Shown: positions 1 through 64,000 of the stretch, piece by piece | Numbering within the stretch: the first letter of the stretch is position 1 | Layout of the letters: the number at the start of each line of letters is the position of its first letter | Source: Ascidiella aspersa | Taxonomy: Eukaryota | NCBI GenBank assembly: GCA_963924565.1 | Contig: OZ004607.1 | Location: 33,232,001 to 33,296,000 of the forward strand | Length of the DNA: 64,000 nucleotides | Direction: 5' to 3' | Translations under genes and position numbers: made by a program | The notes under the pieces: generated by a model | Seen by the model: the letters and a program-made list of their open reading frames with translations, nothing else | The model's database searches: none | Told to the model about the DNA's origin: nothing

Positions 1-571
1 AGTGTTTAATAGCATGCTCGTTTTAGACAAAAAAGTTTTTTGCTAGTTAAAATCGTTAGCTGTCCTATTTCTGGACGAAAGTGACCGTCGAGTGCTGCCC
101 TAATAAGGTAAAGACGTTTTTACTAAAACAATAGTGCCGCCAATTTTATGAGTTCAAGATTTAATATTCTAGCGAGAAAAATTACTTCCCAAATCTATAC
201 ATGAGTTCATAGGCCAAACTGAAGCGCGCACGGGATACCGAGCGAATGCAAAGAACTGCGGGCTTTCAGTTTTGTATACTGTGAAAAAAATTATTAATTT
301 AACATTTTTAAATGTAGACACACTTCGTTAGCTTCATGACGAGTGTTAATATTCAAAATAAAATTATTTTATTAACTTTTTTAGAATATAATAAAGCGTA
401 ACAAATAGTACTGAGAAGCATGTTTTTTCGCAAGAGACGTATAGTTTCAGAAAAGGTTTTTAATGACCTGCTTATTTCGAACAATTTTCGGTAAGAGTCA
501 TATTGACATATATATTTTTGTTTATTTTAGAAAAATTTATTTTCAAAATTGATTATTTATATCCTATAGAC

Positions 572-1007
572 CAGTGTTTTCCAACGCATGCGTCGCGACC
601 CAAATTTGGGTCGCCTGATTATTTTTGGGGTCGCTTATTTTTGAGGCATATTGTATCTTAGGCGAAAAATAACCATAAAATAATTTAAAACTTGAAGAGA
701 TCACAAAACTGGAAATCATAATCAGAAAATATGAAAACTAAATCGCGAAACCAACTGGAAGTTAAAGCTGACATGCGGGACTCTGCATGCTCAAGCAAAA
801 TAACGTCTCGATTTCAAAAACTCACTGGGAGCAAGCGAGTGCAACTATCTCATTGGTGTTTTGATAAACATATTATTTTCGGAAAAAGTAACTGCTTTTG
901 TAGTGCAGTTTGTTTGCAACGCAATTGTATTTGCTTGGGTCGCAAGATTATATCAAATATTTTTTTTTTCAAACTGGGTCGCCTTAAAAACGTGTTGGGA
1001 ACCACTG
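572..1007 (+). mobile_element. Non-autonomous Buster/Charlie-type hAT element with a remnant of the transposase C-terminus
   Basis: TIR CAGTGTTTTCCAAC/GTTGGGAACCACTG; TSD ctatagac (564-571, 1008-1015); 731-853 translates KTKSRNQLEVKADMR...KRVQLSH, resembling the recalled Buster-type C-terminus. Confidence 0.8.
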
Positions 1008-1015
1008 CTATAGAC

Positions 1016-1296
1016 CAGTGTTTTTTTTCACAGCGACCTAAAAGCGTAAATTTAGCAGCAAAGCTTTGGCGACCTAATTCCCTTTACTGAACTTTTAATA
1101 AGTGAACAAAACACAAATAGCATAAATAAAAAAATTACAATTTATACAATATAAGCCATGTCTTCTAATTCTCCCAAAGTTTTCTCAAATTTTGGAAGAA
1201 ATTTTGCTCAGGGCTTTTCTCAAGAAATCTAAACACCTAAACGAATGCAGTCGGCCACACAATATTGCGTCGCGACCCATGGATTGAGAACCACTG
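1016..1296. mobile_element. hAT MITE directly adjacent to the previous element
   Basis: CAGTG...GATTGAGAACCACTG; flanks ctatagac/ctaaagaa. Confidence 0.7.
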
Positions 1297-3520
1297 CTAA
1301 AGAAAAAAACACATCTAAGATTTATAACTATTTTTTGCGTGGTATTTGTGGCGTGTTACCGAGTAAAAACATTTCGCCTATTAAAAAAATGGCCGCGTTT
1401 GTCAGACAACAAAGCGAGCGCCGACACAACATGGCAACGACTTGTTTACGAAAAAAAAATGCGCGTCCGCCGATTATTGGCGATTAAGAACAAAAGCGCG
1501 CCGATGTTTACCGTAAATATGCTCTATACAGCGGCCTGAAAGCCGGGGTGCTCTTATCAGCGCAAAGCCCGTTTATTCCTCAAACTGCCGGGCGATTGTT
1601 GATTTTCAAATCACCCGGTTTCTTCTCTTAGCAGGCCTACCAAGTCGGTACAACACACAGCCTATATACTGCGCGTTAGAAATACCAAGCAAAGGGTCAT
1701 TTCTGGCCGCAGCCGTCGCCTTAAGGACTGCCTACTTGGCCGTTGAGTTTTCTTTGCAAAGCCGGGCACTTTTGTTTGGTTTACACTCCGGGATTAAAAA
1801 GACAAGGAGAGGATTTTTGTTGAGTGCCTAACGCCCTGTGTCGGTCTGCGCAGAAAAAAACGCCTCTTTACGAGTTTCGGATGCTATTTAGCGAGTTTTT
1901 TTAGCGTTTGTTTAGAAAATTTCCGCCCAACCTCTATATGACAGTTTAGTTTCGAAAAGGTGAGTGCAGACAGAATTCTGGACTCCCGGTAGAATCGGTT
2001 TTTGTCTCTAGAGATTGGTTGTAGTTGAAATTCTGAAGACGTGTGTACTGTATTTCAGAATAGCAATAAGACCTGCTTTACAGCAATTTCGATGCAGCGG
2101 CGGTTAATCTGAATAGCTTTTTATTTACATAGCCTGTGTTATTCTGTCTAACTTATGAAATTGGCCAATTCGATGTTTTTAAACAAAATACTTTAGGCCT
2201 TCAGCGGCACCTTATTATGTGACTCTTTTTAGCTTTGGTAACCGATAAAAAAAATGTAAAAGACGGTTTCTTGGAAGTACTGACTTCTAAATATCTGCTC
2301 TAGTTAAACAGTTAAAAAAATTAGGCATGTTTTAAGAAACCGTTTGGTAATTTTGAAAGGCTGCTACGGTCCCTTAAACACCTTACAAACATTGCCTATA
2401 AGAGCGTAGACATTGTAAGCGCAACTAATAGTTGTTATTACGCAGTTGTAAAACTAAACACGAAAAGAATGTAGCTTACATGGCAGCCATATTTGTCGAT
2501 TTAAAAACTGTAAATCGTCAATCGTTTGTAAAAGATCATTTAACGCAGTAAAAACATCCGTGCTTTATCAGGTCAAAGTACGATTAAGGTTACACAAATA
2601 AACGAAAAAAGACACGAGCTAGCCTCGGTGTTTTATGTTGTTTTTAAAACCCATTCGTCTTACAGAGATGTTAAGAAATGAAAACGGCATTTTCCACAAA
2701 GCGAACCAAGGTTCGAAACTATTACAGCTAAACTATAGTTTGTAGCAAGCATAAGTCTCAGCGTGTGTAAGCATAAGTCTCAGCAAAGTTATTTGCGAAA
2801 TAACTTAAAGTAATTGACATCAAAAAGTCAAACTATTAAAATTATTCATTTTCCATTCCAATTAATACTTCGCACATATAGCAAACACCATAAACGGAAC
2901 ATCAAACTATTCATTTACGCCGAAAATTGAAGTGTATAACCTATGTTTTCCAAAAAAAAACATTTTTATCAAAACTCGTCATTTAGGCTTCAAACCGAGT
3001 CAAGTGATTAATTTTGCTTATTGAAGACATAACTGAAGTCATTTAAAGGCAGTGACCGGGGTGCATTGAAGTCAAATAATTGACTTAAGTCATTTGAACA
3101 ATTTTACGAAAATAAAATGCGTGAAAGACCAATAGCATCTCAAACAATTCAAACAGACCGAACTAAGAGGAAATGTTTGTTTTCAGACAGCTACAATTAC
3201 GTACGAAACAACCATTTTAATTGAAACACTTAAGTAATTTATAGGGTTAAATCCAAGTCAAGCCGAGTAAGTTTGCCCAAAATACTTATTAAGGTTATTT
3301 AAAAACAGTGACGAAAGTGCATTCAAGTCAAATGATTGACTTAAGTCATTAGAACACTGGTTTGTATTTTTTACGAAAACAAATTGGCAAAGATTAATAA
3401 CATCTCAAACAGACCAACATAAGAGGAAATGTTTGTTTTTATACAGCTACAATTAAGTTGTTCGATCAAATATGCCCTAAAATCTGCCCAAACCCTGTCT
3501 CAAAACTGGTCGTTTCCCAG

Positions 3521-3685
3521 AAATCTCGACTCTCGGACGAAATCTCGCAGTTTAAGGTCGAACGTGATCGCATCAAGCAACTTAAGGAGAGCTGCAAGAA
3601 ACACGAGGCAAAGCATAAGGAACTGAGGGATTCCTACGAGCAGCTGAAGAGCCACTGTCACCAACAGAAACAACTCATTCTGCAG
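3521..3685 (+). CDS. CNTLN: Centlein-like exon (KSRLSDEISQF...QQKQLILQ)
   Basis: tttcccag| ... cag|gtttgg, phase 0-0. Confidence 0.8.
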
Positions 3686-6600
3686 GTTTGGACGTGACTT
3701 TGAGAGAAAAGATGAAATGTATTACTCGATAAAACTGTGCAACAGGGGACGTGGCGTTGTTTTGCACAATGTGCGCAAAAATGTACAAAAACTGTGCGCA
3801 CATTTTTGCTATTTTTTTTAGAATGTGCGCACATTTAAAACAGCATTTAAAAACGTGCGCACATTTTTGAGTTAGGAGTTCACCCATTAACTATCTCAAA
3901 ATGTGCGCACATTCTGCTAAAAAAAGTGCGCACATTTTTAAAGTCGTATTAAAGTGTGCGCACATTTTTGCCTGCACATTTTTCCGCATATTGTGCAAAA
4001 AATGCTAGCATTCCCATCTCAAACTGTGGGTTACGGAAGTTTGACAAACAGGGTTCCTTAGAGAAATATATATTTTTTCATTTTTCAATGAGCGAATGTT
4101 TGCCTTGGGCACGGAAATTTTTAGGCTGACTTCTAAGTGAATCACAAAGTTTATATAAAATAATTAAAACTAATGTCACATTGCTTTTCCTTTTTTAGGT
4201 TTATATATAGGTAATACTAAAGTTGAGTGTGAAGCAAATTTTACTGCGCAAATTTTCCGATGCGCGCTTGTGCATTTATAGGAAACAATAATAATAAGCC
4301 GTAAAGTTACAAGCTTATAGTAACGAACTACTAAACAAATGGAATATTTAATTTATCTTTTTACTAATAATAGCATTTGTTGTAGATTTAAAACTAAAAA
4401 CCCTCAAAAAAAAAGAAAAATCAAAAGTAACCATATATTTAGTGTAAGTTATAACAAAAATTGCATTTCTATTTAAAATTTATATTCATCGAAACTCAGA
4501 TAAAATAGTGATGTTATCATATACTTGTTGAGTGATGGTTGGCCTGCCCTACAGGGTCTCCACCGGTAGACGTTACATTCAGGTTAGAATGAGGTGTGTG
4601 TGGTGCCTTAAGACAAGCCGTTGTTTGTATATTGGCAGCTGCAAGAACTTCACAAGAGCACTCAGAAAGTCCTTACCGAACAACAAGAAGCTAGCAAGAA
4701 TGGCACTACTGGTCTCCAGTCTATGTACAACGAAATTGCCAGGTAAGGGTGGTTTTCCGTTGTTTACTCCACTGTTTTTACGGCAGATAAATGGATACAT
4801 TGCGCCAAAATAGTTGTTTTATTCAAGCTTTATTGAACTTGGGTATACTTTGCACGGATCTATAATGTAGCTTGATAAATAATCAATTGCAAAGCCAAAA
4901 AGGTCGAGTACATTGACATCACCTTGATTAAGACTTTTCGATACAATCTTAGTATCATCTTTCAGTTAATTTTAATAGGCTTGTATTAAACCTTTTTTTC
5001 TCCTACTTGTTAAGTATATATAAGATTTCAGGATAGGGTAGAATATTGTAGGCATTGAAATGTAGAACTTTTTTACCTTTACCAAAGCACTAGATTTTTA
5101 AATTACTGCGATATGCGAATTTACCAAATCGAAAGCGATCAGCTACATTCATGCAATCATGCTATTGTGCCATTTTTACCCTCCGTTAGTTGATATGTTA
5201 AATGTGACGACTAAAACGCCCCGTGACAATTTCTTTTACGAATATGGCACCGCATTTTGGTTGCGAAAGTCGAATAATTCCAACATTATTAAAAATACCG
5301 TTAGGAAAAATAATTAAAAATTAATCAAGTTCCTTTGAAGAAACGGTGAAAAATTATAGATTCTGGCTTCACACGAATAAAGTAAAAAAGATTACCCTGT
5401 CCTGTTGTTACATTTAGCGTCGAAATAAGATCACATTAAATATTGTTTTTGAATTCTCTTGAATATTCGATGAATTTATTTTATATCCAACTTAAGTTTC
5501 GTGTTTCAATGTGCCTTTAAAAAAACGAATAAAAATTTGTTTTATTTGTATTGATTGTGACATTTTTACTGTTGTGTTTTCGAATTATATTAAAACAACC
5601 CCAAGCGGTCTAATTTTAGATCTTTAAAATTATATTATTTTTCTTTAAAATGTCTTTGAATTTTGTTCGTAAAAATGTGTGCCAACCCTGTGTTACACTC
5701 AGTCGCGAAATGAGATTACACTACAAAAGAAAAAAATTTCACAGGGAATACCAACAAGTAAAACAAGAGAACTCTGACTTGAAACAGCGACTTCTAGAAC
5801 AAGAAGAAGCGATTCACTCGACTGAAAAGGAGCTGAGAAAATCAATAGAAATGGCTTCAAGACGGGAACGGGTAAATACATTTCAAGTGGCGAAGCCAGT
5901 GGTTCTCAACCGGGGTGCCGCGGCGCCCTGGTGTACCATTTTTAATGCTCAAGGATGCCGATAGGTATTTGACATTTTTTAAGAATCTGATTTTGGCTCT
6001 TGATACAACTATTTGTCTATGTTTAGAGACCATTATATCAAATAAAATTTGAATTGTGTTGTTGTATAGTTCCATTTATAGTGACATTTCAGTAAAATAC
6101 TCGAGAATTCCAGTCGTGGTTTCGAAAATCTGTTTATTATTTTTGAGGGGTTCCGTGAGCCATATAAGTTTGAGAATCACTGGGCTAAGCTGCGAAACTC
6201 TGATTTATAGCTAAAATATGATATGATTTGCAACAAGTTTGGTTTGGGTGACCGCAAGTGTTTCATTTAAATACCAAAAAGTTGCAAGTCCAAAATTTGG
6301 GAAACCGCTGGAGAAATTTGACACCTTTAAAAAAACAAAACACCTTTAAAAAACACTGAACAGGGTCATACAAATTTTGAACGTTTTTCGAAAACTTAAT
6401 CTTACTCTGACCAGATGAAGCACGGTTGTGCGAAAGCTCGTCAGCTTAAAAATATAATTTGTTAACAGTGTCACTTGTTTTCAGTTTGAAATAAGGCAAA
6501 TACGGCCATCAACCAAGATTAGTGGTTAAGTTGTAAAAAATATTTAAAAGTTGCTAAAGTGTGCAACTCTAGCAAAAAACAAAATATCGTTCGCAATAGG

Positions 6601-9600
6601 TATGTCCGATACTTGGCATTTTATTGCGATACCGATACCCGATATTTTGGACAAGCGCATCACGATCCGATACCAACGACGTCATAACCATGCTCCAATA
6701 TTCTGGATAGATAAATTCATAGGACTGAAAAGCAGTTTTTATCGGTTAATTAGGCCTAAATTTGTTGAGCAATTGTTTTTTGATAAATTGAACTGTTTTG
6801 AGGTAGAATCGTAAATTTGATCGCAAATCTTTGCTGAAATTTTCACTCTCAACAATATGTATCGGATTGACACCAATACTGCCTTAGTATCGGACGAGTA
6901 TCGATACTACCACTTGGCATTGGGTATCGGCTTCGAATCGATATTTACGGACATCCCTAATTCACAACAGAGACGTGTACATTTTGAACGTTGTCGCAAC
7001 GTAATCCAATGTTAACCAGCCGCCAGTAAAATATTTATTGCATATAAATAATACTTGATAATAAATTGCAAAGCCAAAAAGGTCGAGTAGATCGGCAGCA
7101 TCTTGTTTAATACGTTGCGATACGAACTTGTATCATCTTCAGTTAATGTCATCAATGTCATTAGTCATTAACTGAAGATGATACAAGTTCGTATCGAAAC
7201 GTCTTAATCAAGATGCTGTCGATCTACTCGACCTTTTTGGCTTTGCAATTTATTACCAAGCTATACATTATAGATCCGTGCATAGTGTAACCAACTAAAT
7301 AATACTTGTTTTCCAATATTTCACGATTCAATACGATTTTAACCAAACGTTTTAAGATAAGTTCATCGGTCGCGTATAGCTGTAAACCAGGAGTCGTAAG
7401 TTCGACTTTTACTCAACACCCAAGTGTTCATATTGCTTTAATCGAAAACAAAACGCATTTACACTGAAAATAATCCAGCGGGTCGCGGAATTAATTAGGC
7501 TCATTTGAAGCTGTATTTTAGTTTTCTGTTGACAGTAAAAAGCTTACAATCCGCATCCTCGAAATGTTTTTTCTATTAATTTCCTTGTTTTTTGTCAGAT
7601 TTACGACTACAGTGACCTCGAGGATCAGCTTGCATCGCAGCAAAAGGAAATCGAGCGACTGAGGAGTAAAATTAAGGACAATTCACGGAGGTGAGACATC
7701 GTTCTATAATCCAGGGGTCGCCAAACTTTTGAATGAAGCTCCTATAATACAGTGTTTCCAAACGTTTTTTACCGGCGAACCAAAAAATAAAGCGTACGTT
7801 TAACAGTGACGCTTTGGCGACCCAATTATCTCCACTGAACGTTTTCAAGCTTAAAATCAACAAAGAAGAAATAAGACAGTAGCCTTAATAAAGTCAATTT
7901 TATAAAAATCTAAAGAAACTTAACCATATAAAACTTCTTTAATTGGCAATCCAACCAAATTAAACAGCAAAACATATTCGCTGGATATAAATTTAAACAC
8001 ATACTCACAATGTCTGTGGACTCTAAAATGGAGGTTAATAAAAACTGTTTCCGAAAAGGGTTTAAGTTAATAAGGTGGTGCCATAGTAGTTCGTAACTGA
8101 CCCAGAAACCTCAATAATGCTGTCCCCTACTCTGAGCACAATTAGAAAGGTAATATCAAATCAGTTAGACCGCTTAACTTAAATATACCCCGCACAATGA
8201 TGCCATTCGCATTACTATTCATGAGTAATTCGATACGACGTTGTGTCAACCGCTTTGCCGGGGCATGTAATTTGGCTTAGTGCGTCGTTAACAAAAGGAT
8301 TCTGCGTGGGCCTAAGCTGTAAGTCCGGCCGGGCTGTTGGGGTTCGATGTTGGCCTTGTGTTTAATTTGGGGCCTTATTTGGGTCTGAATTGCCATCACC
8401 CTGGCATATGCGCTGTATTTTAACTTTGCTTTTTGTTTATTTTAACGATATCAAAATAATAATTCTTCGTTGATTGTTTACTTTATAAAAATATATGGCC
8501 TCACCTCTGCCGGTAATTAACTACATGACGTTTAACGGAGGCAAATGTTCGTGAAACCTTTCTGGCATAATATCACAGTCAGTCATTTTATTAGATGTAA
8601 AGAAAAATGTATTTCGCTCAAAAGACATCTTAAGTTTTAAGAAAAACCGTCGCCTTTAATCGATACTCCCGTTCACGTAGCTCTCCATGGGCAAACATGG
8701 CTGATTGATATCTGCAGTGAATTAAACTTTCAGACCTAAGTTTGACTTTTACAGGTTTTTGGAGAAAATAGAAGGCCTGAAAATACTTTTTTTTTTCCAG
8801 TTATTTCTAAGCTGGTTGTTGAAAGCATAACGATACCGGGATGTATTGTTTTCCAGAATATGCCTATTTAAATACTTTTTCTCCTATTCAGACGTTCCGA
8901 TTCACCTTACGGACAAGACCAGACCTTTTCGCCAATCGTGGAGCGAGGTGTACAACAAAACGTAAGTATTACCATCTTAAAACGTCAATCTTTGTAAATG
9001 GCCGTATTTGTCTAATTCTAAATAGAGGAATCAGGTGGCACGATGTAAAGACAAATTATATTGAATTCCCGGCTTTCGCACAACCATGCTTCATCAGGTC
9101 AAAGTATGGATAGTGGATACGTATGGATACCAGGATGGATACTTTGACCTGATGAAGCATGGTTGCGCGAAAGCTTGTCGAGAATTCAATACAATTTGTC
9201 TTTACATACTGCGATTCAACATCACCGTTGTGAAAAAATTTACCTTTTTTTACCACTGGTGTACTTCACAAAATAAAAAGCTAAAATGGTCTAGTTTTTG
9301 CAGCCGTAATACTAGTATTTGACCGTTACACCTGGATTAAGTTATTTTTAGCCAATATTCTTCATAAAATATATCAACCTTTATTCTGCGATCTTAAAAT
9401 CATCAGGCCAATTAAACTCACAGAAATGCCTTGAAACCAGAAAATATCGTAAAACAATAAAATCGTAAGAATCGAAGCAAACATTCCGGTTTACCTAAAC
9501 ACGAACAAGATATTTTCTAAATACACACCATGCTTTGTTTTAATTAAAAAAAAAAATATATATATATATAGTAAAATTCTTTTTTACTCCCCGCTTTTAA

Positions 9601-12600
9601 AGCGAGCTACAGAGCTCACAGAATGCGTCTCTCGTAAACGTCAATCTCTTGCGTTTGCTAATATCTGTTTCCCCTTCAAGGCTGTAAGATCAAGGTCTTA
9701 CTCCCCGGTTCGCCAGAGCAAGCAGCTCGCCACCACACAAAAGCGACTCAAGGCAACAGAAACTAAACTGGAGGAAACCAAAAGACTACTCGACCTCAAG
9801 GTTTGCATCGGTCTTTTTGCTTTTTTAAGTATTGCTAAAGTCAGTGTTTCGCCACCTTTTTCGGCTTGCGGCACCCTACAGAAATTGTAAATAGTTCGCA
9901 GCACCGTTGTTCGCATTTTTGCTGGGTGGTTAACTGTAACGTTACAATAAACTAGTTTGGAACAGCACATTAACTGTGCAACAAGGTTGAGAAAAAACTT
10001 TTCAATTATTGACACTTTGGTCGTACAGAATTTGAAATATCTCTCGGCCCCTGGCACCGTAGAGTGAGAGTGCCGTGGCACCCCGGTTGAGTAGAGTGAC
10101 CGTAGAGTGAGAGTGCCGTGGCACCCCGGTTGAGAACCACTTGCTTAGATTGTACTTATGCAAACGTTGCTCGCTTTTTCCAAAGATATTTAGGCACAAA
10201 TATTTTAAGCTTTTTTTCGCTTGAATCATGAATCAAATGACTTGGCTACAAAGAAATATTTTAAGAGATAAAATTGATAGGCTAAGATATTTAAGCACAA
10301 ATATTTTAAGCTTTTTCTCGCTTTATTTATGAGCGAGATGACTGGACCACGATGAAATATTCTGAGAAAATAATGGTAATGAAATAGCAGAAAAGCCTTT
10401 ACATTATTTGCTCCTGGCCATCTTGCCGTTACAAGCCTTCAATTTTTTTTCATAAAATTATTTGGCAACCCTGTTCAATCAATTCCACTTAATACAAATA
10501 CCGTACAAAGCTTTTGCATGGAAAATAACATGCGACTAGTATTTTTCTGACTGTATCCATCTTCAAACAGTGCTGTAGCGATCATTTTTCAATTAAAAAC
10601 ACTGTTTGTGCAGCGCGACGAGGTCAATGAAATTCAGCAAGCTCACAACCGAAGACTGGAACGTCTTAGATCGCTACAAAGCGACTACAAGTAAGTGCTC
10701 AAAATATTCACTTAAAAAGTTGGACGAATTTTGCCAAAAATAAAAGGAGTGATTGTTGGGAGCCACAGTTCAGTAACAACCATTCTGGGTGTTACTACAA
10801 TTTTATGATTTTTACGGTGAATTTTTTTTACTTTTTATTTATCTTTAAATGTTTCTGACTAGTACTTATACTGTTGCGTTTGTTATTCAGACATACTGAC
10901 GATGCCCTTTTTGGTGAAATATAAATATATATATAATTTATAAATATATATATCTTTAAAAAAGTGTCTTACCTAAACTACTTAGCTTTGCTAGATTATT
11001 TTGCTATTAACCTCCAACCATTTAGGTTATTTAAACCCTGATTTGGCTCGCAGTAATACGTTTCAATTTTACTATAGGATCCTTAAATCTTCCTCTTCGG
11101 ACAAACACCACCGCTCCTCCTCCCCTCGCAAGAAGAGGAGCAACTTCGCGCCTCCGTCCTCCCGATTGGATCGCAGGGATCTGAGGCAGGAGACGTCAGA
11201 GACGGTTTGGAACGACCTCGTTTACTACAAGCAACAAAACAAGAACCTCGCACAAGACAAGTGATTGCTAGATTTAACAACCGTTATTTACTTTAGACTA
11301 AGGGTACCGTGTAATGCGAAGATGAGCAAACTCTTTGCTACGCCAACTTAAAAAACGGTACACTGAATTTACGGCTATCATGGAGCATACAACTAAAAGA
11401 AAAAATTATATTTAAGCTGCGGCCCATAGTTTGGCGATCACTGGTTTACAACTTACAAATCGCTGTCCTTACCTTTACAATGTAACTCACGTGCTTGTAT
11501 GTCGGATTTTTAACAAAGCAACAATTGTAAATGCAAACCATTTAGTTTTTTATTTTCCAGGCGTCCTTATTTTTAGGTGATTAGTAGCCCCAGCTATACA
11601 TTTTAAAGTAACTAGGGGTAAAAATGGAATACCGCAATGACTCTACTCTGGATTCACTAAACACTTTAAATCCTTTTTAAAATTATAGTGTTAAATTATT
11701 TATCCAATTTTGATTAAGCGGTAGCTCTGCCCCCGGATAGGCAACAATACCGAAGTTAAACAGCTTTGTAGTATAATGGTTGTAGGTTTAAGTAAGACGT
11801 AGTAAGAATATTAAAGCCCATACAGAAGTAGGAAGCATTTTGTAAACGTTTAAAATAAATCTTAAGATAATGGCTGGAGGTTGTAGTTAGACGTAAAATG
11901 AATGTCAATACAGAAGTGGCCAACATTTTGTGAACATTAGAATAAATCTTTAGGTAATGGCTGGAGGTTGTAGTAGGACGTGTAAAGAATATCATCAAAG
12001 CACATACAGAAGTTGGTATCATTTTGAACGTTTCGAATATCTCGTTATCGATTTCAACATAGTGATAAGGCACAGATTCGATAAACTTTAAAATTAATTA
12101 CTCCTCCCACAACAAACGCTCCCTTTTTTCTCCAGGTGGTCTTTGGAGGAGGAGCTTGACAACCTCCGTGTCCAGGCGACGGTTGATCGCGCCACCATTC
12201 AGGACCTCAACATGTGCCTCAAGAACGAGAAGAACGAACTGATGGCCAGACTCCGGTCTTCTGCAAGAGCTGACGGTAAGAGGGCAAAGAAAATTATATT
12301 TTAGTTAACCCCTTGGAATAAAAAAAATTGTTTCTTTGAATTTTTCTATTGAGGCCTTTCGACATGTGTCGGTGTTATATTTTGTGTAAATACACAGACT
12401 CATTAAGTGTAACTCTGCTGTTAAACAACGCTGCATAAAAAATGCCCTTTTTAGGCTGTGGAACCTAAAAGTATTGTATACCCCGAACCCAAACAACCCT
12501 TTACAATGGCTTTAGGATTTTGTTTACTTGTTACGAAACCACTTGTGCAATTATGGTTTAAATTAAAACACGACTGAGTTGAAGTGGAATCAAAGTTGCG

Positions 12601-15600
12601 TCGTTTTTTTTAAATGCCTGTTTTATAAAACAGGAGTTTCGTGGGCTAGTGATTGTACAACCGCGTATCGAAACGTCTTTATTTAGATGATGACGTACAT
12701 TTTCTACAGCTTTTTTGCTTGGATACTCATTTTCAAGGAGTTTCATCATTTGAATATTTTGATGACGTGTAAACGGTTTATTATAATCCGATCCTATACC
12801 AATGACGTCATTAGTATACTTGAACAAACAAAATATATTAATTTAAAACGCTCATATATAGTTTTTCAAGGCAAGGTGGTCAAAAAAAAAACCTTTCAAG
12901 GTGAAAAATACTGCATTGCATTGCATGGCTGAAATAACTTACTTATATAAATGGCTGAATAACTTACTTATATAAAGTTGGTGTCGGGTCGGCAATACCA
13001 TCCTACTATCGAACGAGTACAGATAATAGTACCATTCGGCATCGGGTATCGGTCTCGATCCGATGTTATCGGACATACCTACTAGTATATTACAAATGAG
13101 TCTAAAACCTTATAAACTGTCACAGTATACAGTTAAGATAAATGGTTGGAAGTTGTAGTAAGACGTATAATGAGAATATCAAAGCCCATACAATAGTAAG
13201 TGGCATTCTGGACGTTTGAAATATCTCTTTATTCATTTTTAACATAACTATAAAAATATATTAGAAAAATTCAAAATGCTAATTACTCCTACACGGGCTT
13301 GATATTCTTTTTTCCAAATTGCTTATAAGTTAGTTAAATATTACTTTTTTTACTTAAGAGCGGCGAAGCAGCACGCCCAAGAAGGGGAAGTCCCTCTCTC
13401 CGAGGCCGACCCGTCGTGTAGTAAAGAACCTGGAGCGGAGGTTGGAAAACGCTGCGGAAGACAATCGGCTACTCAAGAAGGACCGGGATCGAATGCAGGA
13501 GGACAACAGGTGCTTGTTGGCAAAAAATATGCAGTTGGTAACCTGAACAGCTGAAGCTTTTATATGAGGGGAGTATGTCGAGAAACAACAATTGTACCAT
13601 TGGCTGCTGCCTCATGTTTGTATATCCAAGGTCAATTAAAGGGGATCAACAGTCCGTGCTTTCAGCAAATGAAACGCACATATACACAATGTGAAACCTG
13701 TGAAAGTCTACCTTTCAAGTATGTTTGTTTAAGCAAGACAATACTAAAAAAATCTGGTCTGCGTTAAACACATTCTAAAAACGACCGACCTTTAAGAATT
13801 TGAAAAACCGTCATCTAATTTGAGTTAGAGTTAAACCTCTTAGCTTTTATTTAAACGTCTTCGCTTGTATACTCACAGAACCCTTAAAAGCGACATCAAA
13901 TCGCTCAAACGCGAGATCGCCGACACCAGGCATTCGGGCACCACCTTGCGGCAGCAGAACTCAGACCTGCGCGTCAAGCTGCAGTCGCAAGATGGCGATA
14001 TGGCGCGACTGAGCGGCGAGGCTTCGGCTTTAAAAGCTGAAGTGCAAGGACTGAGAACGGATAATGCCGGAGTTCGCTCGGAAAACGCTTCGCTCAGGTA
14101 ATTCACATCAACGTGTGTATCTGGGTTAAAGCTGTGTCCGAAATGTTTCAAATCAGGGGTCACAAAACTACGGCCCGCAGTATATTTCCTTAAGAAGATG
14201 AAGTCCAGTTAAACTCTTGTCGGTAATCCTAACATGAATCCGGCCCTTTATGAAAAAAAATTCTACATCCTGTTCCACAAATTCGGTTAGTATGCAATGT
14301 CTTCCGTTGTACATTTCAAGCATACTATAATATTAGTACACCCAAGAGCAATCACAGACCACCCGAATCTGTCGATAAACGATGCACGCAGGGCAGTCTA
14401 GAAAAACAACTAGCCTGCAGTAAGATTCGAACTCACGACCTCCGATCATTGCGGGACCGTCGCTCTACCAACTGAGCTATACCCTACAGCAGTGGTCGGC
14501 AAACTTTTTTTCTCGCGGCCCAAAGCACTCTTTTCAGATATGTTGACGGCCCACTACGTAAAACCACTGCAAACACAGTGGCGGATTTGAGATATTTGTT
14601 ATTAAGGTGAAGTATTACACGGCGCATTAATGCCTAAAACATTCGCATGCCATATTGTAAAACATACTATAAAACGAAAAATTTTTGCGTTTACATAAAT
14701 TAAAGTTGGCAAAACATATACTTCGACAGCTCTCAGGACCACATTTTGCACGTGGGTCTGAAACACGCTGAGCTAATATAAAAAATATTAGCCATATCAA
14801 TGTTTAAAATAGAGTGCAATGAACAATGAATGTACGGCTAGCATGCGGCCCACAACCACATGGCATCACTAAACTCAAAAAAGTAACTCGCGGCCCACTA
14901 AAAATGGCTGTGCGGCCCACAGTTTGCCGACCACTGCGCTACAGGTTCAGAGAGGAGCAAGTCGAGAACAACCATACGCCAATGCTTGCTACATTCTGTC
15001 AGTACAAGCGACTTCACATTGAAGGGGGTCATTATAGTATACCATATATTATAATATTATTGTGTTATTTTTACCTGGTCTTTTCTCTTCAGGTCAGAGA
15101 ATAGCGACTTGCGTCAGGACTTGAGCGACCTCAAACGGGAGATTGGTGAGTTGCAGGACGAGTTACGTCACGCCTCTAGACCAGTGACGTCACCAGAAAG
15201 TCGACAGAGCTTGAAAGCGCACCGTAAGATCAAGGGAGCTGTTAGCGCAGCCAAGAAGGTACGTCATTCATTGTTTGAGCTTTTTTCATGCGTCACTGGT
15301 TTACGCCAGGTGTCGGTAACCTATAGCTCGTAAGCCATATGGCTCTTTTGGTGAAGGAATCTAGTTCGCAGATAAATCTAAGCTATCTAGCATTATGTGA
15401 ATAAAACTGCACTCGGCCACGGCCCTTTCCAAACTGCACTTTACATTTTTAAAACAAGACTATGGTAGCAATTTTTTCACCGCTTCGCGCGAATTCTATT
15501 TGTCTGTTGGTGGTGATTAGTCCGTTTGACGGAAATCTCTTTTTGTTCAAAAGGTCATGTTCGTATCATGGCACTCTTAAATCAAAGTTTTATAGGATTG

Positions 15601-18600
15601 TTTAGGCCCATAGTTCACGTTTTCTGTTTTGTTTTACTCAGATAAGCAAACTTTGTCTTATAGTAAAGAATGAGTATTGATGTTGTGCTTATTACATCCG
15701 ATTTGTGGGGTTTTTAGACGCAACCTAACAATTCCAGGGGGTACCCACTAAAACTTGATAAAAAAGTGATTTTTGAACAACCCTACTGCTACACTGTAAA
15801 ACAAATTTCGAACCACGCTCTATATACAAACAAACACACACTCGCATTTCCACCCCTGCATTTAGCACCAGAAGTTCCTAAACAAGTCAATCGGTGAAAT
15901 GCGCGACGCGTTCGGGGATCATTTCGACGCCAGGGACCTGGATCCTGTTTCCACGACGACCATGAGCGGGGAAGAAGAGGAAGATGAGGACACGACCGCA
16001 ACCTTTGCAGAGAATGAGATTGGAAGATCGGATGCGAGCAGCCTCGGCCAGAGCATCGTGAGAGCATCCAGGAGAGGCAAGGGATTCCTCAGAGGTGCGT
16101 CTGTTCTGTTTTGTTAGGCCAGTCGAAGCAACATGTCGGTGTGTTTCTAGGCTCATCTGGTTTGTTTGAAGCATTCTTGCTAACTGCACATTTTCCAAAG
16201 CTGTAGTTAAAGATTTGAACGCAATATCTACTGCAGGGACCAGGAACCTATGTCTCGCGAGCCATTTATGCCTCTTTTGATAGTGTAATCTTGCTCGCAG
16301 ATAAATCTAAGTTATTATTTCTTATCATAATTTGAATAAAACTCCACGCGGCTATGACCCTTTCAAACTGCATTTTTTGCAAACAAGTAAGGCCCTGTTC
16401 GTACCATGACACTACGTAATCTGCAAACTTATAGCCAAAGTGTTTTTTCGTTCTTACTCTTCAACTAGATGTTGAAAAATATAATACGGCTTATGGAAAT
16501 ACAACCAAAAATATTTGGCTTTTATGGCTCCCTAAGCTCCCATGGTTCCCGACCATTGATCTACTAAGTTAAGTAACTGTTAATAACAGGACGACCTTCT
16601 TAACCTATCGATGGCGACCTAAAGTTGAATTCTGTTCGCCGGCTGCAATCATTTTCCATGGTTAGATTTACTAAGTTTGGGGCAGATTTCTTCGAAATGT
16701 AAGAAAATTGTTGGAGAAATACGAAGAGGTGGCTCATATTAATTGAATTCAAATTTAGTTGGGATATTCGTTCTTATTTTGTTTGCTTACAAACATTTCA
16801 GAGTAGATAATTAGGTCACCAAAGCTTCGCTGTTACGTTTGCGCTTACAGTAATTTGGTTGTCACACAAAGGTTGATAAAAACTGTATTAAGTGCACAAT
16901 TGTCACAAATCTCTGACAAATTTTAAATGTCTTTGAATTGATATTCGTGTTGAATAGACAAAAAACTATATTTTTTTTAATCGATATATTTTATGTGCAG
17001 CTTAAACAGGGTTGAGTAGGTGCCGCAGTGAAACTTTTCTAATTTCACAGTGTATTTTGCTTAGGGTAAGGCTACGTTTTTGGGCAATTCCTTCATGTTT
17101 TTTTTTTGTAAAACAAAAAATTTTTTTTCTCAGGATGACAAACGTCTTGAGTTTTAATCTAATCGCGTTGTCAGCCCCAGTGTTCTGCACTCAAAACCTG
17201 TGTTCTGATTAATAGGGTCTATTCTTGTAAAAAATAGTTTCAAACCTGTTTGTACTCAGAAAAGACAAATATTTCGCTGTTCCATTACTAGCTTTTTCGC
17301 TGTTTTCAGTAATGTCAGCTCAAACTAAAATTGTCTACAACACACATCATCTGTGCACACTGTAGAAAAATAGTTCGTGATGTATTGCACTCGAATCGTA
17401 TCTAAAAAATTGTATCAAAAACCACCAAAAAGTGCGAAAATTACGATTTTAAATAGTCTGAAATATCTTAGCACCCGTGAGCACGACAAACGACACCCCG
17501 GTCGGAAACCACTCTACTAAAACAAAGTCTTTTCAAGCACTAACGGTTTGTGTTTTTTTTAGACGAAGACGCAGATGAAGATGAAACGATGGTGGACGCC
17601 CCTTTACACACAGGTGCGAGAAAGTTAACAAATGTTTAAAGCAGGGCAGTGGAGTCGATTTATAATAATTCGGGTCCGACTCTTGTCGATAAAAAATGGT
17701 CTAGTCCAGCGTTCGACTTTAGCTGGATTAACCAGAGGTCTCAATTATCAAAGTGTGTTTAATTTAAGTTGTGTCATTGCTAAAGGATAAACGCTTAAAT
17801 CAGATGACATAGGAAACCTATGTCGTTTTGTATTGTTTTTGCATGATGGGCGACACAAAATTGCTATAGAATTTTGTAGTTTTTTGTGGTGAATTTTGTA
17901 AAAGCATGGTGTTTAGACTGGTTCCTATATGTCTTGGTTAAATTTTTAGGAAAGAAAATTGTTTTATTTGCTGGTTTAATATGAAATTTCTGAAAAAATC
18001 GTCTAAACTTTCTTTTAATAACCTACTTGTTGACATACGTGTAAACAGCTAATGTATAGTTACCTTCTACAAAAATAAACCAACTGTATGTTAATCAACT
18101 GTCTAACCTTTACTGTTTTTTGTTACAGCTGGTGGGTCGCGCAAAAACGGGAAAGCCCCTGTCCGAAGGGTGATGTCACGTCAGGGCCAGGGGGCGATGA
18201 CGTCATTGAAACATCGTCTCGCTTCTCTGCAAACGCAGTGCCAGTCGTTGAGAGCGGCCAAGCAGAACGGCTTGAAAAGGGTAAGTGTTGTTTGCAAAAT
18301 TAACGTAGCTATTATAGTTAAAGTTGTGAAACGTCGTTTTTTTAAATCTGGTAATGGAAAATTCGGTAGTGACTAAATTGCCTTTCTTTAGCATGACGTC
18401 CAAGAAATGTCAAAGCGCATACAAAAGTAGTTGATATTGTCTGAAAAATGGTCTAGGCACTTTCCGCTAAAGAATTTCTTTTTGATTTATGAAATATTAA
18501 ATTGCCAATAGGCTTTTCGTGCGAAGATATAGGTGATTTTTCGTTTTGAACGGGTTTCAAACAGAAGTCATTTATACCACAATAACTTGTGCAACTGAAT

Positions 18601-21600
18601 TTGAATTAATACAAAACAACAATGTTATATAAAACGAGCGATCCGAGCATACATAATAATAATAATAATAATAATAATAAACTTATTTGTATATGTAAGA
18701 AACTGAGATAGAAGACTAACAAGCTATAGTACGAAGGCTAGAGCTTCTTATTGCTTGAGGTACAAACACAAAGTTAAGGACAAACCAAGATCAAAACCAC
18801 ATGAGCTAGAAAAAACATAAAACACTTCGAAAAACTCACTGCGTTTAATAATAACTGTCTCGTTGGTCTTTTTACAGTTGAACGACGAAAAAGAAAAGAC
18901 AGAAGAACTTCAAAATGAGCTGGTCTCTTGCCAGAACAAACTCAAGTCCTCCAAACAGGTATTTAGTGCCCAACTTAGTACGACTCTTTAAATAAATCTT
19001 CAAAGCTTGTATCACTAAGCCCTGTGCTGTACTTGCTACAACATTTTAAAGAAAAAAAATCTGCGATATACCTGCCTATATGCATTACATTATTTAATTA
19101 GGATGACTTATTTTCTTGTATTTTTTGTGCATCATACGTAAAATAGGGTTTCACGACGACACTAAGGAAATAAAGGACAGTTGTGCTTTTGCTAAAAAAT
19201 ATCTGTTTAGAAAAATAAATACTAGGTTCTGACATTTCTGAAATAGCTGAGACATTTTCGAATGTAAGAAATCTCTCGCAGACTATAAAAGGTAAAAGAG
19301 AGATTCTACTTTCGGATGAAAAAACAGGTATAAAAGTATAAAATCAGTTGTTAAAAACTCAATTTATCTTTCCCTTATTTCCCCAGCGATTGAGTCGAGA
19401 TTAGTTAATCATAAGAAACCTAAGTAATTGGCTGTAGCAAATTCAATCGTTTTGGAGTTTTTTACAGCCTATTTGAACTGCATATTAAAACAACACCATT
19501 GGCTTCATTAAAACAACATGCCTACCCTTATTTTCCCGGCTGCACCAAATTCATTTACTATTTAGTCTGTCCTAACTGCATATTAAACCAACACCATTGG
19601 ATTCATTAAACATGCAGATTAAGCTACATACACCTAATCATACTCAATTAATCCTACCCTTATTTTCCCGGCTTTAGCAAATCCAGCGATTAAGTCGAGA
19701 GGCGGAAGTGTCGCTTCGGGAGCGGGATGAGATGCAGAAGGACTTGGAGGAAGCAAGAAGCTCGCATCCGGAGCCGCAGAAGCACTCCGACGCCGACTAC
19801 AAATACATCGACAGCAAACTCAAGGTAAGGAGGACCTCTAGTTGCTGGCTGAGGATGTTGATAATATTGATCAGTTGCCATACAGGATTTACTTTACATC
19901 GGGCACTTTTGTCGCCTACTGTTCTACTAGGCTTGATAATGAATTGCGAAGCCACAAATGTCAAGTAGAACATTATCCTGATTAAGGCGTTTCTACACAA
20001 ACTTGTATAATCTTTAGTTAGTCTGGTTATCATTCTACATTGCAGATACGTGCATGGTGTGACCTTGATTTGTTAGTAAATAAAAATGTTAAACGCCCTT
20101 TAAATTAGAGTTGTTAATTAATTTTTCACCTTTTCCAAAATATTTAACAACCAGACAACCCTTTTTTCTAAATCTAATACAAGAGTACGTTATTTATCAA
20201 TTCCAATACTCTCCCAAAACAATCCAACGGGTACTTGATTTTGTGGCGAAGAGTACTACTGTTTTGTCTTATCTGATTTAAGCTTGAAAAAACACAAACT
20301 AAATTTTACTATTCATTTACCTTTTTCAGTTATTATATTAAGTACAGAAAATACCAGACTATCTCTGTCAGACCAACAAAATTTTATTACCTTTTAAGAT
20401 TTCCAATTGGTTTCTGTTGTAAATCGCAATTGCAAAGCTAATTGAGAATACAATACCACCGTGCAATAGCCGACCAATCCCAATATGGTCCGTACCTTGG
20501 GTAACATCGCCTGCTTGCTTTTCCGCAGATGTTTTTTGAGTGACCTTTTGAACAAGTGTCACAAATATTGTTTAACTTTTGGTAACAAAATACAAATTGT
20601 TTGGCGGGACACGTGTTTCGTGTGCAACTCTACATATACTTCTTGTCATTATTCAAAATCCATTAAAGGTGTAGTTTGCTTGTGTCTGATTTTTTAGTTA
20701 CAAAACATTAATAATGTCTATAGATGGCGAACAGCGAAAGCGTGAGGTTGAACGAACAGGTTAAGGATCTGAAACGAGAAATCGAAGCGAAAAGCGAACA
20801 AGCTGCTGTTGATAAGGAACGAATAAACAGGTAAGCCATGAACGAAATTGATTGATCTTGTATGTACGAACAGGATGCAATGGTGCTATGGTTGTTCTCC
20901 ACTTTCTCCCTTCTGAGCCTGGGTGGCTCAGTTGGTAGAGCGACGGTCCCGGTATGACCGAGGGTAGTGAGTTCGAATCTCACTGCATGCTAGTTGTTTT
21001 TCTAGCCTGGCCTTGCTTGCATTACAATCCTTTCCGAATGCAACTTGTGCAGGTAATTCATATACGTTTTTGTAGTTTACATTAGAGCTGGCATGTCTTT
21101 TCTTTTGGGTAAAACATCTTTTAACTGTTTCCATACAGTTACACTGATGGGAGTATCGCAACATCGTTTCTTTCCTTATTTATTTATTCGTGTAATATGC
21201 ATAAAATAAACGCGTGGGTCCAGTTGACTCATATAGTTTTTAACGCATGTAACTTTGGCTGAAAGCTATTGTTTGTAATTAGCAGGCCAATTATGTTTTT
21301 CTCTAAACGTCAAATTTAGGATGCCCTCGTTTTGTATGGTTTTCGTAAACAGTATGTTTTTTGATGACGTCACATATTTTCATTTTCGTAGGCTTGAGCG
21401 TGACGTCACTGCGAAACGTCAGCTAATCGAGGAGATGCGAGCAAAGGTTCGCGAGAACGAACAACGAGATAAAGCTGACCGACAAGGACAGGTGTGTGGT
21501 AACTACAGTGGTTCAATTATGTTTTTTTACAGTATTCATGGACGTCGATACTTTGGTCTCTAGAGTCCTTCTTGCTCTAACTTCAATTTTCTTGACTAAG

Positions 21601-24600
21601 TCGTTACAATGGTTATTCAGCACCTTCTTTTAATCCCATAGCAAATTGATGGGCACACAAATGTCTTTTTGCAGCAAGTATATTGATGATGCCGAGTTTT
21701 GTTTTTCACAAGGGTGCTCAAAATCTTCCGCTAAATATGACGTCACTAAATGCCCGCCAAGAATAATATGAGTTTATACGTGAAATAGATATGCCGAAGA
21801 CATCAACACAAAGTAAAGAACACACTAACATAAAAATCACATGAGCTCAACACACGAGTTTTAAACCACATGAGAGCTAGGAAAACACAGAACATTAAAA
21901 CACTTAGACAACCTAACAACCCTCAATCTCATATACAAATAATGCTCCTAAAAATTTCCTTTCAACTTTTTGTTTCGAATAAAAGATAGTTTATACCTTC
22001 GTTTACACCAGAAGAGCGATTTCTATCTATTGAAACTAATGAACAAATCAGTAAAATAATTTTTTACCCACTGATACATCATACAATATTTGCCCAAATT
22101 GTCTGCCATCTGTATACGACTTTCTCAATTGAGTATTAATATCTCTTTTTTTTCGGTACAGATCAAGTTATTGTAATGAACTTAATCAGGTAAAATATCT
22201 TCGAGTTTTTTCAACCACTGATGAATCAAACCATTTTTTGCCTGTCCGACATCTGTAAATGACTTTCTCAATTGAGTATTGATATTTCTTTTGCGGAACA
22301 GGTCGACTTATTATGATGAATTTAATCAGTTAAACAACTTACGAGTTTTTTTCAACCACTGATACGTCATACCATTTTTGCCCAAATTGTCTGGAATCTG
22401 AACCATGTTTTGCCTTTTTTTAATGTCTAACATCGGTTTATGAGTCCCCTCAAAACTTATCTTTGGCCTGTTTGTTCCGGATCAGATCGAGTGATTATCA
22501 TTATATAATTCATTATAATGAATTTAATCACTTAAAGAACTTTAAAGAATTTTTTTCAACCACTGCTACAACTCACCATTTTTGCTAAAAATGCCTGGCA
22601 TCGGTATATGTTTACTTGTCAATCGAGAGTAGTCCCCTCAAAAAAGTATCTCTGACCTGTTTGTTCCGGTTCAGATCGAGCTTGAGGAGCGAATGCGAGC
22701 GGCCGAAGAGGATCTTTTGCACAAGAAGAGCCACGTTGAGTCCTTACGGAGGCAGCTCCAGGCGGCAACCAAGGAGAAGGCGAGGTACGAGACGATGTAC
22801 AACAAGTCCAGAGAGGAACTCGACAAGCGGGTGAGTACACTACTCGACTACTACTCGGTACTCGGCATTCTCGAACGGGTTGGCGTTTTACTCACCTGAC
22901 CCGCGGTTCCAAAGTTACCCATAAGAGATTTTTAATGACCCACTTGTCTTTCTAGAAATACCGAAATGTTATCAATTATATTCAGGAAAGGACAATTAAT
23001 GTTAAAAATAATTCTTCGTGAGACAGCACTATACTGTTCAATTTAGGGATGCCCAATCTGTGGGTCGTGCAAAAGTGCTGGGGTGACGGGTAGGCCTACA
23101 TTAACTGCATTTCACCAAATGCGTGCAGAAAAGCAGAAAACCTGGGAAGTTAAAAGCTCGCAGACTAAAAATTCTGAAAACACTGGTAAAACCATGCTAA
23201 AAAGTTTTCTGCTGAACTCCTGTAATCCCATAAAAAAGCAACAGCATTTGTTAACTATCGTCACGCTCATAACCAAATTGCCTAAGTCATTTTTTACTGA
23301 TTTTTAAAGTTTTTGATTCAGTCACTCCTTTTACCATCCCCGTCCATAGAAACAGTGCTTCGGTCATTTTTAGGTCATTTCCCACTCGCTTGTGCAAAAA
23401 AATGACTCAGGCACTTTTTCTATAGATGCGGATGGTTACAAGGAGTGACTTAGGCAAAAACTTCGAAAATCATAAAAAAAATGACTTAGGCAATTTGGTT
23501 ATGAGCGTGACGCTATATAGGTTCTTAATATTCGTTTGAATCTGAACTTGGAAATTATCCCAAGACCTTAAATTACCAAACCAGACAAAACACAACGCAG
23601 CAGCAAAGTTTCGCATAAAATTAGCATATAATACAAGTTATGACCGACTTGTGGATTAAGGTCGTGTTTGTGACCCGCGCGATGAAAAGGTTCGCCATCC
23701 CTGTTCTAAAGCAACCGGCATGCCGCGTCGTTCCCGGAGATGTTTTTTTTTACTTTTAAGGGTACTTTTCAATCAATAATCCATTAAATTGTTCGATATC
23801 GTGCTGATTCGAAAAGAAACTAATACAGCAGGGGTTCTTTAACTGGGATCCATGGACCCCTTGGGCCTAATTTGAACGCCTAATTGAAATATTAGGGTAT
23901 ATTTTAGAAGTAAATCAATTTATTAAAGAGAACAATTTAATTAAAAATAGAACGGTTTACACTGACTGTAATAACACTTCATTTCACTTTCACATTTTTG
24001 GACCGAAATCAGCAGATTTAAGTCTATTTGTATTGTGACGTGAATTTATGACGTCATTTTTACTTTTTTTGGCCTAGCGTGGTCCGCGCGACCTCCAAAA
24101 AAATTTTAGGGGTCCGTGGTAAAAAAGTTTAAAAACCCCATGTAATACAGGAATGCTAGTAATCTATTAGCAATCCAAAAACAACGACTTACTTTGGAAT
24201 GTATTTTGGTTTTGTAGTTTAACAACTGAAGGCAACTTCCTATTTTTAATTCCATCTAGTTGATACCGATACCAAATAACGTTATTACTATGCCATTGCA
24301 CACACAAGCAATATTGACGCAATTTAAACTTTCTAAGGCTTTTTTCCATGTTAATAGGCCACAATTCGCTTAAACGTGATAAGTTTAGTTCACATTAACA
24401 TATAAACTTTCTATATTCTGATAAACCTATTTTTAAAAATAAAATCACTACGTTGAATTACAAATCATGGCTAAATTCCAAAATCAATCTGGTATCGTGT
24501 CGACACCGATAATACCCTAGTAGAGTACCGTTACTACCACTTGACATCAGGTATCGGTTTTGATCCGATATTATCGGACATACTTAAAGGTACATAGAAC

Positions 24601-27211
24601 AATTTGGGGCCCACTATTGTAAAAATAGACGTGCTATTAATCTTTATGGACAAGATTCGTGTTTAAAACCCACTCTTATCACCAACTGACCTTTCCTTGA
24701 CCTCTGGGCAGTGCGGCGAGATGACGTCACTGCAGGCGCGCAAGATGGAGGCGGAGAGCGTGACGTCACAGGTGGAGCAGGCGGCCGAGAAGCAGCTGCA
24801 GACGCTTGCGAGCAGAAGTGAACAGGCCCTCGACAAACTCAAGGCCAAGCTGGAAAGGTGCGAAGAAAGAATCGGCGAGTTCAACACTTTCGTCAAGGTG
24901 AGTTTTTGGCGCTTTTACGAATAACTTTTAAAGTTTTCGTATTTAAGAGTCGAGATTTTACGTTGTATTTTTTAAAGATTTCACTTGGTGCCAAAATAGG
25001 TTTATTGTATGGAAAGACTTGACGAGTTCAACCCTTCTTGTGAAGGTGAGTTTTTGGCGTTTTTACCAAAAAACTTTCAAAGTTTTCTAATCTAAGAATC
25101 GAGATTTTATACGCTGTGTTGCTGAAAGCTGTCACGCTACTGTAGATTTCTGATCTAAAACAACGATCCAATAGTGTTTTTTTGCAAACAGCTTTAAGCG
25201 TTTTGCGCAAGCTTGGGCTGTCAAATAAATTTCCCCTCGGATTTTATGTGCGTTAATTTGACAATTTACTGCCTAGAGTTTGCCTCATTAGGAATGTACA
25301 AAAGCAAGTACAGCAATGGTACTGTCATATTTTTGCACGAAAGCTTGAACATGTTAAGAACTTATGAAATGGGGTCACCGCTCATTAAAAAAATATCATT
25401 TTTGTCTAAAAACCTTACTTTAATTTTAATCTTTTCTCGTTTCAGAGCCTTTGCGGGAACCTCTTGGACCTGATCCAGCGTCAGAGAGATTCCTTCTTTA
25501 AAGAGAAAAGTTCGCGGCTGGAAACAAGGTACTTTTACTTGAAATATAGCAACGTTTTGTCATAACTTGCCAATAATCCTGACTTAATATTGAAAGAACG
25601 AAAGTTATAACAAAAAACTTTTAGTGCAAACAAAGCGAAAACGAACTTCAAACGGCCGGTATTCTTTAGGTGTAACTATAAGGATGTTTATTGAAATTGG
25701 CTAAATTAGTACACACGGCGTCAACAGCAGTAAAGCGTTCATTTTATTGCTTTGAGAGAAACATTTTTTTTAAATAAACTTAAAATATGACGTCACGCAT
25801 GTTACGTCATAAATCTTGGCAGTCAGACCACAGAACAAAATACCAATAACAACGCGTTTAATGTTTTCCTGCAGGTTTTCAAAGTTTTTCCAAACTGTAA
25901 ACATGCCGTCACGTGTTTACGTCATAGTGACGTCATGAATCTTGACAGTTAGACCGTGTTACTACACTATCAACAACGCGTTTAATAGTTTCTAGTTTTG
26001 TTGCCAAACTAAAAAAAACATGACGTCACCTTTTTTTCCTTAACAGTGACGTCACCGACCCGAGCGCGCCGTCGTCGCTGAGTCGCGCGCAGACGGTGGC
26101 GTGCAACATCCTCAACATCTCGAAGTCGGACTTCGAGGATCTGATGGCTCCCGTGGATTCGGTGAGGAGAAGGAGGCAAGAGGAAAGGGGGGGTTGGGAA
26201 GAGGAGAAGATTCTCGCATCCAAAAGCGATCAGAGCTGGAGGAACAAGGTGGAGAAGATAGCATCCGAGAATGTGAGTGGCTTGCTTTGTGGGTGTTTAA
26301 TGACAGATACGGTAAAAACAGAGCAATGTTAGAGCCTATACCCGATGACAGCAATACAATTACAATGCAAATATTTTAAAAACCTGATGTGCTAGAAAAA
26401 ATAGGAGGGCATTTTCAGAATCAGCGCCGAAAACACTTCAAGAACCAGTCTATCACATCTCCGTTTAAAATTTGCTGTTGACCAGTGTAATTAACAGTTT
26501 AGTTAACCTTTGACTGTTTTCTATTTACCTTTGCGAGTAAAAATCACTGTGTCGGGTCGCCAATCACCCTGGGATCGGAAAGTCCATAATACTAGCACCT
26601 TGGACCGGATATCCACGGTTCGGTGTTTTTGAACAACTAGTTATCAAAGTAACAGTTCATGTGCGGTGATGTTATGATACAAGTGCCTTTAGGCTTCTCA
26701 GTCATGTCCCAAAATTTCTTTTCTAATTCTGGTTGTCTGAGAAAAACTATTTTGTCACAAAAAACTTATAACCATTGTAGATCGATTATTCTTTCGCTAG
26801 TGTTGTTTTTACTATTGAGAAATGTTTGTATAATTTTGACGAATTATCCCATAATCTTTAAAGCCAATAAGGTAAGAAACAGGAATCCAAAAAACACATT
26901 TCCAAAAGTTTTACGACTTGCTTGTGTGGTTTAACTCTAGTTCTAATCTACTTCGGATTTTACCAAAAATGCTTCTTTCTCCAACGCATTTATAATCTCT
27001 CTCAGTCGAAACAAATAATTGAAGTTAATACAGTAAGGTCGGTACTTGTAGGCGATTTTACATTTTGAAAACTGTTTAAACGCAGCCTCCGTTCGCCAAG
27101 TCCCTGTGCCGACTTCTCTGGGACAAAATGCAGGACGCCGTGAAGCTAACAGAGGACAAGTGGCGACTGCAGACCGAACACCTCGAGCAGCAGCTCGTCA
27201 AAAAGACGTGA
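3521..27211 (+). CDS. CNTLN: Centlein-like coiled-coil centrosomal protein, 5'-partial, 24 exons
   Basis: join(3521-3685,4639-4742,5745-5871,7599-7690,8892-8961,9681-9800,10614-10690,11078-11260,12136-12275,13359-13509,13879-14097,15093-15258,15866-16094,17563-17613,18129-18280,18878-18958,19678-19824,20724-20830,21392-21491,22675-22830,24712-24897,25446-25528,26047-26272,27086-27211). All introns GT-AG, phases consistent, 3258 nt ending in TGA. Motifs recalled as centlein-like: VWNDLVYYKQQNKNL..WSLEEELDNLRVQATVDRATIQDLN; RLERDVTAKRQLIEEM; KEKARYETMYNKSREELDK; ACNILNISKSDFEDL. Confidence 0.88.
3746..4016. repeat. Foldback MITE-like element with tandem palindromic TGTGCGCACA motifs
   Basis: Several AATGTGCGCACATT-like units between imperfect terminal inverted repeats. 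Confidence 0.7.
4639..4742 (+). CDS. CNTLN: Centlein-like exon (LQELHKSTQKVL...MYNEIA)
   Basis: ttggcag| ... ag|gtaagg, phase 0-2. Confidence 0.82.
4839..4970 (-). mobile_element. Solo degenerate copy of the family A hammerhead-bearing element
   Basis: Homologous to the reverse complement of 7167-7295, including the tail. Confidence 0.7.
5745..5871 (+). CDS. CNTLN: Centlein-like exon (EYQQVKQENSDLK...RRER)
   Basis: ttcacag| ... cgg|gtaaat, phase 2-0. Confidence 0.82.
5897..6182. mobile_element. hAT MITE
   Basis: TIR CAGTGGTTCTCAA/TTGAGAATCACTG; TSD ggcgaagc/ggctaagc. Confidence 0.82.
6407..6444 (+). ncRNA. Hammerhead family B solo copy with U4>A core mutation
   Basis: CTGAC-CAGATGA-agcacggttgtgc-GAAAG-CTC^-GTCAG; flank 6450-6510 is homologous to the reverse complement of 8997-9060. 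Confidence 0.6.
6597..6959. mobile_element. hAT MITE, TAGGGATGTCCG family with CCGATAC subterminal repeats
   Basis: TAGGTATGTCCG...CGGACATCCCTA; TSD gttcgcaa/attcacaa; relatives at about 12980-13080, 24490-24585, 41887-42212, 56079-56185 and 60235-60590. Confidence 0.78.
7106..7147 (-). ncRNA. Hammerhead family A, inverted copy with core mutation (GAAA>GCAA)
   Basis: Reverse complement reads attaa-CTGAAGA-tgatacaagttcgtatc-GCAAC-GTA-ttaaa. Confidence 0.6.
7167..7208 (+). ncRNA. Minimal type-I hammerhead ribozyme, family A, intact core
   Basis: ATTAA-CTGAAGA-T-GATAC-aagttc-GTATC-GAAAC-GTC^-TTAAT: stem I 5 bp, stem II 5 bp, palindromic ACGT stem III, GUC cleavage triplet. Confidence 0.8.
7599..7690 (+). 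CDS. CNTLN: Centlein-like exon (IYDYSDLEDQL...DNSR)
   Basis: tttgtcag| ... ag|gtgaga, phase 0-2. Confidence 0.8.
8892..8961 (+). CDS. CNTLN: Centlein-like exon (RSDSPYGQD...VQQN)
   Basis: ctattcag| ... aac|gtaagt, phase 2-0; needed to keep the frame. Confidence 0.72.
9072..9102 (-). ncRNA. Hammerhead family B, inverted copy lacking the cleavage triplet and 3' stem I
   Basis: Reverse complement reads ttgac-CTGATGA-agcatggttgtgc-GAAAGC, then a deletion. Confidence 0.55.
9144..9181 (+). ncRNA. Minimal type-I hammerhead ribozyme, family B, intact core
   Basis: TTGAC-CTGATGA-a-GCatggttgcGC-GAAAG-CTT^-GTCGA; palindromic AAGCTT stem III. Confidence 0.72.
9681..9800 (+). CDS. CNTLN: Centlein-like exon (AVRSRSYSP...LLDLK)
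   Basis: ccttcaag| ... aag|gtttgc, phase 0-0. Confidence 0.82.
9842..10142. mobile_element. hAT MITE with an internal tandem duplication
   Basis: CAGTGTTTC...GGTTGAGAACCACT; accgtagagtgagagtgccgtggcaccccggttgag occurs twice. Confidence 0.72.
10614..10690 (+). CDS. CNTLN: Centlein-like exon (RDEVNEIQQAHNRRLERL...)
   Basis: tgtgcag| ... aa|gtaagt, phase 0-2. Confidence 0.85.
10893..10930 (+). ncRNA. Degenerate hammerhead-like motif
   Basis: ata-CTGACGA-t-GCC-cttttt-GGT-GAAA-tata...; the stem III and cleavage region merge into a (TA)n tract. Confidence 0.35.
11078..11260 (+). CDS. CNTLN: Centlein-like exon (...ETVWNDLVYYKQQNKNLAQD)
   Basis: actatag| ... aa|gtgatt, phase 2-2; contains the VWNxLxY motif. 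Confidence 0.87.
11776..12045. repeat. Three tandem units (about 90 bp) of a dispersed repeat
   Basis: ggttgtagtaagacg...aagaatatcaaagcccatacagaagt unit; other copies at about 13143-13230, 38385-38470 and 56296-56405. Confidence 0.75.
12136..12275 (+). CDS. CNTLN: Centlein-like exon (WSLEEELDNLRVQ...)
   Basis: ttctccag| ... g|gtaaga, phase 2-1. Confidence 0.87.
13359..13509 (+). CDS. CNTLN: Centlein-like exon (RRSSTPKKG...MQEDN)
   Basis: tacttaag| ... ag|gtgctt, phase 1-2. Confidence 0.8.
13879..14097 (+). CDS. CNTLN: Centlein-like exon (TLKSDIKSLKRE...ENASL)
   Basis: actcacag| ... ag|gtaatt, phase 2-2; heptad coiled coil. Confidence 0.83.
14398..15000 (-). mobile_element. Second copy of the tRNA-like cassette (loop CCGCAAT), split by a hAT MITE
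   Basis: Reverse complements of 14398-14488 and 14937-15000 together align to 20875-21005. Confidence 0.7.
14489..14936. mobile_element. hAT-type MITE nested in the tRNA-like repeat
   Basis: TIR CAGTGGTCGGCAAAC/GTTTGCCGACCACTG; 8-bp TSD ccctacag/cgctacag. Confidence 0.88.
15093..15258 (+). CDS. CNTLN: Centlein-like exon (SENSDLRQD...AAKK)
   Basis: ctcttcag| ... aag|gtacgt, phase 2-0. Confidence 0.83.
15866..16094 (+). CDS. CNTLN: Centlein-like exon (HQKFLNKSIGEMRDAF...)
   Basis: catttag| ... g|gtgcgt, phase 0-1. Confidence 0.82.
16234..16558. mobile_element. Charlie-like hAT MITE
   Basis: CAGGGACCAGGAACC/GGTTCCCGACCATTG; TSD atctactg/atctacta; partial relative at about 15307-15640. Confidence 0.8.
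17563..17613 (+). CDS. CNTLN: Centlein-like small exon (DEDADEDETMVDAPLHT)
   Basis: ttttttag| ... g|gtgcga, phase 1-1 (can be skipped in frame). Confidence 0.7.
18129..18280 (+). CDS. CNTLN: Centlein-like exon (...SLKHRLASLQTQCQSL...)
   Basis: gttacag| ... agg|gtaagt, phase 1-0. Confidence 0.83.
18655..18679. repeat. (AAT)n microsatellite, possibly a retroposon tail
   Basis: About 8 AAT units; adjacent 18760-18835 resembles 21805-21910. Confidence 0.75.
18878..18958 (+). CDS. CNTLN: Centlein-like exon (LNDEKEK...KSSKQ)
   Basis: tttacag| ... cag|gtattt, phase 0-0. Confidence 0.82.
19678..19824 (+). CDS. CNTLN: Centlein-like exon (QIQRLSRE...DSKLK)
   Basis: gctttag| ... aag|gtaagg, phase 0-0. 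Confidence 0.82.
20724..20830 (+). CDS. CNTLN: Centlein-like exon (MANSESVRL...ERIN)
   Basis: tctatag| ... ag|gtaagc, phase 0-2. Confidence 0.83.
20917..20992 (+). pseudogene. tRNA-like cassette (pseudo-tRNA or tRNA-derived repeat), loop CCGGTAT
   Basis: A box TGGCTCAGTTGG, D stem GCTC/GAGC, anticodon stem CGGTC/GACCG, T arm GTGAG-TTCGAAT-CTCAC, T5 at 20997-21001; lacks U33. Confidence 0.7.
21392..21491 (+). CDS. CNTLN: Centlein-like exon (LERDVTAKRQLIEEM...)
   Basis: ttcgtag| ... cag|gtgtgt, phase 2-0. Confidence 0.85.
22040..22680 (+). repeat. Degenerate tandem repeat (about 120-190 bp units) ending at an exon acceptor
   Basis: Recurring tgaa(c/t)ttaatcag...ttttcaaccactgat...ccatttttgcc and cagatc(a/g)ag motifs. 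Confidence 0.75.
22675..22830 (+). CDS. CNTLN: Centlein-like exon (IELEER...KEKARYETMYNKSREELDKR)
   Basis: ggttcag| ... cgg|gtgagt, phase 0-0. Confidence 0.86.
23259..23512. mobile_element. Long foldback MITE (about 115-bp arms)
   Basis: CGTCACGCTCATAACCAAATTGCCTAAGTCATTTTTT ... AAAAAATGACTTAGGCAATTTGGTTATGAGCGTGACG. Confidence 0.85.
23829..24142. mobile_element. hAT MITE
   Basis: CAGGGGTTCTT...AAAACCCCATG; exact TSD taatacag. Confidence 0.85.
24712..24897 (+). CDS. CNTLN: Centlein-like exon (CGEMTSLQ...EFNTFVK)
   Basis: tgggcag| ... aag|gtgagt, phase 0-0. Confidence 0.85.
25446..25528 (+). CDS. CNTLN: Centlein-like exon (SLCGNLLDL...LET)
   Basis: gtttcag| ... ag|gtactt, phase 0-2. Confidence 0.8.
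26047..26272 (+). CDS. CNTLN: Centlein-like exon (...SLSRAQTVACNILNISKSDFEDL...SEN)
   Basis: cttaacag| ... aat|gtgagt, phase 2-0. Confidence 0.83.
27086..27211 (+). CDS. CNTLN: Centlein-like terminal exon (PPFAKSLCRLLWDKM...VKKT*)
   Basis: aacgcag| ... TGA at 27209-27211. Confidence 0.83.
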   Translation, partial: PPFAKSLCRLLWDKMQDAVKLTEDKWRLQTEHLEQQLVKKT

Positions 27212-30200
27212 CGTCACCATCCATGACGTCATCGTATGGAGGAACGCTCGACCTGAGAGTTACCGGTCCGACGAAAAGGGTGTTTTCAGTATATGTTAAG
27301 TCTTTTTATGCATTTCGAAGCGTTAAAACGTTGTTCCGTTGTGCGTTACTGAACAATGTTGTTTAAATGCTACTACCAGGCGCGGATGTGGGATTTTCAT
27401 TTTTTTGAGACTGTTTTTCTAATTCACAACAGGACGTCACAAAGAAGTAACTTGAAAATCACCACACCGTTTTCGTTCGTTTATTTATGTTATAGGTTGG
27501 AGATTTTTTACAAAATAACTAACCCCTTATATCGTTGAATTTTTCCGAAGCTATGATTTTCAATGGGGCGTTGAGTAGCACAACATTTTGGGGCAAAAAC
27601 CATTTACAAAACAGGCTTAGACATACTAGAAGCGAAATTGAGATTCAATTTTTTCATTCACGTAGTTAACAAAGAGCAAAAAAAAAATTGCACCAACAAG
27701 TTTTGACGGCGCATATTTTTATTAACCAGTAGAGTTTTTTAATTATACGGTGCACGAAATTATAATGACCACCATTTTTTACAAGCTTATTCTTTGTTGT
27801 TGTTTTTTTTGTAAAGTTTAAATAGCGTTCGTGGAGACAATTAGTAGCTTCTCTGGCTGTTTTACAAACTACATATTGTTGTATATCGCTATACATGACA
27901 TGCCATATAATATTCGTGATAACGAATGGCAGCCGATTTTAGATTGTAACAAAATTCGCAAACGGCAAATAAACAATTGAGGCCAAAACTAAGCTTCTTT
28001 GCGCCAAAATAATTTAGAAACTAAGACATAATACACAATTATTCCACTATGTAATTGATAATTAAGTATCGGAAATATCTACCTATTGTTTACCTTATCA
28101 GTGTCGTGTAGGCGTGTATTTATCAACTTAACAAACAGATCGTAACCTCTACATGCCGCTGTACCTTATTCTAGTTTTTTTCGCTTGTAAAAATACACTG
28201 TTAGACCTATTTTGCGTTTATATAATCGTATGCAAAAACACGTTTAACGCACACCCACCACTGAAAGGATCAACGTGATAAAAACGCAAAACAGTGACGG
28301 GCTAGATTTTCATAAAAATACAAGCTAGACCTACTGCTTTATGAATTTGCCTGAGGTAAAACAAATTTAAGATACAACACCATCGGTAGCAATACTGAAA
28401 TTTTGTTTGGTCATACAACATAATATAAAATAATTCGGTTAAAATATATACACTTAATTCTTAGACTACACAAGTTTTATCATCGGTTAGCAGTTCCTAT
28501 ATAGTTGTTGCTATATTTTAAACAATTCATTGCAAAAACACCCATGTTTATTAGTTTTTCGATGCAACACGCGTAGAATATATCTTCTATACATCTTTGC
28601 TCGCTAACCATCGTGTATTTTCACTGTTCTACGGTAGTTGTAGTTCCATCTATTCACCTGTTTATTACTTTGCTGTCGGTTACTTACGTGTTAATAAAAA
28701 AACTTTAAGATGCAGCTGATGCGTTGTGTTGAAAGATCAAAGGAGGGAATGACATTCTTTCTCAAATCACCTGACAATTCGAAATAGGAAGGTATAGTAA
28801 TGTTGTAAACAAGTCATTTTGAAATGACTTCATTCAGAGCTCCAGACAAAGTCAATTAGAGCAAGTCCTGTGAGAACAAATAAACGATAAAACTATTACA
28901 ATTGGCAAACTCGCACGATTATAAACAATAACTCAGCTAAAAAATAACAAAAACGCGAAAAATAGTAAGCTAATATTTCTACGTGCATAAAGGGATAAAA
29001 AAACACTTTATTTCAACCCAAGTCATTTGTCCGAAGGACTTCAATGAGTCATTACAACAGTAAGGCATGAGTTTTCGTTTTTGTAGCGCTTGTAATGTTT
29101 TTGATGTACAATATATTGGTGCTCAAAGCACGATTTGTATATATACCACTAATGTGTACGCTTATGATAAAAATTGTTATGTTATACAAGTAGGGATTTG
29201 CATCCACCTATAATTTGTGCATTTCAGCCATCATTTTCTATCCAACGCAACGTTATACTTTAAAAAACAGAATTTATGACTAAATTGTGAATTAACAGCA
29301 GCAAGCATTTTAACATTTCAACACTGAAACAAATTTTGTCTGAATAAACGGAAACTATTACAGGAGGAATACTATATTTACTCAATATCGTTATGTTGGA
29401 GTTATGACGTCATGGAATTATCATTTCGCCCAAATTTCCGCTAATTGGTATCGCAATACCAAGTATCCGTCATCCCTGTACTGTAGGCTATAGTTTAATT
29501 TGCTTCAAATTTAGTTTATTGGCTATTGACTCCGTTATACAGTACGGTAGCCAATGTTGCTACAACATTGCGTTATTGTTTAGTCATGCTAAGAGTTGAC
29601 AAACATTTAATTTTGAGGTCATACAATAACCACAGCACTATATATAATCTTAGATTTAAAGATTAACTCCTTAAATCACAAAGGCTTGCATACGTCGAAA
29701 CTTACGGTAAGCAAGAGACTTTTTAAAAGAGAATTTTAATGAATGAATATAACTGAAACAAAAAATACACAGACGAGCAATATTGCAGGTGGTTCAAGGT
29801 TGGTATCGATCGTTTGCATTTTTCACTGGTGTTGTCTCTTTTAATAGAGTTTGTTAATTCTAAAAAACGGACTTTCGATCGAAAATGCAACTTTAACCAA
29901 TTCATCCACAAGCAAAATCTTTCTGTTTGATGTGGAATAACCGTGTTATCTAATCTATTAATACCCTATTATACATAAGCAGCTATTTAGTGTAGACTTG
30001 AATTATTTATAAATGTAGCCAAATGTTAAACCTAAATGAAAACAGTTGTTAACTACCTGACATAGAATAAAAACGTTACGAATAAAAGGTATGATAAGAC
30101 TGTAACCAAACAAACTTCAAAATGCAAACTAATTTAACTTGTAAAGCTTAACTGAAATAGTCTAATTAATATCAAAACTCTTTTCAGTTGTTCAAAGTTT

Positions 30201-33200
30201 TCTTACCTTCACTAGAGTAGACCTAATCAAGCTTGTAACTGACACACCTTTTCCTAATGATTGGAGCAGCTCAGTTTTATTTCGCAGTACTTTTGTGGCC
30301 AATTATTCTGCATTCCAAAACGCCTTAAGCACCGTTCAACCAATTAGCCCTAACTACGATTTAGGGCTTTATTGTTGTGGCCAATTGATTTTCCTTGTTT
30401 TATGAAGAAATGACTACAAGACAAGACAACTAGGGTGGATCCAAAAGGGATACGTTCCCCACTCGAAAAAATAGTAGGTGTTTCAGCCTATAGGTTTAAA
30501 ATCAAAGTTCCGCACGAAATTCTGTTTCTAATATATCTTAGCCATTTTTGATAAAAATGTTTTAGCCGAGATACTAAAAAATTTAAAAACCGCCGGTTTA
30601 AAAAATGTAAAAAAGTTTTCAAAACGCAGGGTTTGAATTTATTTTCCTACCAATGTTATTTCGATCCCTGCGGTCCTTATTATTATTACAAATCTCATCA
30701 AATTAAGTTTCAAACAAACCCTGTTTTACTTTACCAATTATAAACTTTAAACGTAGTGCACTATTATGACGTCACAAACAGTGACGCGCGAAAGGAGTTC
30801 TTACGAGCGCCATCTTGTGATTAAAATTGTGCTTTGTATGGCGATTCGTTGTGCGTCTTATCGCATCCTCGAAAACGAAAGTTTGTCCATTTAAACTATA
30901 CAAAGGCTCGTTGCACGCGAGTGTTTTCCGTCGTTTTACAATAAAAACTACGTCACGTTTTGCGTAACTTGTGACGTTACGTTTTGCAACGTTATCGCTG
31001 AAAATGTTCTCGTGGCCCATCAGACAAAATCAAGATCCGCCCCATGCAAGCCATAGTAACAAACCGCTGTCCCGAAAATGTTACCCATTTTTGTGTCGCC
31101 CTATAAGTGTGTGACGGCAAATGAATGATAAAATGCCTATAAATAGGTCGCATATATAGTGATTATTTTATGTTCCCTATTAGTGATGTCATACTATGAC
31201 GATATTTCTTCTGTTTTACTGCAGCCACCTTGTTATTTTTGGTCAATAATTTCCTTGCCACGGGTGCCGATTTTTTAAATTAACTTGCAAAGACACCCGG
31301 TGTAAATTTGTTAGATTAAATCTGGGCCAAAAAAGTAACTTAAAAACCACGTTGCTTGTTAAAGAACGGCATCAAATCATTTATTACACCTCTTATTGTC
31401 GGTCAAACCCTGATCTGTAAGCTTTATTTGTGGCTAAAACATAATTTTTGACGTCACGGTTTTCCGAATGGAATCGCCAAAAATCATTAAAAAAACCTGA
31501 TATTGAAAAAGTTGTTATTACTGTAAGCAGTGTTGTAAACCAGTCATTTCGAAATAACTTTAAGCCCAGTTAAGTCATTTGTAAAACAGCTTAAGTCCAA
31601 GTCGAGAGATTTGTCCGGAGTTTCACAAGAATCGTGCTTTGTTTGTTTCCAATAAACGTATTTCATTGTGTTTTTTTGCGCATTTTAATAGTCATCGAAC
31701 GGAAAACAAACAAGCTAAAACCATTCAGACCTCAATCCGCGGCAAGCTCAGGTCTATATATAGCCATATAAGTCGAAAAAACAAACAACCTTGAAATACC
31801 CAACACTTCAGCAGCAGTTCAAACAAGTCCATAAGCATATAACACATTCCCAACAACAGGCGTCAACGCGGCAGCCATTTGCGGAGCGCAGCGGCGCGCG
31901 TGCCTTGTTCTCGACGGAAGAGAGATGGCGTTATCTCGACACCCTATAGCCTCTCCAAAAACGCTTTCATCTTTCTCCGAGATGCGATCTTTTGTCTGCT
32001 CACGTGTTCGATTTGCCAAGCACCAGAGTCGTGCGTCGCGTCAACAGATCTCGACTGATCGATTCGCCTCGAAGTCATGAGATTAAAAGCGACTTCTTGA
32101 ATCGTCTTCGCCTCCTCGTTTTAGATTCCTTCTCTTGTGTATTTGCTTTACTGTCAGGTGCCAGCCGGTTGGCCTTTCTCGCCGTGTGTAATTTACAGGG
32201 CGCGGCGCGTGTTAGTTTATCTACGGCAGGTTTTTTTAACCCAGACCCGAAAAATGTTGTGGTCGCGTGTGCCAGAGTCTGCATATAAGTCAAAAGATGA
32301 CGTTATACAACAAGTGAACCTAAAAAAGCTTTTTTCGGCCAAACTTGTCCAGGGTCTGCATATAAACTCAAATATGAAAACGGCAATAAAGTCAAAATTC
32401 ATCCAAGGAGAAGAGGGTAAAGAGTTTCTTTGTATTAAACTCTGTTGATTTGAAAAATATAGTTCGTTGTTAAATAATACGTTTAGATTTTGACTAGGAC
32501 AAATGTCCTACACAAGCATTTTTAACACTAGAAGGCTTCTCTAAATTTACAGTCTTCCTCGGAAAAAATGGACTAATCCTGTAATTTGCCAGCCGTGATA
32601 AGAACAACCCTCTGCACACGTATTTATTTAATCTAAAAACTACGGGTAAAATGTAACGTATTGTCAAACAACACATTCCAAGACTTAAAGTGGATCTGCA
32701 AACTTTCGAACCTTTCGTTTCGAACCTAAGCACAAACGCTCTTTGAAACAACAACACGCCAAGTCCAAATAAACAAGAAAGGGCTGTGAGAAAATCCGTT
32801 CGCAAAATCAAGCCGGAAAATGTTCGTTGTAGCGGTTTAAAGTATCGAGTTGTGTCGATAGAGTCTTGGCAACTCCGAAGGCCTCGAGCCGTATACAGAG
32901 CCACATAGCAGCCGGTCGACTGAATAAATAAGTCTGTGATGGATGGAGGCGACGCGTCAGACCGGAGGAAACTTGAAACGACTTGTTCCCGAAAGCGGAC
33001 CGATTTTATCTGATGTAGAATGATCGAGCCGCGCTTACAACGGGGCGATCAAAAAACTTCGGCTTTCTGGCTCCATTTTGCGGCGTGTATTACTATAATG
33101 CGAGCAGTGGTAAAGTGGTGAAGTTTGAAGGGAGCTTTTATATTTTCCCCCAAAAAAGTTTACTCATATCCGGAATATGTATTTCTCCACAGGCGATAAA

Positions 33201-36200
33201 ATATAGACCTATAGACACTGATGGATAGATTTCGCCTTTTATAAAGCTCCAAACAATGTAGATGGGCCTTTGATAGAGCTTTAACAAATCAAATCAATAT
33301 ACTGGATGAGTACTCTCCGATGTATTTTCCTGGGAAAATACACTTGATATGCAACGTCCATGGATTTGGGGTTAACGTTTTATTCGCATCGTCTGAAAGA
33401 GTGTCAGCCACTTGTGCCTTTGATTGATTTGTCTAGATCGTTCTGGGCCTGCACCAACGCTGACGACTTCTTCCTTACAGGTTCATAGATTAGAACAGCG
33501 GTTCCAAGCATTTCTGGCAGGCTCTTTTGCGTCCTTAACATGATAAAGAATATCATCAGTTTTAAAACAAAGAAGATTAAAAATAACGGTAAAATATAGT
33601 TACTCTGAACTCTCGGTAGTGCGCTATTTGCAAAATACAAACCCTTGCTGTACGCCAGGTGAATTTCCGCCGGCTAATTTAAATATATCAGTCAATAAAT
33701 TGAAAAAAATGTTGGACGGGCCAAGTTATAATACCACTGTCCTGGAATTTATAGGTTTAAGAAAATTTAAAATGTATCCTTAAATTCGACGCGACCATAA
33801 AGCTCTACTCTAAGGCCTAGAACTACATAAAGGAGACATGTATTTCTTGTTGAGATATTTGTCAATATCTAAACATTTATTTGTGTTATTAAAAAATACA
33901 TTATTTATTTTTTTATTATTTTTTTAACTTGCTTTAAACCCAACAAATCATGTTGTGCATACAAAATATATAATTTCTAGTGACAAAAATCTGATAGCAT
34001 TGTAATATAAAAATTCGTAGACAATATCTCGGACCACAACTTGTATTGTCTAGCCAGCCGGAATCAATATTTATTCTCTAAGCAGGAAGCTTCCCACGTC
34101 AAACTATTGCAAGATCGTATCACCTGCTGTAAGAAAACAATGCGACGATGGCGAGTTCAAATAAAACCAGGTCGTTTACTCGGTAAGATTCAAAGTCTAT
34201 CGCCCTCTAAGGCAATGAGACAGACTGCAATCCATCTTCCTAGCGATAGCGCCTGTCGTCTGCGCTAGATGGCAAGCAATCTTCATACACGCATGCAAAC
34301 TTAACTCTGCACGGCACAACAACGCACATCAGGGTTGTTTTGTTTATTTGCGGCCACGGAGACAGGTAATCAGCCAAAGGCTTGCACGTGCGTAAGTAAC
34401 GCAGCACCCCAAATGTAGGTTTCTCACGATTTCGATCGTTGCCTCGATAGATGCCTATCTGGTGTGAAGATTGGACAAGGTAAACACTGAAGTTGTGTTG
34501 TGGAGACTTTGCAAGGAGATGGTGTCATGAACATATTCGAGATTAAAGTTTGAACGCTTGTCTAAGTAACCATTCGGGATTTTCAACGTCATTTTACTTT
34601 TTTTTATTTGGTTTTCAACTTTTTGTTCAAACATTTTTATATAGGCCTATATGTTTATAAGCGTTTTCGGAGGCTTTATGTGAACTATATATATATATAG
34701 GTATATATATAGGCCTGTTTTTATAACCTGTTGCTACCAGGTATGATTAATCACAATTATAGCTCCTCTGTTAATTGTTTTTGTTCTTCAACCTTAACTT
34801 CCTACACAGGTCGCCTTCTTCAAGGATAATGACACCGAACAACAACTTTTATTGTAGTTTATTTTTACATGCAAAATAAACATGATTGATTAAAATGGTT
34901 ATAGATCCAATCTTGCTTTATTTGATGGTGACGAGCGAATAATCGAAAAACCAGTTTATACCCTAACTTATTTCTTCGGCTTAACGTATTACCAAATATT
35001 TTAAAATTACAAAATTGTGGGGCATATTAAATCTTCCAGGGGTGGACAAAAAAAAAAAAAATCCAGTCGCTCAAGTTTGCGTTGCTTAGAACCAACCAAA
35101 TACATTGCAGCACTTCCTATATACTCAACGCATTGAAATCTATCTTGAAAGCTATTGTTGAACCGCCATACTGTGTTGGCAACAGAAACGTAGGCGGTTC
35201 AATGCTACTGTTTGTTTTTCCCAAGTTTCTCCCGTTGCCATCGCATCTCACCTAACATTACCAAGCCGCAAGGTACAACCTGAATGTCCCCTTAGCTCAA
35301 GCTTGGGAACTTCAAAATCGAGCTCCTCGCGATGGCCATTCGTCTTACTCGAAAGCCGCTTGGATGTCGATTGCGACTTGTTACAGATCCAGGGTGTTTT
35401 TGTTAATGCGACCTTAGTGTAAGTCAAGCTTTGTGCGACTACTCCACAAACTCGACTTCTATACACTTGTAATAGCTCTATAGCATCACATTTATCCCTT
35501 AAATCAGCTCGATGATGCCCATTTTTTATCACCAAAGTTCTGGGAGTCCTACAATCAAAGCTCTGCAAAAGACAGTTAAAATTCAAATCTCGCACGCGAA
35601 ACATTGTTTTAACGATATTAGGTGCGGATTCTAAAAAATCAAAGAAAAAAAAATAGGGTGCTTTTAGGCAAGTTATTGTAAGTAACACATATTCTTCTTA
35701 ACATAGAACTGTACAACAACACTACAAACACAATTAAAGTTGTTGCAGCCTAGCCCAAGGAATTACGAAGTAAATACTCGGTTTACATAGTTTGCATAAG
35801 ACTGTTATTCTGGCATAAGCTTCTATACAATAGGAATGTGAACGAAACTAAATGTTTATATTTTGCACGATTTTGATTACTCTGACCGTGTTATCTGTTT
35901 TGTCAGAAAACCTGATCTGTTTTTACTGGAGTAGGGATTTTTAGTGACCTTACCAAAAAATTGCAAAGTCCACATCCATAATTAATTAGATCAGACAAAA
36001 AAATTTTTCATTTCGTCATGCGCAGTTTAAATATCTCGGGATTTCCTTTAATATATCGGTTGCTTCTTAAGGGTTTCAGGTTGCCGCGGGAAAAACGGAT
36101 AACTTGAAACTTTAAACGGCAAACCACTCAAAAATTTCCGAAAACTATCGGTCAATGGAAAAATATCCAGTCACGACCGTTTTGCTACAAGGTAGTTTAT

Positions 36201-38725
36201 CCTCGGCATTACTGCGATGCCCTAATAACTAAATTTGGTGTTTAGAAAGAAAAAAACCCGAATCCTTTTTAAGCAGTTTTGCTTAGGGTACTTATAACAA
36301 AATTTCCCGAGGCATATTGGCACTCTCCGCAGCCCCAGGCCTATTTAAAGCTTCTCCTTGCCTAGAGTCTGTTAACAGCTCGTTTGTGACATGAATGTCA
36401 AGATCAACAAAGAACGGTAAAAGCGAAACAAGTCACAACTTTAATACATTAGTTAACATCAAATGGAGATACACTTTATTTGTTTCATTGGTTTATGGGG
36501 GTGCCATTCAATGCTCGTATATATTTAACAGCCCACTAAAAACAATATATTTTTCCAGAGTTGACGCCAAAAGTTACGTCATAACGTGACGTCGCAATTA
36601 AAGTTACATATAAACGTGACGCCATAAAAAAGTAACCTTAATAACGGCAAACAGTAGACTATTTCTATTTTGTTAAAGTTTAAGGTCATCGGAGAGAAGT
36701 TTCTCTCAATACAAAAGCTTTTAGAAATATAGGTTATCGATTCGCGAAAAGCGAAAAAAACGCCTTTATATTGTTTAAGTTGCCAAACCTTTTAATTTCG
36801 AGGATACGATGAGACGAACGACGACTTTGGAATAAAACTTAAATAAAATGGACTGAGCCACACTAAAAGGAAATTTTAATTCGCGTTGACTGCGAATGTT
36901 TTTGCATTTACGTATAGTTAAAATAGGCAAAGTATTGGGTGTTGCATAGACCGTGCTCCCCAATAGCCAATCGTGCAAAACCATAATTAAACAAGGGCAT
37001 ACTGCCATTAACTACCGAGCACCAAATTAACGTAACCATAAATATCCGGCGGTTTAAATCATACTAAACGATATTTAACCCGATCGATCAGCAGTCTAAA
37101 GAAATCAGATAAACATTAATTAGAAAAAAAATATAGCCAGTGATTGAAATATCCTGTACAATATTGGTAACACTCAGTTGTTCATAATAAAGTGCGTTGT
37201 TTCTCGAAGTAGAATTACGTAACTTTAATAGCCAAGACAGGAAGAATAAGTCATTTATCAATCAATCTTTTCAGCGCTATACTTGTATATAACAAGCGAA
37301 AATAGCCTATCAGTGCTAAAAAAAGAAAAATTGCGTTTTGTTTACAAACATAATTACATGCACATTAATTATATTTTTGGTAAGTTATTATGTTTTCGTC
37401 ATCGAATAGGTGATTACATATTTGTAAATACAAGGGTTACATAACATTAAATCAGATCACTTAAATTGGTGCACTCAACGCGAGATGTTAGAAATCTGGA
37501 AAATATTGGCGAATTGTATCCTTTAATGTACAAGGTATGTCATTTAACAATGTAAATAAGCCGCAAGTGCCTCGGCTATGTTACGCTTTTTCGCGATGCT
37601 ATCTTCTGTGCGAACTTCCGGTATATGCCCAATCAATTGTTGCCGATACACAAAAGTAAATGGTTGTTAGTTGAGAGCTTTTCCTATTGTGTGTTTTCTT
37701 GTGCTTTTTTCGTCATCTTATTATTTTTTTAAATGTCAAGGTAACAACAGTAGCCAATTTTTTTAGCATATAAAATATTTGACTTAAATTACTAGCATTG
37801 CTGGACTAAATACGGGGCACATTATAACATCGAGATAAAGCAATAAAGGCGAAAACTTAACAACATTTATGTTGTTGGGATTTTCGCGTTAAACTAATAT
37901 GTTTAAAGTTTTAAATAACATTTTTAGTTTAATTTGAAAAAAAGACTGTAACTATCATAGCTATGAATCACCGAACAAGCCTTTTTGGATGAACATAGGC
38001 TACCATCGGGTCTTTCCGCCGGGTTTCAAATCCAAAGTTTTAATAAAATATTTGGACAGATTTTGTTTATTTCGCAGGTCGGCTTAGATTAGGCACAAGT
38101 TACGCTGCTGTATAAGCGTGACTCATATTTACACGGCAAAAAAAACGTAATTTATACCGAAACAACGAACGTGATGTCTCAAAATACGTACGTTGCGGGT
38201 TTAAATAAATGCGTTTAAGAGCTTTAAAATTCGTGGATATGTAGATATTGGTGTAACTTTGAAATTATGTAAATCAAGTTAGACAACATGCACTAATGGG
38301 CTACTTTTCAGGAGAAATCAAACCGTAGTCCTCCCCAACATTGTTTTTCAATTTTACTTTGTAAATGTCAATTTTGGAGCAAATGGTTTGAGGTTGTAGC
38401 AAGAAGTAGTAAAAATATCAAAGCCTATACAGAAGTAGTTAGCAATTTGACCGTTTCGAATATCTCTTTTTAACGCGAATAAGAGTTATACGCGATTTTT
38501 TTCGAATATACGCAATGTTCTTTTTAGATTAAATGCAATTTAGCTGCACATTTGCGCAATGTAACTTTGTGACGTCATCCCTAAAACTCTTCATGCGCCT
38601 TAAAATTCTGGATTGGCCCCTGGTACTAAATAACCAAATCAGGCGCTGATCTCCTCATAAAACTGCATTTTCTCGTCAAATAAATTTTCGATTATTTTGG
38701 AATGTGTTGGAATTCATTTGAATCG

Positions 38726-38788
<63 letters not shown>

Positions 38789-38790
38789 AT
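38726..38790. repeat. Compound (TA)n(TG)n microsatellite
   Basis: Directly visible. Confidence 0.95.
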
Positions 38791-40042
38791 AGCATACAAC
38801 ATCTTAAACGATAGGCTATACACTCGCTATTAATCCACTACTTAAATTCAAATACAATTTGTCTTTATACAGTGCCACCTGATTCCTCTACTTAAATTAT
38901 GTTTCTTTTTGTGGTTGTATATTACTCAGAATAACTCCGGTGTGCTAATGCATCTCAGGGCATATACGCATTTCGACACTGAAGCATGCAACAGTAAATA
39001 AACACGACATAAAACAGGCTGACGTTTTGTTTAATCAAGATTGCGTGTTTTTTTTAACGTTTAGGTGCAGTTCAGTTTAACAAAGCAAGCGGCTGGCTCC
39101 CTTTTTCACCATGCTATTTACGTTTTGCACCTTGTTTTGCACCCCTGGGCCTTCAGTTTACCAGCACTCGCTTCCAAAGCATTGACATTTTCCTTCATTG
39201 GCATGCGTGACTCATCAGGCAAAATGCGTTGGCTCAGAGAAGCCGCCGCGAAATTAATCTGGACAACTCGCCACCACAAACTTATCGTGTTTTGCCGATA
39301 AGGCATTCCCAAGTCTTATGCTAAAGATCACGGCCCTCGCACTCAGATGAATCACCAAGGCCGCAAATATTTTGCTGTTCCAACATCACGCCGACCAATA
39401 GGCTCGCGCAAAGGAACACCTGTTTTTAAAAGATGTACTTCCTGTAATGTTCTTTCTCGGTTCAATTTATGCAATATACAGGCATTGAACGCATGGGTCC
39501 TTAATTTTTTTTAACATGTACCCCTAATACATTGCTGATTTATGTGAGCAAGATTCGGCAAGGATTTTTAGAGGTGACATCCTAAATTGACGTCATTCAA
39601 GTAGACCTAAGAAAACCACTACTTTACGTCAAACTTATACCCCAAGGGGTCATAAACCCCAACTTAAGAACATAATTCAGTGGTAACCATATTTCTTTAC
39701 GAGGAAGAATAAAAATATCAAAAGCCATTGCTGCCAGCTTTGTATATTACTTTGTTTGTATTTCTCTTTATCTGTAATGTATCTGCTTTTAAAACAGGAC
39801 AAACGACAGTTATAAGTCTAAACACAAAAGAGGCGCCGTAAAAACCGCTCATCACATAACCCTGGGTAACTGAGCCTTAAAAAGCAGCACTCTTCTGATG
39901 CAAAAGCAATGTCATTTCTACACAGGACATTTTTCGAAAATATCATTCATCATTATCAAGGTGTTGTCACCTTGTTGAATCAATCCCTAATGACATTTGA
40001 ATTTATTATCGTTTGTAAATGTTTTTTGGCGATCATCCCTGA

Positions 40043-40428
40043 CAGGGCTGCGGAGTCGGTTAAAAACAACCCGAGTCCGACTCCGGTCAAATGTGCGATT
40101 TTGCCGAGTCCCGAGTCCGGCCCAGACTCTACAGCTATTTTGCCGGTTTACTTAACTTAAATAATAGATATTGAGTAATCAACTTATAGGGTTGTCGTAT
40201 AATTCATTCACTCACAATATATGTTGGAATATATTCCACCATATGTTATTCCACTTTTACAATTTCCAGTTGGCGGCCATATAAGTTTCAAATTTGGTGC
40301 TGCGCATGCGCATGTCGGACTCGGGAATCGGGTAGTTTTACGTAGTCTTACTCGAGTCCCGAGTCCGACTCCAGCAAAACAAACCGACTCCTAGAGTCCC
40401 CGAGTCCGACTCCGACTCAGCAGCCCTG
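40043..40428. mobile_element. hAT-like MITE with GAGTC/GACTC subterminal repeats
   Basis: CAGGGCTGCGGAGTCGG/CCGACTCAGCAGCCCTG. Confidence 0.8.
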
Positions 40429-41886
40429 CTTATTATGACGTTCTATGACTAAAACGGGTTTCTATATATATAAAGTCATTTCATTTAGTGAATAAATTTA
40501 TGAATTTTGACAATCGATACTTTAACATGAAAGAAGTTTTTCTGATTTCGAACACCTAATTGATTGAAACCAAACAATCGAAATGCTTGTTTCTAAGTAT
40601 CTTTCGTATAGCGTCATGTAAATAGTGAAAGACGTCATGCCAAAATGTTTTTGTAAAGAGTGAAACGAAAAAATACGCATCTCAATGCGTTGCGTAATAT
40701 CATGCCAAAAGCGAAAAAAGCCACGAAAAACAATTTGAATAAAAACAATAATTGTTTGCATTTCGCTTTGTTTCGATAACGTCATGTTAAGCAATTTGTA
40801 TAAAGGGGTAAGATAAAACAATGCAAGTGTTCGCATATAGAGATATTTCGCTACGTCAATTCGATTTCGGTATGACCTGGTTTCTAAATGGACTATTTGA
40901 CAATGGAAGTAAAAATACCCGCTATAGACATTGACCACTTGCCTGGGCGAAACAATAGGAACGTTTGGAAAAACACGTAACGTACTGGACTGCTAGATAA
41001 AAGTCTTTGTATTATTAAGACTATATTGGGGTTGCCTAGTAGTTTATTAAACCCTTTTCCGTGGTAAACGTATATGCTTTATTAGTCAGCCTATAAAGTT
41101 GTACGCCTTCACTGTGCGGTCAATTCAAATAGAAATGCTGTCAAACTTCTAATTATATGTATTTGGCGATTTCCAAAGGGTGTAATAGAATTTCATATAA
41201 TATGAAGAATAACATATAGTTGTGTTCCGTAATATATAGTTGTGTTCTATAATATAATAAGCACAAATCTCGAAATGAAAACCCAGCAGCAATCCTAATA
41301 CGAAATATGTCGGAAACCATGTTGCCATTGAATTAGCTCCAAATTGCATTATTCCGTCTATGACACGCAACAGTATTTTTCATATTTAATCAACAAAATA
41401 AAAAAATAGTCACCTAATTAAGATTAAACTGCTGTGTGAACTGTAGTTTATTTAAAAAGACTAGTTTCGTTGCAGATTATTATGACAATTGTAGAACCTA
41501 ATTACTAAGTCATACCATCGTGTTTTGCTATTTAGAAACACACACCACACCCACGTCGAGCATAGTCTTGAAATTCTTGCGGTTATGGTATTTGCTATTT
41601 AAATATTACTCAGAATAACTCCGGTGTGCTAATGGATGTTAAGGCATATGAAGCATGTAATAGTAAATAAACACGACATAAAACAGGCCGACTTTGGTTT
41701 AATTAAGGTTGCGTGGGCAATTTTGAAAAATCGATACCAAGAAGTACAAAATTACGAGGTGAAAAATGGAACATTAGATCGGGGTTTGTTTGAAACAATA
41801 AAGGTGGAACATGGAAGTAAGATATGAGCGTATTTGAAATGTAAATGTTGTCTTGACAGGAAAACAGAAACAATTGACATCATTTC

Positions 41887-42212
41887 CAGGGATGTCCGAT
41901 ATATGGTGTTTTATTACGATATCCGATATTTTGGGCAAAATGACGACCGTCCGATACGATAAAGAACGACTTTTTTGTGTTACAAATTAATCACATTCAT
42001 ATAATTAAGAATTGGAAACACTTTTTCAGGTCGAACAAAAATGTAAATTAGCTCTAAAAAAGTAAGTGACTTTCGACTGAAAATTCACGTTTTTCCGAAA
42101 TTTTGCATTTCCTTAGTAAAAAAACCTTGCGTCACAAACAGCGACTGAAATGCCCAAATACAGTTGTTATCGGTATTGATCAAACTCTTTACGATATTAA
42201 CAGACATCCCTA
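41887..42212. mobile_element. hAT MITE, AGGGATGTCCG family
   Basis: CAGGGATGTCCG...AGACATCCCTA. Confidence 0.72.
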
Positions 42213-42820
42213 AATATTATTATGGCTGTTGAAAGTTGCCTTGGTTGACAAGCAGGCCAAAAAGGCCGAAATATGCGGCCAGTTTACGATGATCGCAACG
42301 TTTGCTTTGTATAAATACGCCGTGTTATTAACAGACACACTGTGGTGCGCTTTAAGCTGTCAAACAATTCCAATTTGCGGAAAAATGTTTAGGCTCGTCT
42401 ATGGAGAGACGCACCTGTGGCGCACTTAGTAAAACCGTCCAGCATACTTTTCACATATTGTTTCCCCGCATTAAGTCAGGCCTTTATAAGGTTTTACTTA
42501 ACCGTACTTTGGGAACCTTGTTTTAAATTAGTGGTTCTCTTTAATGGTGGTACGCCAGAACCAGATATTACAGGAAAATCACCACTGATTTAATATTTTT
42601 GCGGATGCCTTATGTTGTATTTTCTCTTATCCACATTAAATCGGCGAGGAAGAATCACAACCATGGGGCTAGCGCTGTTGTGCCTTTTATGAATTCAGTT
42701 TGTAAGTATGTTTGAACCTATAAATAAGTAAAGCGATCAAAGAAGTTGACAAGTCCTTCTTATAATCAACAAAAATAAAAATTTTTGCTTTGAATTAGTT
42801 GAAAATTGTTACAGCTAACG

Positions 42821-43144
42821 CAGGGGTTCTTCAAGTGGACCCCTTGGTGGTTCGTGAACTAGTTTTAGGGGGTCCATAAAGGCCTAATTAAAATGTTAGT
42901 GTATACTTAAGAAGTATTTAATTTTTTTTTAAAGTTTAATTAAAAATAAAACGTTTATCACTGAATGTATTTCGACTCCATTTCACGTGCACAATTTTTT
43001 GGCCGAAGTCAGCAGATTTCTGGAGTAGATTTGTATTTTATATCAATTTAGGAAGTCATCTCTAAAAAATTCTTACCTATCGTGGTCCACGGAAAGCAAA
43101 TAAAAAATCCGGGGTCGGCGGTAAAAAAACTTTGAGAACCCCTG
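42821..43144. mobile_element. hAT MITE, same family as 23829-24142
   Basis: CAGGGGTTCT...AGAACCCCTG, colinear internal similarity; TSD agctaacg/agttaaag. Confidence 0.82.
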
Positions 43145-44818
43145 AGTTAAAGCGAGAGTAAAATGGCCCGATGTGGTACGCCGCGACACAGAAAACATAA
43201 TGAAGCCCTTCTTTTAATCGACCACCTCCTTCCGGTTTGCTAGATGTGCATTACATCCTGGCGTATAGTATATTGACTCTTGATGAATCGCGGCTTTCTG
43301 ACAATAAGGCGTTGCGCTTCTATAACGCCCAAACAGCGACAGTGAAACAGGAGAAGCGGACGGCCACAACAATGCACTGGGACGTGACGTAACAATAAAG
43401 GGGGGGACGTGACGTCAGAATACAAATGACTAACCCTCGATGTGTCCCCCTGTCCCCGGAACAGAACCGAAGTGCAAAACAATTGCGATTTCTAAATTTG
43501 GCAGGCGCTTCCTTCGAGGCAAAATAAGGCCGTATGTTGTATTTGCGTCTTTGTGATATCATTTTCTATTTTAACGCTTCGCTAAGCGGAGTAAACAAAA
43601 CGTGACAACAACCGTTTTGCAGCTTCGCGAAACGGCATTTTCAAGATAGGGGTATAGGTTTGTTAATCACGTTGCTAATTGTATCACAATAAATAAATAA
43701 ACTAATTCCAAAGCAGGGCTAATTATTATTCTTTTTCAAGGATGTTTAAAACATTGAAAAATTGCTATCTTAATGGAATAGCGTTGTCAAATATATAGTT
43801 GCAACTATAGTCTACGACTTTGCAAAACGTTTTTTTTTTTTGCGCCATTTTTAAAAAAATCGCATTAGTTTGCTGTGAAACTTATGTTCTCAATTGTTAG
43901 CAATTTGTCTTCGGAAAACTAGCTAGCTGTTTTTTACTTACTGAATACTCATATCCTAAATAAATCTGTATAAGAATAAGGTTAGAAAAAAATAAAACAC
44001 TTATACCACATAGATCGGAAATTCTTTAACTGTATATGCAAAATCCAGTGCCCTTCGAGAGATTCTTAAGTGTGCGCGAAAAGTTTTTAAAAGTTTGAAA
44101 AAAAATTATAGTTTTACAAATAGGCTCCGCGAGTTTTGTTTTATTCTTTTAGTGTCCCACAGAAAACACAAGTTAGAAAACACGTAACCTATAGAGTGAC
44201 ATCGGTAAGTCTGCCAAAAGAGGCTTAAATCACTCGGATCGTTCTCAATAATTACCATTTTGTCATGTTTCTACTTATAATATATGTACCATTAATATTA
44301 GAACGTTCAAATTGCCGTTTTAAATTGTAATATATGTCCTTAATTAGTTGTCAACAAGAACCAAAATAAACAAGGATTTCCTTTTTTAGCTTTGAAACAA
44401 CAGAGTACTGCAGTTAACGCAGTGCTACAGCGAGCACAGTTTTTTGTATGTGCATTATAGTGCGGTTTGCGGGGGTGTTCTTATTTATTTTTTTTGCACC
44501 TCGTAAATCTCGCCAAACTTGCCAAATAACAAAAAACACTGTCACGCAGATGACAAAGGATTGTTCAACAAACCATCAGTTTTTAAAACATAAGATACAA
44601 TACAGTTATGTATTACCTACAGCTTTATGTCCTAAAATAGATCTGACAATATCAGCATAGATGAAATGAGACGATACTTAGTTGTTGTTTTCCTATTCCA
44701 TCGTGAAAGTGTGAACATATATGTTTTAAAACTTAGGAGTATACCTGCTATACATTTCAAATTCGCAAAGAATTCGCTTAGATTAACTTAGAAATTAACT
44801 TTAAAACGTTCGATGTCA

Positions 44819-44864
44819 TTTACCCTGAGGAAGGCGACTTAATGTTTGCCGAAACGTTGGTTAA
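44819..44864 (+). ncRNA. Minimal hammerhead ribozyme, family C
   Basis: tttACC-CTGAGGA-a-GGCGA-cttaatgt-TTGCC-GAAAC-GTT^-GGTtaa. Confidence 0.7.
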
Positions 44865-45462
44865 CAATTACAATTACAAGAGGAGCTGTGTTTGATTAAT
44901 TGGAAAACCTTAAAAACTCAAGGCTCAACGCTATTTGTTACGTGTCGTCAAAACAGGGGTCGTTCGCGGTCAATATTCGACTCCATCGCTCACCACACGA
45001 AATCCCCTTTCCCCTATTTCCGCAAAACTTGTTTTGGACGGAATTTAACTCGAAAGCAAAGTGCTCGAGCGATATAAACGAGCCGACAAGAACGCTCAAC
45101 GATCGAGCCAAGTGCCATCGTGGTTCTACTGAGGGCAATCAGGCGCGCGACAAAAATAGGCACTCCGACAGGAATATCTCAACCTTGACCCACTCACGGT
45201 GCCTCGTTTCTTGTGGAAAGACGTCGCGATCTCGGCAGCTTGCGAGCCACTTGCTGACGCCGCACAATTAACCCCCTCGGCCGGATTACAGCGACACAAC
45301 AAGACTCGAATGACAGGCAAGTCACTTTAAAAAAAACAATTCCAGTTTGGTGATTGGATTCTGGTAGAATACGATTTAAACTATTAAAATTTGGCGTTTA
45401 ATAGCTTGAGAAGCGCACCGCTTCGAACACCAATCAGTCAGCGAGGTCTAAAACTTTAAATT

Positions 45463-45507
45463 TAAATATGCATATCGCCACCTAAACTAAATGGCATCAT
45501 CAGTTTA
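45463..45507 (-). ncRNA. Hammerhead motif, family D, with GAAA>GATA mutation
   Basis: Reverse complement: TAAA-CTGATGA-t-GCCATTTA-gtt-TAGGTGGC-GATA-TGCATA^-TTTA; 8-bp stem II. Confidence 0.6.
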
Positions 45508-47576
45508 TCTATAAAAATAAATAGTTAAAAAATTAAAAATGATGCGCCTTCTGTAATCAAGATGAGTGGTATATATAGTCACAGTAGGACAGGGGTTGCA
45601 CCAAAACATAGTCGTTTGGAATTCGACATTTATAGTTATTATGTAGAAACACTTCTGACCCAATTATAATAGCGAAGCTTTGGTGACCCAACTCTATTCA
45701 ATGAACTTTTTCAATCAAAAAAAATGTGAAATAAATAAATAGAATACATCCCAAACTAACATGAACTAACACAAGCTGCGTGTAACACCGACCACTAAAG
45801 TAAAATAAGATTAAGAACCTTAATCCGTAAAACGGCTACCGGGGGCCACTGTTAAAAAAAACCAGGCCATTTCGATTTAATTTCAGAACCTCGAATCTAC
45901 CTTCGAAAGTTAATCCACTGTACCTGTTTAACAGTTCAAGGTGCAAACGCCCCACTTAGTCACTATGGCTATTGCTGAAATGCAAATCAAATCAAATCGC
46001 ATCAAACGAGTGTTTTTGAAAACGCCAGGCTACGGTGTTTTTGGCCTCGGCTTTTGCCAAATTTCGGCCAGTGTTCTTCGCTCGAATTTTTGGTGCTCGT
46101 TTAGAAAGCCTATATTTTATTATGCGAATTAGCGAAGCAATATAAAAATCAACCAAATAAAATAACGTTAACGAATCTGTTTAGTGAAATATGGGAAAAC
46201 GTTTCTATAGGAAATAGGTACCTTAACATAAGGACAACGTTTAAAAATAAGTACGAAATAACCAGCCAGGCGATACAAGCAGCTGTGCTGGCACAATTGG
46301 TCATTTGGAAATGATATATTTGGCTTGCGCTGCTTTGGCCAAAATACTACACTGGAAAGATAACCGGATGTCAACATTTCAGGTAAAATTTGAATCGCAA
46401 TTGTGTTATATTGCAGTTTAATATAATTTTAGATATTAAAATCATAGTTTGAAGAGAACCTTTAGTCGATGTAGCCTTTAGCAAACCAAAGGCATGTAGG
46501 CCGCGGCATCACTTGTTTTTTTACATTATACAGTAAACTTTTATATATTACAAACGTTCAGTTTGCTAATAGAAAAGCATTTAGGTAATGAAACACCTTA
46601 GGTAATGAAATATTCTACTTTTTAGGCAAGCCTGTTTTATAACGCATTTACCAAATCAGAGGCATATAGGTGGTGGCATCAAATGTGTTTTATGGTATAA
46701 AGTAAAGTATCCGAAAGTTTGCATATAGCAGAGGTTTGTAACTTATGCGTCTTTCAATTTCATTAGATGTCGCAAAATATCTCCATTGCGAGAATAAATA
46801 ATATTACAGATAATAATATCCGCTGACCTTTGCATTCGATCTTTTTGTCACAAAAAAGTGCATCAATCGATTATTATCATTATTTTCTAAAACAAACAAG
46901 TAAATAAATTCACTTTAATGTAATGATTTAAAAAAAAATAATAAATATAGTAAAATTGCTATTGCTGAGTGCGCCGAAAGTCAATCAACTTTTCTGAGGG
47001 CGTCGCAAGAAAATCGTTTGCAAGTCATTTGCTTATATAGGAAGGCAGTTACGTAATGTTATGGAGTTAATGGCTCACGCTTGACATTTATATCGGATGC
47101 GTCAGAGCACACCGCTCGGGCGAAAATGGCCGTTTGCCGCAAAATCGTCTCACAAAAAAAGTGTTACGAAACAACCCAACGTGTTACGAAACCGTTGAGC
47201 CTGTACTACTTGCAAAAATATTTAAAAAAACATCGAAATTGTTATATAAGAGTTGACAAAAATCCTGAAAAAATGTTACGCAACCAACCAGGCGTTGTAA
47301 GACATAACTTGTCATGGCTTTTTGTCGAAATCTGTTGCGAAACAGTTTTAATACTTCCTAATATGTCGCAAAACCTTCACTCATGCTTTAATCAGTTGTC
47401 ATATAGTTGCAATAGTTGCGAAGAACGCTCCGAAAACACCAAACCGTGTTAAAAAAACATTGCAAAAAAGTTGCAAAGCAGTTTCTAAACTCGACAGATT
47501 CTACTCAACCAACAGACCTTTTGTTGCAACCAACAAACCAAAATTAGTTGTCTTTCTTGCCAAATATGTTTCTAAA

Positions 47577-47969
47577 CAGTGTTTCCCAAACGTGTACGCG
47601 GCACACAAGTCTGCCTCGAGAGAGTGTTGAGTGAAATACTTAATAATGCAGGGGAAATGCCTAATAATATATCCTAATACAAAAGGGGGAAAACTGTTTT
47701 TTTCCAGGAGGACACTACGAAAATGGAAGATTTGGGTAATTTTGGATAATAACTTCTTTGTATTACAAATAGACATACAGGCAAGCATGCGAGTCTTAAA
47801 TGCACATTATCCACTGTTAAACAGATAATTTTACGGTTATTACCTATCGCATATAGCTGCATATCATTGACGATTCATAAACTGTGATACTATTATTTGG
47901 TAGGAAGGGTGCCGCGAATGTTTTTCAAGTTTTAGCGTGCCGCAAGCTTAAATGATTTAAAAACCACTG
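47577..47969. mobile_element. hAT MITE
   Basis: CAGTGTTTCCCAAAC...AAAAACCACTG with GTGCCGC subterminal motifs; no clear TSD. Confidence 0.68.
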
Positions 47970-50423
47970 AACTGAACCAACAGTTGAGAAACGTATACAG
48001 AAAAGGGGAAGGGGGCGGTATCCTGCAACAACGCAGCACAAAATACGCGCTTTACCTTCAGTGTGTGATGAAATCGCGTTGCTGCGCGAGAGATCTTAAT
48101 CAGCTCGCCTAGCAAGCGATGCCCAGGATAACCTGGGTTTTGATGCAGCCGCAGATATGCGAGTAATACGAGAGATTGACAAAATGTCACTTGCTCTGGT
48201 CAGACCGAATGACTCCTCTACTGGTACCTCGCAGGAGCCAACAAGCCTATACAGTCAGTGTATCGATTTTTACGCTACACCTCTGCTGTTTATGCCTTAT
48301 TGTCTTGACTCTTATATGTGGGTGGAATAGGTTAGGGGTTTAAACGTAGGCATATGTCAAAAGCAGGCCTGGAATATTAAAGTGATCCTGCACTTTACAA
48401 AATTCATAGTTGACCTATGAGTGTACAGCAATAGGTTTAGGGAATTTAACACCACAGTAAAATCTAGGCCAGGTATGTTCGTTTATGCGACGTGATGCGG
48501 TATACCACACAGGGTCGTATGCTGCCTTCTGAAGTGTTGCCACTTAAATAGCGGATCTTGGGACTTTTCTGGTGATAAAGAAAACTGATTTCAATTACTT
48601 ACACCTTAAACATGCTCTGGAAATTAATACATTGACTTCTTGAAAGTTTTTTTCAAGTTAGATTTGAATTAGAAATACCGAATTCTGAATAAAACAGAAA
48701 ATGAAATAGAATTTAACCGTAGAATCACATTTACTTAATTCACTATATAAACTTAGTTTAAATGGCGATTTATTTTCATAGGTATGTGAATGGTTGATAG
48801 TCATGTGCTAATATTGGTACGTTTAAGCATATATATGCTTTTCAGTGTGTGTAATTTAACTACGAGTGGCTCAGAACAAAAAGTAATAAATCATATATTC
48901 AGTTCTGAACGGGATAGGCAACTAAATATTCGTTGTACAAAGCAGCATTTTTGGTAACATTTGAATTCGAACTAGAATTAGAACACACGAGCCATTCACA
49001 AATTACATTAGAATTAGCCGTATTTTGCTCTGATTCATTGAATAAAAAAACTATAATAATCCACTTGTCCAAATCCACTCTGGGTGAAACACTCCAACAA
49101 AAAAAAAGCGGAATATTAAAGGAAACTTTAACCACAGACAGAGCTGACCTATGAGTGTTCTGCGATAAATTACGGGAAATATGCAACATTGCACTTAGGC
49201 AGGGTTTGTTCAATAATGCGGTAGAACGTCAGAATACGTGCGCGGTATTCAAAACCAAAAAGTGCAAATAGAAAAATTGTTGTCAATAAAAATGAGGATT
49301 TTTTTTGTGGTAACTTTACTATTCAGACATAAAACCTGCCCCACCCCTCAAATCAAATTTCCCTGTTTGGAGTATCCTGACTTAATGGAATCGTTTAAAG
49401 TGATTTTGTGCTTTTAGATGAGTTATTAAATTTATTTCCCATCGCATGACTCCATTGAAAGGACGTAAAACATCAAATGCAAAAAGCTTGGTAATCCCTT
49501 CTTTAGTACCTTAGTACCGATAATACTTCATATAATGTTACCATGAACAGTGCTAGATATTTATCATGACAAGATACAGTTGACGTGCAAACATGAAGGC
49601 AAGAGATTAAATTATTTAAACGTTTGAAAGTTTGAAAGATTAAAAGCCAATATCGCTACCTATACTTGTCTTTGTATGTGACGCTATCTACTTGTATGGG
49701 ATTTCATACCTCGCCGGTTACATGGTTGCGGGGAATAAATATTTTAGACCGAAGAAACTTTCCCTGTCGAATTGCCTGCCACGACCTAAATGTACCCAAT
49801 TTACCTATGGCCCGTATCGGATTATAGCCTTTTAAATCCGACATTATCGTCACATCTCAGCAAACATCTACAGTAATTTCGCTGTCAAAAGAGTTCACTG
49901 CAAACCATAGAGTGATTTAATAAGTGTGCACCTCGGCTTTGGAACGTGATGGAACGCACACAGTTTTCAAATCTGGAATTTTTTGCATAGATAATGATCT
50001 ACTCTCTTTGCATTCCTCATATTTGGGATTGACTCGGCCTTAAAAAGTGGAAACAATAAGTCTTTATATCCCTGGTTCAAGCCAATTTCTATACTCGGCA
50101 TTACCAATACGATTTTGTCAGCGTGTGTCAATTGAAAGCAAAAATAACGGGTGTTTGGACAAATCATTGCATAAGCAAATAACTGCGTCCACTTGAATTA
50201 TGGTGTCACCGAATCTATGGTATTTATGGGAATATCCCCTGTAAAATCGAACAACTTACGTATTATACTAAATAGGCGAATATACGTAAAATAGTATATA
50301 CCGTATATAAGTTTTATAACCTGGGGGCTGTAGCAATTTGTTTACGGTGGACGCTAGACTGTACACAAACAAAGGTTTTAGTGTGATTATCAAAAAACAG
50401 AGAATCTGTGTATGCTGCAATAG

Positions 50424-50800
50424 CAGAGGTGTAATGACTTAAGTCAATGACTTAACTTAAGTGTGCTTAAGTCACTGTTTTCAAATGACTTGGCTTAAGT
50501 CTTTTGGACAAATAATTTTGGTTGAAATGAAGTGATTTCATTAAGCATTTTTTTCTTATAAAATTAGGTTAATTCTTCAATTTTAGGCATAAAACAATTT
50601 GCTTGATACATGTTACGTTTTGTGTTATTTTGTAGTTGGGTTACTGCTCATAAATCGGACAAGTTTACCCACTTTAATAGCTTACCGTTTACTTCTTATG
50701 GGACTTAACTTGAAATTGACTTGCCAAAGTTGTGACTTGACTTTGACTTGGGCAACAGATGACTTGGACTTTTTTTTTACAAACCATTTGACTGCGTACA
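50424..50800. mobile_element. MITE with TGACTT/AAGTCA subterminal repeats
   Basis: Dense TGACTT arrays at both ends; relatives at about 2990-3360, 28800, 31528 and 62440-62553. Confidence 0.62.
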
Positions 50801-53800
50801 ACAAAGGCAATTTGCAACAAACTTGTTTACTTGACATTCGCAATACGATATGATCAGCAGTATCAATTAAAAAAACAAAAACAACAACGGGTGTCGGCGT
50901 CGGATTAAAACACAGCACGCACTCGGGCGCGCGCTCACAGCACGAGTGCTAACCGTCCTGGAGCTGCTATTGTAACCACCAGCTGCGCCCAAGCCACAGG
51001 GGGTGGGGGTAGGGGGGGTGTCAAAACTTTGCAGCTCGTAGGCCGTTAATCGCTTCCATACGACGTTAGGAAGGCAATCAAGCGCTAATCAGCCGCGAAG
51101 GAAGCTCCTATCAACGCCGCCATTTTAACCGCTAAGCCTGCTCGCCTATGTGTGGTTTATAGTAAGGCGTCCCAAGATCGCTCTAGTCGCCTGTTGGTTG
51201 GACGAAGTAGGTGTTGACGAGGCGTTTCCGCTTGGATTTGGAATGGACAGCCGCGAGACAATTTGCTCGCCGTTTTGTCCGTGCCGTTGAGCAACATTTT
51301 TGGCACCTTTGGCGTTATGGTAATCATAGCTTTTTTAATGTTGAAAATAGAGAAGATGTCTTACAGACTAACTGCGAAACAAATGGAAAACGCATGGTGG
51401 TGATCTCATTCCCGCGGAAATTATCTTTAAAACAATTTCCCTGCTCGGAATTTGCTGGCTCAAATAGGCTCCGTAGGAATTTAAAATAATTCTGAAACTG
51501 TAATTATTAGTATACACGAAAATATAATTCACTCGCGAAAAACTCCTCGATACAAATTTATAACCGTTTCCTTCATAACTTTTAAACAAACTCTAAGCCT
51601 TTATTTTGTACCAGCTCCAACCACAATTGCTAAATCACCATTTTAACCTGCTTAAAATCATAAGTTTAAAACCTCCGATATAACATTTTCAGTCCAACAA
51701 AGTATCACTATATGAAAGCCAAATATATTGCACTTTTAAAGAGTTACATATTACAATTCAATTAACCCCAAAAATAACAAATCACGATTTTAAATTGGCA
51801 ATTGTTATAATTTAAAGCCCTTGCCTCCAAAAAAAAAAATCGCAATTTTAATCCTAAAAAATCACAATTTTAAAATGATACGTTTTGCAATTTAAATCCC
51901 TTCCCCTTCAAAAAAAACAAATCGCGTCATACGGCAACAGCAAATTTGCCAGGCGACGGACGAACGCCTTTGGTGAGCAAATAAACAAGCAACCGCAAGC
52001 TCGCTAAAGAGATCATCGTAAGGAGGACGGACGAGCCACGGGGCCGGATCCATCGCTGGGCCGCAGGCCGCTCGGAGCTAGTCACCATTGGTTCCATGGA
52101 ACCGAAACCGGTGCCACGCGGCGCCGGATAAAATCGAGAGACCGGAGCCAGGGACCATACGACCACGGATTGTACGGATTTTACGCGTGTCAGTATTGTA
52201 ATATCTCGACATTCGTACTTCGTTTAAAACTAACAATCTTGCCTTGGAATGATCCAGGAGTAAGGATCACTTTGTGATGTTTTCAAACCAATGTTTATTG
52301 GTTTTAAATGCGACATATATCTGTATTGGCATTGATATCTTTCAGCGTCTGACAACCTCCAGTTAATTTTTTTTTTCGAGTTACTTGATTTGGACCAACG
52401 TTTTTTTGGACAGATGACGTCTTAACTTAACTATTTTGTATAAATTCTAAACGCATTGTTTAATATACTTTTGGCGCCGCTAGCTTTGTCGAACGTTACG
52501 GATTCCTTTAGTGGTTTGCGATCCATTTTAGGACAACGCCCGACTCAGATTTGCGGTTAGAGTTAATTTTATTGTTCCGATGTTACGGAGACGCTATCGT
52601 AAGGCATTGTAACTTCCGCAGTGGCTAATCCAGGTTACTTCTATAAAATTGTGTGCTTCAGTATTAAGTAAATGTATTGACGTTTCCAAAGAGTTTGGCT
52701 CACCTTTTGTTTTCACATCCTATACTCGTTTTTTGCACATTTATCCCAAAAAGGCATTTTTCCCCTTAACCCTTGAAAAAATTTTGCAGAATCGCGTTGT
52801 TTGCCTTTGCTGCAAAATAGGCACAAAAAAGGCTAAAAAACAACTACTAAAGGGTTTCTTATAATCGGTCACTAATAACCTTCTGTATACTGGTTTCAAA
52901 TAACATTGTCATTTATTATTAGCCTTTAAATTTGTTTAATATTTGCACCTTTAAAAATGCTAATTGATTTTATTTCCAATCCCCAAATCCCCAATGTGCT
53001 AATGACATCTTATCTCTGGCAAGTGCATGACTTTAAAGTGCAAAAAAGTGCAGCGTTCCTGTACGAGCACGTCTGCAATATACACCGTTTTTACATAGTA
53101 TAGATATCGATGTTACTATTATATAACGCGCAAGGTCCCAAGGGAACTGGTGATCCTAAAGCGATTTGAGCTGCCATTTGAACGCACACGCGATGAGTCA
53201 ATAGCCGACAGACCCAAAAGACTTGGGGCGGTTCTTTCCGTTTAGCTTTCCTGTTTTGCAAGGCGCCCTACGGTTGATAGGCGTTGCGACCGCAATCGAT
53301 TTCGTTCAACTCGCCCGATGAACTTACAGGCGAAACTATATTTGACATTCGCGAAAGCTTCGCGGGAAAAATGGTCTCAAAACGCCGCGGAACTGCCTTG
53401 AGTGGCACCGAGGATTTTTAAATAGGCTTGTTTCCGGCATGACAAAGTCACAAATAGCTCAAAACTTCCTGATTTTTGTTTCGAAAGGGGAACACCTTGA
53501 TCGCAGCAACGCAGGAACTAGTTTGTCATATCTTGATTGACGTTTAGTCCACAAGTTCAACCAGGGGGAAGAGTTTTAGTCAGTCACAATAGGAATTCCG
53601 CCGGCTCTTTTACGTTTATAAATACACACGTCGCGGCTAGGGGTTCCTTTATAAAGCACCACGATCAATATTTTGCGGTTTTACAGCATGGTAAAGATAT
53701 ATTTTCTTCATGGGCACACAACCCGTATCTGGGGAAAGCCAGAAATGCCCAAATGCGACTCCGTGACCCTAAAAAGACCGCAAGGGGAAATTCAACTCAA

Positions 53801-54854
53801 AAACAGGCGCCTATAGTTCTCTCTCGTCAAAGTCGTAATTTGGAAAGGTCACTCAACCTATAGGTTTCCCGGAATGTAATAACACACAACTGAACTTATC
53901 TCTGATGATTTTTTTTTCTATTGGTAAACCTAATTTCCATCAGAGTTAAATCAATTCAATTAGTTAATGTCCAAAAAGTTAGCAGTTGAAATCTTTTGAG
54001 AAATAAGATAAAGTTATAGTCAATAATAGTTTGTAAACTTTCTCATTTTTAATAGATTTTTTAATTTTTAAATTACCGGATTCTATATTCTATGGGCAAG
54101 TTCAAATTCCAGAATTAAATCAATTTAAGTTTCAGTAATGCTAAGCCAGAAATTTTATCGTTTTTTTTCGGGTGTAAGGTAAAGCTTTTGTCAAATTAAA
54201 TAAATTTCCTTAAAGAATCATTAACCGGAAATATTTATTTTAGTGCAAGAACAATGGTATAAAGACAAAAAAACGATTTCCCTTACTCCACTTAGAAACA
54301 TTGGGATAACATGCATAGTTTTGCATTCTACACAGATATTTTGCCCGAAGGTCAAAAACTAGCAAACTGCATTGCTAAAAATCACATCCGCTGGTACTCC
54401 AGTCCCTCAAAAACCCGAGCAAATGCCGGGTTTCATTGCTAGCCAGGCGCGAGCGCGTAAGAAGCCGCCCGCTGTTTGTTTGCAGCCCAGCGGGAAGCGT
54501 GGCTCGGTGTTGTGAGGCGTTAGCGCGGCTTAAACGCTCCGAAAGAAAAAGGTGAAAGGCGACGGCCGAGCGTATATAGATCAGCACGCTGCCTGTCGAA
54601 GAACCAGTGACCAATCGCCTTGGCACCTCGACCGCTCAGGCGACCAGTTGAATAGCGTTAAACAGAGTCAGGTTTTTAATTATTTAGCTTTGCAGTTTTG
54701 TTTTCAAGAATGTAAAACTAGCATCGAATGTAAAATTGCTCTGCGGCAAATAATTTTTATTAAATCCGACGACGGTTTGACAAGCTTTACTGGAGTGTGT
54801 TTTTCCTTTATTGTTTACCTACGATATATATTTTTCGGCTAGTTGCAAGATTAT

Positions 54855-54894
54855 TGCCCTGACGAAAATTGGATAGGTTTTCGAAACGTCGGCG
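54855..54894 (+). ncRNA. Hammerhead motif, family E (imperfect stem II)
   Basis: TGCC-CTGACGA-aaattggataggttttc-GAAAC-GTC^-GGCG, followed by AATAAA. Confidence 0.55.
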
Positions 54895-57800
54895 CATTTA
54901 ATAAAAATCGTTGCCCGGAAGAGCAATTTCGCATTCGATGCAATGCGCGGCAGCAACAGCATATTCGTAAACCTAGCACGAATGCTAAACGAATTATAGG
55001 CTTTATTTTAATAGCGACAGTTATATACGGAATTCGGTTTAAAGAACCTCAAATATGTGTGGCTATGAGGTATAGCATTTTGCTATCATTCGAGCGTTTG
55101 TGTAAGCCACAGTTTTTTCGATGCCCTGAAACGGTGTTTTATATTATAGACTAATTCTGTAACTTAGCAAACTCGGTTATTGCTACTTACTAAGATTCCA
55201 TAGTGGCGGTAGTTAACATTTCTTAGCGGTCACTATGTTCAAATCTTAAAAAAAGTGGGCTTTATCTTTTTTTTTTTGAGAATTAATAACAGGTTAAGAG
55301 GTTTGCAGAATTTCGGCGAAAAATATTGCTCGCTTTTTTGCTTGACCTAATTGAAGGATAAAAGACCTTTCGAAGCAGAGACTAAACATACAGGCTACAG
55401 TGGTATTAAAATCAAACGAAAATAGTACCCGCGTAACTATTAATATTAGTTGAGTTTGCGACTCAGGTTTCGAATAAAAAAATTGTTAAAAATTGTTTTT
55501 CAATTAGTCGGATCTTACAAAAAAGGCGATTTCTTAAAACGATATGCGGTTTAAAACATGCGTTAACATTTCAAGTATGTTGTACAGACAGACGGGCATT
55601 TTTTATAGGGTTGAATGCATTTTAAGTGAGATTTCATTCACATTGAGCCTAGCGGTTCATGCCCACATTCGTCCTCCCCGTATATCTCAAATTCGCAGCG
55701 TTTCCGAGCAAAATTGAAAGCCGGCAATAGCACACACCTGCTGCATGTAGAGAGAGGGAGAGCGGGGCGACGGCGGAAAACTGCGATTTGTTGCTTCGGC
55801 CCGTGTTTGATTGACACAGTTCGCTATCGTCGTTTCCAGACGGGCGTCGCGGCCTCCTATAGCGCGATAAAGGAAAACTTTACGAGCAAACGGAACTTGA
55901 AACATCCCAATTAGTTTCTGAATTTTGGCTTGTTTTGTTATTAGGTTTTCAGTAGTTTAGTGAAACAATTAGTTTCTGACTCTTTGAACTGTTTTGTTAT
56001 TACTCTTTTGGTAGTTTAGCGCAACTATAACAATAGTATGAAAATGAAAAATGGCTAACTTACTTTAATTTAGTTCCATTAGGGATGTCCGATAATAGGG
56101 GATTCGAAGCCTGTACCCGACGCCAAGTGGTAGTATCGGTACTCGTCCGATACAAGATGGTATCGGTGCCGATCCGATACCAAATTAGTATAGAAATTTC
56201 TGCAATGATTTATGATTGAAAGAAGCGATTTTACCTTAAAAGGTATTTTTTTAATAGTATAGGTTATTAACTAGTAGAACTAAACTTTGAAACATAATGG
56301 TTAGAGGTTGTAGTAAGACGGAGTAAGAATATCAAAGCCCATACAGAAGTTGGTATAGCACTTTGAACGTTTACTTCTGCATGGGCTTTGATATTCTTAC
56401 TACGTAGAACTAAACGTTTAAACGTTAAAGCAAATTTCGTTCTATTAATCTGAAAAACAAATAATGCTTAGTTCCATCTATTTAACTTTTTGAGCAATTT
56501 AATGACATAACGGTATAGCACAGTTAGCAATCGGCCGTTTCCAGACCGGCGCGCGCTCTCCTTCCGCGATAAGGAAAAGTTTACGAGCGAACGCAACTTT
56601 CAACTCTGTACGCGGAAGGGAATAGCCTTGCGTTGCTCGCTTTGCTTATTTTGCTGCCTTATAATGCTGCTTGTATGGCAGACCATAAGCGGGGCGCACC
56701 AACGATGTTACTTTATCGAGAAAATACCGTTGTACAAAAAATGCCGTGTTTTCTTTAGTCTTGAATGGTATCGGGTAACGATCTAACATTATTGGACAAC
56801 GCTCGCAAAATTCGGACACTACTTTGGCTGTGCACAATTTCCGAATTGGAAGCGCGAAGGTGTTATACACAACCAAACTCATGGTAATCGCTTCACTGCA
56901 CGAATTTGCCTTATCGTTGAAGGGAATCACGCAGTTCGAATAACCGTGTAAACTTTTTTTCGGAAGTAAACAAGATACCAATCAGAGATTTTTACACATT
57001 ACCAAAGCAATCTAACGTGCCAGCCATCAGACTTTTATTACAGAATGGTAGTCAAATATTAATATGCTAATTTATGCGAGGGGAACTGAAAACGATAGAA
57101 ACGTTTCGAACATGGGTAAATTTCAAAGCGTATATACACAAATACAAGGGAATGTCGGTGGGCATGGGTTCCTCTTTTCAAAAAGCCACGGGCAATTTCT
57201 CGTATATCTCGGCCGTATCTAGGCCACGCCAAACGGGCGAAACTGCGTAAGGTCGCGCCGTTGGTTTTGGCTCTGACGCAGCAGCCCCAAGCCAGCACCG
57301 CGATTCAGCAAACATGTGTCGGGCGAATATACGCATTGCGCGACGCAAACGCTGTGTAATCGTAAAGAGAAGCGGCGCATCAGACGGATAAGTTTGCACA
57401 CTTGTCGCAAAAAAGGGTCGCGATTTTTAAGGGGCTGGGGGTGCTTTGTTTTCCAAGCGCGAAAACGTTTTATGGATGATTCGACGCACATTTACGAGAC
57501 GTTAAAACTGGAATATATAGGGGTTTAAAATTATATATAGGGGTTTATATAGGGTTATATAGGGTTTAAAAGGTGGGTTTAGGAGTTCCTAAACAAACTG
57601 ATTTGGATGACTGGAACCGTTTCAGCGTTTTTAAATTGAGTTGTTTTTAAAGAGCTTTTCAGTTTTCGTAAAATAAGTTACAATTGCCGACTTGCCATAA
57701 CTTGAACTGAAATCCAAACTAAGATTACATAAACCTGGGCTTCACAAAGGCTATAACCAAAATCATACTTAAATAATTATTACTAAAAATAATCAATTTG

Positions 57801-58283
57801 GATAAATCTGTAATTTGTTTTTTATACGAATGCCAATTGCAAAGATTTATTCGCCAAGGTGGGCATGCTTCAGGCTGTATTACTAAAAACTCGTTTGCTT
57901 AATCTATATTGAAAACACGTCTAATCAATTTATATTGCATTTCGTTTCTCATAACAGGGTTAAAATAAAGTCAAGAGGGTGAAAAATTTAAAAACAAAGG
58001 CTTATAGAATAAGCGGCATGTCGATGTAATTCGTCGAATTGGGCAGCTAGACACCTACAGTTCTCCAAACCTACCCAAATTACCAGCTAAAAAGGGGGTA
58101 GGAGGCGTCAGGCCTTGCGCTGGTAAATGATTAAGCCCGTGTTGGTTCTGGTTGCCGGATTGTTCCGCAACGCGCACGCGAATACAATGTCGCGAAATGA
58201 CAAAGCAGAAGCAGCAGTCTGGCTGGCCGTCTCACCCACGGCGAGTCAGCGAAAAAAAAAAAGCTGCGGCGCGAGTTGGCGAA

Positions 58284-58320
58284 TATAAGCCGACTCCTGA
58301 AAAGAGTTTAGGCATTAATG
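58284..58320 (+). promoter_or_regulatory. Candidate TATA box and initiator for the ALDH1A-like gene
   Basis: TATAAG at 58284-58289 and gCAtt at 58313-58314 (30 nt spacing), at the 3' edge of a CpG-rich block (about 58090-58350). Confidence 0.45.
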
Positions 58321-59055
58321 AGTACTGGTTGGTTGGGTCTTAGATACTCGCGCGCTCATTTAATTAGGGTTTGGGCAGAAAAACTACTCACTTTGGTGTA
58401 GTGCAAATGCTGTGTAATTTCTTGTACAGAATAAATAGTTTATATATACTGTTGCTGCCAGGCATTGTCTCAATTGTAAAGTTGTTCTTCCGTCAATATA
58501 TGCTTATAAAATATTGCCGAAAGAATTTTTACAATTGACAGAAATACTTGATTTAAAAATGCAAGTAGCCTACCAATTGCTTTTACAACGCGAAAACTAA
58601 AGATTTATCAAATTCAGACAACTCGTTTAAAAGTTACTAAAGATACTTTATTTAAAAATTAATGGATTACTCCATATTCAGGGGTTGAGGTTATTCGCTT
58701 CAGTATAACAGAGCCCAATTGATTTAGCAAGAAATTAGAGATTATCAGCTCAGGTGTATAGAAATTAGAAGCGTTGTAGATGTAGCAATCGTCCAACCGC
58801 GTTTGGAAAACTTCGAAAGCACACCTAAATTTTAGGTTTGAGTGTTATTTCAACGACTTAAGTCTAAAAATACACATTTCGAAACAAGGAGTGTATACAC
58901 AAATAGATGCACTCAGTTTATATTAACAACTGTTAACATGCGTGTTATTTTATTTCGTCCAGAAATTGCAATCTCCCCGTTGCAGTTCTACATAGAAAAA
59001 AGCTTAAATTTTACCTGAAAAATCCAGTTCAGACCAACCTACCAAAAACAAGAAG

Positions 59056-59184
59056 ATGGCAACAGTCACAGAGCAAGCGCCCTCAGTCGACACCAACACC
59101 GAGAGTTTGGGTAAAGAGGCGACCAACTGCATTCCATGGCCGATTCCGCCACCAAACCCAGCCCTCGAAATTAAGTACACCAAG
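59056..59184 (+). CDS. ALDH1A2: First coding exon of a cytosolic ALDH1A (Raldh2-like retinaldehyde dehydrogenase); gene continues beyond the window
   Basis: ATG at 59056 encodes MATVTEQAPSVDTNTESLGKEATNCIPWPIPPPNPALEIKYTK, then aag|gtaagt (phase 0). This matches the recalled end of vertebrate ALDH1A2 exon 1 (LPSPTPNLEIKYTK, followed by IFINNEW). The N-terminus is acidic, so there is no ALDH2-type mitochondrial presequence. The exact paralog is uncertain (likely an ALDH1A1/2/3 pro-ortholog). Confidence 0.78.
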
Positions 59185-59248
59185 GTAAGTTCGCATGAAG
59201 GCATATCGCCGTGAAGCGTGAGTTATTGTCGTTGGTCAGAGGGTATAG

Positions 59249-59544
59249 CAGTGTTTCTCAACCTTTCATGGCTAGCGGCACGCCATAGAAATAACAAATA
59301 TATTGCGGCACCCCTACTAGATTTTTCCGTAGGTAAATCACTATAATGTCACAGTAAACGGAACTGAAACAACACACATCAACTCTACACAACGTAGGAA
59401 ATTATAATTGGATTTATTCCACTCTAATCTTTACAAAAAAGTTGCAAGAGTTTAGCAAAAATCAGATTTTTAAACATTCTCAATTGTCTAAATATCTCTC
59501 GGCACCCTTGAGCATTAGAAATGGCACCCGGTTGAAAACCACTG
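59249..59544. mobile_element. hAT MITE in ALDH1A intron 1
   Basis: CAGTGTTTCTCAACC/GGTTGAAAACCACTG. Confidence 0.78.
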
Positions 59545-62500
59545 TGTAAGAGGATTAACTATTATGCAAAATAAGCACGGGATTGGGGAACCAAGGGTGG
59601 CTCAGTTCGCGCAAACTTTCTTAACCTCGAAGAAGAAAATTATTGAATTTAAAGAATGAATAGCCCCAGGACAGGGCTGGATTATCCATTAAGCAAAATA
59701 AACACATACTTCGGGCACCATAGAAATTTTATCAGCCGAATTTTCAATGGTTGCTTAGCATTTATTGAAAAAATTCCCTATTCGATTTAACAGCCTGAAG
59801 TTTTACGTAGCGCGTCACAATTCGATCTTTCATCCGACATTCATAGCAAAAATTTTATACCGAAATATAACGACAAATTTACTTTCGTTTGAGCGCGCGC
59901 GACGCTCATCACACCAAAGGACCTAAAGTGATTTGTTTCTCGGCGGTTTATCTCGCTAGGCTCGCCCTGCTCACGCAATGCCGGCAGAACGGCCACACTG
60001 GCGAATGATTTGTCTTTTTAGAGCGGCGCTCTTCTGCTTTTGAACTTGGCATTTTAAAGGGCCCACGAACGAAACGTTCGCCCAACAACAAAAGGAGCTG
60101 GGATCCCCTAAGCCTCAAAGCTTTAGCTTTTACAATTTTTTGGTTCTTGTATGTTATTGCTTGGCACAAACTTAGCGCCATAGCAAGTAGGAGTGTATGA
60201 TATTTTTGAGTCGCAGCAGATACGCGACACAAAGTGGTAATATTAGTATCGGCACTCGTCCGATACTACTTGTAGTATACCGGTGCCGATCCGATACCAA
60301 ATTAGATTGTTGATTTCAGTCATGGTTTGAAATCAAACATAACGTTTCCTTAGTTGAAAGGTAAATATTAAATTTGCACTACCCAACTTTTCAGGCGATA
60401 AAGCAATTTTTTGCTTAACAACTAAGAAAACATTAAATTTAAAAGTAAAAATTTTATCAAAATTGCTTGTTTGATCATAGTAATGACGTCATTCGGAATA
60501 GTATCGGACGACCGAACGTTTTGCCCATAATACAATCAGATTTCGGTATCCGACAGAATACGATCTGACACGCCCATATTCGGAATACCCAACACCTCAT
60601 AACAAGAAAGGACCATTTTCACAGCGCATTCATAAAACAAAACACTTTGCGGTCGCCGACCCCTAAACGCCTCCAGACTTAAACTTTTCTTCCGACACGT
60701 CACTGGTTATTCTGCGTTTCTCAACAGTCTTTTATCGTTTGCACAAGCTTCGCGTCACAACTAACAGGCCCCAGCTTTTCCACAACGAGATAAATTGGTG
60801 AATCACAGTCGAGTAGCGTCTGGCGAGATCTTACAGCTGGGCATATACGATTGCTTGTGATGTAATACACGATGTAACGAGTGCAAATATTATAACAAGG
60901 GTTCGTTTAGCAATATGACGTTCCGATGTAATGTAGCGCGTGCAAATATGATAAAAATTTTAAATTTTATAATGATCGCCGTATTGGTAATTATATTAGA
61001 GCCCAAACGAAGTAGGTATGTGAGGTTTATTACATTTTGATTCAATAATTTAATGATTTAATAGAGTTGTTGCAAGGTAGGTACCACTATCAAATCAATA
61101 TAGGCTTCAAATATCTCTAAAGAAAATTAGTTGGAATCTATAAAATTTGATTTTTTGTCTAACCAATAGTTCATTTTTACAATAATTACCAGAATAGCGT
61201 CATAAAACCCTCTACCGAAGTGTGTGTATTTGTGTGATTTATTATCTTTTTTATCGTTGTGCTATAGTTAGACTATAGTTACCTCAACCAAACCACTATA
61301 GTCTCCAAAAATCTATAGCGTAAATGTATTAAAATGACCCATTATTTCTACCAAACTTGATGCTACAAGAAAACACAAACAAGTAAACTATAAGTTAATA
61401 TCTGAACCATGATCGCTTGAGGTATTGACTCTTTACAACGAAACCTTGAAAAATTACTTGGACAACGCATAAAGGGCCTCAGCCCGTAAAACTCTGTACA
61501 CGCGTATCGTAACCGCAGCTATAAGCCTTGCAGCTGTAGACCTTGCTGGAGTTGTTAAAACTTGTAACGTGTTGCTCCGTGTCTATATAAGGCGTCCTAA
61601 TACCTTCGCACGCAAAATCAGCGGACTACTTTGTTCGGGTAAGTTTCATTTCTAAACAGATATATTACTTGATTGGGTGATGCAATTTAGAAATATCCAA
61701 TTTTCTTGAGTTACGTTATGGGTAGATTCTGACGAATAGAATTTAGCTTTTCCAATCACAACCTATATTTTTTTATGTCAAATCGAAGTTAATTCTCATA
61801 AGGCTAACTATAATTATAATTAAATTGTAAGGATTAGGATGCTTTGTCACAAATTTCAGTTCGACAAACGTAGCGTTTTGGGTAAAACCAGAACCGATTT
61901 TGCAAAACAGGAAAATTCCATATTTCTAAACATTTTGGAAAACCTTTGGGTTTTCCCGAGAAAGTCACATTACTTCCTGAAAAAAAAAATCAACTTAGTG
62001 TTGTTATCACAGTCCTTAAAATAGAAAAAAAACCTTCGGTAAACTTATCGAACTAAACTCTCAAATATTCCGATGATCTTGGTCTTTTGTTGCGTGCGGA
62101 AAACTCCAGACAAAGTCAACACAGTCGTTAATGTGGTCGGGCCTCTTTCGGGTTTAACAGAACGGGCGGCGGTCGTTGTTCGACTGTAGCCTTCCCTTCG
62201 CACATACACGGCCGCGATCTAGCCCGGAAAAATATTTACCCAGCCCCCGAGCACTACACAAAGGGAGCAATAATATTCGCACGTGTCTCGCATTTGCATT
62301 CAAATGCTCTCATGGTTAGCAAAAACACTTTTCACGTTCAAGGAAAGGCAAACATAACGTGAATTGCGTTCTGCTTCGTACAAATTGTGAGCAAATATAA
62401 GCGTGGGGTTATATAAGAGTGGGGTTTACATGTCAGTTCAAAATGACTTAAGTCCCAGTCAAGTCATTTGTAAAATAACTGAAGTCCGATTCAAGTCATT

Positions 62501-64000
62501 CGTAAAATAACTGAAGTCCAAGTCAAGTCATTAACTTAAGGCATTCACTACTGGGTTACGCCATCAACAATTCAGATGGATAAGTATTGCAGTAGCTTAC
62601 TATTTTAATTGTGCCTGACCGTTTCCTTATATTGTGTGATTTTCTTTTATAGATTTTTCTTACTACTAAAATACAGTAGTTGTTTCACTGAAACAAAAGT
62701 GACAAAAACTAAGGTTTAACATAAATACAGGCACAGGGTTTCTTTTCGCGCAAAATGTGAGCAAATATAACCGTGGGTTTATCCCTAATAAAATTGGAAA
62801 GAAAATTTTCGCGATGGTGAAATGTATATTAAACACTCCTGTCTTGTCTAACATTTACAAACGAAGCAGAATGGTATTTCTATATATGTTATGGCAAGTG
62901 TTCAAAAAATTGTTTTGCGGTGCCTTTCGACACGTTTATCAAGCGTTAGGAATTACGCTAATTTTTTATTATTTTTACCACAAATGAATTCATTTTATTA
63001 GTGTAATTAAGTGTAGACGCGACGAACATTTCCCAACTGCTGCATTAGGGGTATTTAACCAGCACAAAAAATACCTTAATAATCACGGTAATACTGCGCG
63101 GCCACATAAAAAGTATAGTCTGGCCAAAAATGTGCCAGAATTAACCCAGAAAATAGTAAGGCGCACCTTCAAATGTTCAACAGCCCATAGTCTCAATGTG
63201 CTTAACCACAGTAAAAAAATAAAAAAAAATGTAGCAGACTGCTTTGAAAAATGCCCGGTATAAGAAGGCCGGGCGTGGCGTGCAAGGTGTTTGACGAAAT
63301 GCCTAAACGAAGAGATTGCAAATCCGCAAAAACGCCGTAATCCGGTTTCGCTGCTAAATATTTACCATGACGGAGTCGGGATTTGGATGGCTTTATCCTA
63401 ATCCTGTGTCGACTAAAGACTGCCGTTTGGACGCACTGGGAGTTCTGACGAATTGAATGGCATGAAGTACAGGAGATTACGAATGCGATTTAAAGGTTTT
63501 CATTTACTTTAGGGGTAACTGTGTGGCTCTCTACGCCCTATGGATGATACGAGTCTAATAAATTGCAGTTATTTGTTTTACACATAAAAAGTTATAATTT
63601 GAGCTTTAACTTGGCCCAATTCTAATTTGAATTCAGCCGTTTAATGCGTCCTGTAAGCAAACTTAACTTAGGGATTTTGTTAAGTCTGATCAAAACAATA
63701 TTGAAACCTGATGAAATGTCCTTAATTCCACGAAATGTAAAACAACCTACACATTATACAGTTCGGCAACCAACGGAACATTATGTTTTTTTATCAATGC
63801 TTTACCTGACACCAACTATTCTTAACCAACTGCAAAAGGGCTATAGCCCGAAACCTAACTCATGTACAAATGTTTTATTATCTGATGAACGCGGTCAACA
63901 TCAGAAAAAGTATGAAATTTAAAGAAATGTAATAATTTTTGTATCCCTAAATTAATTTAATTTTAATTGGTCGACACTTGAATTCGACAGGATCGCCAGA

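Follow-up and report, generated by a model that had tools for sequence, protein, structure and literature searches.

The unit at 8988–9217 is very probably a non-coding remnant of a Penelope-like element (PLE): two pLTR stubs bearing hammerhead motifs lie head to head, likely as the outcome of one insertion in which both nicked target strands acted as primers. It lies in a window of 64,000 nucleotides from the Ascidiella aspersa genome, to which all positions refer; the genome searched for related copies amounts to 309 Mb in 75 contigs. The family identity, the geometry of the arms, the tail on one arm, the unique spacer and the near-identical 7-bp repeats at the flanks are observed directly at the locus. 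The repeat family of the unit is called family 2, and that of a neighbouring inverted pair at 7055–7295 is called family 1. The parts and their relatives in the window are as follows.

8988–9217: whole unit of about 230 bases, two pLTR 3′ ends head to head
8981–8987: left copy (AACGTCA) of a probable target-site duplication, matching 9218–9224 at 6 of 7 positions
9218–9224: right copy (AACATCA) of the probable target-site duplication, paired with 8981–8987
8988–9107, minus strand: inverted arm, pLTR end of the putatively Neptune-type PLE, with tail; 86% identity to a young genomic copy
8988–9020, minus strand: PLE tail of about 33 nt, on the minus arm only, delimited from the bimodal 3′ ends of the family
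9068–9102, minus strand: broken minimal hammerhead, core and stem II retained, 4-nt deletion
9108–9138: junction spacer of 31 nt between the arms, with four TGGATA
9139–9217, plus strand: direct arm, tailless pLTR end; 91% identity to the family over 9139–9212
9144–9181, plus strand: motif of a minimal type I hammerhead, with cleavage predicted after U at 9176
6400–6519, plus strand: single 120-nt copy, tail included, from an older sister subfamily; its hammerhead motif is at 6407–6444
38846–38899, plus strand: short tailless 3′ fragment of family 2 (+9 to +61), without ribozyme
7055–7295: family-1 inverted pair, tail on the plus arm
7045–7054 and 7296–7305: 10-bp duplication (TAAATAATAC) flanking the family-1 pair

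Layout of the locus

Mapped on the young copy, the minus arm covers −37 to +87 relative to the cleavage site. The plus arm also begins at −37 and extends to about +50, having lost 5 nt close to its end. A preliminary description made from the window had recognised the inverted arms and the TGGATA spacer; the pair and its spacer stand, and the arm limits are redrawn as listed above. The tail, the target-site duplication and an extra nucleotide between A9 and G10.1 of the hammerhead had been overlooked. The further flank it placed at about 38845–38900 is indeed the 3′ fragment of family 2. The spacer has a single match in the 309-Mb genome with up to two mismatches allowed. It appears to reiterate, with errors, the arm tips GTAT-GG-ATAC, which would give it a templated origin.

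The local duplication is 7 bp with one mismatch in the assembly, the usual length being 10–13 bp. In a contig of run X2 across the left junction, position 8984 is A and the two 7-mers are identical. Since contigs of runs X2 and X4 cross both flank junctions, the unit is no assembly artefact. No empty site was present among the joints listed from the run contigs.

Exon-like frames that encode coiled coil and belong to a multi-exon host gene extend over 3400–20000 on the plus strand. One frame ends near 5872 and the next starts near 9680, and the unit is probably intronic in this gene. A motif of the host gene near 11200 recalls centlein; a homologue search with the exon there found nothing. Elsewhere in the window, two tRNA-like copies in opposite orientation (14390–14482 and 20917–21013, 89% alike over 88 nt) are probably a tRNA-derived SINE. 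Another dispersed repeat family (11756–12046, 13122–13230, 38363–38469 and 56277–56414) occurs in tandem copies and in one inverted pair of tail-to-tail-like form (56311–56412).

Parent elements and their hammerheads

A 22-mer of the hammerhead motif has 514 exact matches in the genome, and its reversed control has none. The copies of family 2 have a fixed 3′ end and a variable 5′ end, the latter ranging from +22 to beyond −1100, and the 3′ ends are bimodal, at about +44 to +61 and +82 to +87. Longer copies extend 5′ into an ORF, with which the pLTR is colinear in several copies. Because this ORF encodes RT and GIY-YIG, the repeat can be identified as the pLTR of a PLE. In the longest copy found (L103, about 2 kb and 5′-truncated), Pfam reports RVT_1 (E 3e-10) followed by GIY-YIG (E 2.3e-7). 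Homologues of its ORF are RT/GIY-YIG proteins of turtles, shark and sea urchin, and the identity is 46% to turtle proteins with the same linker. This linker, C-x4-C-x2-C before GIY-YIG (CGKSRCELC), does not occur in the family-1 ORF. A Cys linker between RT and EN marks the Neptune and Nematis clades (PMC8557442), and family 2 would be a Neptune-type PLE, the clade being assigned by the linker motif alone. As in EN+ PLEs, an RT with a C-terminal GIY-YIG, a fixed 3′ end with optional tail, a variable 5′ end and inverted pLTRs are all found in family 2. Pfam gave no match for a shorter ORF copy (L038). None of the copies found is full-length, with a 5′ pLTR or start codon, and no pLTR-ORF-pLTR partial tandem was seen among 15 matches to the upstream part of the ORF, in a search that scores best candidates only. 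One copy of the older sister subfamily (L208/L212, G000:C3:17.958 Mb) is contiguous with a GIY-YIG C-terminus, with 52% identity to family 2 over 48 aa.

Judged by its sequence, family 1 represents another PLE, probably a Penelope/Poseidon-type one. Its longer copy (L159) holds the C-terminal part of an RT (thumb region), 36% identical to family 2 over 104 aa, with a GIY-YIG-like motif and no Cys linker. Three homologues of the family-1 ORF carry RVT_1, and Pfam returned no relevant match for two pieces of that ORF. The two families are unrelated as DNA and belong to one element class, so that the earlier view of two unrelated families holds for the DNA and fails for the class. Since family 1 is also a PLE, the shared layout is inherited PLE biology. 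The suggestion of a shared insertion mechanism is thereby borne out, both families being PLE pLTRs, and the independent origin proposed with it applies to two insertion events only, the layout itself being a common PLE property.

The pair at 7055–7295 and another family-1 pair 2.8 Mb away (L281, G000:C1:30436281) have an identical 17-nt central spacer, which occurs in 2 genome copies. Flanks and duplications differ between the two loci, the tail lies on opposite arms, and each locus has its own variants common to both of its arms. Ectopic repair or gene conversion of the hairpin centre is possible. A decayed family-1 copy on the minus strand at 4880–4985 has a core insertion and changes at the GUC site.

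The plus motif at 9144–9181 contains stem I (TTGAC/GTCGA), CUGAUGA, GAA, a 4-bp stem II, an extra A after A9, a palindromic AGCU stem III and U at the cleavage position 9176. Two substitutions leave an A.C mismatch and a U.G pair in stem II, and the descriptor fold is −2.4 kcal/mol, compared with −8.4 kcal/mol for a family-type copy. The CUGAUGA, GAA, AGCU and CUU read by the preliminary description are thus in place, but the copy is not intact as it had stated. The minus copy had rightly been said to lack its cleavage site: U16.1 and the cleavage site are gone with a 4-nt deletion (TTGT), as is a portion of stem I. The motif at 6407–6444, noted earlier as a solo copy, is genuine; it is part of the 120-nt copy of the older subfamily and reads CAGAUGA, a U4-to-A change in the core. 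All features of a minimal type I hammerhead (CUGANGA/GAA/UH core, stems I and II, G10.1-C11.1, an extra nucleotide after A9 and a palindromic stem III) are present in the family type and in the plus copy, the latter with its weakened stem II; the minus copy and the 6407 copy lack part of them. A relaxed descriptor matched three places in the window (6412, 7172 and 9149) and none in each of 100 block shuffles. An Rfam scan of the window matched no hammerhead model at E up to 1.

The difference between CTGAC/GTCAG and TTGAC/GTCGA, offered before as a compensatory change in support of the fold, is real between those two copies. It is not covariation of the family, because among 33 hand-picked aligned copies of both subfamilies only 2 have C-G as the outer stem I pair, and 15 have these positions unpaired (U-A in 15, U-G in 1). 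The usual stem I of the older sister subfamily is CTGAC/GTCAA. The clearest consistent change in the alignment is U-A/U-G (19/12) at the pair next to the outer one. Paired stem cells amount to 89.8%, against 16–52% in slid controls. Two-sided changes occupy only 5 cells, and the number of such pairs was equalled in 73 of 500 shuffles. Between families 1 and 2 the hammerhead stems are wholly different and the palindrome is swapped (ACGU/AGCU). It is core conservation and this comparison between families, not the outer stem I pair, that argue for the predicted fold of family 2.

Position 17 is U in the young subfamily of family 2 (98 of the first 100 listed of 287 matches) and C in the older sister subfamily. 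With U at this position, hammerhead cleavage would be slow. Read ends of the family in RNA run X7, a library of a kind ill-suited to reveal self-cleavage, form no pile-up. A transcript across 8988–9217 is predicted to form a hairpin of −110 kcal/mol (z −14), and since this long hairpin buries the motif, the ribozyme of the unit is probably silent. In the family 2 pLTR, for example at L064:2558–2640, a short frame of some 26 codons begins with the AUG of the ribozyme core and has its stop at the tail start; likewise, the ORF of Poseidon PAc starts inside its own ribozyme.

Head-to-head pairs and 5′ ends in the genome

Three samples of copies were compared. Sample A, anchored on the family 2 ribozyme, was built from 60 regions around the first-listed 22-mer matches, 53 on contig C1 and 7 on C2. 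Three segmental duplicates, together with the match at 6417 inside the window, were passed over, four further duplicates were dropped and the window locus was added, giving 57 loci. Sample B, selected by the 3′ motif of family 2 only, took the first 100 of 503 matches and yielded 96 arms, 92 after deduplication, at 77 loci. Sample C, for family 1, took the first-listed places of 304 matches on C1 and C2, with two duplicates skipped and the window excluded, and comprises 70 arms at 65 loci.

The fraction of inverted pairs, suggested earlier as a check, could be obtained: 29 of 57 loci in sample A are adjacent minus-then-plus, that is head-to-head, pairs, with one tail-to-tail adjacency, and 44 of 77 in sample B are pairs, including 6 long ones entered by hand. 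Sample C has 39 short pairs. The head-to-head layout of 8988–9217 is ordinary for the PLE class. A 10–20-bp repeat encloses the whole unit in 17 of the 29 pairs of sample A; a comparable score was reached by 1% of 300 random position pairs. Overall, 73 of 77 short pairs have a tail on one arm and not on the other (37 of 38 in sample B, 36 of 39 in sample C), and none has it on both. Independent choice predicts about half, from which the observed rule departs with P 1e-10 in sample B and 1e-8 in sample C. In 21 short pairs of one sample the tailless arm exceeds its partner in length, in 10 it falls short of it and in 6 the two are equal; the corresponding counts in the other sample are 23, 11 and 2.

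When both arms span the ribozyme, the strict descriptor is passed by both, one or neither ribozyme in 3, 5 and 2 of 10 pairs in sample B and in 6, 7 and 2 of 15 pairs in sample A. Such mixed counts are as expected from the decay of two initially intact arms, and the intact-plus-broken layout that had been described is not a rule, both ribozymes being intact in 3 of 10 and 6 of 15 pairs.

About half of the family insertions form long hairpins in the RNA of host transcripts and may thereby supply substrates for RNA editing. At L064:2420–2525, 13 of 18 adenines are A>G in many reads of RNA run X7. G occurs at these sites in at most 2 of 33–70 aligned genomic copies per site, and the cluster resembles A-to-I hyper-editing of an inverted pair.

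The 5′ ends of the arms pile up just upstream of stem I. This was measured in samples B and C, both chosen blind to the ribozyme. Of the family 2 arms that reach −33, 25 of 63 end by −44; of the family 1 arms that reach −36, 23 of 39 end by −47, 17 of those at −39 to −37. A constant-hazard null matched the pile-up in 0 of 2000 simulations for each family. Truncation at the ribozyme cut site is rejected, as only 2 of 92 ends in family 2 and 5 of 70 in family 1 fall there (−1 to +3). The AT content of the pile-up stretch is 0.83 in family 2 and 0.58 in family 1. Given this AT-richness, microhomology can contribute to the pile-up of family 2, and so can alignment smear. In family 1 the peak lies at a C/A step, 30 nt below TATAAG.

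The pile-up is most simply read as the place where the RNA itself begins, probably at a transcription start within the pLTR, since a reverse transcriptase blocked by structure would stop on the 3′ side of that structure. Alternatively, exonuclease trimming down to the structure or endonuclease nicking at a nearby ATT may produce it. An origin at a splice acceptor was rejected: family 2 has no AG there, and in family 1 an acceptor-like CAG ends 2–4 nt upstream, yet no exon or leader further upstream is common to the copies. A single short master copy is disfavoured by the mixture of variant types among family-1 arms ending at −39 to −37. G precedes 7 of the 11 family-1 arms that end at −38 (P 0.004), several of which are explicable by the partner arm; this gives a weak hint of a cap-derived extra G, of which no sign was seen by eye in family 2. 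In D. virilis Penelope the start lies further upstream, before an intron ending at helix I (PMC2377424, PMC4209133), so a start at stem I is not universal. All arms of both window pairs (8988–9217 and 7055–7295) end at the pile-up point, which explains why the two families look alike in layout. No published statement of a pile-up at stem I was found in the main-text passages covered by the literature search.

Origin of the pair and comparison with known systems

Priming from both strands of one target could build the unit in the following steps. The element protein would nick the two target strands a few bases apart; one strand would prime cDNA synthesis from the start site that includes the tail, its partner from the one that omits it. 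Synthesis of both cDNAs would end a little upstream of hammerhead stem I, probably at the RNA 5′ end. Several rounds of abortive re-priming on the GTAT/ATAC tips would then precede the joining of the cDNA ends and give the TGGATA spacer. The copies in the arms would then decay neutrally. Re-copied arm ends are present at other pair junctions too. A PLE protein studied in vitro nicks the two target strands and extends each of them, starts reverse transcription at two sites, one at either end of the tail, is predicted to dimerise, and carries out insertion even without ribozyme cleavage (PMC11167929).

The main rival to two-strand priming is fold-back self-priming of the same element, in which the cDNA or antisense RNA folds and is copied into the inverted arm. 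Self-priming by fold-back or on an antisense template has been proposed on the basis of palindromes at inverted junctions (PMC3846280), and at the present locus the junction core GTAT-GG-ATAC is a mini-palindrome and sequence comparison finds variants, relative to the young copy, that both arms share. Tailless arms are also longer about twice as often as shorter. However, fold-back with a fixed order predicts that one arm class is always longer, and both outcomes are common (21 vs 10, 23 vs 11); the 5′ ends of the arms are unrelated, most junctions are non-palindromic, and the rule of exactly one tail per pair is unexplained. We therefore consider fold-back unlikely.

A self-propagating hairpin, MITE-like or retrozyme-like, or a selected switch of one intact and one broken ribozyme is far less probable and is largely refuted for 8988–9217. 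One family-1 spacer does occur at two loci with different flanks, and family reads are present in RNA run X7, but the spacer at 9108–9138 is single-copy, where a MITE-like unit would have many, and arm lengths and junctions vary at nearly every locus. As for a switch, the intact or broken status differs among pairs, the plus motif has lost stem II pairs and the hairpin outcompetes the motif. Retrozymes form tandem arrays with units of 170–400 nt, and no such array lies at 8988–9217. Two separate adjoining insertions in opposite directions, or a later inversion by DNA repair, are equally hard to credit: PLEs are reported to insert near earlier copies (PMC6765202) and the local duplication is short, but neighbouring copies almost always meet head to head, duplications surround the unit as a whole and the two arms are coordinated in their tails.

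Within two-strand priming, we tentatively suggest that the stubs are complete cDNAs of a short RNA that starts 2–5 nt upstream of stem I, primed by a dimer one each at the two ends of the tail. The one-tail rule and the 5′ pile-up predict the coordinated use of two RT start sites and a transcription start beside stem I. If this is true, head-to-head stubs are a genomic record of the transcription start and of coordinated priming from two starts in at least two PLE clades. The unit at 8988–9217 is itself ordinary mobile DNA, and its value lies in the data it provides on the unfinished PLE transposition cycle.

Several parts of this picture have been in print from 2013–2014 onward, namely inverted pLTRs, the one-sided tail and dual hammerheads on opposite strands (PMC3846280, PMC8557442, PMC4209133). 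Cervera and De la Pena (2014, PMC4209133) described min-HHRs in the PLTRs of metazoan PLEs. The family 2 motif is like these in being of type I with a 4–5-bp stem I, an extra nucleotide between 9 and 10.1, G10.1-C11.1 and a loopless palindromic 15.2/16.2, and in occurring mostly as single truncated copies; dual motifs 100–700 bp apart on opposite strands are likewise on record there. Its predicted 4-bp stem II is unlike the 7–8 bp of the Schistosoma min-HHR consensus, and U at position 17 in the young subfamily is a further difference from the min-HHRs of PMC4209133.

Inverted 5′-truncated pLTRs with a tail of 30–40 bp are known from Adineta Pen2a (PMC3846280), from the elements of PMC8557442 and from D. 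virilis Penelope (PMC2377424). These EN+ PLE insertions agree with ours in the head-to-head arrangement, the tail at one end, the duplication around the unit and the joints at microhomology. The insertions in these three accounts are unlike the present unit, both arms of which are stubs of about 80–120 nt without ORF. In the accessible text of the same accounts, tail asymmetry is treated qualitatively and a pile-up at stem I receives no mention. The C-x4-C-x2-C linker before GIY-YIG is like that of Neptune and Nematis (PMC8557442), a likeness that gives the clade by motif alone. The main text on Poseidon PAc of Anolis (Frangieh et al. 2024, PMC11167929) offers no model of how an inverted pair is completed. 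PAc belongs to a different clade, yet like family 2 it has two 3′ end classes that bound the tail, AT-rich targets and few ends at the ribozyme cut site.
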